From Lytechinus pictus (Eukaryota), in the NCBI RefSeq assembly GCF_037042905.1, contig NC_087245.1:31188001-31252000 (forward strand): a stretch of 64,000 nucleotides of DNA, in the 5' to 3' direction. The notes below the pieces were generated by a model that did not search any database, was not told the DNA's origin, and saw only the letters and a program-made list of their open reading frames with translations. Shown here one piece after another: positions 1-64,000 of the stretch; the first letter of the stretch is position 1, and every line of letters starts with the position of its first letter. The translations under genes and the position numbers were made by a program.

Positions 1-358
1 GAGCAAAGATGATCTGATTGGATGTCGAAGTCACATACATGTAGCGCTCGTGGCATGGATCAAATTAGAATTTGATTGATGCGTCAAACAGGAGTGGCAA
101 TCAGATTAGATGAAGAAAATCTTTGACAATCTAAGGGTATGGTATATTCTGATCTGGAGGAGGGCTGATATCTTGACTGCACAATGTTGAAAATCCATCT
201 AGCTTCTCTATTATAACAGTGTAACCTGCTTCACTAAGAACTGAAGAGAATGAATACCAATCCAGAGACTTTCTATAGACACCCATCTAAAAGGTCCTAT
301 ATATTCATGTTTGTTGGTTTGGTGGAATGATGTGGAATTTTTCTTCTCCTTTCATCAG

Positions 359-3300
359 GGCTGATCAGCAGATATATGGAGAGAGAGGCATGACTCTCTG
401 GAACTGCCTAAAACTGACAGGTCCATTCTGTGCCCTGTGGATGATTACAAACTACATGTACGCTGCGGCTCTCAAGTTCAAGTCGCCAACGGATGTTACG
501 GCACTCTTTGTCACCAATACTGCATTCATCTATGTATTCTCTTGGATTTGGTTGGAGGAACTGCTCATCCTTCTTCCTGCCAGGGTGAGTTTCCTTCTTT
601 TCTCTTTCTCCACATCCTTGTCGCTCATGTTCTTTTCTTTCAATTGCTTCCTCAAACAACTAAAAAAAAAGGAGCATTGTTGATTTTATTGAAATAATTG
701 TGAGATAATTACTTAATTGTTCATTTATCTTTAATACACCAGTCAAATCTGTCTATTAAGGCCATCCAAGGGAAATTGAAAAAGTGGCCACAGGAGGTAG
801 ACCTGTGGCTTTGTATAGATATGTTCTATGAAACGTATTCTGTTTAAAATGAGAGCCTAATTCGACTGAAAACTATTATAATGCATGCTTTTGCTACAGA
901 GAGTTGGTCGTAAGACAGGTTTGACTGTATTTATTTGTTGTGTTTGGTGTTTGTGGTGATTTTTTTTTGCACTATTATTTAATATCTCTTGCACTCTTCT
1001 CAATTGGTCTTCAGTTATGCTCAGTGCTTCTGTCTATTGTGGGTACTGTCTTGATGATGGCAGCCGACGGCTTTGGAGGCGGGAGTGTTATAGGAGTCCT
1101 TTTGGCTTTGGGTGCTGCAATAGGAGCGGCCCTCTACAAGGTAGGTCCAACCTCATTCAGAACCAACAGACCTCATTACAGAATCCGTAATATCTTCTCT
1201 GGCCCATTTTCTGAGCTCAGGTTAAATTTAAACTCTGGAATGGATGTTTCATAAAGCTGTAAGTTACGAGCGACCTAAGGGACAACCAGTGATCCTTTTT
1301 CAGGCACTTAATCAGCATCGATGACAATTTGGTGTATATTATTTACCACGTGAAATGATCACCAGTCGTTCGTAAAGTATCTCGTAACTTATTAACAGCT
1401 TAATGAAACACCCACCTGGTTTAAAGTTGCAGTTAACTGTTGATGGCCAGTTGTAATACACCACCAACAACAACAAGTTCAATTTATTAGCTTATTTGAC
1501 AGTCATTCATAATTGTCTGGGAATGATTACTAAAATAGTTTTCTTGACCATTTAAGCACAAGAAAAGAGCACATGAAACATAAGAAATATACAATGTAAA
1601 TAAAAGTTATTTTCAGCTTCCGATTGTAACTCTAGCACAAAGTTAGGACATTGCAGGTTAACATGAATTCAGAATACCATCCTTTTTTTTTTCAGAGCCA
1701 AATTATATGGAGCGGGATGATGCTAGTCTGTAGCAGTACTTTATAAGAAAGACACTGTTGATTTTTGCCCTCTTTCTGTCATTTACTCTTTCAGTTGAGG
1801 CACGATCTTCAATGTCAACATCTAAGATACATGAATGTTCAAAATGTTTTCTAGATATGACATAGATTACCTAAATTCATTGTTTTCTTGACAATTTGGT
1901 GTGCTCGCCTTTGTTTACAAAGGACATTTTGAAAATTATATGTTGAAAAAATTATGACACTGATGGATTTCCACAGAGTAACGATTGATTGGATCAATCA
2001 TAACTCTTTGTAAGACGGGGTCGTGGTGACCCTTTCTTTTGCTAAATGATATATCCAATGTAGCTGTACTAGAGGAATTTAGCACCTAAGAACATGTTCC
2101 AGTTGTGTCTAAAGTCGTGGATTTTGGGTAACTTTATGAACAGCCTTGTGGTCATTCTATAAGTAAAAGCAGATAAAGTATTGGTAATCAATTAATCACC
2201 TTTCATATTATCACCCCCCCCCCCAGGTTCTGTTCAAACGCTTCTTGGGTGATGCCACCTACGGTCAGGTGTCTCTATTTCTCACCATGCTGGCCCTGCT
2301 CAACCTTGTCCTCCTCTGGCCCATCATGCTCGGCCTCTACTTTGGCAAGCGGGAGACTTTGGACTGGAACAACCTGCCTTGGGCATTCCTCTGCGGGACG
2401 TCAGCTCTTGGTATAGGTTAGTAAAATTTAGCCTTTAATCTGAATGCCCATTAGTTGCAGAAATCAATGATTTCATGGGAAGTCTTTAAAATCAAGTTAG
2501 ATCTAGTTCTGGTTTAGGTACATAAACCTATCTCTTAAACATTAAATCATGAAATATAGGCTGAAAAATGGCCATGACTACATTTCAAGATCACTAACGT
2601 AGATAGGGACATGTGGGATAGTGACTATTATTGCTTGGAAAAGACTTGACATTTGGTTGGAATGTCTTGCTTGTTTTCTTCACCATATTCATACACTTGG
2701 TCCTGGCAAGCCTAAAAAATTAATACAGATTTTGAAAGTTTAAACATGCCTAAATTTGTCTACTTCTGCGAATATCCTGATTAAAGATGTGGAATATTTG
2801 TATGCAGTTGATGGCTTTTACAGGTTACTATTGGAAAATTTCTATCCAAGTAGGCAGTTATATTTATTTTAGTTTAAGTGAAGAGTCTTGTAGGTTGTGG
2901 TTGAAAAAAATAACTTTCAAGAAATTGATGGCTTTTTAAAACTTGTTTGGATAGTTGGAAAATACAGGGAGAGATGTTGTAATGTTTGATCAACTGTTTT
3001 TTTTGGTATATATATTTAGGATGTGTTTTGATAAAACTTTTAGATATATGTACAGCTTTCAACCAAAACATTTTCAATGCTGATAATAGCATTAATCCAT
3101 GAACTGGCCCTTTAAGTTCTTCTATGTCTTCTTATTTGTTTGAAAATGTCTGTCTTAACTTCACATGATTTATTTTCATATGTTTGTGATATTGATATTT
3201 CTGTTTTAAGATGTCGAGGATAACAGCATGCCAATTACTGATGATAGAACCACCCTTCTAAAAGAAGATTTATAAATGAATGAGTAAATGAATATTTCAT

Positions 3301-4445
3301 AATTTCTATTAAAAAAAAAAAATGTTTACCACAGTGATTAGCTTGTGAAATTTGTACCAAATAATTATTTGGAATGAACATGTTTTTAAAATTACATTTT
3401 GATATTTCTCTCTACCACAGTATTCAACTTCCTTGTTAATTTTGGAATAGCTCTCACCTACCCCCTCCTCATCTCCCTGGCTAATATTGTAGGGATCCCA
3501 ATCAATGCAGGTAAGATCAATTCATTTTCATTTCAATTTCTAACAGTGCAATGAGTTTTCACAAGGAATAAAATACAGAACTCTGTACAGTCTTACACTT
3601 TTCATATTCAATAAATTCATTTCTATCATTTTTTCAGCCTAAAATATTAAAAACGACAATGAATAATATACTACATGCAGCACAAATAAATACATATATC
3701 AATACAATAACATTAGCATTATATTGATATACTTCGAGGGTAACAGCCAAAAAGGAGATAAATGTTATCTAGGCCAACCTGATAAATATATGAGTCAAAT
3801 GCGACTAAAATAAAGAATTATTTTGGTGTGGGCATATGTACATATGTCATATTCAGACAAAATACTGTTTAGCCGTTTATATTTTAAAAAATGAAATTGT
3901 GTGTTTCAGTAGTTATATTATTGAACTCTTTCTTCTGTTTATATCAAAAGCTAGAGTTGCTGGATTATGTTTAAAAAATAGTGTGAAGTGATTGTAAATA
4001 GCATTTAAAATTGATTGAAAATGAATCTGTGTTATGAAAATGCACACAACAGAATTAGAGCCTTAATATGAACAATACAATTGAATAGGCACTGTTTCTA
4101 TTGTCTATGTGGAGTGCCGACAGAAGCCAGCCAGTGTTGATGATGGTAGTCGATAATAATGAGGGAAAATTCAAAAATCAAAACAGGCCTGAAATGGATA
4201 TTTGATTGTGCTTTTCCTTTTTCTTTTCCTCAGTGATTGATACAGCATTCCTAGATATGGAGCTGCCTCCTCTTAAAATCGTTGGCGCCCTCCTCATCAT
4301 CGGCGGTTTCATCATCATGCTCCTCCCCGAGACGTGGCAGATAAAGGTGGCTTGCTGGAAGGAAGGCGACGCCCCCTGCAGGCGGAGAGGGGACATGCGG
4401 CGTATACCGAGCGAGGAACTTGAAGAAAGAACCGTGAGGTTGTAG
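359..4445 (+). CDS. SLC35F3/SLC35F4-like solute carrier (putative thiamine transporter family), 3' part; 5' exons lie upstream of the window
   Basis: Exons 359-584, 1015-1140, 2227-2416, 3421-3510, 4234-4445 (TAG), all AG/GT with consistent phases. Peptide includes LWMITNYMYAAALKFKSPTDVTALFVTNTAFIYVFSWIWL, ALYKVLFKRFLGDATYGQVSLFL, VFNFLVNFGIALTYPLLISLANIVGIPINAVID and GFIIMLLPETW, matching recalled SLC35F3/F4 motifs. F3 versus F4 cannot be resolved. Confidence 0.9.
1811..2021. mobile_element. MITE family A, partial copy
   Basis: Internal AAAATTATGACACTGATGGATTTCC and right TIR AACTCTTTGTAAGACGGGG only. Confidence 0.7.
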
Positions 4446-5199
4446 CTGTTTGATGGATGGCGGTGTAGAGAAGTAGTCGTCTAAACAAAACACAGAAGGT
4501 CTGATTTAACAAAGTTTACCTTCTAACTTACAAGCATTGCAACCGTTTGGTACATAGTTCGCCTTGGACTCACCTTTGATATCAGTTGTATTGTGGAGTT
4601 AATCTTTCACGTTAAGGGGCTGTTATGTGATTACAAGCAAGGGAATATATAAAATGCACACCAATGGAATATCATACATTCAAATATTATTAGCTTTTAT
4701 TATGATTTTCATGTGTTAAAATCATCAAGATAGGATGTCTCTGACACAAAAATATGAGTTTTCACAGTTTAGTTTGTAGGATGTGATTGAATTTTGCTGG
4801 AAAATAAAGATTTTTTTCTTCTCTTAATGCATTGGCAGGTATGCAACTCTACTGTGCAAATGCTTGGCAACTTGCAATATTCTGTGCACCCCAGATTTAG
4901 TATTTATGTCATAATGTTGCTAGGAATGTTACGAGACAATAGTGGAGTGTGTGTATTCTGTTCCTCAAGATGGATTTCTTCAGTATTTTACTTGAAGTCT
5001 GTGTGTCCATTTTCTGTCTCAGGTGTGAAGTGGCTATTGGCACTGGTCATTTGAATGTTCATGGGTGTATGAACTCTTTGTTGGTTTGTATGCGTGTGTA
5101 TGTTCCAGTGTGCACTGTGATGAATGTGGGTGAAGAGGAGATGTTTGATTACAGAACCTGATGAATTTAAGGATAATGAATTGGAATGTATTATTAGAA

Positions 5200-5490
5200 A
5201 ATGAATACAATGACGGTCTGCAAATGGAAATTGAAAGTTGCAGATTTTAGTCGCTGGTGGCGACTGGCGATAATGATTTGTATTCCAGTTAGTAGTTGTT
5301 GGAATCTTGCATGAAATGATTGTTGTGGATGCTTGTGACCAAGCAACCAGAGGACCAAATGCTGAAGGTCTCCTCCGAGGGACCTGGTATTGAGGATAAA
5401 TACCTCATCGAAGGGTATTGGTTCACCAAGTGGGAATCGAACCTGGGTCAACGGAATCCGAATTCCCTGCTCTACCGATGGCATGAGCCC
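5200..5490 (-). mobile_element. tRNA-derived SINE
   Basis: Minus strand reads GGGGCTCATGCCATCGGTAGAGC (A-box-like) then CCAGGTTCGATTCCC (B-box), followed by a SINE body (CCAGGTCCCTCGGAGGAGACCTT...). The 3' end is approximate. Confidence 0.65.
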
Positions 5491-7376
5491 CAAGGTCGAT
5501 GTTTAAAAAACAAAATTGATATTATTCATGTTGATGCCTTTATTAAAAAAATATCTTGCTGCCACTACATGGCTTTTAAAAAAATCCTATGTATCTTATG
5601 GCAGCTATCATTGCTTACCTCAAATTGGAAGAGTTTTCCACATGTCTTGAGGTGAGGATTGGGACTTGAGCTGTTATTGTGCCTTCTGTGTTTTTGTTGC
5701 TTTGAGCCTATTGACAACTTGAATTTAAATTAAACCTCCAGAGCGAATTGTTCACATCTAGAAATTGTCAGTGGTATTTATAAATCATGCCTAAAGCAAG
5801 CTCGATTCATCACATAAAACAACCATGTGCTTGCCTAACACTTCTTTGAAAATCCGGACCATTATCACTTCATTTGCTACTATCCATTTAAGAGAATTAC
5901 AGATATCTTTGAAAATATCCGACATCATGTCATTGCATTGTTAACCCGTCGACTACTGAATTATGTAATTCCTATAGACTTTGTGTAGGGACCATCCGGT
6001 TCTAGTAGTGAGCGGGGTAATTAGTGTTGAACATTGCTATATCTTATGGGTGCATGCAAATGAACATGCATGTGTGGCATAGAGTTCTGTAATGCAAAGC
6101 TTATTGATTGATCATAAAATTGATTTTTGTGATTGATTGTACATTATGTTCAGTGCTATCAATTATAAGAATGTGTTCTACATCAATTTGTGAGTTTTAT
6201 ATCACAGGGCCCTTGTTGCTGGTACATCTGTTTGAAAGCTGACATCCAAATGACCTATTGCTATTAATGAGTGAATTACATGTAGATATTTGTTAAAAGT
6301 ACTGTGTATATATCTATAATAATTATAGATATTCTTTTGACCAAATAACTCGGTACATTAAAATGAAGCACAAATATCTATCAGTCTTGTAATTAATCAT
6401 ATATAATTTATTTTGATTGATGTTGAAATAACATATTTGATTTATATAATTTTAGTATAAAATTATGGCTTTTTTAAAAAGTTTTTTCTTTACTGAATGT
6501 TAACCTTATATTTATCCACACAGTATGATTAATATATTTTCAAGCACTGATTATCGGTTTTATTTGTGTTTGCACGGTCTATTCTATAGTGAATAGATTG
6601 ATCTACAATGTGTTTACGTTTACAGTAACTATTTTATATCATTCCATCTTGCATTTTTCATTTGGAATTCTTATATTCAACTCAAAACAAAATATATTTG
6701 TTGCATTCATACATGCTATGAAAATATATTTAAAATGAAATTTAACAGAGATTTTCCCATATTATTTCCACACTTTATGTTTGCACTACCGTATCCATTG
6801 TTTATTCACAGCCTTATTTTCATGAGCACCTTGTGTGTGTAATTTTACAGAATATTCCTCATATTGTTTTCATTATTTTAAGTTTATTTCAAATTGCAAT
6901 TTTTGAAGACAATTTCTCTGGTGAAGTGGTTTTATGCATGTATTTTATTTTTAGCAGTGGTGTATACTGCAGGGTGTCTTGTTCTCGGGAGGGTTAACGG
7001 CAAGGGCTGGATAACTGATTTTGAAACATGCATGACATCTGTTTATATGCTGGATGAATGAAAGCAAACTGCTATCTCCCTTGTTGTGTATACCCCTTTC
7101 TTTTATTGAGCCAGTACGACCAAAATGTTACGGAAGCCAGAAGTGTTTTCCTTTTGTACCAAGAATTTTGCCTGCGTGTGCTGTTTTCATTTATAACCAA
7201 AACACTTCTGAAGGACTCTTTTTTTTGGGGGGGGGGGTGGGGGGTTCACATCCTAACCAATTTAAAATATGAACTGTTGCTGCAAGGAAATATCATGTTA
7301 TTGCGTAAAAGCATGATTAAACATGTTTACTGTAGTTATTTTTCTATTGTAGACTTTCTTCCTGAAATGTACGTCT

Positions 7377-7636
7377 GGGCCCCGTCTTACAAAGAGTTAC
7401 GATTGATCAAATCAACCACAACTATGGAAAGCCAGCAATAAAACATTTTATTTAAACAAAATATTTTCTAGATATTGTGTATATTCAATAATTCAGTTTT
7501 CTTGAAAATTCAGCGTGCTTCTCTTTATTTGCGAAGGACATTGTGCAAATTTCCCAAAGAAAAAATTATGACGTTGATGGATTTCCATATACTTGAGGTT
7601 GATCGGATCAATCGCAACTCTTTGTAAAGATGGGGC
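7377..7636. mobile_element. MITE family A (about 260 bp)
   Basis: TIR GGCCCCGTCTTACAAAGAGTTACGATTGATC at both ends; seven copies in the window. Confidence 0.8.
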
Positions 7637-8990
7637 AAACGTTGTGAGCCTTGAAGCAGCTGTGGTTTATAATAAAGAGTGATTTTTTATAAATCTTTTA
7701 ACAAACAAGAAGAAGAAGAAATTGAAGTTTCAATGCAATGTTTTTTTTTTTTAGTGTTAGGTCCACTCAGTTGATGAGGTTTCATTCATTCTTTTGAAAA
7801 ATTGTCCTCCATGGTTTATGAACCAACGATGAATTATCTGAGAGACATGGAAATCGTCCCAAAAGTAATATATTGTTCCAAGCTCGGCATAGATCTTGAG
7901 GCTAATGTACATTTACAAATGTATTTAATAAATAGTTCATCATCTGTTAGCAAACACAAAGAGTTTTGTCTTATTCAACCTTAAACTGCACATTTATTTT
8001 GAGTTTCTCACCCGCACTTGTGTATTAAGACTCGTGTTAGTAACATATTATTTTCATACTGTGCATTTTGTGTTACAGCCGCACAACTAAATAAACCACA
8101 TGTATACATACCACATATAAAATTTACTGCTGTAAGTTTAGGTTTTCTCTTCAGCAATGGCCAGATACACTAGGTGAAAATTTGGTGATTGGCAAAAAGA
8201 ATATTGATAATTCATGTCATTCTGCGCATTCTGTGTTGTTACAGCTGTACTGCTGTTACTTGAATGTACATAATGCATGTTAAAGTCATTGCTGTAGGCT
8301 AGGTTTTGTTCTCTTCTGCAGCAACGACCAGATACACTAGGTGAAATTTTTGTGATGAGTGACTCGCAAAATACATGTAAGCAAAAAAAATAAGACTGCT
8401 GATAAGTTTGACTTCTTGTCGTGCCCCATTATCTGCTCAGAAGGTGGGGACTCGGCCCAAGCTATATAATATGTCCTCTCGAGTGTCGACTGAAAGCGTA
8501 GTTTGAAATCAAGTGGACGGAAGGGCTTTCATTTCCAATTTTCCACGTTATACAGGGTGTACCTTACTAGCCAGATAATCTGCCTTTTCAAAATTATGTA
8601 AAACACAGAGAATAAGGTTTTTTTTGTATATGAACTGAATGGTTTCGATGAAATTGTATGTATGTTCAACTAGGTGTTTTTTATGTGAGACAGACATTGT
8701 GTGTAATGTTTTCTGAAATACTCGACAAGGATTTGAATGGATGTTTGTCCTTTGATAATAAGGAAGGTTAATAAATTTTGTACTTTTTGTCACCGACAGG
8801 AATACTGGTCAGGTGTTGTCTTTATCTGATTATGTAGAGTATTAGTCCATGGCTCTGTAACACATGGTTAGCAATCAATCACTGAATGTAAACGACCAAT
8901 CAAGATCATCGTTGCATGCACATTCGGCTCTATCCACTGAGCAGGATCCAATCAAAATCATTCTTTCATATCTGTAATTGATTGCAAGCC

Positions 8991-9640
8991 TTTGTGTTAC
9001 AGGGCCCAGGATAGTATTTCATGGAGCTTCTTGTTAGCTTTACTAGCTGATTCAGCCCCCACCCCATTGACATTTCACGATAAATATGCTGCGCAAAATC
9101 TGTTTACTGCGTCGCTCTCTGACTTTTTACTTTTGAGACCAAAATTGCGACCCCCGGGTATTAGGTTTCGAAATTACACAACATTTTGTAAGTGCATGCA
9201 GACCCAAAATTGCTCAATAACGTGAATTTGTGTTACAAATCCATTGCAAAAAGGGTTTTTAGCCAAAATTCATAAATATATTTTTCTTTTCAATGATTTC
9301 AATTCGTGTTTGTGTTACAGGGCCCAGGGTAGTATTTCATGGAGCTTCTTGTTAGCTTTACTAGCTGATTCAGCCCCCACCCCATCGACATTTCACGATA
9401 AATATGCTGCGCAAAATCTGTTTACTGCGTCGCTCTCTGACTTTTTACTCTCAAGTCTCGTGCAACTTTTGAGACCAAAATTGCGACCCCCGGGTATGCG
9501 GTTTCGAAATTACACAACATTTTGTAAGTGCATGCAGACCCAAAATTGCTAAATAACGTGACTTTGTGTTACAAATCCATTGCAAAAAGGGTTTTTAGCC
9601 AAAATTCATAAATATATCATTTTTCTTTTCAATGATTTAA
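8991..9640 (+). repeat. Recent direct tandem duplication of about 320 bp
   Basis: 8991-9303 and 9310-9640 are nearly identical; copy 1 lacks a short segment (CTCTCAAGTCTCGTGCAA) present in copy 2. Confidence 0.85.
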
Positions 9641-11017
9641 ATCAATTTCATCTTGTTTATAAAAGTCCCCGACAATTTCCATTGAAAAAACAAAAAGTTG
9701 AAAACAGAAATGCATAAAATTAAATACATCATAAAATAAACGTGATGTTAAATTTTTTTTTGTACATTTGATCAGATGACTATTATTAGTCTGAACCAAA
9801 AATTACCATTTTGGGGGCATTATTTAGTTCATCAGAGCAAACTTGATTTTACGCATCAATTAGCATAATTAACTTGCCATGAGATTTTTCACAGAATTTG
9901 ATCTTATAGTTTTGTAGATCATGCCATGGGTAATGTGGGTGCCATTTTTTGTTGCAATCAACAACCGAGATCATAAGGGGGGGCTGAATCAGCCCCCCCC
10001 CCCCCAGTCTACTTAGGCATCAAAATAGCCCAGTGGTGGGTGGGTGCATCACAATCTGTTCGCATGTTACTTTGTGCGCAAATTGTGACCCTTTCTTTAG
10101 ATAAACGATTTCTCCCTATGAAACGTGTTCCAGTCGTCCATCAAGATGTGCGTAACAGCTTTATAAAACACCCACTGGGTGAATGGTTCATGACGCTTGA
10201 ATAAGGTAGAGATGTGACGAGGGAGAAGTGACAAGGTTCCCAGCCCATCAGGGAAAATTATTTTACTTTTTTCCAGTCGGGGGAAAAATCAGAAAATTTG
10301 ATTTTAAAAATACCTTAAATCCGGGGAAAATGCCTCAAATGAGGGAAAAATCAGGGAATTTTGATTGGCCCATAAGTCGAAAGCACGGTAGTCAGTCAGC
10401 ATATCACAACATCATCCATTGAATGACTAGTTATGGTGGTACTAATTAGTTTTTACATTGTTTTTATACTGAAAATACATGTAATTCACTGCAACAACTT
10501 AGAAAACATGTGAAACTGGGAATGGGTTTAAATAATTATCAGGGAAAGTTTGTTTTCTTGAAAAGCTGGGAACCCTGAGTGAGCTCATGAAATGGAAGGT
10601 CATTTGAACGGAATACACAAACAGAGTGTCAGGAGTGAGAGAGAGGGACAGAAAAGGGCCAACAATTAATACAAGAGGGGAAGCAGACGAGAGAGAAGGT
10701 AGTACGAATGAGCTATATGAGGATCAAAATGAGAGGGAAATAAAAATCTCAAGAGAGCATTGAGACCATTATTGACATTGACATTCAACAGGCTTATTAA
10801 TATTCATGAGGCACTCTCCCTGAAAACATGAATATTCATGATTACAAGTTCAGGGTACGACTAATATAAAAACACACTTTTGAGTAGCATTCAACTCCTT
10901 GTGGGGCAGTGGTAAAGAGACTATTTATTTTGATGGAAAGGTTTGAGGTTCAAATCAAAGGCGGGTGGTGTTAATTCTTTTTATAAATTAAATATATGGG
11001 GTATCAATAGCATTTAT

Positions 11018-12101
11018 CAGTCAGACCGCAGGTCCCTATGCTAATGAGCAAAAAGGCCAGATTCATCCAAATCATCTCGTGGCTGAATCCTCCTCCTTGC
11101 AAAATCTCGTGATTCGTGAGATTTTCTTTCTCTAAGAATTTACCTGTTTTTACCTCAAGTTAAATGAAATATTATTGCACCATCAGATAGAGTAAAAGTT
11201 ACTCTTTCATATTGGTCATTTATTTTGTATACAATATTTTGTTAAATAAGTAAATTTCTGGCCTGAAAATGTGCCTCAAAACTGAATTTTCTTCCTCTGT
11301 TTTCTTTTGCAAATTGTGCAAAACTTTTTATTTTGAGCCTCAATGATATTTATATCAACATAAAGCTGAACTTCTGTACTTTCTCACAATGCCACTCTTG
11401 ATATGCAGCACCTTTTAATCGGGTCAAGATCACACTTTTCCCACCAAGGTACAAGACGAGATTTCTGAAATTTTGTACTTGCATGAAATCCAGAGTTCTG
11501 ATTGGCTGGATAAGATTCACAGAACAACAGGCGCGGTGTATTTGAGGAGATTACCACATGGGAAGTGTGACCTTCCCACGAACCCAGGCACTGGAACCGT
11601 TGGAATTCGCCAGTGTGCGGTCTCTTTGACCAATCAGAGTGCAGTATTCTTGTTTTCAAGCTGCTTTATGTACTTGGCAAATGAAAAGTGTGATCTTGAC
11701 CCGATTAAACCAATTCTTATTTTGAAACCTATATCATTTCAAAGCATACATATTCAGCTTTATCATGATATAAAAATCATTTGGGCTCAAACAAAAATAA
11801 AGTGTGAAAATAGCAGCTTTTGTCAGGTGAAAATATTTATTTTGTAGCATATTTTAGATCAAAATTTTAACCTATATTACAAAATCTTTGAATAAATCCA
11901 AACACATGACCTGAAAGAATGATTCTTCTTTTTTACAATGGTACCAAATTCATGAAATTCGATGCACAATTAGAGCAGCAATGACCAAATGAAAAGAGGT
12001 GTTTTGGTCCGCATCAAGCTCATTAAATATGCAAAACATCTCAAGTCATGAATATCACTTGGATGAAAGAAGCCACTTTCTTGGGACCTGCAGTCTGACT
12101 G
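11018..12101. mobile_element. 1.08-kb foldback non-autonomous DNA transposon with 4-bp TTAT direct repeats
   Basis: TIR CAGTCAGACCGCAGGTCCC / GGGACCTGCAGTCTGACTG; TTAT at 11014-11017 and 12102-12105. Inner perfect IR TCGGGTCAAGATCACACTTTTC (11419) / GAAAAGTGTGATCTTGACCCGA (ends 11704). Confidence 0.75.
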
Positions 12102-13997
12102 TTATTCCGCTGATGACGTATTTGCAAACCTGACAAAGTTGTTCATTAATGAGCCTGCCAAATCTACACAAGTATACTGTCATAGAGAAGAGGGTCGAGG
12201 AAAAAAATTAGGATATGGTCCGTGGAGTGTACAATTTATGATCATTAGCACATGGGGCAATTTTGTCTGGAGACATCTGAATACTACGAACAAATGGGAG
12301 AGCCTCTTTCAGTTTTGCAAGCATGAAATTCAATATATGCAGGTTTGTTGACTCTGTGACACTGAAATATCCAACATTTTTTTCTTTTCCATTCATACAA
12401 TGTAATATTCCAAGGCAACAAAGGGGCTGTTCTTAATGTCCTATTGACAGGCCCCACTGTTCCTCCTTATTTTGGGGAAACATTTGGTGCCTTTTTTTAT
12501 TTTGCCCATTTGTGATGAAATAAAAAATGTGCACTTTAGAAATAATGAAAATATTTGTTAAACGCTCATGTGAAAATATGTACGTAAACACTCAACATAC
12601 TATTTGACAGACACAAAATTCGACTAAAATGAAAGAAACGTCACACAGTCCAAATAAGTCTACTACTACCTTTAATGGTAAAAAGATGATAGAAAATTCA
12701 TTGCAATAAATACTGCCCATAAATAATGTGAAGTCATATACTTGTATCCCATAGAAAGTTAAATACAATTTAAAAAACAAAACAAAAAAATTTGACGAGT
12801 TTTACAAACTTATGATTCTCTGGACGACACTTTCTTGTACAGCACAATTTGTCCATGTAACTGCAGTTTCTTTGAAACATGAAATGATAAAGATATACAC
12901 TGGACAAAATTTTATGTGGAGCACAATTTTTATCTGCCATTACTTTCTTTGAAAATGAAATCATAAAGATATACATTTATCTCGTTTTAATATACACAGC
13001 AAAAACAATATTGGTCAAATGTCTAATTGCACAATGTGATAATAAGTAAATACATGTACATGTATGTACTTTTTCCCTAGGGATAAAAATGAAAAGGCCT
13101 CCCAAATCACACTTCGAAAATACAATAATTGTCTTTTTTTCAATTTTCCTTATTGCATTAAGATTCATTTTGGTCCAGAATACAAAGGTAGTGATACTGC
13201 ATTTATGATACTTCCATTACTTTAGCAAATATTGATGATAAGCCTTGCAAGATTACAAAACAAAAGGATATAATGCAGCAAATTCCATACTACAAATGAA
13301 CGTGATTGGAATATATAAATGATATTTCAAGAAACTTTCAAATAGATAAATAAATGTTATTTCAATGTATTAGCACAAAACCTATACCCATGTTTCCATA
13401 TCATATTTCAAATATATACCCATTTTTTTTATTATTTAAGATGTTTCCTCCATGATACTTTTCTTTGCTTCTAATTTTTCAAATTTCAAACAAATAATAG
13501 TAATATTAAAGATGTTTACAGTATTCAGAGAGAACAAATAGATCCAATACCTTTATACTCAATCTAAGGTCACATCAAAAACTTATTTCTAAAAGTGATC
13601 TTTTTACATAAATATTAAAACGATGAAAGACATACTCTATTTCTAGTTACCTAAACATGTACATACTGCAAGTAATTGTAAAATCATGCTAAATTTAAAT
13701 TTTGAGTATCTGTTATATTTATGGTACAATAGTTTAACATGCACAAACATTTGCTCATTAAATGCTACAATGATTCAACATGCATGCTATTGTGAACTAC
13801 ATATTAAATGTTTTTCAACAAATCATTTATTGCTGGTAAATACAAATATGAAGATATTATACAAAGAGTTAAATTATACAGTACATGTGCATGGATATCC
13901 ACATGTAAATTGTGGATTTTCCTGAATCCAAAATCAGAATTTTACCTGAAAGCTGACACACTTGTAGTAGTACTTGATATGATAACCTTTTTATTAG

Positions 13998-14182
13998 TTT
14001 CACAGAAAAAGGTTATTGAAGTACTTCAGAATCATTTGATAAAATGCTTAAGCTTCAAGTGAAGATATTACGAATATTCATTCATTTTCAAGCTACATTG
14101 GTTTCATAGAAAGAGGTTATTGAAGTACTTCAGAATCCTTTGATAAAGTGCTTAAGCTTCAAGTGAAGATATGAATATTCAT
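13998..14182 (+). repeat. Direct duplication of about 80 bp
   Basis: GGTTATTGAAGTACTTCAGAATC...GCTTAAGCTTCAAGTGAAGATAT occurs twice, about 104 bp apart. Confidence 0.8.
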
Positions 14183-16187
14183 GACGGCATAAGTGTAGTA
14201 CTATAGATTCATATAATTACTTTATGAATATTGAATTTAATACTATATCACTGTCTCATCTAATCGTGATGAGGAATCACAGGCACACATATATTCATGA
14301 CGTAACATTATGACATTATGCAAATTTCCCACTATTATAAACAATGTCCTTATGGACTGGTCAATATTATTCAAACAGATCATTTTTCCGTCAAGAGTTT
14401 CTAATTACAATTATTTCAAAAAATATCTCAATTATTCCAAACACCAATTCAATAACGGTTTCTACATGTACCAACCACCACCATGTTCATCAATCTTAGT
14501 TAAAATTGAAAGCAAACCAAAATATTTGGTTTTGATGAGTTTAAACATAATCATGAATATTTCTTCCTGCTGTGAAACAATGGACCAGACGACACTCTCA
14601 GCTAGATTCAGGTTTTAATACAGTAAGAGGTAAAGAATTGCTCAAGGTTCCAGGCCCAAAATCACCACTTTCACAGGTAACACAACAATTGTTCTGGCAG
14701 TTTGAATATATCAGAGGGCAGAGGGTTTGAGTTAGGATTGTAAGAGACTTTTTGTTTCAGAATAATGTTAAGATAAGGATTCAGGTTTATTTAGTTTTGG
14801 AGGTTAGATATCATGTTTGGGTTTAACATGCAGATTTTCCATCGGAGCAATTGTCGCCAGAGCAAACGTCATGAAACCCTTTCACAAAGATTTTATTTAG
14901 GCATATGTGATTGATCATAGGGCTGATTCTTAAGATTGATTTAATTGATCATTACATGCAATCAATTGTACAAATCAACTTTGCGATCAATCCCTATGCT
15001 TTGTGATACAAGCCTCTGAGGCAAAACATTGCTCAAGTACAGTTGAGGCCAAATATTTACATACACCCATGGAATTCAGTGAAATTTGTTCGCTTGCCAG
15101 AAGTATAAATACTACCATGACAAATTGGAATCGAATGAAAGAGCGTATTAAGCTCTTTTACATGATTGGGATGCGGTTGGGATTAAAGTATATTTCAGGT
15201 GGAAGTTTCTTTGAAGAAAAAAAGTAATATATTTGTGCCAAATGTATTCTATTGTTTTTTATTATATTTTCAAACATCGTTTCATAGAAATGTCAAATCT
15301 ATGATTTATATTACATTTTCTATCATGGTATGTCACCACTGAACAAAAAAGTGTAATCTGAAATGATTGTGTTGAGAAGTAACTAGCACAGATATGAAAT
15401 GTTTTTGTCAAGTTTTTATTTTCAATTTCAATTTAACATACCCGTACCTGTAGGCATCATCAAACAAGATAAAACAAGTTGACAGTTTTCTTGCTTTTTA
15501 TAGAGTAAATTACCTATCTAAAGCATCTTTTTATTTTTATGGTCCATTTTGGACATTTTTGGCATTTTTTTTACTTGAATTTGCAATCCTTAAAACATCT
15601 AATTTACAAAAATAGGAAATAGTCTTCTCATTGACAACTTCCCAACAAACAATTCTGGACGGATATATAGATAAGAAGAAGAATAATACATGTGAGGAGA
15701 AATAAACCTGACTTTTTCATCTTACAGACTAATGAATAAATGCATAACGTCAATGGGATGATAAGCTCAATGTCTCGTAAAAGGTCAAATTTGTATCAGA
15801 GCCGGGAGTCAAGGTTGCCATATCTTTGGTACATACGATGGTAACCTTGTCAACCAACAGGAGCACATCATTGACTCCATTTTGCAAATTGAGACTGGGT
15901 TCTGGTGAGCAAACCAATACTCACTAGAACTTGAGATAAGAATCCTATAAACCCCACTGATGTTATGCAGAAAATCCTTCAGCTTCTTGAAAGACAATAC
16001 ATTGACCAACGGATTGTTGTGTCTTCAGGCATTTCTTTCCACATGAAATACAGCCTTCGGCACACCTTGGCTGTCGATCATCATCGTAAGCTCATTGTCG
16101 CAAAATCATCGCAGCAAACGTACACCACCCTTGAGGACAACTTGAAAAGCTTGGCAATTGAGGGTGGGGCTGTTTCATTACAATTCC

Positions 16188-16421
16188 GCCCCGTCTTACA
16201 AAGTATATGGAAATCCATCAATGTCATAATTTTTTCTTCAGAAAATATGCACAAAGTCCTTTGTAAACAAAGAGAAGCACACTGAATTTTCAAGAAAAAT
16301 ATGAATATACATCACAACTAGGAAATATTCTAAACAATCATGTATTTTAGATGTTGACGTTGCTGGCTTTCCGTAGTTGTGATTGATTGGATCAATCGTA
16401 ACTCTTTGTAAGACGGGGTCC
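16188..16421. mobile_element. MITE family A, inverted copy with a deletion near the left TIR
   Basis: GCCCCGTCTTACAAAG ... GGATCAATCGTAACTCTTTGTAAGACGGGG; the interior is the reverse complement of the other copies. Confidence 0.75.
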
Positions 16422-16987
16422 TGATCATACAGAATAATCTATGCATTCAATCATAGAAACCAGCTTCGAGATCAATCACTAGGCCTATTAGTGACGGTTC
16501 CTGACATCATCAGAAGATATGTCCTCAATACCGTTGTGAGTACTATTTTCAGAGAGATGTCACAAATTGCCCACCAAGTTTTTTCACATTACAAGGATGG
16601 AATAGTACAGGAAACAAGGGCGAGCTTTCGGCAAAGGTGTATTTGAGATAGCCTTATGCAGGAGGAACCCAACTACAATATGGCTTTATCGGGACTGCTA
16701 TTTGGCATCCATCAGCATCCTTTGAAAAAAAAAGTTATCCAAAGATCTAAGCTCACCTCTAGGAATGATGCCATTACATAATAAAGGATATCTTTAAATC
16801 TGGGTCTCCATTTTGACAAGAGCCAAATTTTCGGCAATGAAAGCCAGAAATTCACAGTATCTCCTTTATATTACTCTCCAAATCACCCTTTCAGCTAACC
16901 TGGACGGTTTAAAAGTTCCAAAGCACAGTTAATAATACTGACCCGAATATTAAAAAAAGGTTAAAGGTTGGAGGGCAATTGATTAAC

Positions 16988-19900
16988 CTACGACCCATGA
17001 TTATTTTCAGAGAGTGTTGCAAGTGATTTATCGTCCCCCTGGTCATCATCCTTGTCGATGGCATCGACCAGGGCTTGCTTACTGAGCTTACGATGATGCT
17101 TCTTCTTCTTCTTATCTTTCTTCCTATCCTTGTCATCCGAATCACTGCCATCGAGGGACATTGTCCTCGGCGTGCTTGATGTCACGAGTGGGGGCAACTC
17201 GATAGCATGCCTTGACCCTCTTTGCTGGAGGAGGTAATTGGAGTTGTTCGATGAGAAGTTGTCTAGCTGTTTAGCGGGCTTGACCTCGATGGGGGTCGTG
17301 GTACCATTGGTGCTGGACTGGACTTCTGGTTGGACTTGGACTGGGGTATGGGCTCGAGCTTCTCGTCCTTCTTTGAGCTTCTTTTGTCGTCTGAATCTCT
17401 TGGTGGTGGTTGCAGTTGTGTTGGTGTCGGCTGAGGGGGTTCAAAGGAATGGATAATGAAAAGAAAAAAAAAAAGCCTGATAATTCATTTTGTCTACATT
17501 AATTAGGCCTACCATCAATTCTCTGTGTAAGGAGTTTTTTAGTGGTATCTTGCAAGAATATTATTAATGCAACTGACAGTGCAGAACTCCAGCTCATTAT
17601 ATTTCATATATCTTAAAAAATGACAATTAAAGCAAAACAAAGTCAAATTAAGATTCTTGTGAATTATTGAGAATTGTCAATCTTGATACAAAAAACAAAT
17701 TGAATTAAAGGTTAAATATGCATGAAATTAAATACTGCATGTCATACATGTAATATGAGGATATATCGGTAACAATCATATGATGCAAGTGACATGAATG
17801 TTGACATATAGTAAATGAAATGGATAAAGATGTTAGAATGTTAGGATGTACAGTAATAATGCAGTCTAACCGGTGAAACCCCCGATACCAGACCAACAAA
17901 GATATTATTAGGCCCATAACACAAAGGCGGGTTAGCAATGATCGTAGAACCATTTTTTTTTTTACAATTGATTGCATTGACTACAATGTACAATCAATTG
18001 TAGAAATCAAACGTATGATTAATTGCTAACCTTGTGTTACGGGACCCTCTTAATAAGATCATTGACATACCATTGGTCGGTTGGGAGTCGGTTTTCGAGT
18101 GTTAGGAAGTAGGGCAGGTTACATTGTTAAGAACTTGGAATAAGTGATATAAGAAATGGAAAATACATTTAAATCGTTTTTTTATGTGATTTTTTCAACA
18201 ATATTATGTCATGCACTTTCCCGTTGAAGGCATTCAACATTATCAAGAGCAGAAAACTTCACTCATGTAGGGCTGTGTCATAAAATCCAGTTATTAATGA
18301 CAATTTCCAAGCTAGCATTAAAAGCAACTGAAATGGTGGCGTATGACTGGCAAAAAGCAACTTTGTCATTGTATTCCATCTAGCATTTATAATTAATTTT
18401 AGACAAATTTTTTAATTCAGCACTGAGGGGACCATTTCATGAAAGTTGTCAGCACTGACAAGTTGTCTTTCTCCGACAGTTACCATAGTAACAGTCAGAG
18501 CCAGTGCCTTTCAGCCAATCAAAACCAAGGATTTCACTGAAATTGTCAGCACTGACAATTTAGTCAGTGCTGACAACTTTCATGAAACACCCACCTGGGC
18601 TTACATGTATTTAATGTCATAAAGAGAGATAAAACTGTCCAATATTTTTGAAAATTACTTATTAAATTATATAATTCAAATGGAAAGTGTACAGTATTTT
18701 TAGTTCTCTGATAACCAGCAATACAGCTTACACACATGTCAACAAAGATATGATATGAAATAGTAGCTGGTATTAGAGGCTGATTCCAGAAAGTAGAGAG
18801 ATGATGAAGGGAAAAGCAGCATGAAGGGACAAAAGCAGAATGTAGAAAAAAAGGATAAAGATTAAAAAGAAGGAAAGTTCTATCCTGCCAATTTTATAAA
18901 AGTAAAGCTTTGCTTCATTTACCCTTTAATCATACATGACTTCTAAATGAAAATGAGAATCTAAAATATTTTAAATAATCATCTATTGCAAAATGGTCAA
19001 TTGCCAAAATGATAATCAAAGACCTATCCCATTTCATATTTTATTATGGAAATTATAGATCTGGGGCCCATTTCATAAAGAATTACAACTGTTGTAACTT
19101 TGCCATTATTGCAACTACCATGGCAACAGGGCTCAGCAGCCAATCAACATCAAGGTTTCCATGGTAGTTGCCATAATGGCAAAGTTACAACAGTTGCAAC
19201 TATTTATGAAACTGGCCCCTGGGTGGCATTTCACAAAGAGTTGAGAGTGACATGCTTAAACCCCAATGCGCACATGTACATGTAATTTAACGCATAATAG
19301 ATTGATCACTCCGCGGTAGAGTGCATCCCAGTCTTGCGCATGATCTGGGCAATATACAGCATGCAACTGAAATTTTAGTGAAATCTTTGTGAAACCCCCC
19401 TGCATTCCTACATGTAGCATTTACAGCACTGTGCAAAACGTAGCACGGTTTATTTTCAATATCTCTAATGTGAAAATGATATTTCATAGGTCAAAAAAAG
19501 ATTGAATCATGGAGGACATATTCCCTCAAACGAAGATTTATATGGCCCTGCCAATTAAGGGAGGCTGTTGAATAGATGGAATCCCATCAAAAACTATTCC
19601 AAGAGAAAGAAAATAAGGCATGTGAATACAAGATTTTGTTTGCAGATTGGTGGGCATAAGGTCTCTGCCTGACCGCAGACAAAAAATAAGAAATATTCTA
19701 CAGAAATAGAGGGCTGTTTGAACTCTAGCTCCTTGGTACAGCAAATGAAAGACATTGGTACACATTAACAATGGTCTTGTTTTTAATAACAAAAATTATA
19801 ACATTACAAAGTATATTAGTGTAACTATGCTCAATCATGTTTGTAGACATCTCCATGTGCTTTCAAAAGATTTTGGCTAGTATTACTAATGAGCCTGCAG

Positions 19901-22900
19901 AGATTTAGCACATCTGATAATCTTATCATTCCTGCATTTCAAATAAGGTATTCCCACCAGAAATGTAAAGGTAAAAGACAGTACAATGAAATAACCCTCC
20001 TTTATTGGTTCTATTGTGATTGCTGAGTTACATTTATTGGTAGCAGAATTTCATACAATTATTACAGAAACTACATTTTGAATGCTTGCATTTTTGCTAA
20101 AAAAAGAATAGTAGAGCAAAGCTGTGTATATGAATATAGTAACGTTCCAATTAAGTCCATCTCTTTTTTTTTCTTTTGTCCAAGTCCATGTTTTAGCTAC
20201 AATAAATCAAATATGAGACACTGTTGTTTAAACATTTACCAATCTTGTGTGTAGTTTATATCCTGAAATTCAACATTGAAATGCCCGAAAAAATCTGATT
20301 GAATTCCTCATTGGAATAACCAAAAATTGTTTTATTCCTTTTTCTTTAATTTACTTGAACTGAAATATAGACTTGAGTCATTCAATATTCATATTCTCAA
20401 TTGATAATGTTAGAACTGCTGCACTGTACATGTATGTGCTATAATGGGGTTCTAACATATGTTGTAATTTCAGTGCAAAGTCAAGAAGGGGGGGGGGGGC
20501 AGTGGATAGTAGGAAGGGGAACATAGTATATCAATGTATGAGACCCCTCTGAAATTATCTATATCTTTTTTTGGAGGAAAATTATGTGAGATTCCGCCAT
20601 CAGCCATGGTTGTGATTATTGTACATGAAACAAAACTTTAACCCATCGCCTATTTTAACGGGTGATCCCCGTTCACAGCCTTTGGGAATCATCGAATTCA
20701 GTGGTAAATGGGTTAACGTCTTGCAAAAAAGGTTAGTAGTTTTTCATATAATAGTAGGTTTATAATTGGTATCCCCATGTCATATAAAATGGAGTTTCTA
20801 TGGTATTGCCGATTAAACTATATTATGTACACATGAAATAGAAAGTTGGGACATGGGCTTTGTTACTGTTATGTCTGACAGCTACATGTACATGTAGATA
20901 GATCCTTGTCATTTGATTGGTTGTTTGATGTCGATCATTCAGCCCATTTTACAATAACGTCATTATACGTGCAATTTTTGATCCATACGATTTTGTCCAT
21001 TGCACGCTTGCCGAGACAACCTGCACCGGCGCTCAACGGAAAAACACTTGTGTTTGCAGTGCACATGTTGTAAATGCGACAATCAACAGACAGCATTCAC
21101 ACTGCATGCACTTTTGCATTGAAATTTATAAGTTTCAAATGACAAGGATTTTTTTTTTCAGGTGTCAAATAAAACAAATAATGAATGTTCTGTTCATTCG
21201 TGCAATGGACAGAACACTTAATTCTGTGAAAGACGAAATGAATGATCCATTCAACGAGGCGTAGCCAAGTTGAATGGATCTTTCACCTCATGAAGTAATC
21301 TGTCCATTGCACTCAGAATCATTTATTATTTGTAAGGAGTAATAGAAAGATTGAAACAGAACAAAAATTTAATTCAGATCAGTACAACAGAAATTATTTT
21401 CTCTACAGATTGTGGGGCTGCATGGCCAAGGTTTCTTAAATTATTTTTATAGCAATTTGTTGGAGAAAGGGGGGTGACATCAGTTTATATTTGCTTTAGT
21501 GATTTTTTTTTTAATTACAGCCAAAGTTTGATGAATGCTGAATGCTCTATAATCTAAATGCAATTTATGTGTGCCAATTAGAATGCATTTATTACTACAC
21601 CAAACCACCCACATATATGATGCATATTACTGTGAATATAAGTAAGAACTGGTCACTTTGAAATAGTAATAATGATGACAATTATTTTTCTGATATCATT
21701 TATCTAACCTTTTTCATGACTCTTTAAATTTAAGAACCTCAAGGAAAAAATAATAATCACCATTACACTATTGGTGACCGGCCCTTAAATTAAATGTACA
21801 TGTACCCAACTATACTGTACTAATGATATACTGCATGTCAATAAGTGCATTTCAGAGAAGAAAATATACCCATCTGTGGCAGATTTTTATTCAAATATAA
21901 CTCGAATCGAAATGACATTTTCTTTTGAATACAATCAAACAATTGCAGACACACTTTTATTTTCAATATGACTCATGTCTGACCTATGTAACATAGATCT
22001 CTTTATTTTGGGGGTGGAAACAAATGAATTATGAATATAGATAGATTTACTTCCAGGGGTATTAAAAAATGAAATCTATAGGAGTACTTTATATTCATTA
22101 TTTCAACGATGATAGATTAATATGTTTTTTTTTAAATCTTGTCAAAAATACTTCTACCAAGCTTCAGCTATAAATGTAATACATGCTAAATATTCTGTTG
22201 TGTATTTCATGTGTAATCTGCTATGATGGAATGCAAATTCCAGTAATTTGCAATACTAATCTGCAATTGAAGAATACCTAAGATGCTTGTTAACTACTTT
22301 CATCCTGCTATGTCACTTCACCTACATGTAGGAATGTACATCTATCCTGTAGTTAGTTATATCATACTTATATCTTTGAGTACATCCTATAAGTGTTTAT
22401 CGCTTTATGCTACGCATCTTCTTGGCCTACTGAAAGTGATTAAAATTTGTACTCTAAATAAACTTTACATCACATACATGTAACAACCTTAGATTTAATA
22501 ATTTAAAATAACTTTATGCCTCAAGATATCTCTCGATCACGTCCTACTTTTTGTTTGAAAAGAAAATGTATTAAACTCAAGACGTATTTATTTTCTTGTC
22601 TGGTAATAATATTGGACAATTGTAAGCATAGCGCATGCTGCATGGAGCAGTTTCAATTGATTATGCGATATGTAAATGTCAGCATCTTTTTATTTATTTT
22701 TTCATTAGACCTTCCTCAAGTTTTCATCTTCAGAATTTACACATCTGCCTGAAGCTGGGTATATATTTTTTTTCCTTCAAAGATATGCACTGTCGACATG
22801 TAAGTAAATTTGTGTATTATCCCAAATAGATGTTATACAGTACATGTAGAATATAAAACTTTTGACTTGCATGAGGATCAACTGACCTGGTCATAAAATC

Positions 22901-25900
22901 CTATATTAAGATGTCAACGCAACATTGACACCTGTAACATCTTCACCTGACAAGGAACACAAAAACAAAATCTCACACATGAAACTGTTCTATTGAGATA
23001 AAACCATAAGCAAAGAAATTGATATAGCAAACAAACAACAACAACAAAATAAAGAAAATAACATATTGAGAAAATAACTTTACAACTGATGGAATGGTCA
23101 AAATGAAACTGCAGTTTCACCAAATATGGACCAAAATGTCATAAAATTATAAACACTACAATTTGGAAGTTAAATTCAAGAAAATAAAGAATTACATGTA
23201 CAGGTAATAATCAGAAATACCAAATTATAAAGGAAATTTACTTTCAAAACTTTTTATAACTCTTTCTTTCATTCTAATTTGAAACCAAGGCTTTCCCAGA
23301 TATACACCAAAAGGAGAGTAGAGCAAGTGACGAAAAAAAAAAAATGAAAATGAAAAATATATATTAAACATTTTAAACTATCTTTCAATACAATACCGGT
23401 ATAAATGTAATTGTTCAAGCATGTGACATTTTTTTTAAATATTACTATGGGAAGCAAAGTCTTACTCCTTGAAAAGATAAATGTGGGTTTTGGGGTTCTA
23501 TGCTGAGAAAAAAAGGCTAACAAGCTAGACAAAATGTGTAAATGAATCATGTACAGTTGTTAAAATAATGAAAATGTGACACCATATTGCTGAAAATAAT
23601 ACAGTGAAAAGGCACTGCAGAAACTTAATAGGTGAGAGAGGGGCTATGTGTACACCACAAGCCAAGTGCTGTCAGAATTCATGGTAGAGTTAGTGTATTT
23701 TAGACCATGGAGATTTGTCATGAAAAAAAAAAAATTATTATGAAGTTGTTTGACAAATTTCAACGAAACTGACAATTGAATTCATTCATTGCCAATTCAT
23801 AATTTGTTGTGTAGAAATGCCACTTTTTCATAAGATATCCCCCCCCCCCCGGGAACTGCTTTAAAAATGGTGTAGAACTTTGAAGAATAAAATTTTGAAA
23901 TGGGAACAAACATGATTTTGCTTTCAAATGATTCACCTTCACAAAAATGCTCCTCTCTAAGATAGGTGTTATTCTAATTCTCTCCAGATTACTGTTTTCT
24001 CTTTCTTTTAAACTGAAAAATATTCTACGCTGTTGATAATAAATATTAATTTGTTAGTAAGAAAATGTACACTAAAAATGTAATGAGGTCTGCTTTTCCT
24101 TTAAAATATACATAGAAAATAAATTCCAATATCTGCACCCCATGTCAGCAACATTATTGACCTTCTCGGGGAGAATAAAAGAACCTAATTTCCAAGAAGG
24201 AAATGTATGAATGAATGCATGCACTGAAGCTAAAATCTTACAAAAAGTATAAATATAATACCTAAAAAAAAACAAGAAACATCAGCATGCATCTAAATAC
24301 ATAATTTGAGAAAATAAGTGGAAAATATGTACATTCAAAAAAACATATTCTAATGCAAATTAACAGGTCCTCCATCTCATACATGGAACACTCATTTCAT
24401 GATAACTTGATTAACCTTCCACAAAAATAAACCTCCAGCAACCACCTATGGTGGGCGGAGACGCGGAGTCATAAAAATGAAACCATGTATGCATGTACAC
24501 TGCTGAACCTCTATACTCCAATCGCCAATAATAGAGCATAAATTTCCCTCATTTCTTGATGTATAATATAGCTTTAATATAATGGCAACCTTCCTTCCCT
24601 TTTTCATTAAGCCAACATAGGTCTTAGACAATAATATAAATAAATGTATTATAAAACATTGGGTGATTTCAAGTTCAGTGTTGACCTTTAGGTGTTCGGT
24701 CAATTTTTACAGGATTATAACACCAAACATAAAATGAAGATGGTCCCGAAAAGTCACTCACTGGTTGTTGAGATGTCAATATTGTGATCTGGATCAGTTT
24801 TACAAACTCTGAATAAGTTTTGGAGCAACAATCCAAATTTCAACACTAACACCAAGGCCAACACCGTACTTGAAATCACCCAATGTATTAGGATACCAAC
24901 AATTAAAACCAAATGCATGCAAAGTCTAGAGTAATTGTTGCAAGAGAGAATGATGTCATCGCACCCATTATGAAACCTCTTGAATTTTTATCTCTGTACA
25001 TGACTACATGCTACAATAATTTCATTCATCCTGACCAGGTTCAACATACAGTACAGTATTAATAACAGAAAAGGGGTACACAATCACCAAAAAAAATCAT
25101 AGAGCGAGCTGCAAACAAATTTATACTAAATCAACTTATCCATAATAGGATGTAATTACTTCATCTAAAGCTTAGTTTTTGATAGTTGGACTGAGTTCTA
25201 TGAATGATTGCATTGAGTATTGTGTATGATCAATCTTAGAAACCAATTTTTTTCCTATGGGGGTCCTGCCCCTGGGGGGGAGGGGGGCACTTCCATTGAC
25301 GAGTGGATACCATGCACGACCATGGGGTCTTAAAAAGCACCCTGAACAAGTATTTTCCATATTCTGAAAATGCACCCCTTAACAAGTATTGGCGTGTGAA
25401 ACCCTACCCTTAAAAAGTATTGGAAACAAAACGATAACCTTGGCAAGTATTCCCTGAAATGACATAAACAAGTCGGCGATATTTTAATTGTTATATGTCA
25501 CAGACGTCGGTTTTACATTTACCTACATTATTGGGTTTTGTACGGCCCCACCTCCCACACCTCATGCAGGTCGGACTCTAAGCCCGTATAGTGTTGACTG
25601 TTAAGGCAAAAAGTACATCCTTTATTTTTTAGTCTTTTTACCCTCACAAATTTGACCCTAAACACGTAGCTTCCAGCGAAATAGATACCTTTTTTCATTA
25701 TTTTAGTGTTTTTTACACCCTTATTACGTATTACCTACGTAACGTGCCCTATCTTGAAAAGAAATCCTTTTTACGTGTTTTTTTGGTCGCGCATGGTATC
25801 CACTCGTCAATGTAAGTGCCCCCCCCCCCCGGGGGTCCTGTTAAATACTGTACATATACATCACATTTCAGTATCTTTTGTGTTTATCTGACTCTTCAAG

Positions 25901-28900
25901 AGACATTTCTAGTGTTCACTCACAATTATTATCCACTCCTGAAATTGATAGTGGGTTGACCCCCCCCCCCCAAGAAAAAGAATAAATAGCATACAAATAT
26001 TGTAGCATTAAAAAAATCAAAGATGCTCATGAACGATAATACTCCCAACATACTAACTAATCAATGCACAAGCCAAAATAAATTATAGCATGCTAAAGCT
26101 TGTTTTAACGCATAACCTGAACCAAAGATTGAAAGAAATGTTAGTATGTACAGCAAATGCATTTTTTGAAACGAGTGATATTTTTTTCGTAAAAACAGGA
26201 ATACAACAAGCAAGGAAATCATAAACACGAATGAAACAGAAACAAGCAAGAGGTCCTGGCATCAAGCAAAAGGAAGAACAGAAATTATTTTTAGAAAAAC
26301 AAAAACACAAGGTGCGACGAATCTCTATACCTTTGTATGTGAGAACGGTGTCGAAGTATTGCCTATTTTATGCCTTCACCTCTGCCGATTTGTTACAAGT
26401 GAAATAAAGAAGTGAGGTGAAAGTGAAAAAAAGAAAGAAAACAATTAGTACAACCACTCGGGGAGTGAATGATAAGAATTTAAGAAAATGGGGAGGGGAT
26501 ATTAGAATATTTTAAGGTCAAAGACATATAAATGTAGGACTTTGGACTGAGAACAATGGAGCGTTATCTCTACATAATGATACAGATATGTTCCTGTGTA
26601 AAGGATTAATACAGGAGGATTATTCCCAATTGTCCCCTGAATAATCAATTGAATACAACATTCCATTTATCAATTAACTTAATTACATGGAGTCATTTGT
26701 AACATCTACTTTTAGAGCTTAGAGCTACATGTAATTGAATGAGATTGAGCCCTTGGAACAAATGAGTTTATATGAAAACAGAAAAATGAAAGAAAAAACA
26801 ATTGTTTGAGAACAATTGAATAAACAATGAGAATTAAAGTTAACATGTCAAGGTCAGTATTAATGCTATGGAGATCCTCCCACTCGCTACTCGACCAATA
26901 TTTGTGATGTCGCACATGAACAACTCTCCCCTTTGGACACTGAAAATTTCCCCAAAACATATATATTTTTGCTCATTCTGATATGATACTACAACTCTTT
27001 ATCCATTATGAAACTTTTATTACGTCCTCCAAAGAAAAGAACATCCGATCTCCTGACTTGATACAAAGTGAGAGTTGACGTAAAGTATTACAGAAGTAAA
27101 GGGGGAGTTGCACAGGTGTCACATCACACATCATATTGCCAAAAGGAGGATGTCCATAACAATAGAGATCTCTACATTCAATTGCTAATTACTTGTCCAA
27201 TACTGTTCTCACTCAAATGTTCACTGATCTTATCTTTTAATATTCTTTTATAAAAAAAAGGCAAACTTGGTCCAATTGCTTTATTTTCCTTTTATAGACA
27301 CTATTAACATTTACTTTAGAGATTAGAGCTCATTAAATTTCAAAATAAAAATGGCAGAGCATATTAACTGAAATCCAACCTCAATAATGAAAAAAAAGAT
27401 GTTTGTAATACTGGTGAAATTTTAATGAAACCAGACAAAAATGGGAAAATTATTTCATGATTTTTTTCTGAATGATATAAACAAGTATAACATAGTCAGA
27501 TTTGCTTCTTGTAAATAGGCAATGATGCAACAACAAAAAAACCACCATCTGTTGCAAACATGATTAAATTTGCAAAGCATTTGAAACAGTGGAACTTGGC
27601 TAATTGATACCTTTTAAAAGGAAAGTTCAACAATAGTCCTCTACCTTTAGTGAAAAGTGCTACATTGTACTTTTTCATAAAACTTTTTTCAATAACTAAT
27701 GCTGAAATACATATTAACAAATTGACTCTTAGCCAATCAAACATCATGATGTCAGTACAGTATACATTCTATCACTATGTTGTCATTGATACATATGTTT
27801 TACAAACTAAGGAGTGCCCCAGGGACAGCTATACTTGGGAGATTAACAAAAACGGTAACTATGCAAAAACAAACAAGTGTCATATATATTCTCACTAGTT
27901 GCAGTTCACTGGAAAGAAATGCCTATTTGAAATTTTCAGTGCAGTGGGGATCCCATCTTGCAAAGCATTCATGATTTCCACAAGGCTCTTCTTATTCTGC
28001 CTTTTAAATGAACTTTGAAGAGCAATACATAAAAGTGGCAATAAGCGTATACGTTTACATCATAAAATGATCATATACCGTCTATGTATCTAGGTGCACA
28101 AATTGAGGGCTTCACTATCATTAGGTAAAACAGAGAAAAAATGACATGGGTGCTCGGGTGACTTTCCACCTGAAATTGTAAAAAAGAGACTTGTAAATAA
28201 AAAAGAGCCTGGAAATTCCCCATTCACTACAATGTTAAAGCTTATCCATTCTTGCAGATTTATGAGGTAGGTTGTCAAAAGTAGGGCTCCCAGAAAAAAA
28301 AAGATTGCCTGCAGAAAAACCCCCAAAAATCATAGTATTGAAAACTGTATATTCTCTCGCAAGCGTAAATACACTTATCTGCATAATTATGAAATTTCAA
28401 CACATATATCTGCATAATTATGAAATTTCAGCAACATGCACAAATGCTTTCGGAATGCACATTTCTGACTAAATACACGTGTATATATTGAAGCATTCTT
28501 GAATTTTCTTTTGTAATTATACTCAGGATAATTTAATTTTGTCTATGAATATCAGACAACTAGTTTGAATGAAGATGCTAGGTTTCTGATTTAAAGCTTT
28601 TTGGTGAATGCGAATGTGTATGAAAATTACAGAGAAATTAGTAAAATCATGACCACACAGGCCCTTCAACCCACTTACAATGCTTGAATTATGGCACCTC
28701 ACAGCCAACATACATGTGTATTTAACCCCAATGCTTTCCCCACTCTCATGTAATCATCATATCATGCAGTCCTATTTTACTATTAATCTCTATTAGGACA
28801 GATACATGTAATGCAGGGCTCCACACTAACCCTTTTTTCTATTGGTCCAACCTGTTCATGTCAGATCAGTAGATTCCCAGTTTTCCCATTTTTTACTTGT

Positions 28901-31900
28901 CCAAACCTAAAATTTACTGGTCCCCAAAAGACTTGAGTTTTTTTTGCTGTCTCTTATCCCCCCCCCAAAAAAAAAAAATACATACACAACATAATTCATG
29001 AGAGCCATTTATCAATTTTGGAGAGCCATTTTCATAATTTACGAAAGACAAAATATCATTTGTATCAGTTGGATATATTTATTTTTCACTGGTCATGTCG
29101 GACCAGTATTAAAATCTGGCTATTTCTGAGAAGTTACTGGCCTAGCAACAAATTTTGCTGGTCTAGGACCATCAGACCAGTGCCAGTGTTGCGCACTGGA
29201 TAATGATCCAAGTTATGCATGAAGTTTGTATCTACTGTACATGTGAAACATACAGATAGCATTTATCAACAGAAAAGTGATGGCTCAAAGTCACTAAAAG
29301 GGTTTCAGTTTAATAGTACGATCACTAATATGATAGTCATACTTAAGTTAGCTTCTGGAAATCACTAAAATCTTATAATACCTTTTAATTTATGCTTGGT
29401 AACATGACTTTAAAAATATCAAAAAACTTTTTGATAATAAGAACATGTTAAACATTTGAAATAAAGGACGACTGATTCAGGATATTATCAAAACACCCCC
29501 ACCCTTTTAATCCATTTTGAGTCCAAGATGCATCATCTTTCAATCTGAGGGACGTGGGCTCGATTCCCAGCCATGGCGTGTTTTCCTTCAGGAAGAAAAT
29601 TTACCCACATTGTGCTGCACTCAACCCAGGTGAGGTGGATTGGTATCCGGGCCGGTAGGATGAAATTCCTTGAATGCTTTGGTGCCTACATGGCAGCACA
29701 GCTAAAGCAGCGCTTTGTATCCTCAGGCAATAAGCAGTTTATGAATCAAGCTGTCATTATTATTTTGAGTCCATATTTGGCAAAAAGCAAACATTTCACA
29801 ATAGTTGATGGGTCTGGTATGATCATGATACATTGGTATCAAGCTGTTGGCCCGGATATTCTTCATGCCAGAGGGACAAAAGAGAAGATTCTTAAACATT
29901 TACATGAGGCATTATTTCTGGAGCCCATCAGCACAAAGTTTGAATACTTCATTACAGGTTAAAAAAAATAGATACGGGGGCTTGGGGTGATTTTGCCCAC
30001 CCCCCCCAAAAAAAAAAAGAGCCCCAAATTCTTCCTATTCACTGTGATGTTTTAAAGCTTATCCAATGTTGCAGATTTAGGTGGTAGATTGAGAAGAGTT
30101 GCCCCGAAAATAAATTGGGTTATTGCCTCCAGGCTGGAATGCTTTACTAATGCTTACATTGCATCCAACAAGAATTGAATATACTAGCAAAACAATATTA
30201 ATATAATTTGCACAAACTATATTTTCAATCCTAATATGCAGTAAATTCAGTTCGTAACACACACCAATACAGCTGAAAATGGTCAGAAGTTTTGCTTTGG
30301 CATAGATGGTTATATGCAGGAGATATAACGGTTCTTTTGGCACTTTTCAACAAATCCAGAACAACATACAAACATTGAAAAATACATGCCCTTTAATGGA
30401 AAATGTAAAGCCGTGTATAAATAGATCAGATCAAGGCATACTATGTAGCTGTACAGTTTAAAACCAAGCAATTGCTTAGGTTACCTTTTTCTTCTTCCGG
30501 TTTAGCAACATTATCACTGACTTGTACATCGACTGCATGTACAAAGATATAGGAAACATTGAGATTATGAACAATGTCAATCTGGGCCCCATCTTACAAA
30601 GAGTTACGATCAATCCAATCAATCACAACTATGGACGGCCAGTAATGTCGACATCTAAAAATGCAAATTTGGTCAAAATATTGTCTAGATATGATGTACA
30701 TTCATACATTTGCCGTTCCCTTGAAGATTCAATGTGATTCTCTTTGTTTTATTTTGGGAATTCCCTGTAGAAAAAATTATGACACTGATGGCTTTCCATA
30801 GAGTTACGATTAATTGGATCAATCCTAACTCTTTGTAAGACGGGGCCCTGTTGAGATCAGAATTTCAAAGAAATTGTAATAACATTAATAATATATGGAC
30901 ATTCCAACCAATAAAATCTTAGTGATCAGAGTTCAGAACAGTGGTAGGACCGCTGAAATCGAAATTCCGATTAGATAGAGCCTCCCTGTAGGAATAAGAA
31001 CAAATTAATTTCCAAACTGTAACGATGTCATCATCGGCTGTGACTTGAAGCCAATTTGGGTTTTACTCCGACCACAGGGCTTGCGCAAAGCAAAATTATG
31101 ATATAATTCGTCCTTTAACATTATGCCGAACTTAAAATGACATAACTTTACTTCTTGGAACTTTCACATTTAATTCAAAATGTGATTTATTACAAAACTT
31201 GTGTCGCATAGTGTTCGCTGGGCTTCAAGATAATTTCTTCTTCTTTTTTTTATTTAAAGATACTCCAACAGTGTAGGGAATACTTGAGCCTAAGGGCACC
31301 AGACAATTTTACCCTCATGACAGCCAAAAGTGCTTTGGGGCAACCATCTTTTCTAAGGTTGCCCCAAAATCTATCAGAAACAATATTTAGGGATGCCAGT
31401 TGGAATCGATCAGAGGGCCTGAAAATCACCTAGAATACATTATTTTGTACACAGAAATGCTAAAACTATGGCCTGAAAAAAAATTACCAGAGCCTGAATT
31501 CAGGCTTTTGCCTGAAAACTGGCATCCCTGAATATTTAAGAACATTTAGAAAATCAGTATTCTAGTATTCTACATGTACACACAGCAGAATAACGGCTAT
31601 GCCTTTACAGCATAATTACTCATTGAACGATAAAACTAGCCCCTGAAATGAAAGATAAAGCCCCTGAAATTCAGCAATCACCCCAATGTGACTGACATAG
31701 CTCCTAAAAACAAACAAACAAATTCTTACCCTGTCATATTATTATAAAGGCCTAATTGTCTAAAAAAAAAAAAAAAAGCAGGTTTAATATGTGAAAAAAG
31801 AGGGGGCAGGGCAGGAGTAAAAAAAATACATTAGGAAAATTTACAATGAGATAAGAAAAGATAGAGACAGAGGTTGAATTTTGAGAATTTTTTTACAGAA

Positions 31901-34900
31901 AAGAAAGAGGGATATGATACAAATCAGAGAAAAAAACATAGAGAATTGTTTTGCAAAAGAAACTAATAAACAAAACAAATACAAGAGAAGAAATTAAAAG
32001 AACAGGGCACGGAGATAGAAGAGGAGAAAGGGAGAAATAGAAAGAGAAAGAGCAGAAGGAGGAGAAAGAAAAAGAAATAAAAAATGGAAAGGAAGAGGAG
32101 AAATGGCCAGATGGGTGGAGTGAGCGGGGTGGGGGGGGGGGGGGGTAAGAAAGAGGAGAAAGGGTTCAGAAAAAGGACAAAAAGAAAAAAAATGTGAAGA
32201 ATAATAAGGAAAAGGAAAAGATCTCCATGAACCATCAACAGAGGAGAGTACAACATGGATGAAACAAAGATTACATACAGTGTAGAGGTACATTGAGGTA
32301 CAATTCAACAAGATATTTGAACAAACTAGTAATTGAATACTGTATCAATTGAATGTTGAATGATACCAGCTACATTTAAAACCCCATATAACATAGCTTG
32401 TTACAGTTTGGCAGAAATGTCCCATTGGTATAGTATGCAAAGTGCAATGAATAGCACATTATAATATTGTTTACAATTCTTGAAAAGTTCAGAATCAAAT
32501 TACCTTGTTTCGCTGGAAGTTATTAATGCAAAAGAGAGAAATAGTGGATTAAAAAAGCACACAATACTAATTTCTACATTGACACAAGATAAAAGCATGG
32601 TGACTGAAATAATATCACACAGCATATCTTCGGTCCATCAGTTACAAAAGGCATTAATAGACTGAAATATTAATGATTAAAGGGTGTTTTACAAGATGGA
32701 AATTTAAAATTCAAATTAAAATTTGAATTGTAACATTTGCTCTAAGGTGGCCGTGAGGAGAGTCAAAATCAGCCGTTATAACATATTTTGTGATAGCTTC
32801 ATATCTATACTTGGTTTGAATAAAACCTGTTTTCAACTTGCCGTATTGCCACCGTTGAGCAAATGTGACTGAGGTATAAGACAATGTTTTAACCCAAAAT
32901 ACACCAGATAAGCCATAACTTGCTTGCCTGAACAGCCATGCAATTGATAACCTTGCACCAAGATTCTTGCGTTAGAAGAGTTTACGCATGTCATGTACAG
33001 GAAATATGTGTACAATGCATGATCACTCATGCATGGAAAAAAAAACATTTAAGCTTGGCATTTTGCGAGGACAAACGTCCATTAACACGGCACTTTAGTA
33101 TGGGCCTGGATACATGTATATGAACATTGCAACCCTGCAAATGCACAAAATTGGTTTGACAAGGTTAACACTAAGCCCTGGAACATAATTGATTGGTTGA
33201 TAGTGGTTAGAGCATTGGACTCATAATTGCAAGGTTGTCAGTTCAAGTCTCCGCTCTGCCATTGTCCCTACTTTGATAAAAATACCCAAGAGTAATATCT
33301 GTCATCTAATAAGGTAAACCACTATGCCTGATTAACCTAGACGGAAAGCGTTTCCTAGGAGATTGGTTATATACCAGCTTGGCGTTTGCCAGCAAAAAAA
33401 AAAGCTGTCCTGTCGAGTTCCTAAAGGAGTTACCATGAACAGAAACAAAAGCATTTTTGCAATTAATTGCATTGATTATAGTGTATGAGGCGAGACAAAA
33501 TTCATAAAGTGTGCGCAATCTCCCCCTTCCCACAAAAAAAAATAGCGAAGGGGAGGGGCAGTTTCCCTGACTAACCATAACAAGGTCTCATTTCTTCTCC
33601 AACCCATTCAAAGTTGTGTTGGCTCAATCATGGGAAGTCCTCAAACTCTGAGAGGTGAGCCGGTGTGCTCACTGAGGGAAGAATGTTCAATTAACAGTTC
33701 AATTTAAGAGTTTGGAAAACAAGAGATTAATTCCTGCCATGAGGCAAAGAGGTCTGTCATCAGAATGGGAAGCTGGCTGTTTTATTCATACTCACCATTG
33801 TTATCTTCGATGCTATATCCACCGCTCTTGACGGCTGTGAGGGTGATCCCTTCATCTCCCTTGGAGCCTAGCTGCTTTTGTCTCTGCTCTTGTATCTTCT
33901 TCTCCCCACGCGACCTGAAAAAAAGGATAGCGACATGAACTAATCTCACACGCAGTCTACCACTTAGAACAATTCATACAGAAGGATAGGTAGCGCTTCT
34001 ATGGGAATTACAATAAACAGTAAGACATTATTTGAGGAGTAATTTTCTCATTCAACACTGAAAATGCGTCAGGAACTCATTTTGTAGAATTTGACATGGA
34101 GTTCAACATGACATACATGTACATGTAGGTCAAACTTGTGCATTTGTTAGTGAAAAGCGACACCTTGTTTGGATTTTACATAAAGTACATGTAGGCAATT
34201 GTTAGTGTCTACAGGCATCTCCTGTGACAGAGAAGCACTCTCATGCAATACACAGTATATCTGAACCATGCAAGCAAAAAGAATGCTGAAGTCCTTTTAG
34301 GTAAAAAAGTATCAATTCTGAGATTTTTGCAGAAATTTCAAGTGGAAGTCCGATTCTAGTATAGGTGGCGAAATTCTATATTCCATTTTTTCGGGATATG
34401 AAAAGATTTTGTTCAACACAAAATTCAGATACAGACTTTGTACTATTAAATGCATTAAAAAAAATTCAGCAAAATCCCATCTTTGCACATATGAATGCCA
34501 CCAATTCATGTAGCATTTAAGAAATTCTTTCCAAATTCGTCCCTCGGGTGGAGAGCGGCAATGAGGATTCATGTTTCGTGAGTTGACTACTTTGACCATG
34601 AGAACAGCGATAACAATACTCACTGCATGCAGGTCAGACAGACCGCCAGGAGCACGACAAGGACAAAGAGCACGCAGACGATCGGGACCATGATCTTGTC
34701 CAGGCCGGTGTCCAGCTCAATGATGCGCTTGTCACCAATGAACACAAGTGCCTGGCCAGTGGCGTTGTTGATGTCTGCTACACTCCCCTCCACAATAGCT
34801 ACAAAGAGACAAGATTTTGATTTTTAGAGAAGAGAAAATTTGATAGTTCAGTTAAATATTTCTGTCTCCATAAACTAACATCAAATAGATTTTAACTTTA

Positions 34901-37900
34901 TATTCATATTTGAAAAAAAAAATACAGCACATGCAATGTAAACATGTATGTTGAAGGTATATGGGCATACAGTATTATGACATTGTGGGGTAGGGGTAGC
35001 AAAATATTTAAAACTAAATAAAAATATGAAAAAATGTATATTCAAATATATATTTATGTTATTTAAAATATATATAGAGTCTGCATAATCACATTTGCTC
35101 TCCTCTAAATTATGGTTTTGCTGAATGTGTAACATAGTGAAGTCGAATTTTAGGCCAGAAATGTAAAAAAAAAATTATGATAGTGGTCTTCAAAATTTAT
35201 GAAAACAAAACCATCTCAATACTGGAGATAGTAGAGCACTTACTGACTACTGTGGCTTTAGGAACGACATACTCCATGGCGGCGTCAGACGCCCTGTCGG
35301 CCTCAGGAATCCTTACATAAAAGGTCATTTTGATGTCCCCATTATAATACTCGGGAGAATTCTCAGAGAGTACAATGGTAAAGGGGCTGCAGAAAGATTG
35401 AAAGATTGTAGAAACATATGATTTAGATATATTATCATTTTATGTAACTGTTTTAAAATCCTGTCGGACTACATGTATGTACTATGTAGAGTGCTGATTA
35501 AAATATAAATTTCATATAAATTAAGTACACATTTAGCTTTATGCTTGTGGAAAACCATAAAAAATACAACAAAAATATTATTATCAAAAGTCTACAAAAA
35601 CAAATGCATTTTCATGGATTTCCTATTTGTAGCCATATTGCATGGTTAACTATGCATGGCTGATCGCTATAAATAAGCTAGCTTTTGAAAGGTATTCATT
35701 TATTCAAATTATAGAAATTCAAGCATTATTTTGAAGTACTTAAACAAAACTTTTGTGATTCCTTGATTTCCTTCATCATTTTCTTTAAGGTATAAAACTT
35801 TTGAGGCATGCAAATTTCATCATGAAGTTCAGATACTGTAAAGCCAAATGATTTTCAAAAATATTCATTATTCAGATTGTTTCTACTCACTCACTCATGA
35901 GTACTAAGTAATCACAAAATCATAAAGAGGAGACTTAAGCTTTACACTGATGGGTCATTTTATTTGTGATACACTGTAAGTTGGGGTGTAGTGGTTAAGA
36001 CTAGATAGTCTTTCAATTTGAGGGCCGTAATTTCGATTCCCAGCCATGACGTGTTTTCCTTTGATCAGCAAGAAATTTACCCACATTGTGCTGCACTCAA
36101 CCTAGTTCAGATTCTGAACGATTTTATTTAAGAGCAATCCCCCAACCGCTGCCAGGCCGAGAGATGGCGTGATCCCGAATTGTACGGGCGAGGAATCCTC
36201 GCCCGTACAATTCCTCGCCCATACAATTCGGGATCACGCCATCTCTCGGCCTGGCAGCGGTTGGGGGATTGCTTTTAAATAAAATCGTTCAGAATCTGAA
36301 CTACACTCAACCCAGGTGAAGTAAATGGGTACCGGCAGGAAATAATTCCTCAAAAAGCTGTGAGCACCGGAATCTGTAGACTAGCTTAGCCGCTGGGGTA
36401 ATATATAGGAGAGCCTTGGGCACCTAACAAGGTGGATATGTGCACTAGATACAAATCCTAATACTATTATTATCATTAATAGAGCATCAGTTATTCTTGG
36501 TTCTGTTTTTTTTTCCTGTCCAGTGAACAGTATTGCATAACTCAACTTGGTGATTACACGATAATCAAATACTTGCTAATTACTTTGAGGCCGTTTTTTC
36601 TACCTATCTAATGAACAATACTACAATTCATTTCTATTATTAATGAAAAATACAATTCTCATACAGTACAATGCTGTCATTTCAACCTCCAATGACAATT
36701 TTTGTTTAAATGGTATACTAACATGTATCCATAACAATTCTACAGATTATCTTCAAAACAAACAGAGAAACCATGGTTAACGATATTCATACGTAGTGTA
36801 CTACTTACTAGTAGCTTGCAATACATATTTACTCAATGATCAATGTGCATACATGTAGGAAAATAACTTAATTGTTAGACTAAGACTAGATTGCTACTTA
36901 TATGTATAAATATGCATGCACCTTTAGACCTACAATGAACGCAACAAGCGTTCAAAATAAACCTCAAAATTGCCATTGAAAATGTTCCAAATTTGATAAA
37001 GACAATCAAAACATAAAATGGAAAAAGAACAATAAACTAAAAATGAAAATGAATGCTCAATGAATGAGTACCATACATGTATGAGTATGATTATTGATGA
37101 ACATCAAGCATACACGAGCCTTGTAAGGGGCGTCTGTGTATATCAGCACTCTCAATGATTAATCTATCAATAATTAAACACACCCGCACAGGCTGCACCC
37201 AACAGAGTTCTTTCAGCAAAGCATAGTGATACAATGAATAGAGCCATTTAGACTTGAGTGCTTTACTGTATCACAATACAAAATTTCATTAATCATATTC
37301 AGTGATCAGTATTGTCAATGTTTTAGTTGTATTACATCTTCATGAACAAGTTCAATGAAGAGACAAATTTTATGTATGTCCTCCGTACAGTTCATGTAAA
37401 AAAAATTGAATATGAGCACAAGATATATGAGCAACTTTATAGGAGTATCATTTTTTTATTACGTACATGTATGTAGCTCCATATATCCCTGTACCACGGA
37501 GCTCCATGCCTATTCACTGCTAATTGTAATGATGTATTTTATGTATCATACAATTTTATTCATTTCATGCATTATAATGCATAAATAGAATAAAGTACAT
37601 ATGCTGACTTTTAGAAGTAGCCTTTTGGCCTCGGGGGGGGGGGGGGCACTTCCATTGACGAGTGGATACCAGCCACGACCATGGGTTTCGAAAAGCACCC
37701 TAAACAAGTATTTTCCATATTCTGAAAATGCACCCCTTAACAAGAAGTATTGGCATGTGAAACCCTACCCTTAAAAAGTATTGGAAGCAAAGTGGTACCC
37801 TTGACAAGTATTTCCTGAATTGACCCCCTAAAGCGATATTTAAATTGTTACATCACATACATGATCACGGACTTCGGCTTTAACTTTAATACATTGGGTT

Positions 37901-40900
37901 TTGTACCGCCCCACCTCCCAGGCCCACATATCGCTCATATCGGACTCTAAACAGATTATAAAGCATTTCATTCTTTTTTCACACCCTCGCAAATTTGACT
38001 GAAAACATGTAGCTTTCCTAGCAAAATACACCATTTTGGTATTTTAGTGTTTTTGACACCCTCATTACATTACATACCGGTACTTAACGTGCCCAATCTT
38101 GAAAAAGAGATCCTTTTACCTGCCCCCCCCCCTGGATTTTGACCTTAAAATGAATACTGTTCTATTATTTATTTCAACCTCAGAGGTGATGCCTGGGTAA
38201 TTTGGTAGGGGGTGGGGTTGAACTTAAGGTGTTCAATTTTCTCCAAATTACTATCGTCTACCATTTTCAACACCTATCCCTATCTCTATTCAAATTTTTT
38301 TTCATATCCCCCCCCTTTTTTTTCCTTCAAGTTTATTTCACTGGGGGCTGTAAACGCCCACCTCCCTCTCTCTACAAGCAGCACCTCCTTGTTCATCCTG
38401 CTTTACAACAAGTAGACAATGTCAACAGTAGGCTATTGTCTATCATAACAATAGACAGTAGCCTACTCCATATACTACGCCTACTCACGTTCATGCAACT
38501 CTGCATGCAAGCACTTCATGTAATAATGGAGTGTATATACTACCACTCATAACACAAACACAGGGAGATACTATGCTTTGTCAAATTATGCAATGCTTGA
38601 GTGATTCTGGTCCATTGGATGTACAGTATTTTATAGATCCCTGAGGCTGTTTAATGATCCAATGCACTATGAAAAGTGTCATCTTCAGATGGCAAATACA
38701 GGGTGAATAGTTAATTCCTCTTCCTCTTTTACTACTGTACTACATCATTTATGTATGTATTGAAATGCACACGCATGCAATAACTAGAAGTGCACACACA
38801 TGCAGAAAATGATATTTAAAAAATTATTGTTGTTTTATATCTATCAGGGTAATCCTTTTTTGTAAATACATGTATCAAAAGTGCAAGTGGTACAACATTA
38901 TCCTTTTGAGAATGGGGGGGGGGGGGGAATACAGCATGAATGAGTGATCTACATGTAAATGCATGTATAATTTTATAAATGGAGATCATACCTGAGATAC
39001 ATACGTCAGGATGATTAAAAATTCTACAATTAAGTACCTGTGGTCTCGGAAAGCCCTCACCTGTTTCACTTATGTGGGCATACCAGCATTTTACCAGATT
39101 GGAATTATTACATCAGGGAAGTGTTATAACACTTCCCTGATTACATCATCTAATAAGTACACATTACACTAGACAATTGCCTCACATACAGTGTAGGAGA
39201 CATTTATCATCTTATTATTTAGTAACTTGTCAGTAGTTATTTTGTTGGGCAGAGGTTCTTAACCATTAAAAAAAATTCAGTTACACCTTTAAAGAAACTT
39301 TAAGCAATGGCCTACATGCAATTAACTCTGATGCCCTTCTGATATGCATCAATGCCCCTCTTATTGACATCAATTGCTTTTTTTTTAGTCATTTTGTTAT
39401 GTTCCCCATTCTATACTCTAATAATAATAAAGTACATGAACCCTTCAAAAAGAGATATTGTCCAAAAAACAATTGAAGTTTGAGGCCTGCTAGTATATTA
39501 ACTATGAAAGGTAATTTTTTTTTTGTATCTCAGATGGATGCCGTACAATAACAAGTGGAATGCCTCTGGCCGTCTCACCTGCATCACGCGATTCAATATA
39601 GCAGCAGTGCTGATTTTGAAAACTACTATAACTCGCACAAGATGTTCAGTGATACTTGGTTACTCTTATTTCCACGTTTTATGAACTAGACCAATACACT
39701 TATAGAGATATGATGACAATTCAACAAATACCCCCAACGTGGCCAAAGTTCTTTGACCTTACATGACCTTTGACCTTGATCATGTGACCTGAAACTCGCA
39801 CAGGATGTTCAGTGATACTTGATTACTATTATGTCCAAGTTTTATGAACTAGACCAACACACTTTCAAATTTATGGCTTTAATTCAACAAATACCCCAAT
39901 TTGGCCAAAGTTCATTGACCCTAAATGACCTTTGACCTTGATCATGTGACCTGAAACTTGCACAGGATGTTCAGTAATACTTGATTATTATTATGTTCAA
40001 GTTTCATGAATCAGATCCATAAACTTTCAAAGTTATGATGGTAATTCAACAGATACCCCCAATTCGGCCAAAGTTCATTGACCCTAAATGACCTTTGACC
40101 TTGGTCATGTGATGTGAAACTCAAGCAGGATGTTTAGTGATACTTGATTAACCTTATGTATAAGTTTCATGAACTAGGTCCATATATTTTCTAAGTTATG
40201 ATGACATTTCAAAAACTTAACCTTAGGTTAAGATTTTGATGTTGATTCCCCCAACATGGTCTAAGTTCATTGACCCTAAATGACCTTTGACCTTGGTCAT
40301 GTGACATGAAACTCAGGCAGGATGTTCAGTAATACTTGATTAACCTTATGGCCAAGTTTCATGAACTAGGTCCATATACTTTCTAAGTTATGCTGTCATT
40401 TCAAAAACTTAACCTCAGGTTAAGATTTGGTGTTGACGCCGCCGCCGCCGTCGCCGTCGGAAAAGCGGCGCCTATAGTCTCACTCTGCTATGCAGGTGAG
40501 ACAAAAATAAGCAATTCATCAACACAACAAGAAGAACACATACATGTACATACTGCCCAATTAACAAAATAGAATTACAGTGTAACATTCTGAATGACCT
40601 AATTGCAGATCCCATATTATGACCAAATGTACGTATCAGAAGTTGTCAAGACCAGTTCTAAAATGGATCAGTCCACTAATTCTTAATTTTTTTAAACATA
40701 ATTGTCATCCAAGTATGTCTGACCCATTAAATTATTCACATACTATGAGTGAACAAGCTCTCTCCAAGCAAACATCCATACTGTGAAACTTAATCTTCTT
40801 TTATTCAAAGCAGCACTCATACAGAAACTATTTTGAGAATATTTGCCCTATCAAATATTCCTCCCACTTCCTGAATAGGTAGACTGTGACCCTAACCTAT

Positions 40901-43900
40901 TAACCAAACCAACACAGCAGAAAAATACCAGTCTTGGAAACATAAACAGAAATACAATTATCAAATCAAATTGCACTCTCTTATTTTCTTGCAATAATTG
41001 AGGCACATTTCCATAATATTTAAGTCACATTTTTATATCTAAAATTTAAGTCACTTTCAATTTTCTTTTAGTTAACAGATACAATTTCCATGAGAATCTT
41101 AACTTAAAGATCAACATATGGGCTTGTAACAAATCAATCTTTATGCACATTTAAAGTCACACAAAGCATAATCAATAACAGATTAAAGAGAAAAAGAAAA
41201 CAGGACAGGGGAATTAATTAAAAATTGCAAGAAGAATGCCTTTATTAATTCTATTTTCTTCTGAAAACAGTCAGCAAGATATTGGTAGAATACAAATGAA
41301 TTGTAGCTGATTACACACTAAATTTTTACAAATATATTTGACAGATGAAATCTCATCTATTCTCTTTCCTAATTTCCGGGATTAAATCAATTTTTCATGT
41401 TATTCTTCATCAAGACAGTACATCAGGGCCCCGTCTTACAAAGAGTTGCGATTGATCCAATCAATCACAACTATGGACGGCCAGCAACGTCAACATCTAT
41501 TATTCATATTTGTTCAAAATATTTTCTAACTATGATGCATATCTCAGGCATTCATTGTTTTCTTGAAAATTCACTGTGCTTCTCTTTGTTTACAAAGGAC
41601 ATTGTGCAAATATCCTGGAGAAAAAATTATGACACTGATGGATTTCCATAGAGTTACGATTTATCGGATCAATCGTAACTCTTTGTAAGACAGTACATCT
41701 GAACAAGGCTTTAGACTACAGAACTTACTCATTGTATGCCGAGATCTGACAGGAGGCAAAGTTACTTGAATCCATACAATAGTTGTTCACACTTGTAGTT
41801 ACTGACGATGTGAATCCAACAGTCATGGCCTGGTCCCACTAAAGATTATAAACAAAGAATGATTCATATTAAAATGTATGCAAAGTGGGGGAAGGGAGGG
41901 ATCAAGGTAAATGCTGTGGTTGTGACTCTGGTTGTCCCCATTCATAACAGCAGATTTATTACTTCTGACTTCATATTGAATAATAATTTCAAGTTCCCTC
42001 TGAAATAAAAATCATTTGACAATTATCATCAAGCTACATATAAGAAACAATAGCAACATGTTTGTGTATGCCTTGGCTAACCAGTCATCAAGTATGTACT
42101 CAGATCACACTGCCATTTAAAGAATCATCTACAAGTACGATGATACACCAACCTGGTGGACTGTTCTTTAACGGATGATGATGATGATGATGATGGAACA
42201 TGTGAACCCTAATAAAATCATGAACAACATAATATACAAAGCTTTTTTTTTACAAAGCTAATTTTATCATAATGCCAAAGCTTTTAATTTTGAATTTTAC
42301 TTCTTTCTTATCTAACTGAATCAAGTCACTTGTGTGCCTTCCATTTAAAACTTGGGTATCTCTTCAAAGATCAAATCATCATCCCCTTTTCTACTATTTT
42401 CATTCATATGTATTTCTTAAAACTGAATCCATAACTGCCAACCCTGACAACCAAGAAATAAGTACAGATTTCTAAGAAATTTCCACAAATAAAATAATTT
42501 CCTCTCCAAGACTACATAAACATTTTCAAAAAATAGGAACATGCAGGTCCATTCCTTTTCCAAAAATAAGAATATTCATTTTTAAAGGTGAAGTTTTAAT
42601 AAGTTAGTCTTCATAAAAATCAGAAAAATCACATAAAAATATTAGTGAAGGTCTGATAATAATTATAATAATAATATTACATCACTTTATAGCGCATAAT
42701 AAACAGAAAGTTTCTCTATGCGCTTTACAATAGAGGAAACAAAAATACATATCATAATAATTATAAACAAAGAAATAGACCTATAAATTACAGCAAATTA
42801 TTCAAACTTACAATTGTTATCAATAAAATTATTTCCAATACTAAACCTAGTTATGAGTTACGGAAAAGATGAGTTTCAAGTAAGGACTTGAAAGTTGAAT
42901 AAGTGGATGCCTGTCTGATATTTAGGGGTAATTTATTCCAAAGGGTTGGTCCAGCTACAGCAAATGATCTACCACCATAAAAGCATGTGTGGGTTTTGGA
43001 AATTTGAAGAAATGCTTGTTTGCTTGATCAAAGGTTACGGGAAGGGTTAGAATCATTTAGTAAATTGGACAAGTATGATGGAGATAAGCCATGCTGAGCT
43101 TAAAAACTTAACAAAGAATCTAAAATGTGATGCGTTTTTCTACAGAAAGCCAATGTAATAATGAAAATCAATCCAAGAATCAGAAAGTTATGATTATTTT
43201 TCAAGCTTTTGATGTGTCATATTTTATGCAAGCATCTCTCCCAAATCATGTATTTCTTAATGGAACATGACAGACTCAATAAGTCATCTTGGCATTAGAT
43301 TACACTCAACTTTGCACTCTGAGCCAGAACAAAAGAAATGACAGTGAATCAATTCTTCTGCCTCGGCCACTCAATTGTTCTGGTCCTGAGTGTAGAGTCA
43401 AGTGTAATTACACTCAAAGATTGCAGACGGCCATTGTTCACCATTACTTACATCATCAATATCATAGATTTCATCAAATCTGACTTCAAGGGAATCACTT
43501 CCGATTTCATCTGATAAAAAGAAAAAAAAAATCTTTTTGAATTCAAACATAAAATCATAATTGAATACAAATGAGTGTCAAATGTTAGTGTTGTACATTT
43601 AGAAGATGAAATAATAAAGTTCTAAAAATAAAAAAACTTGGATCCATATCTGACTATATGCACCATTTCAATCATTTCGGGGGTTTCCTAACACACAAGC
43701 ATTAATTTTACTATCTCTCTAACCTCTGCAAACATAAACGATCAATACAAAAAAACAACTTAGTATCAAGTACTGTACCAAAATTTACTGAGGATCGGGC
43801 AAACCATTTTCCTCTCTAAAATATGCAAAGTCTGTCTGTCAGGGGTATGTAATTCAAACACTGGTTCACCCTATATCATACAGTGTCTGTGTGCCCTAAA

Positions 43901-44778
43901 GGTAATAAAGCTAGGGGGCGCTGATTTTCCATTTAGGCCACAGGTAATATAAAAACAGATTTTCATGTGAAATTTCCATTCATATTCAATTATAATCTTA
44001 AATTAATACATGTATGAACTTGGTTCATACTTAATTCTAAAATACAGTATTTAGTTTTAGACGGAAATGATTTTAATTAACTTTGTGTCATGCCTATGGC
44101 TTGTATTCCCTCCAAATCATTTACAGATTGTATTATTTAAAGCTGAAAATGTAAAAAAAAATGCTTTACAATGAGTAGGCCTATAAATTATAATATCATG
44201 TTCAAAACTTTAATCCAATACAATAATCCCTCAGCTGGACATTCAAAACACTGTATCGGCCGAAAGATTGTGCAAATTTTTTTTTCTATCACCATGACAA
44301 ACACCAATATAGCAGCGTAACCATCAGCACATTTTTCTTGCGATTCTAAAAAAACAACTTTTTAAATCAATATGTTGATAATACTTAAGTCACATTGTGT
44401 TTAAGCGTGCAGAATTACTATGTTACAAGTTAAAAATACCATATGCTGACCAGAAATTGTTTTGCAGACCTTGTTTACATATGCCATTGTGGGGAGGGGG
44501 TGATGCAGGATTGATACAAACAAAACAAAAGAGCCATTAACAGCAAATTATTTTTCCTCTAAGGCTCGAACTCCATTTGTCACCAGATTAACCATTTTTC
44601 AGACAGAACTTTCATGACTTTATCTTTTCTATTTGTTAATCTACTATATTATCGTCTGTCATTTTGTAGAAATAAGACACAAACCTTGCAATGTACACAA
44701 AGCTACATTTAAAAATGCTCCCAGGATTAGAATTAGCTGCACAAGCAGCTTTTCACTCAAGTATCCACGCCCTTCCAT
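16988..44778 (-). CDS. Uncharacterised single-pass type I membrane protein (about 399 aa): signal peptide, compact ectodomain, one TM helix, low-complexity charged tail
   Basis: Minus-strand coding exons: 44778-44685 (MEGRGYLSEKLLVQLILILGAFLNVALCTLQ, signal peptide), 43510-43452, 41838-41729, 35386-35244, 34798-34624 (TM IMVPIVCVLFVLVVLLAVCLTCM), 33914-33796, 32512-32504 (9 nt), 30532-30485, 17430-16988 (TAG). All GT-AG; phases 1,0,2,1,2,1,1,1 join into one open frame of 1200 nt. The 9-nt exon is the least certain. Confidence 0.82.
18426..18594. mobile_element. Palindromic MITE related to family B
   Basis: TTTCATGAAAGTTGTCAGCACTGAC ... GTCAGTGCTGACAACTTTCATGAAA inverted arms. Confidence 0.7.
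19064..19218. mobile_element. MITE family B (about 160 bp palindrome); further copies at 49466-49633 and 58591-58756
   Basis: GGGCCCATTTCATAAAG...GTTGTAACTTTGCCATTAT and ATAATGGCAAAGTTACAAC...TTATGAAACTGGCCC arms around a CAGCCAATC centre; CTG on both flanks. Confidence 0.8.
25269..25833. mobile_element. Non-autonomous DNA element with G-run TIRs; second, right-damaged copy at about 37630-38133
   Basis: GGGGGGCACTTCCATTGACGAGTGGATACCATGC ... GCATGGTATCCACTCGTCAATGTAAGTGCCCCCC; GGGGGTCCTG repeated on both flanks (25259 and 25831). Confidence 0.8.
29540..29765 (+). mobile_element. tRNA-derived SINE, family S1, 5'-truncated
   Basis: GGGCTCGATTCCCAGCCATGGCGTG...CACATTGTGCTGCACTCAACCCAGGTGAGG, shared with copies at 35983 and 61273; ends in an ATT-rich tail. 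Confidence 0.7.
30585..30847. mobile_element. MITE family A, intact, CTG target duplication
   Basis: CTG|GGCCCCATCTTACAAAGAG ... CTCTTTGTAAGACGGGGCC|CTG. Confidence 0.85.
33195..33450 (+). mobile_element. Degenerate tRNA-derived SINE (different body)
   Basis: TAGTGGTTAGAGCATTGGACTC...GTTCAAGTCTCC tRNA-like head; boundaries approximate. Confidence 0.45.
35983..36478 (+). mobile_element. tRNA-derived SINE, family S1, interrupted by a foldback element
   Basis: A-box GGTGTAGTGGTTAAG, B-box TTCGATTCCC, core CACTCAACCCAGGTGAAGTAAATGGGTACCGGCAGG, (TAT)n tail; split at 36103-36303. Confidence 0.75.
36103..36303. mobile_element. 201-bp foldback non-autonomous DNA transposon with 9-bp TSD (Mutator-like by TSD length)
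   Basis: Arms of about 90 bp, TAGTTCAGATTCTGAACG... and ...CGTTCAGAATCTGAACTA, are near-perfect inverted repeats. Direct repeat CACTCAACC at 36094-36102 and 36304-36312. Confidence 0.85.
39550..40507 (-). mobile_element. Helentron-associated non-autonomous element (HINE/DINE-1-like) with internal tandem array
   Basis: Subterminal inverted repeats GTCTCACCTGCAT (39572) and ATGCAGGTGAGAC (40490). About five internal units with TGACCTTTGACC at 39764, 39926, 40089 and 40281 (periods 162, 163, 192). (GCC)n microsatellite near 40438; A/T-run flanks. Confidence 0.7.
41427..41691. mobile_element. MITE family A
   Basis: GGCCCCGTCTTACAAAGAGTTGCGATTGATCC ... GGATCAATCGTAACTCTTTGTAAGAC; the right end is clipped. 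Confidence 0.8.
42660..43158 (-). mobile_element. L2/CR1-group LINE 3' fragment (degenerate ORF2 C-terminus plus tail)
   Basis: Minus-strand translation gives LHWLSVEKRITF...HGLSPSYLSNLL...YGGRSFAVAGPTLWNKLPLNIRQASTYSTFKSLLETHLF with a stop and a frameshift, typical of the L2-clade ORF2 end. An ATT-rich tail lies near 42660. Confidence 0.8.
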
Positions 44779-45060
44779 CGCTTGCTAAGTAATGCCGCTC
44801 CGCTCTGCTAACCCGAGCTGATTGAGGTATACTATTGTACTGCCGCACTGTTGAGTGTTGGCTCCCGGCTTCCCTGTGTAAAATTAAAACGAGATGAGGG
44901 CAAATTCCGGGTTAAGAACATTCGTCAAGCAGAAAAATAATCACTACTATGATTAATATTATAGCTAGAAGTGTGACTTGACATCTATGATTTCATTAAA
45001 AGCTAAATGATTAGAAAATTACTGTTACATTTCAACAAAATAACTGAAAACAAGACTTAC

Positions 45061-45150
45061 TTTGATAAGTCGATGCGAGGGGATATAACGTTAGCTCTGT
45101 TATGTTGCCAAGCCGTTTATCATTATCAATTTAGACAAATCCATTTTATG
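45061..45150 (-). other. Probable non-coding first exon (5' UTR) of the membrane-protein gene
   Basis: Donor AAA|GTAAGT at 45061/45060 on the minus strand pairs with acceptor TTTTACACAG at 44874, before the ATG-containing exon 44873-44685. The 5' boundary is unknown and 45150 is approximate. Confidence 0.5.
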
Positions 45151-45394
45151 TAGAGGGAAATATTTTAATATTGAGAAGAATAATATTATGACAAAAGAGT
45201 TCATGGTGAATCGATGCAAAAAAAATTGAACTATTGTGCTCAAATTGCGCTATAATTCTGTATTTAATGGGCATTTTCTTTGAAAGATACAAAATTACTA
45301 TGTTGATTGAAGGAGATACACCCCCACATAAACCGTACACTACTTGCGAATTGCATGGCATGTGGGCGTGTCCTCGTTTTGATATGAAATCAAA
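45150..45394. promoter_or_regulatory. Putative bidirectional promoter between the membrane-protein gene (-) and ECHDC3 (+)
   Basis: Only about 330 bp separate the minus-strand exon-1 donor (45061) from the ECHDC3 ATG (45395, context AAAATGGC). CpG-richer DNA lies nearby (44760-44930, 45600-45840). Confidence 0.55.
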
Positions 45395-48300
45395 ATGGCT
45401 GCGCCCATGGCCGTGTATTCTGCTGTAAAACTGGCTCTAAATCCAGTAAAAACATGCCACTTGTGGAACTCTGTATCGGTAATATCTCCTTTTTTATATT
45501 CCATTAAAATGATTTCATATCATTTCCCATGTTTTTTCTACAGGATACACTGCAGCTGCCCGAAAAATAATCGATCTAAAAAGTTAGAGTAGGTTCATGA
45601 TCTCGGTACGTGCAGTTTAATTTCGTTTCGCACGACTGATTTCATTTTGATCGCATCCCGGCCCGACGAGTCCCCGCAGCCAGCGGCCAGCTAAGTCTAA
45701 GACTAGAGATAGCCGGTCGGTCGGTGTGTTGGCGAAAGCGCTCTGACTTGCGGCTCACAAATTATGGCACGATTTTAAGTCAAGACAAGAGTTCAATCAA
45801 AATCAAGATTCAAGTGCACCACGGCCACGCGCCACCCCCACTGCTTTTAAACAATTTTTTACGTTGCTTGTTGTGGCTTGTGGCTTTGTGCAGTGATTTG
45901 GATGGATCGAATCCAGCAAAACAACTTAACAATAACATAAAATTAACAAGTCAAAACATTTATTTTAGTTGTAGGCCTCATTATGTTACTTGTTAGACTG
46001 AAGTTTGAAGTTCAATTTTTAATGAGTTTATTTCATGTTTTATTTTAGGTTTTTGCATATGACAGTGAGTTCATGTGTTGGAAATTGTTTATAGATCTAT
46101 TTGATTGATGTTGCTATAATTTAGCCTCAAAAGGTTTAACAAAAAGTCAGCATTCGTCTCCAAGAATTTGGCAAGCAAAAAAACAAAACAAAACAAATGA
46201 AAAAAATAAAGGGACTTAATTGGGCCTACACAGACTGGGTGTTGTGGCGTGCGCCTGTAATCCAAGCTATGTGGGGAAGTTACAAATTGATGCAGAGGTT
46301 CGAGGTTCGAGCCCCGGTCACGTCTTTCGGATGGTGACGTTAAAGGTCGGTCCCAGACGTACATAATCATATCTAATTGATACACGTCTGACAAAACTCA
46401 AAATACACACACACACAATAGAACCCTCTAAAGAGCAAGCAAAGACTGATTATGATACTGTGTTTTTTTTTCACCAAAAAATCAAACAGGCAAGAAATGT
46501 TCATCCATCTTTCAACCAGGCAATCTTTCATCATGAGAAGAGGAGATTCTGTGCAGAGAGTAGTCGACCTCTCACCCAGGTCACTCAGGTAGACGGCATC
46601 AGGAAGATCACTCTTAGCAATCCTAAAAAGAGGTAAGTCGCAGGTCTTTGGTACTGGTACTAAGTGGTAGTCTGATTTGGTTTGAGGGGCAGGGGGCACC
46701 CCCCAAAAAAAAAAAGAAAAAAAAAACACCCCAAAACAATTATAATTAATAATCATAAAACTCTTAATAATGATTGATGATGATGGTGATGGTGATGATG
46801 ATGATGATGATGATGATGATGGCAATGATGATGATGATGACAATGATGATGATGGTGGTGGTGGTTATGATGATGATGGTGTCGATAACGATTATGACCC
46901 AAAAATGAATAACAATAGAAATAAAATAATGAGAATAAAAAATAAAAAAAACTCTTCCAACACCCTTTTTTCGATTCCAATTTTTTATGCACCAGATCAA
47001 AACTTCATTGTTTGACCAGTCTATTCAGATCAAAGCAAATTTTTACTTCACTTCTTTCACTTTAACATCACCTTTTGAATAATACAATTCTTTTCAAAAT
47101 CTGGTCAAACAAATGATCCCTCCATGATGATGCACTATATTGTGTATCTTTGTATTGTGTATCACAGAGGAGCTCTGTGTACCAGATCAAAATAAAGCAA
47201 ATTTTAACTTCACTGTCATTTTACGACACCTCTTGAATATTACAATTATATTCTTTTCAAAATCATGTCAAACAATGAATTATGATATAAAAAGTATCCC
47301 TCCATGATGATACACTATATTGTGTATCTTTGTGCCTGACTCTCCTTTGAATTAGTTTTGTCGTTCTTCTTAATCTTTACAACAGGAATGCTCTTTCACT
47401 TGCCATGCTTAGCAGAGTCACAGAGGAGCTAACTCAAGATGTTGATGATGGCAACCTAAGGGCAATCATCATTGCTTCCCAGGGACCAGTCTACTCAGCA
47501 GGTCATGACCTCAGGGAATTGGTGAGTTCAGGGCCTAGAGGAGTTTGATCGATCCAGTCCATCTAAAGTTTAGAATTCTTGGCCCGAATTCACAAAGGTG
47601 ATTTTGAAAACCATCAGTTAAACCCATGGTTTATGCAGATTTCATGTATGAATTATGCTTATTTACCATGTGTATTAAACAATGTCAATACTGATGCACA
47701 CTTTTGTCATAGTACGTGAAATTGACGCCTGTTGCCATGGTTGAGTACGCTATTTTATTCATGAGTCCACTGTTATGAAGAGTGGCCTCCTTATTTCAAA
47801 ATAGTGGACTTGGGAATAATTTTGCGCACTGTGACAAAAGCGCGCATCGGTATTGGTCATTTTTTTAGATACACAGTAAATTAAGTGTAAATTATACTGT
47901 TAATCTGCATTAACCATGGGTTCAACCATGGTTTTCAAAACCACCTTTGTGAATTAGGGCTCTGCTCTAATGGCTGAAAAAATGCAATGGCAACTACATT
48001 TATGTATGACTTGAATGTCATACATCACATTATTGATCCTTTGCCGAAGCCATGCTTAAAACGCGATTCCTAAGTCCTTTTTTCATCATATTATTAACCC
48101 ATTGCTGAAGCTTTAGCTGGGTTTTATAAGCGATTCTGAACACTTTACAAAAGTTATATAACATATCATTGACCGTGTGCTCAAGTTTTAGCCATGCTTC
48201 AAAGGTGATTCCCAAGTAATTACTCAAGTTCACATTATTGAACCTTCGCCAAAGCCTTAGCCGGGCTATAGAGACGACTCCCAATCACCAAGTCCTTCAG

Positions 48301-51300
48301 AGAGGACTCAAAACCGATGGTACTTAGTTGTTTTCATAGACTCTGATACATCCAACCAATTATTCTTGCTGGGCAATAATATCCAAATCCGTTAGAAGCA
48401 ACTGGAGATGTTAAACGGTATATGAGATTTGATGTATTAGAACTAAGTATTATCATTATTATTGTAACCCAGGAGAATATTAAAAGTAATCAGTATAATG
48501 TCTATTTCTCGAAATCAATGTCTTTCTGTCTACAGACCACCAGGACAGGTCGTGCCTACCATACAGAGGTGTTTAAGAAGTGCTCTGAAATGATGATGCT
48601 CATTGAAGATCTTCCTGTGCCTGTCATTGCTCAAGTCAAAGGTATACCACATGAATAGGCCTTTTTACTATTGAAGTGATTCAAATTTATGCATGTTTCT
48701 CTCCCGTCACGTCCCGTGTTTCTCTCCTGTAACCTGGTGAAAAGGTGTCACTTTCACCTAAATTATCATAATTATGATAGACTATTAAATTAATTGTTGC
48801 TATGGCTGGCAAACTTTCAAGCTGTCAAGAACAACCTTTGTTTGAGGAATATGCATACAATATTCATTATTATAGTAGATATTATAGTTTACAGGTCTAT
48901 TATTTGTTCCCATTTGCATATGCTGCCTGTAAGGTCATTAGAATGGTCATAGAATTAACATCTGTAATGGAGTAAATGCTGTTATCAAAGTGGAAAAAGA
49001 TAATTAAACTTTCATCTCAGCTGTGATGCAAGACTTTTTTGCTAAATGGGCTGTCATACTTTAAGACTTAATGCACTTTTACATTATTTTGGGGATAAGG
49101 GTGCATGATTGATTGAAACATAAGTGCTTGTTATTATACAAGAAATGGTGATTCTAACATTACTAATTACATATTATGCACAATCACAATATCCCACTTT
49201 CAGAGATACTAGAATAAACACTACAATGTACACTACAAGGCCTTGATTTAGGAATTCATAGGGGCAAGGCTATTATTTAAGAGGGCACTTAAAGAAAAGG
49301 GAAGGGATTGCTCACTTTAGAGGTTCTCCCAAGGTCACAGGCTATCAATAGTAAACTGTACTCTTCTAAGGGACCCTTGCACTGGATTACCACATGGCAC
49401 CAAGGCCTCAGGTAAAAAGGGCACTTATTTTGGCCTTAAATCTAAAAAATAATTCGGAATGACATCAAGGGCTCGTATCATAAAGGATTTGCAACTGTTG
49501 TCACTTTGTCATAATGGAAACTACCATGGTATCAGGGCTCAGCAGCCAATCAAAATCAAGGTTACCATCAATACTATGGTAGTTGCCATATTGGCAAAGT
49601 ATAGTTGCAAATCCTTTATGAAACAGGCTCCTGAGGGCATTGGAAGCCATGGCTTTTGGTAGCCTTGGGTTAATTTGAGCCCTGCAGTATGATATACTTT
49701 ATGGAACCCCAATAAACAACAACTCTGTTTTATTCATTTCTCATATGTTATTATTTCTTGATATACTCTTTTAGGCCTTGCCACTGCAGCTGGATGCCAA
49801 CTGGTAGCCAGTTGTGATATCGCTGTAGCTGCGGACACAGCTAGATTTGCTACCCCAGGGTGAGCACCATAATGGCATTGCCATATGTTATATTCTTTTT
49901 TTAAAAAGAGAGAAAAGGTGAATTGCAATTTTCATTTTTAGTATTTTTTCAAGAGATTCAATGACTTTTAATGTTTAAACCTATTATAAAAAAAACTTGA
50001 GCAGGAGGAGGCATGATAACTCAAGTCCATAGAGCTGGGGCCCGTCTCACAAAGAGTTGCGATTGATCCGATCAATCGCAACTATGGAAAGCCAGCAAAG
50101 TCAACATATACCATGCATGTTTGTTCAAAAGAAAATTCTAGATATGACGTATATTCATAAATTCATTGATTTCTTTACAAGTTTGTGTGTTCTCTTTTGT
50201 TTAAAAAGGACATTTTGCAAATTTCCTGTAAAAAAAATTATGACACTGATGGATTTCCATAGAGTTATGATTGATTGGATCAATCGTATCTCTTTGTAAG
50301 ATGGGGCCTAGGAGTTTTGGATTATGGTGACCTGGGCGCGGGATAAACAGCCATGGGCTCCGTGGCATAAAAGTTACCATTATGGTAACTTTTCCATGCA
50401 ATGGTAACTTGCATGGAATCCTTGATTCTTATTGGCTTTTGATCATCATTACCACATTGTGGAAGCGCCGTGGTGTAGCAGTTCTGACTCTAGCCTTATA
50501 ATCAGAGGATCGTGTGTTTAATTCCCACTCTGGCCTAGCGTCCTTTGGCAAGGCGTCAATCCACAATTTGTAACTCTCCACCCAGGTGTTAAATGGGTAC
50601 CCGGTAGGATGCGAATGCCTATGTAGTATGCCAAGCTATTGAGTCTTGGAACTCTTGTTGGAATGCTCCCCAGGGAGTGGAGAAGGTTCATACATTGTAT
50701 GCAGGCATGCAAGGATCCGATGACCGGTGTAATAATATATCTGAAAAGCGCTTAGAGATGTCATTCTGATGTGTAAAGCGCTATATAAATGCGGAATATT
50801 ATTATTATTGGATGGCAAAGTTACCAAAATAGTAACTTTTACACAACAGGGCCCTGGTCGGAATAAAAACATCCAACAAGTCCTTTCATGACAGCTCCTT
50901 CCTGAGGAGTAAAATAAATACTCTGAATCATCACTTTATTCCTCAGAGATTTCTAATAGATCTCTAATTTCATTTCACTATTCAGTATATCAGTAGGTCT
51001 GTTTTGTTCCACGCCAGCCGTTGCTCTAGGTCGAGCAGTCCCTAAGAAGATTGCAATGCAGATGCTCCTTACAGCCGAACCCATCTCTGCTGAAGGTGAG
51101 AGTAATAATAATACCATGTTAGTGAAAAAAAATTGACATCTCACATATCCCCAATTTAAGGAAAAAATATGTCATGAATACATAATTATTACATATGGCC
51201 TGAAAGAGTATATTCTCTCAAATAATTTGATACCATATTTATGTTGTATGTTTTAATGCTTGGATGATCAGGAGGTACTTGCAGCGATGTAAATTTTGAT

Positions 51301-54052
51301 TTGCCCCAAATGAAGGCATGACTGCAATGAATAAATCCGGATGTCAGTGATGTCATAATCCTACAAGGGTGCCATTAAAATCCATTTCAAAACAAATTTT
51401 CAGTAATTTACATTGTAATTGTTTGATAAATACATTTTAGTAGCAATTCTAAAGTTAATATCATTGAAAATGGATTAGCAATTATGTTTTACTAACTCAT
51501 ATAGAATTATGACATCATTGGCATCTGGGGTTCATTCATTGCAGTCATGCCTTACTTTGGCGCAAGTCAAAATTCACATCACTGCAAAGAATACCTCCTG
51601 ATTATCCAAGCGTGAAGTTATTTGGGCGAAGATACTCTTTCCAGCCATATATAATGATTATGCATTCATGACATATTTATAATTAAATTGGGAATTTGTG
51701 AGGTGTGATTTTTTTTTTACTCACATGGTAGTTTAATTCTTTATGTAAATCAATCTTTTTGAAATGGTGATTAGGATCCCAATGGATTGATTGGCTGAAT
51801 TCTGTCACATGACCAGTTATTTATTCAACCTAATAGATTAATTTGCTAATGACTGGTACTAATGGCTAAGTCTATCGACCAAGCATGATTTTGAGATGTG
51901 AATGGATTATCAAATAACATGGATCCATATCACTATCTTATCAAACATATAACAAACATCATTTTGCTCAACAATCCAATGTAGGTAAATGTAGGTACTT
52001 TGTATGTGTTATTCTTGCTGGTCCTCCTGATGATATGTAATATTTTTATATTTATCTATTCTGTGTTCTTATTTTTTCATTTACAGAGGCTCTCAGACAT
52101 GGCTTGATCAGCAAGGTGGTACCTGAAGAAGCAGTGGAAGAAGAAGTAAGAATGGTTCTTTGATAAACCAAAAATGGGAAAGTCCTCCTTAAGTTATTTC
52201 ACACCTTGCACATACATGTAGATCAGATATAAACGGTTTAGTTTATGATACTTTTCTGTTAAACAGAAAATGCAAACTTGAGAAAGAATCACTGTTAAAC
52301 TTGGATAAGTCTATATTGGAAAGCTTGTAATAATTTCCTATATGAAAAGAAAGTAATATGTATTTGTAATTATGATATACACTCCTAAGATACTACTATG
52401 TGTTTGATGACAATTTCACTTTTTTAAAGAAGAGTTCTTGGGTCTTACTATTCCTAAAAGGTGCTGTTACTGATTGGATTAGTCTCTGGACTTTGGAACC
52501 ACAAAGTCCGGGTTAAAATCCCACCACAGCACTTGAGTCCTTTGGCAAGGTATTTATCTACATTTGCCACTCTCCACCCAGGTTTCATAAATGGGTTCTG
52601 ATTAGGGTGTCCATGCTGTAGCTTGGCTAGAAAAATGCAGTGATCAAAAACATAGTAAGCATGATATAAATGTTGCATACTATTGTTATTATAACAGACT
52701 ATGAGGATAGCACAAAAGATATGTGAGTACAGCGGTTCTGTCATCTCTCTTGGAAAAGCCTGCTTCAACACACAAATGAAGATGGACAGAAACTCAGCTT
52801 ATGAGTAAGATACAGTTTGACATTCATTATCACAGTTTAATCAAAAAGAGATTCACATATTTTTTTCACTCCTCAAATTTGTTACAAATATCAATTATCT
52901 ACTCTTTTCTTTAGAAAGAAAATAATAAATATGGGTAAACCATATCGAAGTCGAAATGAACAATGGTTTAAAAATTTCTTATTGAAAATATTGGCACTTT
53001 GCATTTTTACATAGTAAAGTAAAAAAAAATTAATTGCCTTGCCAATACAGTGTAGTGATTGATAAGCTACTACTTTTTATTTGGGGCACTGTCAGTTTTA
53101 TCAATTTATTTCAAAACCCTTTTTTTTTCCTGTCAAATCCTGTATATATATCTTATTCTGTTTGGGATATCTAGTATTGTCCCTTGAAGGAGACGTGGTA
53201 CCTCTATGGGTAACCATTGTACATGCAAATGGTTATAGCAGTCTTATTGACTGCATAGTTGTGGCATTATGCTTAGTGAAACTGGTATATAAAAGACTGC
53301 AATAGGAAACAATCCTACTGATGTAGTGTAGTTCAGTTGCAGAAATCCACTTGCAAGTTGGGGCCCCTGGTTCCCTATGAATGATCAATGGAAAGTTAGA
53401 GGCTGCTTTTATTAGTTACTAAAATCCTTCATATTCAATGACCACCCCCCCCCCCCCATAAAAAAAAAAAAAAAAAAAAAAATTAGGTACAATAATAATA
53501 ATAATATTATTAATAATAATAATGATCATAATAATAATAATAATGATAATAATAATAATAATTGTAGATTTCTAGCAGTTGATATTTTAATTGAGTAATT
53601 CTTTTTGTATGTGTGACCCCCTTTTTCTTCACTCTTACTTGACTTTATGTACTGCTCAAGTAACATTTTAGAGCACTAGAAAATAGAGACAAGTCAATTC
53701 TGGAAGGTCCCACATTTAACAGGGGGTATGGCATTGCCCTTTCGATAACAAGTTTTGTGCAACTAGGACAAGATGTTGGATATTAGCCTGGATTTTCAGC
53801 AAGTCAGATGTAGGCTTATAATTATTACACATTTGAAATGATTGCGTGAAATATATCAGTAATCCACCTCAGTTCAGTGCTTCCGATAGTTTAATTGAAG
53901 TTTTCACATTCTCTTTTTTTTTTACCTGCAGCCATGCGAGTGATGTAATGGTGAACAATTTATCCTTGGTGGAAGGGCAGGAAGGAATTGATTCATTCGT
54001 CAATAAAAGGTCACCAGTCTGGAGGCATGGGTTTGACAAGGCGCATGATTGA
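45395..54052 (+). CDS. ECHDC3: Enoyl-CoA hydratase domain-containing protein 3, mitochondrial (crotonase superfamily), 316 aa
   Basis: Exons 45395-45478, 46490-46632, 47386-47521, 48536-48641, 49775-49859, 50986-51095, 52087-52145, 52698-52804, 53932-54052 (TGA); 951 nt, phases consistent. Motifs [87 protein letters not shown] and [14 protein letters not shown] match recalled ECHDC3. N-terminus MAAPMAV resembles a mitochondrial presequence. Confidence 0.95.
46233..46418 (+). mobile_element. SINE-like element with a 7SL (SRP Alu-domain)-like head, B-box, hairpin body and (AC)n tail
   Basis: GACTGGGTGTTGTGGCGTGCGCCTGTAATCCAAGCTA resembles the 5' end of 7SL RNA. It is followed by GGTTCGAGCCC (B-box), hairpin GTCACGTC-TTTCG-GATGGTGAC, stem CAGACGT...ACGTCTG and an ACACACACACAC tail. 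Confidence 0.65.
46768..46895 (+). repeat. (GAT)n/(GGT)n microsatellite
   Basis: Directly visible trinucleotide run. Confidence 0.9.
47025..47335 (+). repeat. Diverged direct duplication of about 140 bp in ECHDC3 intron 2
   Basis: AAAGCAAATTTT...ATCCCTCCATGATGAT(G/A)CACTATATTGTGTATCTTTGT occurs twice. Confidence 0.7.
47581..47960. mobile_element. Foldback MITE (about 380 bp)
   Basis: GCCCGAATTCACAAAGGTGATTTTGAAAACCAT ... ATGGTTTTCAAAACCACCTTTGTGAATTAGGGC; the symmetry extends toward the centre. Confidence 0.75.
50038..50308. mobile_element. MITE family A
   Basis: GGGCCCGTCTCACAAAGAG ... CTCTTTGTAAGATGGGGCC. Confidence 0.8.
50458..50808 (+). mobile_element. tRNA-derived SINE nested inside a MITE
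   Basis: GGAAGCGCCGTGGTGTAGC head, CTCTCCACCCAGGTGTTAAATGGGTACCCGG core, AAAGCGCTATATAAAT...(ATT)n tail. Host MITE halves lie at about 50345-50455 and 50809-50855. Confidence 0.75.
51112..51730. mobile_element. Foldback element (about 620 bp) starting 16 nt after the ECHDC3 exon-6 donor
   Basis: TACCATGTTAGTGAAAAAAA ... TTTTTTTTACTCACATGGTA; inner IR GGCATGACTGCAATGAAT / ATTCATTGCAGTCATGCC. Confidence 0.7.
52470..52692 (+). mobile_element. Degenerate tRNA-derived SINE
   Basis: TGGATTAGTCTCTGGAC...GGGTTAAAATCCC, then GCCACTCTCCACCCAGGT core and a TATTGTTATTAT tail that abuts the ECHDC3 exon-8 acceptor. Confidence 0.6.
53446..53563 (+). repeat. Poly-C, poly-A and (AAT)n low-complexity tract
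   Basis: Directly visible. Confidence 0.9.
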
Positions 54053-55901
54053 GACATTTCTCCCCTTCTACTTTCTAACTGTCTTTCTCTCTCCTGTTTC
54101 TCTTTCTTTTTTCCATCTGCCTCTTTTCTTCTCTCTCTCTATCTTTTTCTTGCATTTCTTTCTCTCTTGTTCTCTTTCTGTGAAAGATGTTAATACAAGA
54201 TAACAGTACCAAGTCTTCCATGAGCATGAATTGTAATATTGCATTTGCATCTCCAACTCGTAACTTACCCATTTTAACAAAAAGCATTGTTTGTATGCAT
54301 AGATTTAATTAACCATTAAGAGACAATATGCAATTGAATAGTTATACTGTCTCAGTCAAATCTCTTGATACCACACTAATTTCTTCAATTTAGGCAAGAT
54401 TTTACTTTGCAGATGCAAATAACACATTTTGAATATTCCTGTATGAAAATTGCTTAAGCTTGGGCGTTTATTTGACTTATGAAAGGCTGAGCTGTGCAGA
54501 CCGTCACTGTATATTGTTAAAGAAAACTCATGCTTGATGTAAATTTTTCTTATTAATACACATATTGCTGATTTTAATTCATATCTTGTCAGGAATTATG
54601 AGAAGAAACTTTCCCCAAAGACTGGTAACTATGATCACCTCTTGTACAGTGATGAATTTATTCACTTTTACACTTCAGTTTTACTTTTCTCTACAGTGTT
54701 TTGATGAAGGTGGTAGGTTTCTATATTGGTTGAAAGTCAATGATATACTTTGTCAGTTTTCAACAGTCAAGAAAATGAAGATTTTAAGTTTCATTAATAG
54801 TTTGTACATGTATGTGAGGAGTAAAGTGTGCTACAAATTTCATCAACCTCCTTGTGTTCTGAACAGTAGAGAAAAATAAATGTCCAAATATTAAAATTTA
54901 TTACAATGAATTTGGTTAATTTGTATTACAATTAACACTACATAGTTTAAATTTGCATAATTTAAAATGCTTGATAAATCATGGGTATCCAAGGATCTGC
55001 CTCTAATTTATGTGTGGCACATTTATTTGAAGCAAAGTCTGACGTCCCAATGTATTCATTGGTGACTTATTTCTGAAGTTCGATGTACTTGTCATCCAGA
55101 CTTGCTAGGTCTCACACCCTAGGCGTGAGACTCCAGCATTTCCAAACTCTTGCTCATCCCCCCAAATCTCTTTCTCATGCCTCTATCACAGCCTATCCCC
55201 ATATACGTAAAACAAAATACCTGATGATCTCACATTGAGTCAGGGTTCCCTCCCTAAAATTTTTGTGTCACTGGTCTTTGAATTTGGCATCTCTGGTCAT
55301 CAGGTAGCTTGGATTTTGAGAATAACTTGCCTGTCGATTCATAGTCAAGTTACCAATGCCAAACAAATCAGTGCTCATGACCGAATGATTGTACTGTTGT
55401 GTATATTTTAATTTGAAAAGAAATCATGTAAAAATTGTATATTTTCAGAGAATAAATATAACTTATCAAATCTAACTGTATTCTTTATTTAGAGTTCTTG
55501 TGTGCTACATCATGGTGTAAAAATGCTTTAAATGAAACTACCGTGAGTCGAAATTCAACAACAGGAAATTCATGTCATTATGAAAATGAAAAAAAATCAC
55601 ATTTTTAATAAATCAATGTTGCTACATGTAACTCACATGTAATTTTTTAATGATTTATTGCTCATGAAGATTAAAAATATTTTGGTTATAAAGCGTGTAT
55701 GAAATCGTCATGTCGATGCAAGAAGGCCATTAACATCACACATTCGCGCATCACATGTGCACAAATACACCCTTAGCAGCACGCATAAGGGCATTGCGTA
55801 AATGTGTTTCTGCACCGATAAAATGCGCGAAAATGTTTTGCTAAAGGCGTTCTTGCTCTGACACAACAATAATGTGTCTGAAAACAGGAGCAGCGTGTCT
55901 G

Positions 55902-56153
55902 GAGCCCGTCTTACAAAGAGTCGATTGCAACTATGGAAAGCCAGCAAAGTCAACATAAAATGCATGTTTGTTCAACCTTTTTTCTAGATATGAGGTATAT
56001 TCATAAATTTATTGATTTCTGACAATTTGGTGTATTCTCCTTTGTTTTCAAAGGACATTTGCAAATTTCCTTTAGAAAAAATTATGACACTGATGGATTT
56101 CAATAGAGATACGATTGATTGGATCAATCGTAACTCTTTGTAAGACGGGGCCC
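55902..56153. mobile_element. MITE family A
   Basis: GAGCCCGTCTTACAAAGAG ... CTCTTTGTAAGACGGGGCCC, flanked by CTG and CAG. Confidence 0.8.
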
Positions 56154-59100
56154 CAGGTGTATGGGGGGGGGGCAATATGCCCAAAAAGGTGATGTTATAT
56201 TTTTTCAATATAATCATGGGGCTAGTATAGCGTTACATGGCCCAGACATCTAATTTTTATACTCTTACCTTGTTTCCTCTTATTTTTTCAAATATATTCT
56301 CCTTTTTTTCACATCTTCAAACTAAATAAAATCATAACCAGGGGGGATGCAGTTCCTCCTGCCCCCTGTGATATGTTGAAAGCACAAATAAAATAATTTA
56401 AATTTTCCATGAAAATGGCACTTAATTGGAATTATGACATGAGGAACTTTTCACATGCAACATAAAGAGAAAACTAATTTTTTCATGGATTTAAACCAAC
56501 CTTCATTTAATTTTCTGCTCTTTTTAGAACTAGCTGCCACAAGGAAAGACATTACTTTCATTTTCATGAGATGATCTGAAGTTGTTCATGTATACCATTT
56601 CACACACAGTGGTATACGAGCCGCACCATTCAAAGTTTGCAACTTCATATCGGGAGGGGGGTGGGTTCAGTGCTCCCTGCCCCCGGGTTATTTAAAGAAG
56701 TGGGGGAAGCAAAAAATGTCCCCCCCCCCCATCAAAATATTGGGTGTTACCCCGAGTCATATCATATATGGTAGAAGTGAAAGGTTTGCAATAACCAAAA
56801 AAAAAAAATCATGCATCTGAAATATTTGTGCTATTTTTTGTATAAAAAGTGAAGAGCTTGTCATGCCTTTTTTAATGCATCAGGTATTTCAGAGGCTTTT
56901 CTCCTGAAACCTGATATTTGGTGAATATTGATGTTGATTTAAATTTTCTTCACACCAAAGGCAAATCACATTTTCATTTTTTCCTGCAAATTGAGGTGAA
57001 TGGAACTAAACGAAATATACATTTTCAATTTTTACATTACATTAACAAAAAATACTTGAAATCAGAATTTTCTTTTATTTAAAAACAGCTTACTCCATGA
57101 AGATGCATGTAGATTTTATGTTTTGGGCAAATGTACAATGTCTGGAATATGTAAATCAACAAATTTATGAATAAAGTAAAAACAAATTAGACTAATACTG
57201 ACTGATTGGAAAATTTTATTTTGAAATATATGTTTAGAATATATATGTACATATACATATTTTACAAATTATAATGTAATACATTTGACAATTTCAAATT
57301 ACATCTAATAGCTTTTCTTCAGTAAATGAATACAGCAGAAACTGGAATGCTTTACACACTGGAAATAGTATAAATATATATATGACACTGCAAACACGGA
57401 AAATAAACAAATCAGGAATGAATTATACTCACACCAATGGATTTGGTTTGTACGTTAATTTCCACAGAATAAAGGAATGTAAATGGTCTTTGAAATCAAC
57501 AATCAAATATCTTTCTAAATACAACATCCACTATCACTGTTGAGTATTATGACCTCGTAATGTATCTCAAATTTTAATGAGAATTACTTGGTTTAATTGT
57601 TTGAATGCTAACATAATCAAGCAAGTTATATTCTCTCCTATGCAGTTGTATCACTCTATCATCCAAAATGAAGCAACTGACATGCTGAACAAAAGGATTT
57701 GTATCTCTTAAACTTCTTGCACTTGTATTTTTTATGCTCTCCATCATAACGCACCTGTAATAGATAATATTTAGTAATGTTGCCAAGCAGTGATATTTTA
57801 CTGTTATATGAATTTATTGTTTACAGGTAATTTATTATTTTATTGTCAGCATCAAAATAAAATCAGTTATCTACATGAACAAAAAATAAAGGTTCAATAA
57901 TGCACAACAAATTAAATCAAATATTTTTCAGATTTGTAAAAAGTAAAGAGACAGCCTCAGTATATTTGTTATACATGTAATGGCATTAGGATTAAAATGA
58001 CCCCAAACAAAAGAAAATTGCAAAAAGAATCACGCATAATAAAGATATTAATTTGTTTTTCAGAGCATGATGACATTACTCTAATACAATATATATAGAA
58101 GTGGAAAATGAGTGAATTGATCAACTATTTTGTTTAAAAAGATTATAAGAAAAATGGATGAGGTACTTGCTTATTATAAGAGGTTACAATACACACTGCG
58201 ATACATAAACTTTTTTTCACTCTCTCTATATTCAAGACGATTCCATAGAAAGAGCCCAAGAAGAAAGATACTATAGTATCATGGGCCCTCGGCCTAGTGT
58301 CAGAAGGAGAACATCATCCTTTTTTTCACTCTCTCTATATTCAAGAGTGAAAAAATTCAATAAGAATATACATGTACACACATATGGTTCTGAAACATTT
58401 TCTTTCCAGGAATACTGGTGTAGGCATTTCATAAAGATGTTAATGAAGTTATGCACAACTTTACGAACTACTGGAACATGTTCTTGAGTGGAAAGTCACT
58501 TACATAGGGATTATCATGAAGCAAAAGAAAGGGTCAACAGTCATTCATAAAGTCACTCGTAACTTACAAACGGCTTTATGAAACACCCACCAGAGGCCCA
58601 TTTCATCAAGGACTTGCTACTGTTGTAACTTTGCCATCATGGCAACAACTACCATGGCAACAGGGCTCAGCAGCCAATCAAAATCAAGACTTCCATGATG
58701 ATTGCCATAATGGCAAAGTTACAACAGTTGCAAGTCCTGTATGAAATGGGGCCCTGGTGTTAGTGTCCTAATATGAGATACACCAAATTTTGCCCTTTGC
58801 AACCATAGGGTTGAATTTTCTGTAAAACTAATGAAAACAGTAGACCTTATATTCATTCAGTGTATGCTTCTTAACAAGGATTTTAATCTACAAAGATTGG
58901 ATTTCAACAAAAGGGTTACCAGTCGTGTGTAAATGTCGGTAACTTACAAATTACAGCTACATGTATATGAAACACCCAAGCATAACGTAATAGCGTGATT
59001 AGGAATATTCTAAGAGTCACCACATATGGCTAAGTTTCGCTGACAAAGTTCTAATCCTATTTTAATCACACACTTTGATTCTAACTTTCTTTCATTTTAC

Positions 59101-60559
59101 AAACATTTACAGAATGCACAAACACAGATTCTAAACAACTTTGCATCTATGCACTGCAAATCACTAATACTACATACTCGTAGGTCACAAAAACAAATCT
59201 TAACTACTTGCAGCTGGAAATCACAAGTATGTGCACAATCAACTGTGAGCCATTCGATGTCTAGTATTGTACAAAAAATGACGATGTAGGCACAAGTAAA
59301 CAGACTTATGAACTTGATGCAGGTGTAATTACATGTGGTTCTTTGGATGCTTGTTCATGCATTCAAATTGCTATTCCTTAGTTGTCTTTCATGTTCTGGG
59401 GCCCGTTGCTATCAAACGCAACTCAAAAAATTGAACGCAACTTCATTTTCATTTTTCAACCAATGAAATGCCATATAAGGGGCTTGATCTTGATTTTTTT
59501 AGTTGCGTTTAAAGGCAGCACTTTTGGTAACCGTCTCCAGAAAAGAGTCATGCTGTAGGCACCTTGTCAAAACATCCCCCAGAAGAATTATTCCTCTTTT
59601 GCGTGAATTCCTGATAAATCCAAGCTGAAAACAACACAAGATCAAGTATGATCACATGCGCAGCGATGTAACTAAGATACCCAGCGTTTGGATGAGTTTG
59701 CCACTGCACAATGTATTATTAAGTGTGTATTAAATGTGTACATACATATTAGCACTAAAAAGCATAACACTTAAAGTAGCAAGTGTAATAGCGTGATTAG
59801 GAATGAAAATCGTAGTAATTACAACCTTTTCTTAACAATTAACAGCTTTGGGAATACTTTGAAAATTAAGGCACACAAGCTTCAGGTAGATATGTCCTGT
59901 TGATATACCTCACAATACAATCAGTTAAACATTTAAAACAGCATGAATTAATAACAGCATAAATTAATTACAGCATCATTAATTAAATTGACAATCACCA
60001 ATATTCACTCAATTAGGTGAGTTTATCTAAGCACTGATGAAAAACCTCTTTTTCTTCCTGAATTCACAGAAAATATTGTTTGAATAGCACCACTCATGGA
60101 TACTTTTATGTAGTGAAATCCTCCCATAAATTTTTTCTTTCTTTTTACAATATTACCTGTAAACTTGATCAAATTGTCATTTTCTATAGATAAACAACTT
60201 ATCTAGAACAATGTCTGTGGGTATAGATGGCATGAATATGTATCACATCTTGAAAGAATAATTCTTTTTTTTTAAACTTACCAAACTTGGTGTTTGAGAC
60301 CATTTCCTTTTATTAATTTGAATCTTTTCTTCAAGTGAAATTTGTTACAGAAATTTTCCGCACCAGAAAAAACTGCCTATGCGCTACTTTTGGTGTATGT
60401 TCACAAGATTTATTAAAAACTGAAAATATAATTTGAAAAGAAATAGACCTGGCTGACATCCAATGATGAGAGCGTCTTCGTGTTTTCAACTACCTTTACC
60501 AAACTATAACATTTAAGCATGTTGCATTGTGTGTTTGATCTGCAACTGGAAACTTCTGA

Positions 60560-60915
60560 CACTCATATCTTAATCCCTCAAAACTATCAGTCTAATCACA
60601 TTCTAAATAAACCTTCTGTACACGTAGTAATGGACATAGCAATCATGCATGTTAAAAACTGTTTCTTCATTCTTCTAGCTATTCTTATCAAGCACTGATG
60701 AGCATGATGTGCCTGGTATTGTCCTTTATATCGACTACAGATTTTCACACCCCTCTTACCATTTTCCCTTTCCAAAAACTCTTATGGTAGTCATGCTTCA
60801 TGAATATTCTGGAGTTATGGACCTGGCCATCATACTATGGGACAGTTTCTTCATGCTTTCGGCCATCTTCTTGAACTCCAACCATTTATGGCTCTGGACA
60901 GTGTTTCTAAAGCAG
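60560..60915 (-). pseudogene. Two decayed tandem copies of the end of the coiled-coil gene's last coding exon, within its presumed 3' UTR
   Basis: 60905-60798 translates as NTVQSHKWLEFKKMAESMKKLSHSMMARSITPEYS*, versus the functional SSIQTQKWSEFEKMAESMKKLSQSMTTRSITPEYS*. A more decayed third copy (GTAATGGACATAGCAATCATGC...TTTCTTCATTCTTCTAGC) lies at about 60600-60700. Confidence 0.7.
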
Positions 60916-61044
60916 AATGATTAAAGGTCAAACCCTAATGACCATAAAGTGCATTGGATTGTTCTTTACATCAGTGACTACAGAATTTTCTACTCCCTCC
61001 CCGTCCCCTTTCCAAAAACTCCTATGGCATCAGGTACCTATTTT

Positions 61045-62893
61045 TCATGAATATTCTGGGGTAATGGACCTGGTCGTCATGCTCTGGGAGAGCTTCTTCA
61101 TGCTTTCGGCCATCTTCTCGAACTCCGACCACTTCTGGGTCTGGATGGAGCTTTCTGCAACAGACTGCCTAGAGGTCTCGTCCAGCCTGATCTCCAGGGT
61201 GTGGATATGACTGTGAAGTCTCATCACCTCATGCTCCTTCTCTGCAAGCTGATCCAGAGAAAATCATTCATTTAATAATAATAATAATAACGGTATATTT
61301 ACCCAGGGTTGCCACTTCAGTAGTTCAGTTCCAAAAACTGTTCTCCCAGCGGGCCCTGCTATTATTGTTACCCGGCTAAGCTGGGCTACCTATTCAGGTG
61401 CACACAGCTTTTTGAGGAATTACTTCCTGCCAGTACCCATTTACCTCACCTGGGTCGAGTGCAGCACACTGTGGATGAATTCCTTGCTGAAGGAAATTTC
61501 GCCATGGCTGGGATTTGAACCCACGACCCTCTGTTTCAAAGTCCGAAGACTAATCCACTGGGCCACGACACTCCACATTTCTTTTCATTTTAGGATTGCT
61601 TGGAAAATGTGACCAGTCACCCCAGAACTAACAATAAGTCGCCCAAAATGAATTTTCTTTAGTTTGAATAAGCACATATCCTTACCTTTAAAATGATATA
61701 TAATTTGTCAAAATTGATAAACAATAACCCACTCAAACACTTGAATGAATGCAGAAGAAGCAGAGTGAAAGCTTCAGAAAATACAAAGAAAACAACCTTT
61801 GAAGTTCGTGTTTACTCAAGCATGAGATGTTTGCACTCACTCAAGCATGAGATGTGCACAATGTGCAAATGTCAACAAAACTTCCAAGCAGTCCACAAAA
61901 CTTGAGTCAAAGAAACTCTTGTATCTTGTTTTCTAATCAACTTTACAACTTGAAATATTTACAGTATAAGAGATACTCCTTCAGATAAGTTAATTTTTTA
62001 ATTTTGGCTTTTTGAAGACCAATTTACTATTTTGGCAGTTACAGAGAACCTTCCCTGGCGAATTATTGGTGGTTTTGGGGTGGCTGTTCACAAATGTGCT
62101 TGAACAGGATATGAATAAGGTTAGGATCAAAAGTTGGTTTACAACTTATTTGTGGTTGATTTGGGTAAACTTATGTCACAGGAGACACACCAACACATAT
62201 TTGTATTAGATCAATAAACAATTTAATATAATATAAACAAGCAAATGCTCCTGTGCAACACAAGTCAACCAAAAAGTCAGTAAAATGCATGATAAAACAC
62301 AGAAAAAATATACAAATCTACCATGACGTACAAGGATTTGACTAACGTACTCACATCAAAGGAACATCAAAGAGAGGGAGAACGGTACCACTGATGTTCT
62401 TAAGTGTGAATAGTTCTAGCTTGTTCCGAAAATGAGTCATTGTAAATTTGTTTTATATCCATCTGCATCATTCCTCATAACATCACATAAAGAAATAATA
62501 AAGAAAGAGAAAATTACAGCTTCAATTATTTTTATCGTATTTTTTGGGAGCACCAGTTAAGTGCAGGATGTACATAGTGGTTCAAGCTGCCAGGTGCAGT
62601 TCACATCCAATGACAATGCCTTTTTTAAATTGGACTCAACAGGGCTTATATCTTGAATAAAAAGCCATGAAAAATTACTCCTTACTTGAATTTATATAAG
62701 AGTAAATATCAAAAATAATTTTTACCTGTTTTTGAAGGTCAGAGACATGATCAACAAGCAGCATCTTATCCCGCCTGAGCTGAGCGTTCTCCTGTTCTAC
62801 CCCGCCCTGTCTGCCTTCAAGCTCGGCAAGTCGACTCTTAGTTGTGTTATGGGTCAGGATGTTGTGGGTTTGTCTCTCGTCCTGCTTCGACAG
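61045..62893 (-). CDS. Last two exons of an unidentified coiled-coil protein (gene continues beyond the window end)
   Basis: Exons 62893-62726 (LSKQDERQTHNILTHNTTKSRLAELEGRQGGVEQENAQLRRDKMLLVDHVSDLQKQ) and 61248-61045 (LAEKEHEVMRLHSHIHTLEIRLDETSRQSVAESSIQTQKWSEFEKMAESMKKLSQSMTTRSITPEYS*). Phase-0 GT-AG junction, heptad-like L/E/K/Q composition, GC-rich third positions. Confidence 0.8.
61273..61576 (-). mobile_element. Full-length tRNA-derived SINE, family S1
   Basis: Minus strand: GTGGCCCAGTGGATTAG (A-box), GGTTCAAATCCC (B-box), CACTCGACCCAGGTGAGGTAAATGGGTAC core, (TTA)n tail. Confidence 0.8.
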
Positions 62894-64000
62894 CTGATTG
62901 GAAAAATGTCAAAATGAATGATTTCACATGATTCAACTTCGGCTGCCCTTTTTATTTCAAGCAAATATACATTACTGAGTCAATGTCAGCATGTTTACAA
63001 TGATTTAACCTAGGATAACTTCTGCATGAAATAAATCATAAGAAATACTGTGATAAGTTAAGTTGGGTTAAATACAAGCTTTGACAAGCATTTTAATTTC
63101 ATACTTTCAAAGACTGTAGATTTCACCTTCCTGAATTGATAGATACAGGATATTGACCCTCTTCTGTTTTCTGAATCTGTAATATGTATAGGATATTTTA
63201 CTATCCCCTCCCTTGCCTGCTGCCACCTATCACACCCATAGATATGTTTTGTTTCATTCTTGTTTTGCCTTATACCCCCCCCCCCCATTGTTTACATTTT
63301 ATTTTACCAATTTTTTTGTTACTACTTCATATCATAAGTTTTTCATGGGGTAATTAGAGGGACAGACCTCGATAGGTCAATGGCCTCCTGCCTGCCCCCT
63401 CACATCCGCCTCATAACAGTTTTGCCTTGCTTTGTTGTTCAGGGTTCCTACAGAAATTTGAAAATTGCTAAATTGCTGCTTTTGTTATGTAGAAATTGGG
63501 ATGTCACAAAACTGGGAAAAATGGAAATAATGAACACCAATTATAATAGCAGAGTATGAGAGTTGTGAGACACGACAAACTGGAAAGCTCCCATAGCCAA
63601 GAGGTAAAAAATTCCATGACTTTTCACAAATTTTCCAAATTCCCTTACTTTTCCCTGACCAAAAATTTTTCCAGGATTTTCCATGACTGGGAGAACACTG
63701 ATTGTTTTTGCTTGTTCTCTGCATATCCTCTTGTATATAAGTTATAATATTTCGATATGTTGTTTGTAATTTTTAAGAGATGTGAAATAAATTGAATTGA
63801 ATTGATATTTATGACCGAGAAAATGCACAAGATAATTTACTATCATTCTGTCGTACTGATGATATCATCTCTATTTTGAATATTACAATATCAATCAAAT
63901 TTTATATTGCAATTAAGCCCTTCTTTACCAGGCAAATGACTCTGCATCGGGCAAAAAAGTCTGGAACAATGTGATAAAAATTCAAGCTTGTAAGATCAAT

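What the first reader, a model, noticed from the sequence alone, without database searches (positions are those of the whole stretch)
18071..26381. Array of stop-containing cassette exons that could swap the membrane protein's cytoplasmic tail
Seen: the 13-kb last intron (minus strand) holds three exon-like units with acceptor and donor, each a multiple of 3 nt and each with an in-frame TAA in phase 1. 26381-26331 (51 nt; TACTAAT branch point plus about 50-nt pyrimidine tract) gives ...EEEK-EVKA*. 22946-22887 (60 nt; TTCCTTGTCAG / CAG|GTCAGT) gives -GEDVTGVNVALTS*. 18133-18071 (63 nt; weaker AAG acceptor, ATG|GTATGT) gives -VLNNVTCPTS*. The stops lie 37, 19 and 31 nt before the donors. Established: stops less than about 50 nt upstream of the last junction escape EJC-dependent NMD, and CD34 uses a stop-containing cassette to truncate its tail (analogy only). 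Inference: a switch between one long, 147-codon terminal exon and several short tails.
Basis: partly seen in the sequence, partly recalled or inferred. Interest (0 to 1): 0.7.

Follow-up and report, generated by a model that had tools for sequence, protein, structure and literature searches.

The report
Sea-urchin stop exons swap protein tails
In a sea-urchin membrane-protein gene, two small optional exons that carry their own stop codon are spliced into the RNA and are predicted to replace the protein's long inner tail with one of two short ones, a known kind of switch that likely changes where the protein sits in the cell; the third exon proposed has no support.

Summary
Two of the three units are real; the third is unsupported. 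The gene is Lytechinus pictus LOC129260935, an uncharacterised single-pass protein with a SEA-like ectodomain. Exon 26381-26331 is spliced on both sides in RNA and exon 22946-22887 is spliced to the last exon (9 reads, 3 of 3 runs). Both tails are RefSeq isoforms in L. pictus, L. variegatus and S. purpuratus (EVKA identical; second tail 11 of 13), and their use differs between samples. Unit 18133-18071 is in 0 of 22 urchin proteins, shows no listed junction and scores at chance; a better candidate at 18779/18766-18725 was missed. Sea-star and brittle-star relatives also have one long and two short tails. The long tail carries three motifs shared across the family (VxP, LPPL, basic run) that 18 of 18 short forms lack. 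Stop-containing penultimate exons are a described class (PMC7392665; integrin alpha-6 exon 25); CD34 is a poor analogy. NMD escape and tail function are inferred, not tested. No earlier scan note covered this. New member of a known kind; interest 0.36.

The parts
44685..44778 (-). first coding exon (start codon, signal peptide)
   Evidence: exon model translates to RefSeq P0008, P0003, P0013 with 0 mismatches
43452..43510 (-). coding exon, start of SEA-like ectodomain
41729..41838 (-). coding exon, ectodomain (invariant W, C, C)
35244..35386 (-). coding exon, ectodomain
   Evidence: RNA contig piece and joint
34624..34798 (-). coding exon with the transmembrane helix
   Evidence: RNA joints; model
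33796..33914 (-). last exon shared by all isoforms; its phase-1 donor is the branch point of the switch
   Evidence: joint 33796>26381; isoform tails diverge here
32504..32512 (-). optional 9-nt in-frame micro-exon
   Evidence: 3-residue insert in L. variegatus and S. purpuratus isoforms; skipped in the X1 contig; not in the listed L. pictus isoforms
30485..30532 (-). optional 48-nt in-frame exon
   Evidence: in P0003 and P0013, absent from P0008 and P0001; skipped in the RNA joint
26331..26381 (-). stop cassette 1, tail EVKA, stop 37 nt before the donor
   Evidence: both joints in RNA; RefSeq in three species and one Logan protein
22887..22946 (-). stop cassette 2, tail GEDVTGVNVALTS, stop 19 nt before the donor
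   Evidence: joint to 17430 in 9 reads over 3 runs; RefSeq in three species
   Evidence: best pyrimidine tract of 619 AG sites; the start of RefSeq P0007 maps only here, joined to 17430; zero depth in X9-X11
   Evidence: 0 of 22 urchin proteins; no listed joint; chance-level score; tract rank 254 of 619
16988..17430 (-). terminal exon, coding part: long tail when the cassettes are skipped, 3' UTR when one is included
   Evidence: 146 open codons after the junction codon; 110 of 150 columns identical to S. purpuratus; RNA depth

Best explanation
Two stop-containing exons in this sea-urchin gene are spliced between the last shared exon and the terminal exon, and they are predicted to end the protein with a 4- or 13-residue tail in place of the 147-residue tail, which likely changes the protein's sorting or partners. 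Shown: both exons join the terminal exon in RNA; their tails are kept in three urchin species; use differs between samples (first exon nearly exclusive in X1, second exon about half in X11). Inferred: the messages escape nonsense-mediated decay because the stop is under 50 nt from the last junction; skipping both gives the long tail; the switch removes three family-wide motifs (VxP, LPPL, basic run) and supplies a new C-terminus, of which EVKA fits a class II PDZ-binding pattern (definition recalled). The third unit is probably a pseudo-exon.
For: Joints. Exon models equal RefSeq P0008, P0003, P0013 with 0 mismatches. 8 of 22 urchin proteins end in EVKA and 5 of 22 in ALTS/ALTT. X1 depth estimates: cassette-1 bin 314, cassette-2 bin 4, terminal exon 289; X11: cassette 2 about 11, terminal-exon start about 19 (from bins). 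Long tail 110 of 150 identical between L. pictus and S. purpuratus. Motifs in 26 long tails against shuffles: [KRQ]VxP 18 (mean 2.7, max 9), LPP[LIM] 20 (mean 0.1), basic run 23 (mean 0.6); 0 of 18 short forms carry any. Acanthaster and Amphiura isoforms branch at the same place after the shared EGI/DDV-x-[LM]T motif.
Against: Read counts are small (2 to 9 per joint; about 6 in 100 of each run read). The skipping joint that gives the long form was not among the joints shown for this species, and L. pictus RefSeq has no long isoform (it splits the tail off as LOC135155332). No protein-level or NMD-inhibition data. X1 (contigs) and X11 (reads) are different individuals and data types, so 'regulated' is not separated from genotype. 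LPPL and the basic run were picked after seeing the sequences; shuffling destroys any clustering, so the basic-run control is weak; family members are related. VxP is short and its role is disputed (listings PMC5409180, PMC5305262). The second tail does not fit a PDZ pattern.
Confidence: 0.8

Rival explanations
1. The exons are poison exons: inclusion marks the message for decay or yields an unstable stub, so the switch sets the amount of long protein and the short tails have no role of their own.
For: No NMD test was possible. Whether urchins follow the junction-dependent 50-nt rule is not known to me; inclusion lengthens the 3' UTR by the 443-nt old coding part.
Against: The cassette-1 form accounts for about all terminal-exon depth in X1 (287.4 of about 289); tail residues are conserved in three species, which a poison exon does not need.
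Confidence: 0.08
2. The short forms are the default protein in L. pictus and the long tail is a rare, tissue-restricted form reached by skipping, as in the 'penultimate' class of splicing-accessible coding 3' UTRs. This is the same mechanism seen from the other side.
For: No long isoform in either L. pictus RefSeq release listed and no skipping joint shown; short forms dominate X1.
Against: Long isoforms are annotated in L. variegatus, S. purpuratus and Diadema, and long motif-bearing tails occur in hemichordate and mollusc relatives, so the long tail is likely ancestral, not a recruited UTR. The joint table hid 269 rows.
Confidence: 0.3
3. All three of the first reader's units are used, the third in a tissue not sampled here.
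For: 84-nt AG-free zone and a TGCATG 82 nt upstream (10 such words in the intron). Sense reads cover 18083 (5, 3, 2 in X9, X10, X11). Eleven joints with low support were hidden.
Against: Those reads all carry a non-window letter, do not follow the gene's expression (X11 is highest but has 2 sense and 9 antisense), and X1 contigs there (depth 245) leave no room on the terminal exon, which points to a repeat. 0 of 22 urchin proteins carry the tail.
Confidence: 0.12
4. All units are chance pseudo-exons in AT-rich DNA.
For: Shuffled introns give many units of similar splice score.
Against: Junction reads and conserved tails for two of them.
Confidence: 0.01

Closest known systems
Stop-containing penultimate exons / splicing-accessible coding 3' UTRs (Preussner et al. 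2020, PMC7392665; 12 passages seen)
   Same: Stop codon in an optional penultimate exon within 50 nt of the last junction; skipping opens a longer frame in the last exon. [quoted passage not shown]
   Different: Here two such exons lie in tandem with two optional in-frame exons ahead of them, in an invertebrate, and the long tail looks ancestral and motif-bearing rather than a recruited UTR.
Integrin alpha-6 A/B (ITGA6 exon 25; PMC5930856, 6 passages) and CD46 CYT-1/CYT-2 (exon 13; abstract start PMC5064401; stop inside exon 13 is recalled)
   Same: An optional exon swaps the cytoplasmic tail of a single-pass protein; for ITGA6 it holds the stop and changes the PDZ-binding end.
   Different: One cassette and two tails there; unrelated proteins; the ITGA6 exon (130 nt) also shifts frame.
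PCDH15 CD1/CD2/CD3 and its membrane-adjacent domain MAD12 (abstract of 10.1101/2022.02.25.482032; listing PMC4119359)
   Same: Best fold match of the ectodomain (6c10_A Z 10.6, rmsd 2.4, 101 aligned, 13% identity); three alternative tails that decide transport. 8 of 26 long relatives end in TE[LI], like fly Cad99C (PMC2171266).
   Different: No cadherin repeats; no sequence-level match; the urchin proteins lack the TEL end. A shared SEA-like fold shows neither descent nor function.
Collectrin / ACE2 neck domain
   Same: Signal peptide, one ferredoxin-like domain, one helix, short tail; ESM Atlas 0.96; top Foldseek hit ACE2, E 6.7e-4.
   Different: No PF16959 hit; the ectodomain alone gives no collectrin hit.
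CD34
   Same: Long and truncated tails from one gene.
   Different: Per PMC6356495 the mouse switch is an internal splice site in exon 8, not a cassette; this protein has no mucin region.

Membership tests
Stop-containing penultimate exon (PMC7392665) | optional exon with the stop, spliced directly to the last exon | tested here: met
   joints 26331>17430 and 22887>17430; no joint shown for 18071
Stop-containing penultimate exon (PMC7392665) | stop no more than 50 nt before the last junction | tested here: met
   37 and 19 nt; a further intron in the distal 3' UTR beyond 16430 was not examined
Stop-containing penultimate exon (PMC7392665) | skipping opens a longer frame in the last exon | tested here: met
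   146 open codons; long isoforms in L. variegatus and S. purpuratus
Stop-containing penultimate exon (PMC7392665) | skipped message seen in this species | tested here: inconclusive
   not among 15 of 284 joints shown
Stop-containing penultimate exon (PMC7392665) | escape from NMD | not testable with these tools
   only abundance in X1 and X11
DUF8077 (PF26284) | domain hit | tested here: inconclusive
   precomputed hit on the S. purpuratus orthologue and P0017, none on P0001/P0002; UniRef names; not returned by the local Pfam scans
PCDH15/Cad99C-type cadherins | extracellular cadherin repeats | tested here: not met
   ectodomain is one domain of about 130 residues; no cadherin-repeat Pfam hit
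PCDH15/Cad99C-type cadherins | SEA-like membrane-adjacent domain | tested here: met
   Z 10.6, rmsd 2.4, 101 aligned
PCDH15/Cad99C-type cadherins | class I PDZ-binding C-terminus | tested here: not met
   absent from the urchin forms; present in 8 of 26 long relatives
Collectrin | collectrin domain PF16959 | tested here: inconclusive
   no HMM hit, but ESM 0.96 and ACE2 fold match
CD34 sialomucins | N-terminal mucin region (recalled as defining) | tested here: not met
   folded domain starts right after the signal peptide
CD34 sialomucins | PF06365 domain | tested here: not met
   no hit at E up to 1; ESM 0.84 is a lead only

The most novel reading that the evidence does not exclude
An echinoderm-wide tail switch, whose layout (one long tail, two short tails, optional in-frame exons) has been kept from sea urchins to sea stars and brittle stars while the short-tail sequences turned over, toggles a cadherin-less MAD/SEA membrane protein between a cilium-targeted long form (VxP, LPPL, basic run) and short forms held elsewhere by their C-terminal residues.
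Probability: 0.15. Interest if true: 0.62.

Novelty: new member of a known kind. Interest (0 to 1): 0.36.

Why it matters
The mechanism is known and the isoforms already stand in automatic RefSeq annotation, so a splicing specialist would not be surprised by the switch itself. What is new is that it is conserved, sample-dependent and sits in an unstudied invertebrate protein family (0 papers for six identifiers). It gives a compact test case in an easily manipulated embryo for two open points: whether echinoderms obey the junction-distance rule of nonsense-mediated decay, and whether VxP-type tails sort membrane proteins to cilia outside vertebrates. It also shows a current annotation error: the long tail is filed as a separate gene.

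Tried and rejected
No whole genome is held, so no cross-species DNA comparison of the exons was possible; conservation rests on proteins. The run search listed no holder on record as RNA; I used spliced contigs and raw RNA reads instead. Repeats swamped the loose-end tables in both lays. Splice-score statistics could not separate real from false units. Alternative last exon for 22946-22887 rejected: direct joint to 17430 and zero depth downstream. Stop read-through into the long tail considered because the exons are multiples of 3: cassette 1 is open after its stop, but cassette 2 has a second stop and two of two being 3n has a 1 in 9 chance; not pursued. Sequence search of PDB with the family profile gave only low-complexity or helix hits. 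No longer or fused relatives of 512-2000 aa were found (weak evidence). The tree does not resolve orthology between echinoderm classes (support 65/65). Paper search for LPPL/LPPI with cilia gave 0. The Esrp sea-urchin paper (PMC5703972, 12 passages) does not mention the gene in what I saw; its supplementary event tables were not searched and may list these exons. Scan look-ups by place and by words found nothing on this feature. No complex prediction was run.
Full report
The gene. The transmembrane exon matches RefSeq proteins of Lytechinus pictus LOC129260935 (98%) and L. variegatus (91%). A six-exon shared model (44778-44685, 43510-43452, 41838-41729, 35386-35244, 34798-34624, 33914-33796, minus strand) plus the optional exons translates to the current L. 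pictus isoforms P0008, P0003 and P0013 with 0 mismatches. The protein has a signal peptide, one ectodomain, one membrane helix and a tail. The predicted model is confident (mean pLDDT 86); its ectodomain is SEA-like, closest to PCDH15 MAD12 (Z 10.6, rmsd 2.4, 101 aligned) and, by Foldseek, to the ACE2 neck (E 6.7e-4). Relatives occur in echinoderms, hemichordates and molluscs (32 hits at E up to 0.001, one of them, P0044, an unrelated CUB-type protein that I left out; names for 8 of 10 looked up). No paper names the family or these loci (0 hits for six identifiers).

The observation. All three units are as described, with stops 37, 19 and 31 nt before the donors. Sequence features alone prove little: shuffled introns give 20.4, 0.0 and 2.4 units of equal score on average, and the scorer ranks a real exon last.

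Cassette 1 (26381-26331) is real. The main X1 contig (1,239 nt, depth 287.4) runs 35386-35244, 34798-34622, 33912-33796, a 51-nt piece, then 17430-17038; both joints are listed, and X11 has 2 and 3 raw reads for them, X9 and X10 none. X1 is not on record as RNA, but the contig is spliced. The joint skips 32512-32504 and 30532-30485, so these are optional too.

Cassette 2 (22946-22887) is real. It joins 17430 in 6, 2 and 1 reads of X11, X9 and X10 on the gene's strand, with no depth at 22304-22711, so it is a cassette and not a last exon. Its upstream joints rest on RefSeq (P0001, P0013, P0005, P0011, P0020). Rough depths from the bins: X1 314 (cassette 1), 4 (cassette 2), 289 (terminal exon); X11 about 11 (cassette 2) against about 19. 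So the choice differs between samples, though individuals and data types differ too and counts are small.

Conservation. Of 22 urchin proteins retrieved, 8 end in EVKA, 5 in ALTS or ALTT, 8 in the long tail (one of them the split-off P0007) and 1 in an intron read-through tail. EVKA is identical in L. pictus, L. variegatus and S. purpuratus; the second tail is 11 of 13 identical; the long tail 110 of 150. Acanthaster has one long form, two short tails and an optional 8-residue insert; Amphiura has one long form and two short tails; all branch just after the same motif, and each branch begins with a residue that a G-first codon can give, as a phase-1 junction requires (inference). The short tails of the three classes do not align, orthology between classes is unresolved (65/65), and proteins cannot tell cassette from last exon there.

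The third unit (18133-18071) is unsupported. Its tail is in 0 of 22 proteins; no joint is among 15 of 26 shown (the weakest shown had 4 reads, so 3 or 4 reads could be hidden) or 15 of 284. Reads at 18083 all carry a non-window letter, come from both strands in X11 and do not follow the gene's expression, which points to a repeat. It has zero depth in X9-X11 and the RefSeq model may be partly predicted, so it stays a candidate.

How it likely works. Including either cassette ends translation 4 or 13 residues after the shared part and turns the long coding exon into 3' UTR; skipping both gives the 147-residue tail. Stops under 50 nt from the last junction are expected to escape decay (PMC7392665, passages), and the abundance of the short forms fits, but this was not tested. 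The long tail carries motifs found across the family: [KRQ]VxP in 18 of 26 long tails (shuffles 2.7, max 9; pattern taken from the abstract of PMC3172256), LPP[LIM] in 20 of 26 and a basic run in 23 of 26 (chosen after inspection). None of 18 short forms has any of them. In the non-echinoderm relatives VxP mostly lies close to the membrane, while in the urchin and brittle-star proteins it lies beyond the branch point. The simplest reading is a sorting or partner switch. A ciliary role is a guess from VxP, whose importance is disputed (listings). EVKA fits a class II PDZ pattern (recalled); ALTS does not.

Against this reading: the skipping joint was not seen in this species; no protein evidence; 4 of 11 listed runs laid and about 6 in 100 of each raw run read.

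Comparison. The mechanism is the 'penultimate' class of Preussner et al. and matches integrin alpha-6 exon 25 (PMC5930856). PCDH15, the best fold match, also has three tails that decide its transport (abstract), but this protein has no cadherin repeats and is not filed there. CD34 differs in mechanism (PMC6356495) and lacks matching domains. Verdict: a real, conserved two-cassette tail switch in an unstudied protein; new member of a known kind; interest 0.36.

Noticed in passing
window 18779/18766-18725 (-): Candidate exon with the strongest pyrimidine tract of the intron, two acceptors 13 nt apart (stop tail or in-frame insert) and two donors (18732, 18725); the ATG that starts RefSeq P0007 follows the stop by one base.
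   Followed up: partly
window about 22190-22240: Island of reads on the gene's strand only (14 in X11, 3 in X9, 0 in X10), about 42 letters per read, all with two non-window letters and no listed joint. Another locus or an unplaced small exon; unexplained.
   Followed up: partly
window 17430-16988 (-): Current L. pictus RefSeq files the long tail as a separate gene, LOC135155332 (P0007), while L. variegatus and S. purpuratus file it as the long isoform: likely an annotation split.
   Followed up: yes
window 32512-32504 (-): 9-nt micro-exon with TGC 18 nt upstream of the acceptor, the signature of SRRM3/4-type neural micro-exons (recalled); kept in three urchin species by sequence or isoform.
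   Followed up: partly
window 30484-30440 (-): Read-through of the 30485 donor gives the tail of the older RefSeq isoform P0015; absent from the newer release's listed isoforms.
   Followed up: partly
L. variegatus proteins P0002/P0004 and kin: Two nearly identical loci (LOC121418787, LOC121420377) on a contig of the same length: recent duplication or uncollapsed haplotype.
   Followed up: no
proteins P0027-P0053: 8 of 26 long family members end in TEL or TEI, like fly Cad99C, and the ectodomain resembles cadherin membrane-adjacent domains: possibly a cadherin-derived family without repeats.
   Followed up: partly
window 17930-18046, 18430-18600, 19060-19240, 20880-21330, 24400-25950, 28500-31050: Many short inverted-repeat elements in the intron attract reads of both strands from other loci.
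   Followed up: no
window 291-4480 (+), 48380-54052 (+), 61045-62908 (-): Exon-like ORFs of neighbouring genes: by look a multi-pass solute-carrier-like protein, an enoyl-CoA-hydratase-like protein and a coiled-coil protein (names recalled, not searched).
   Followed up: no
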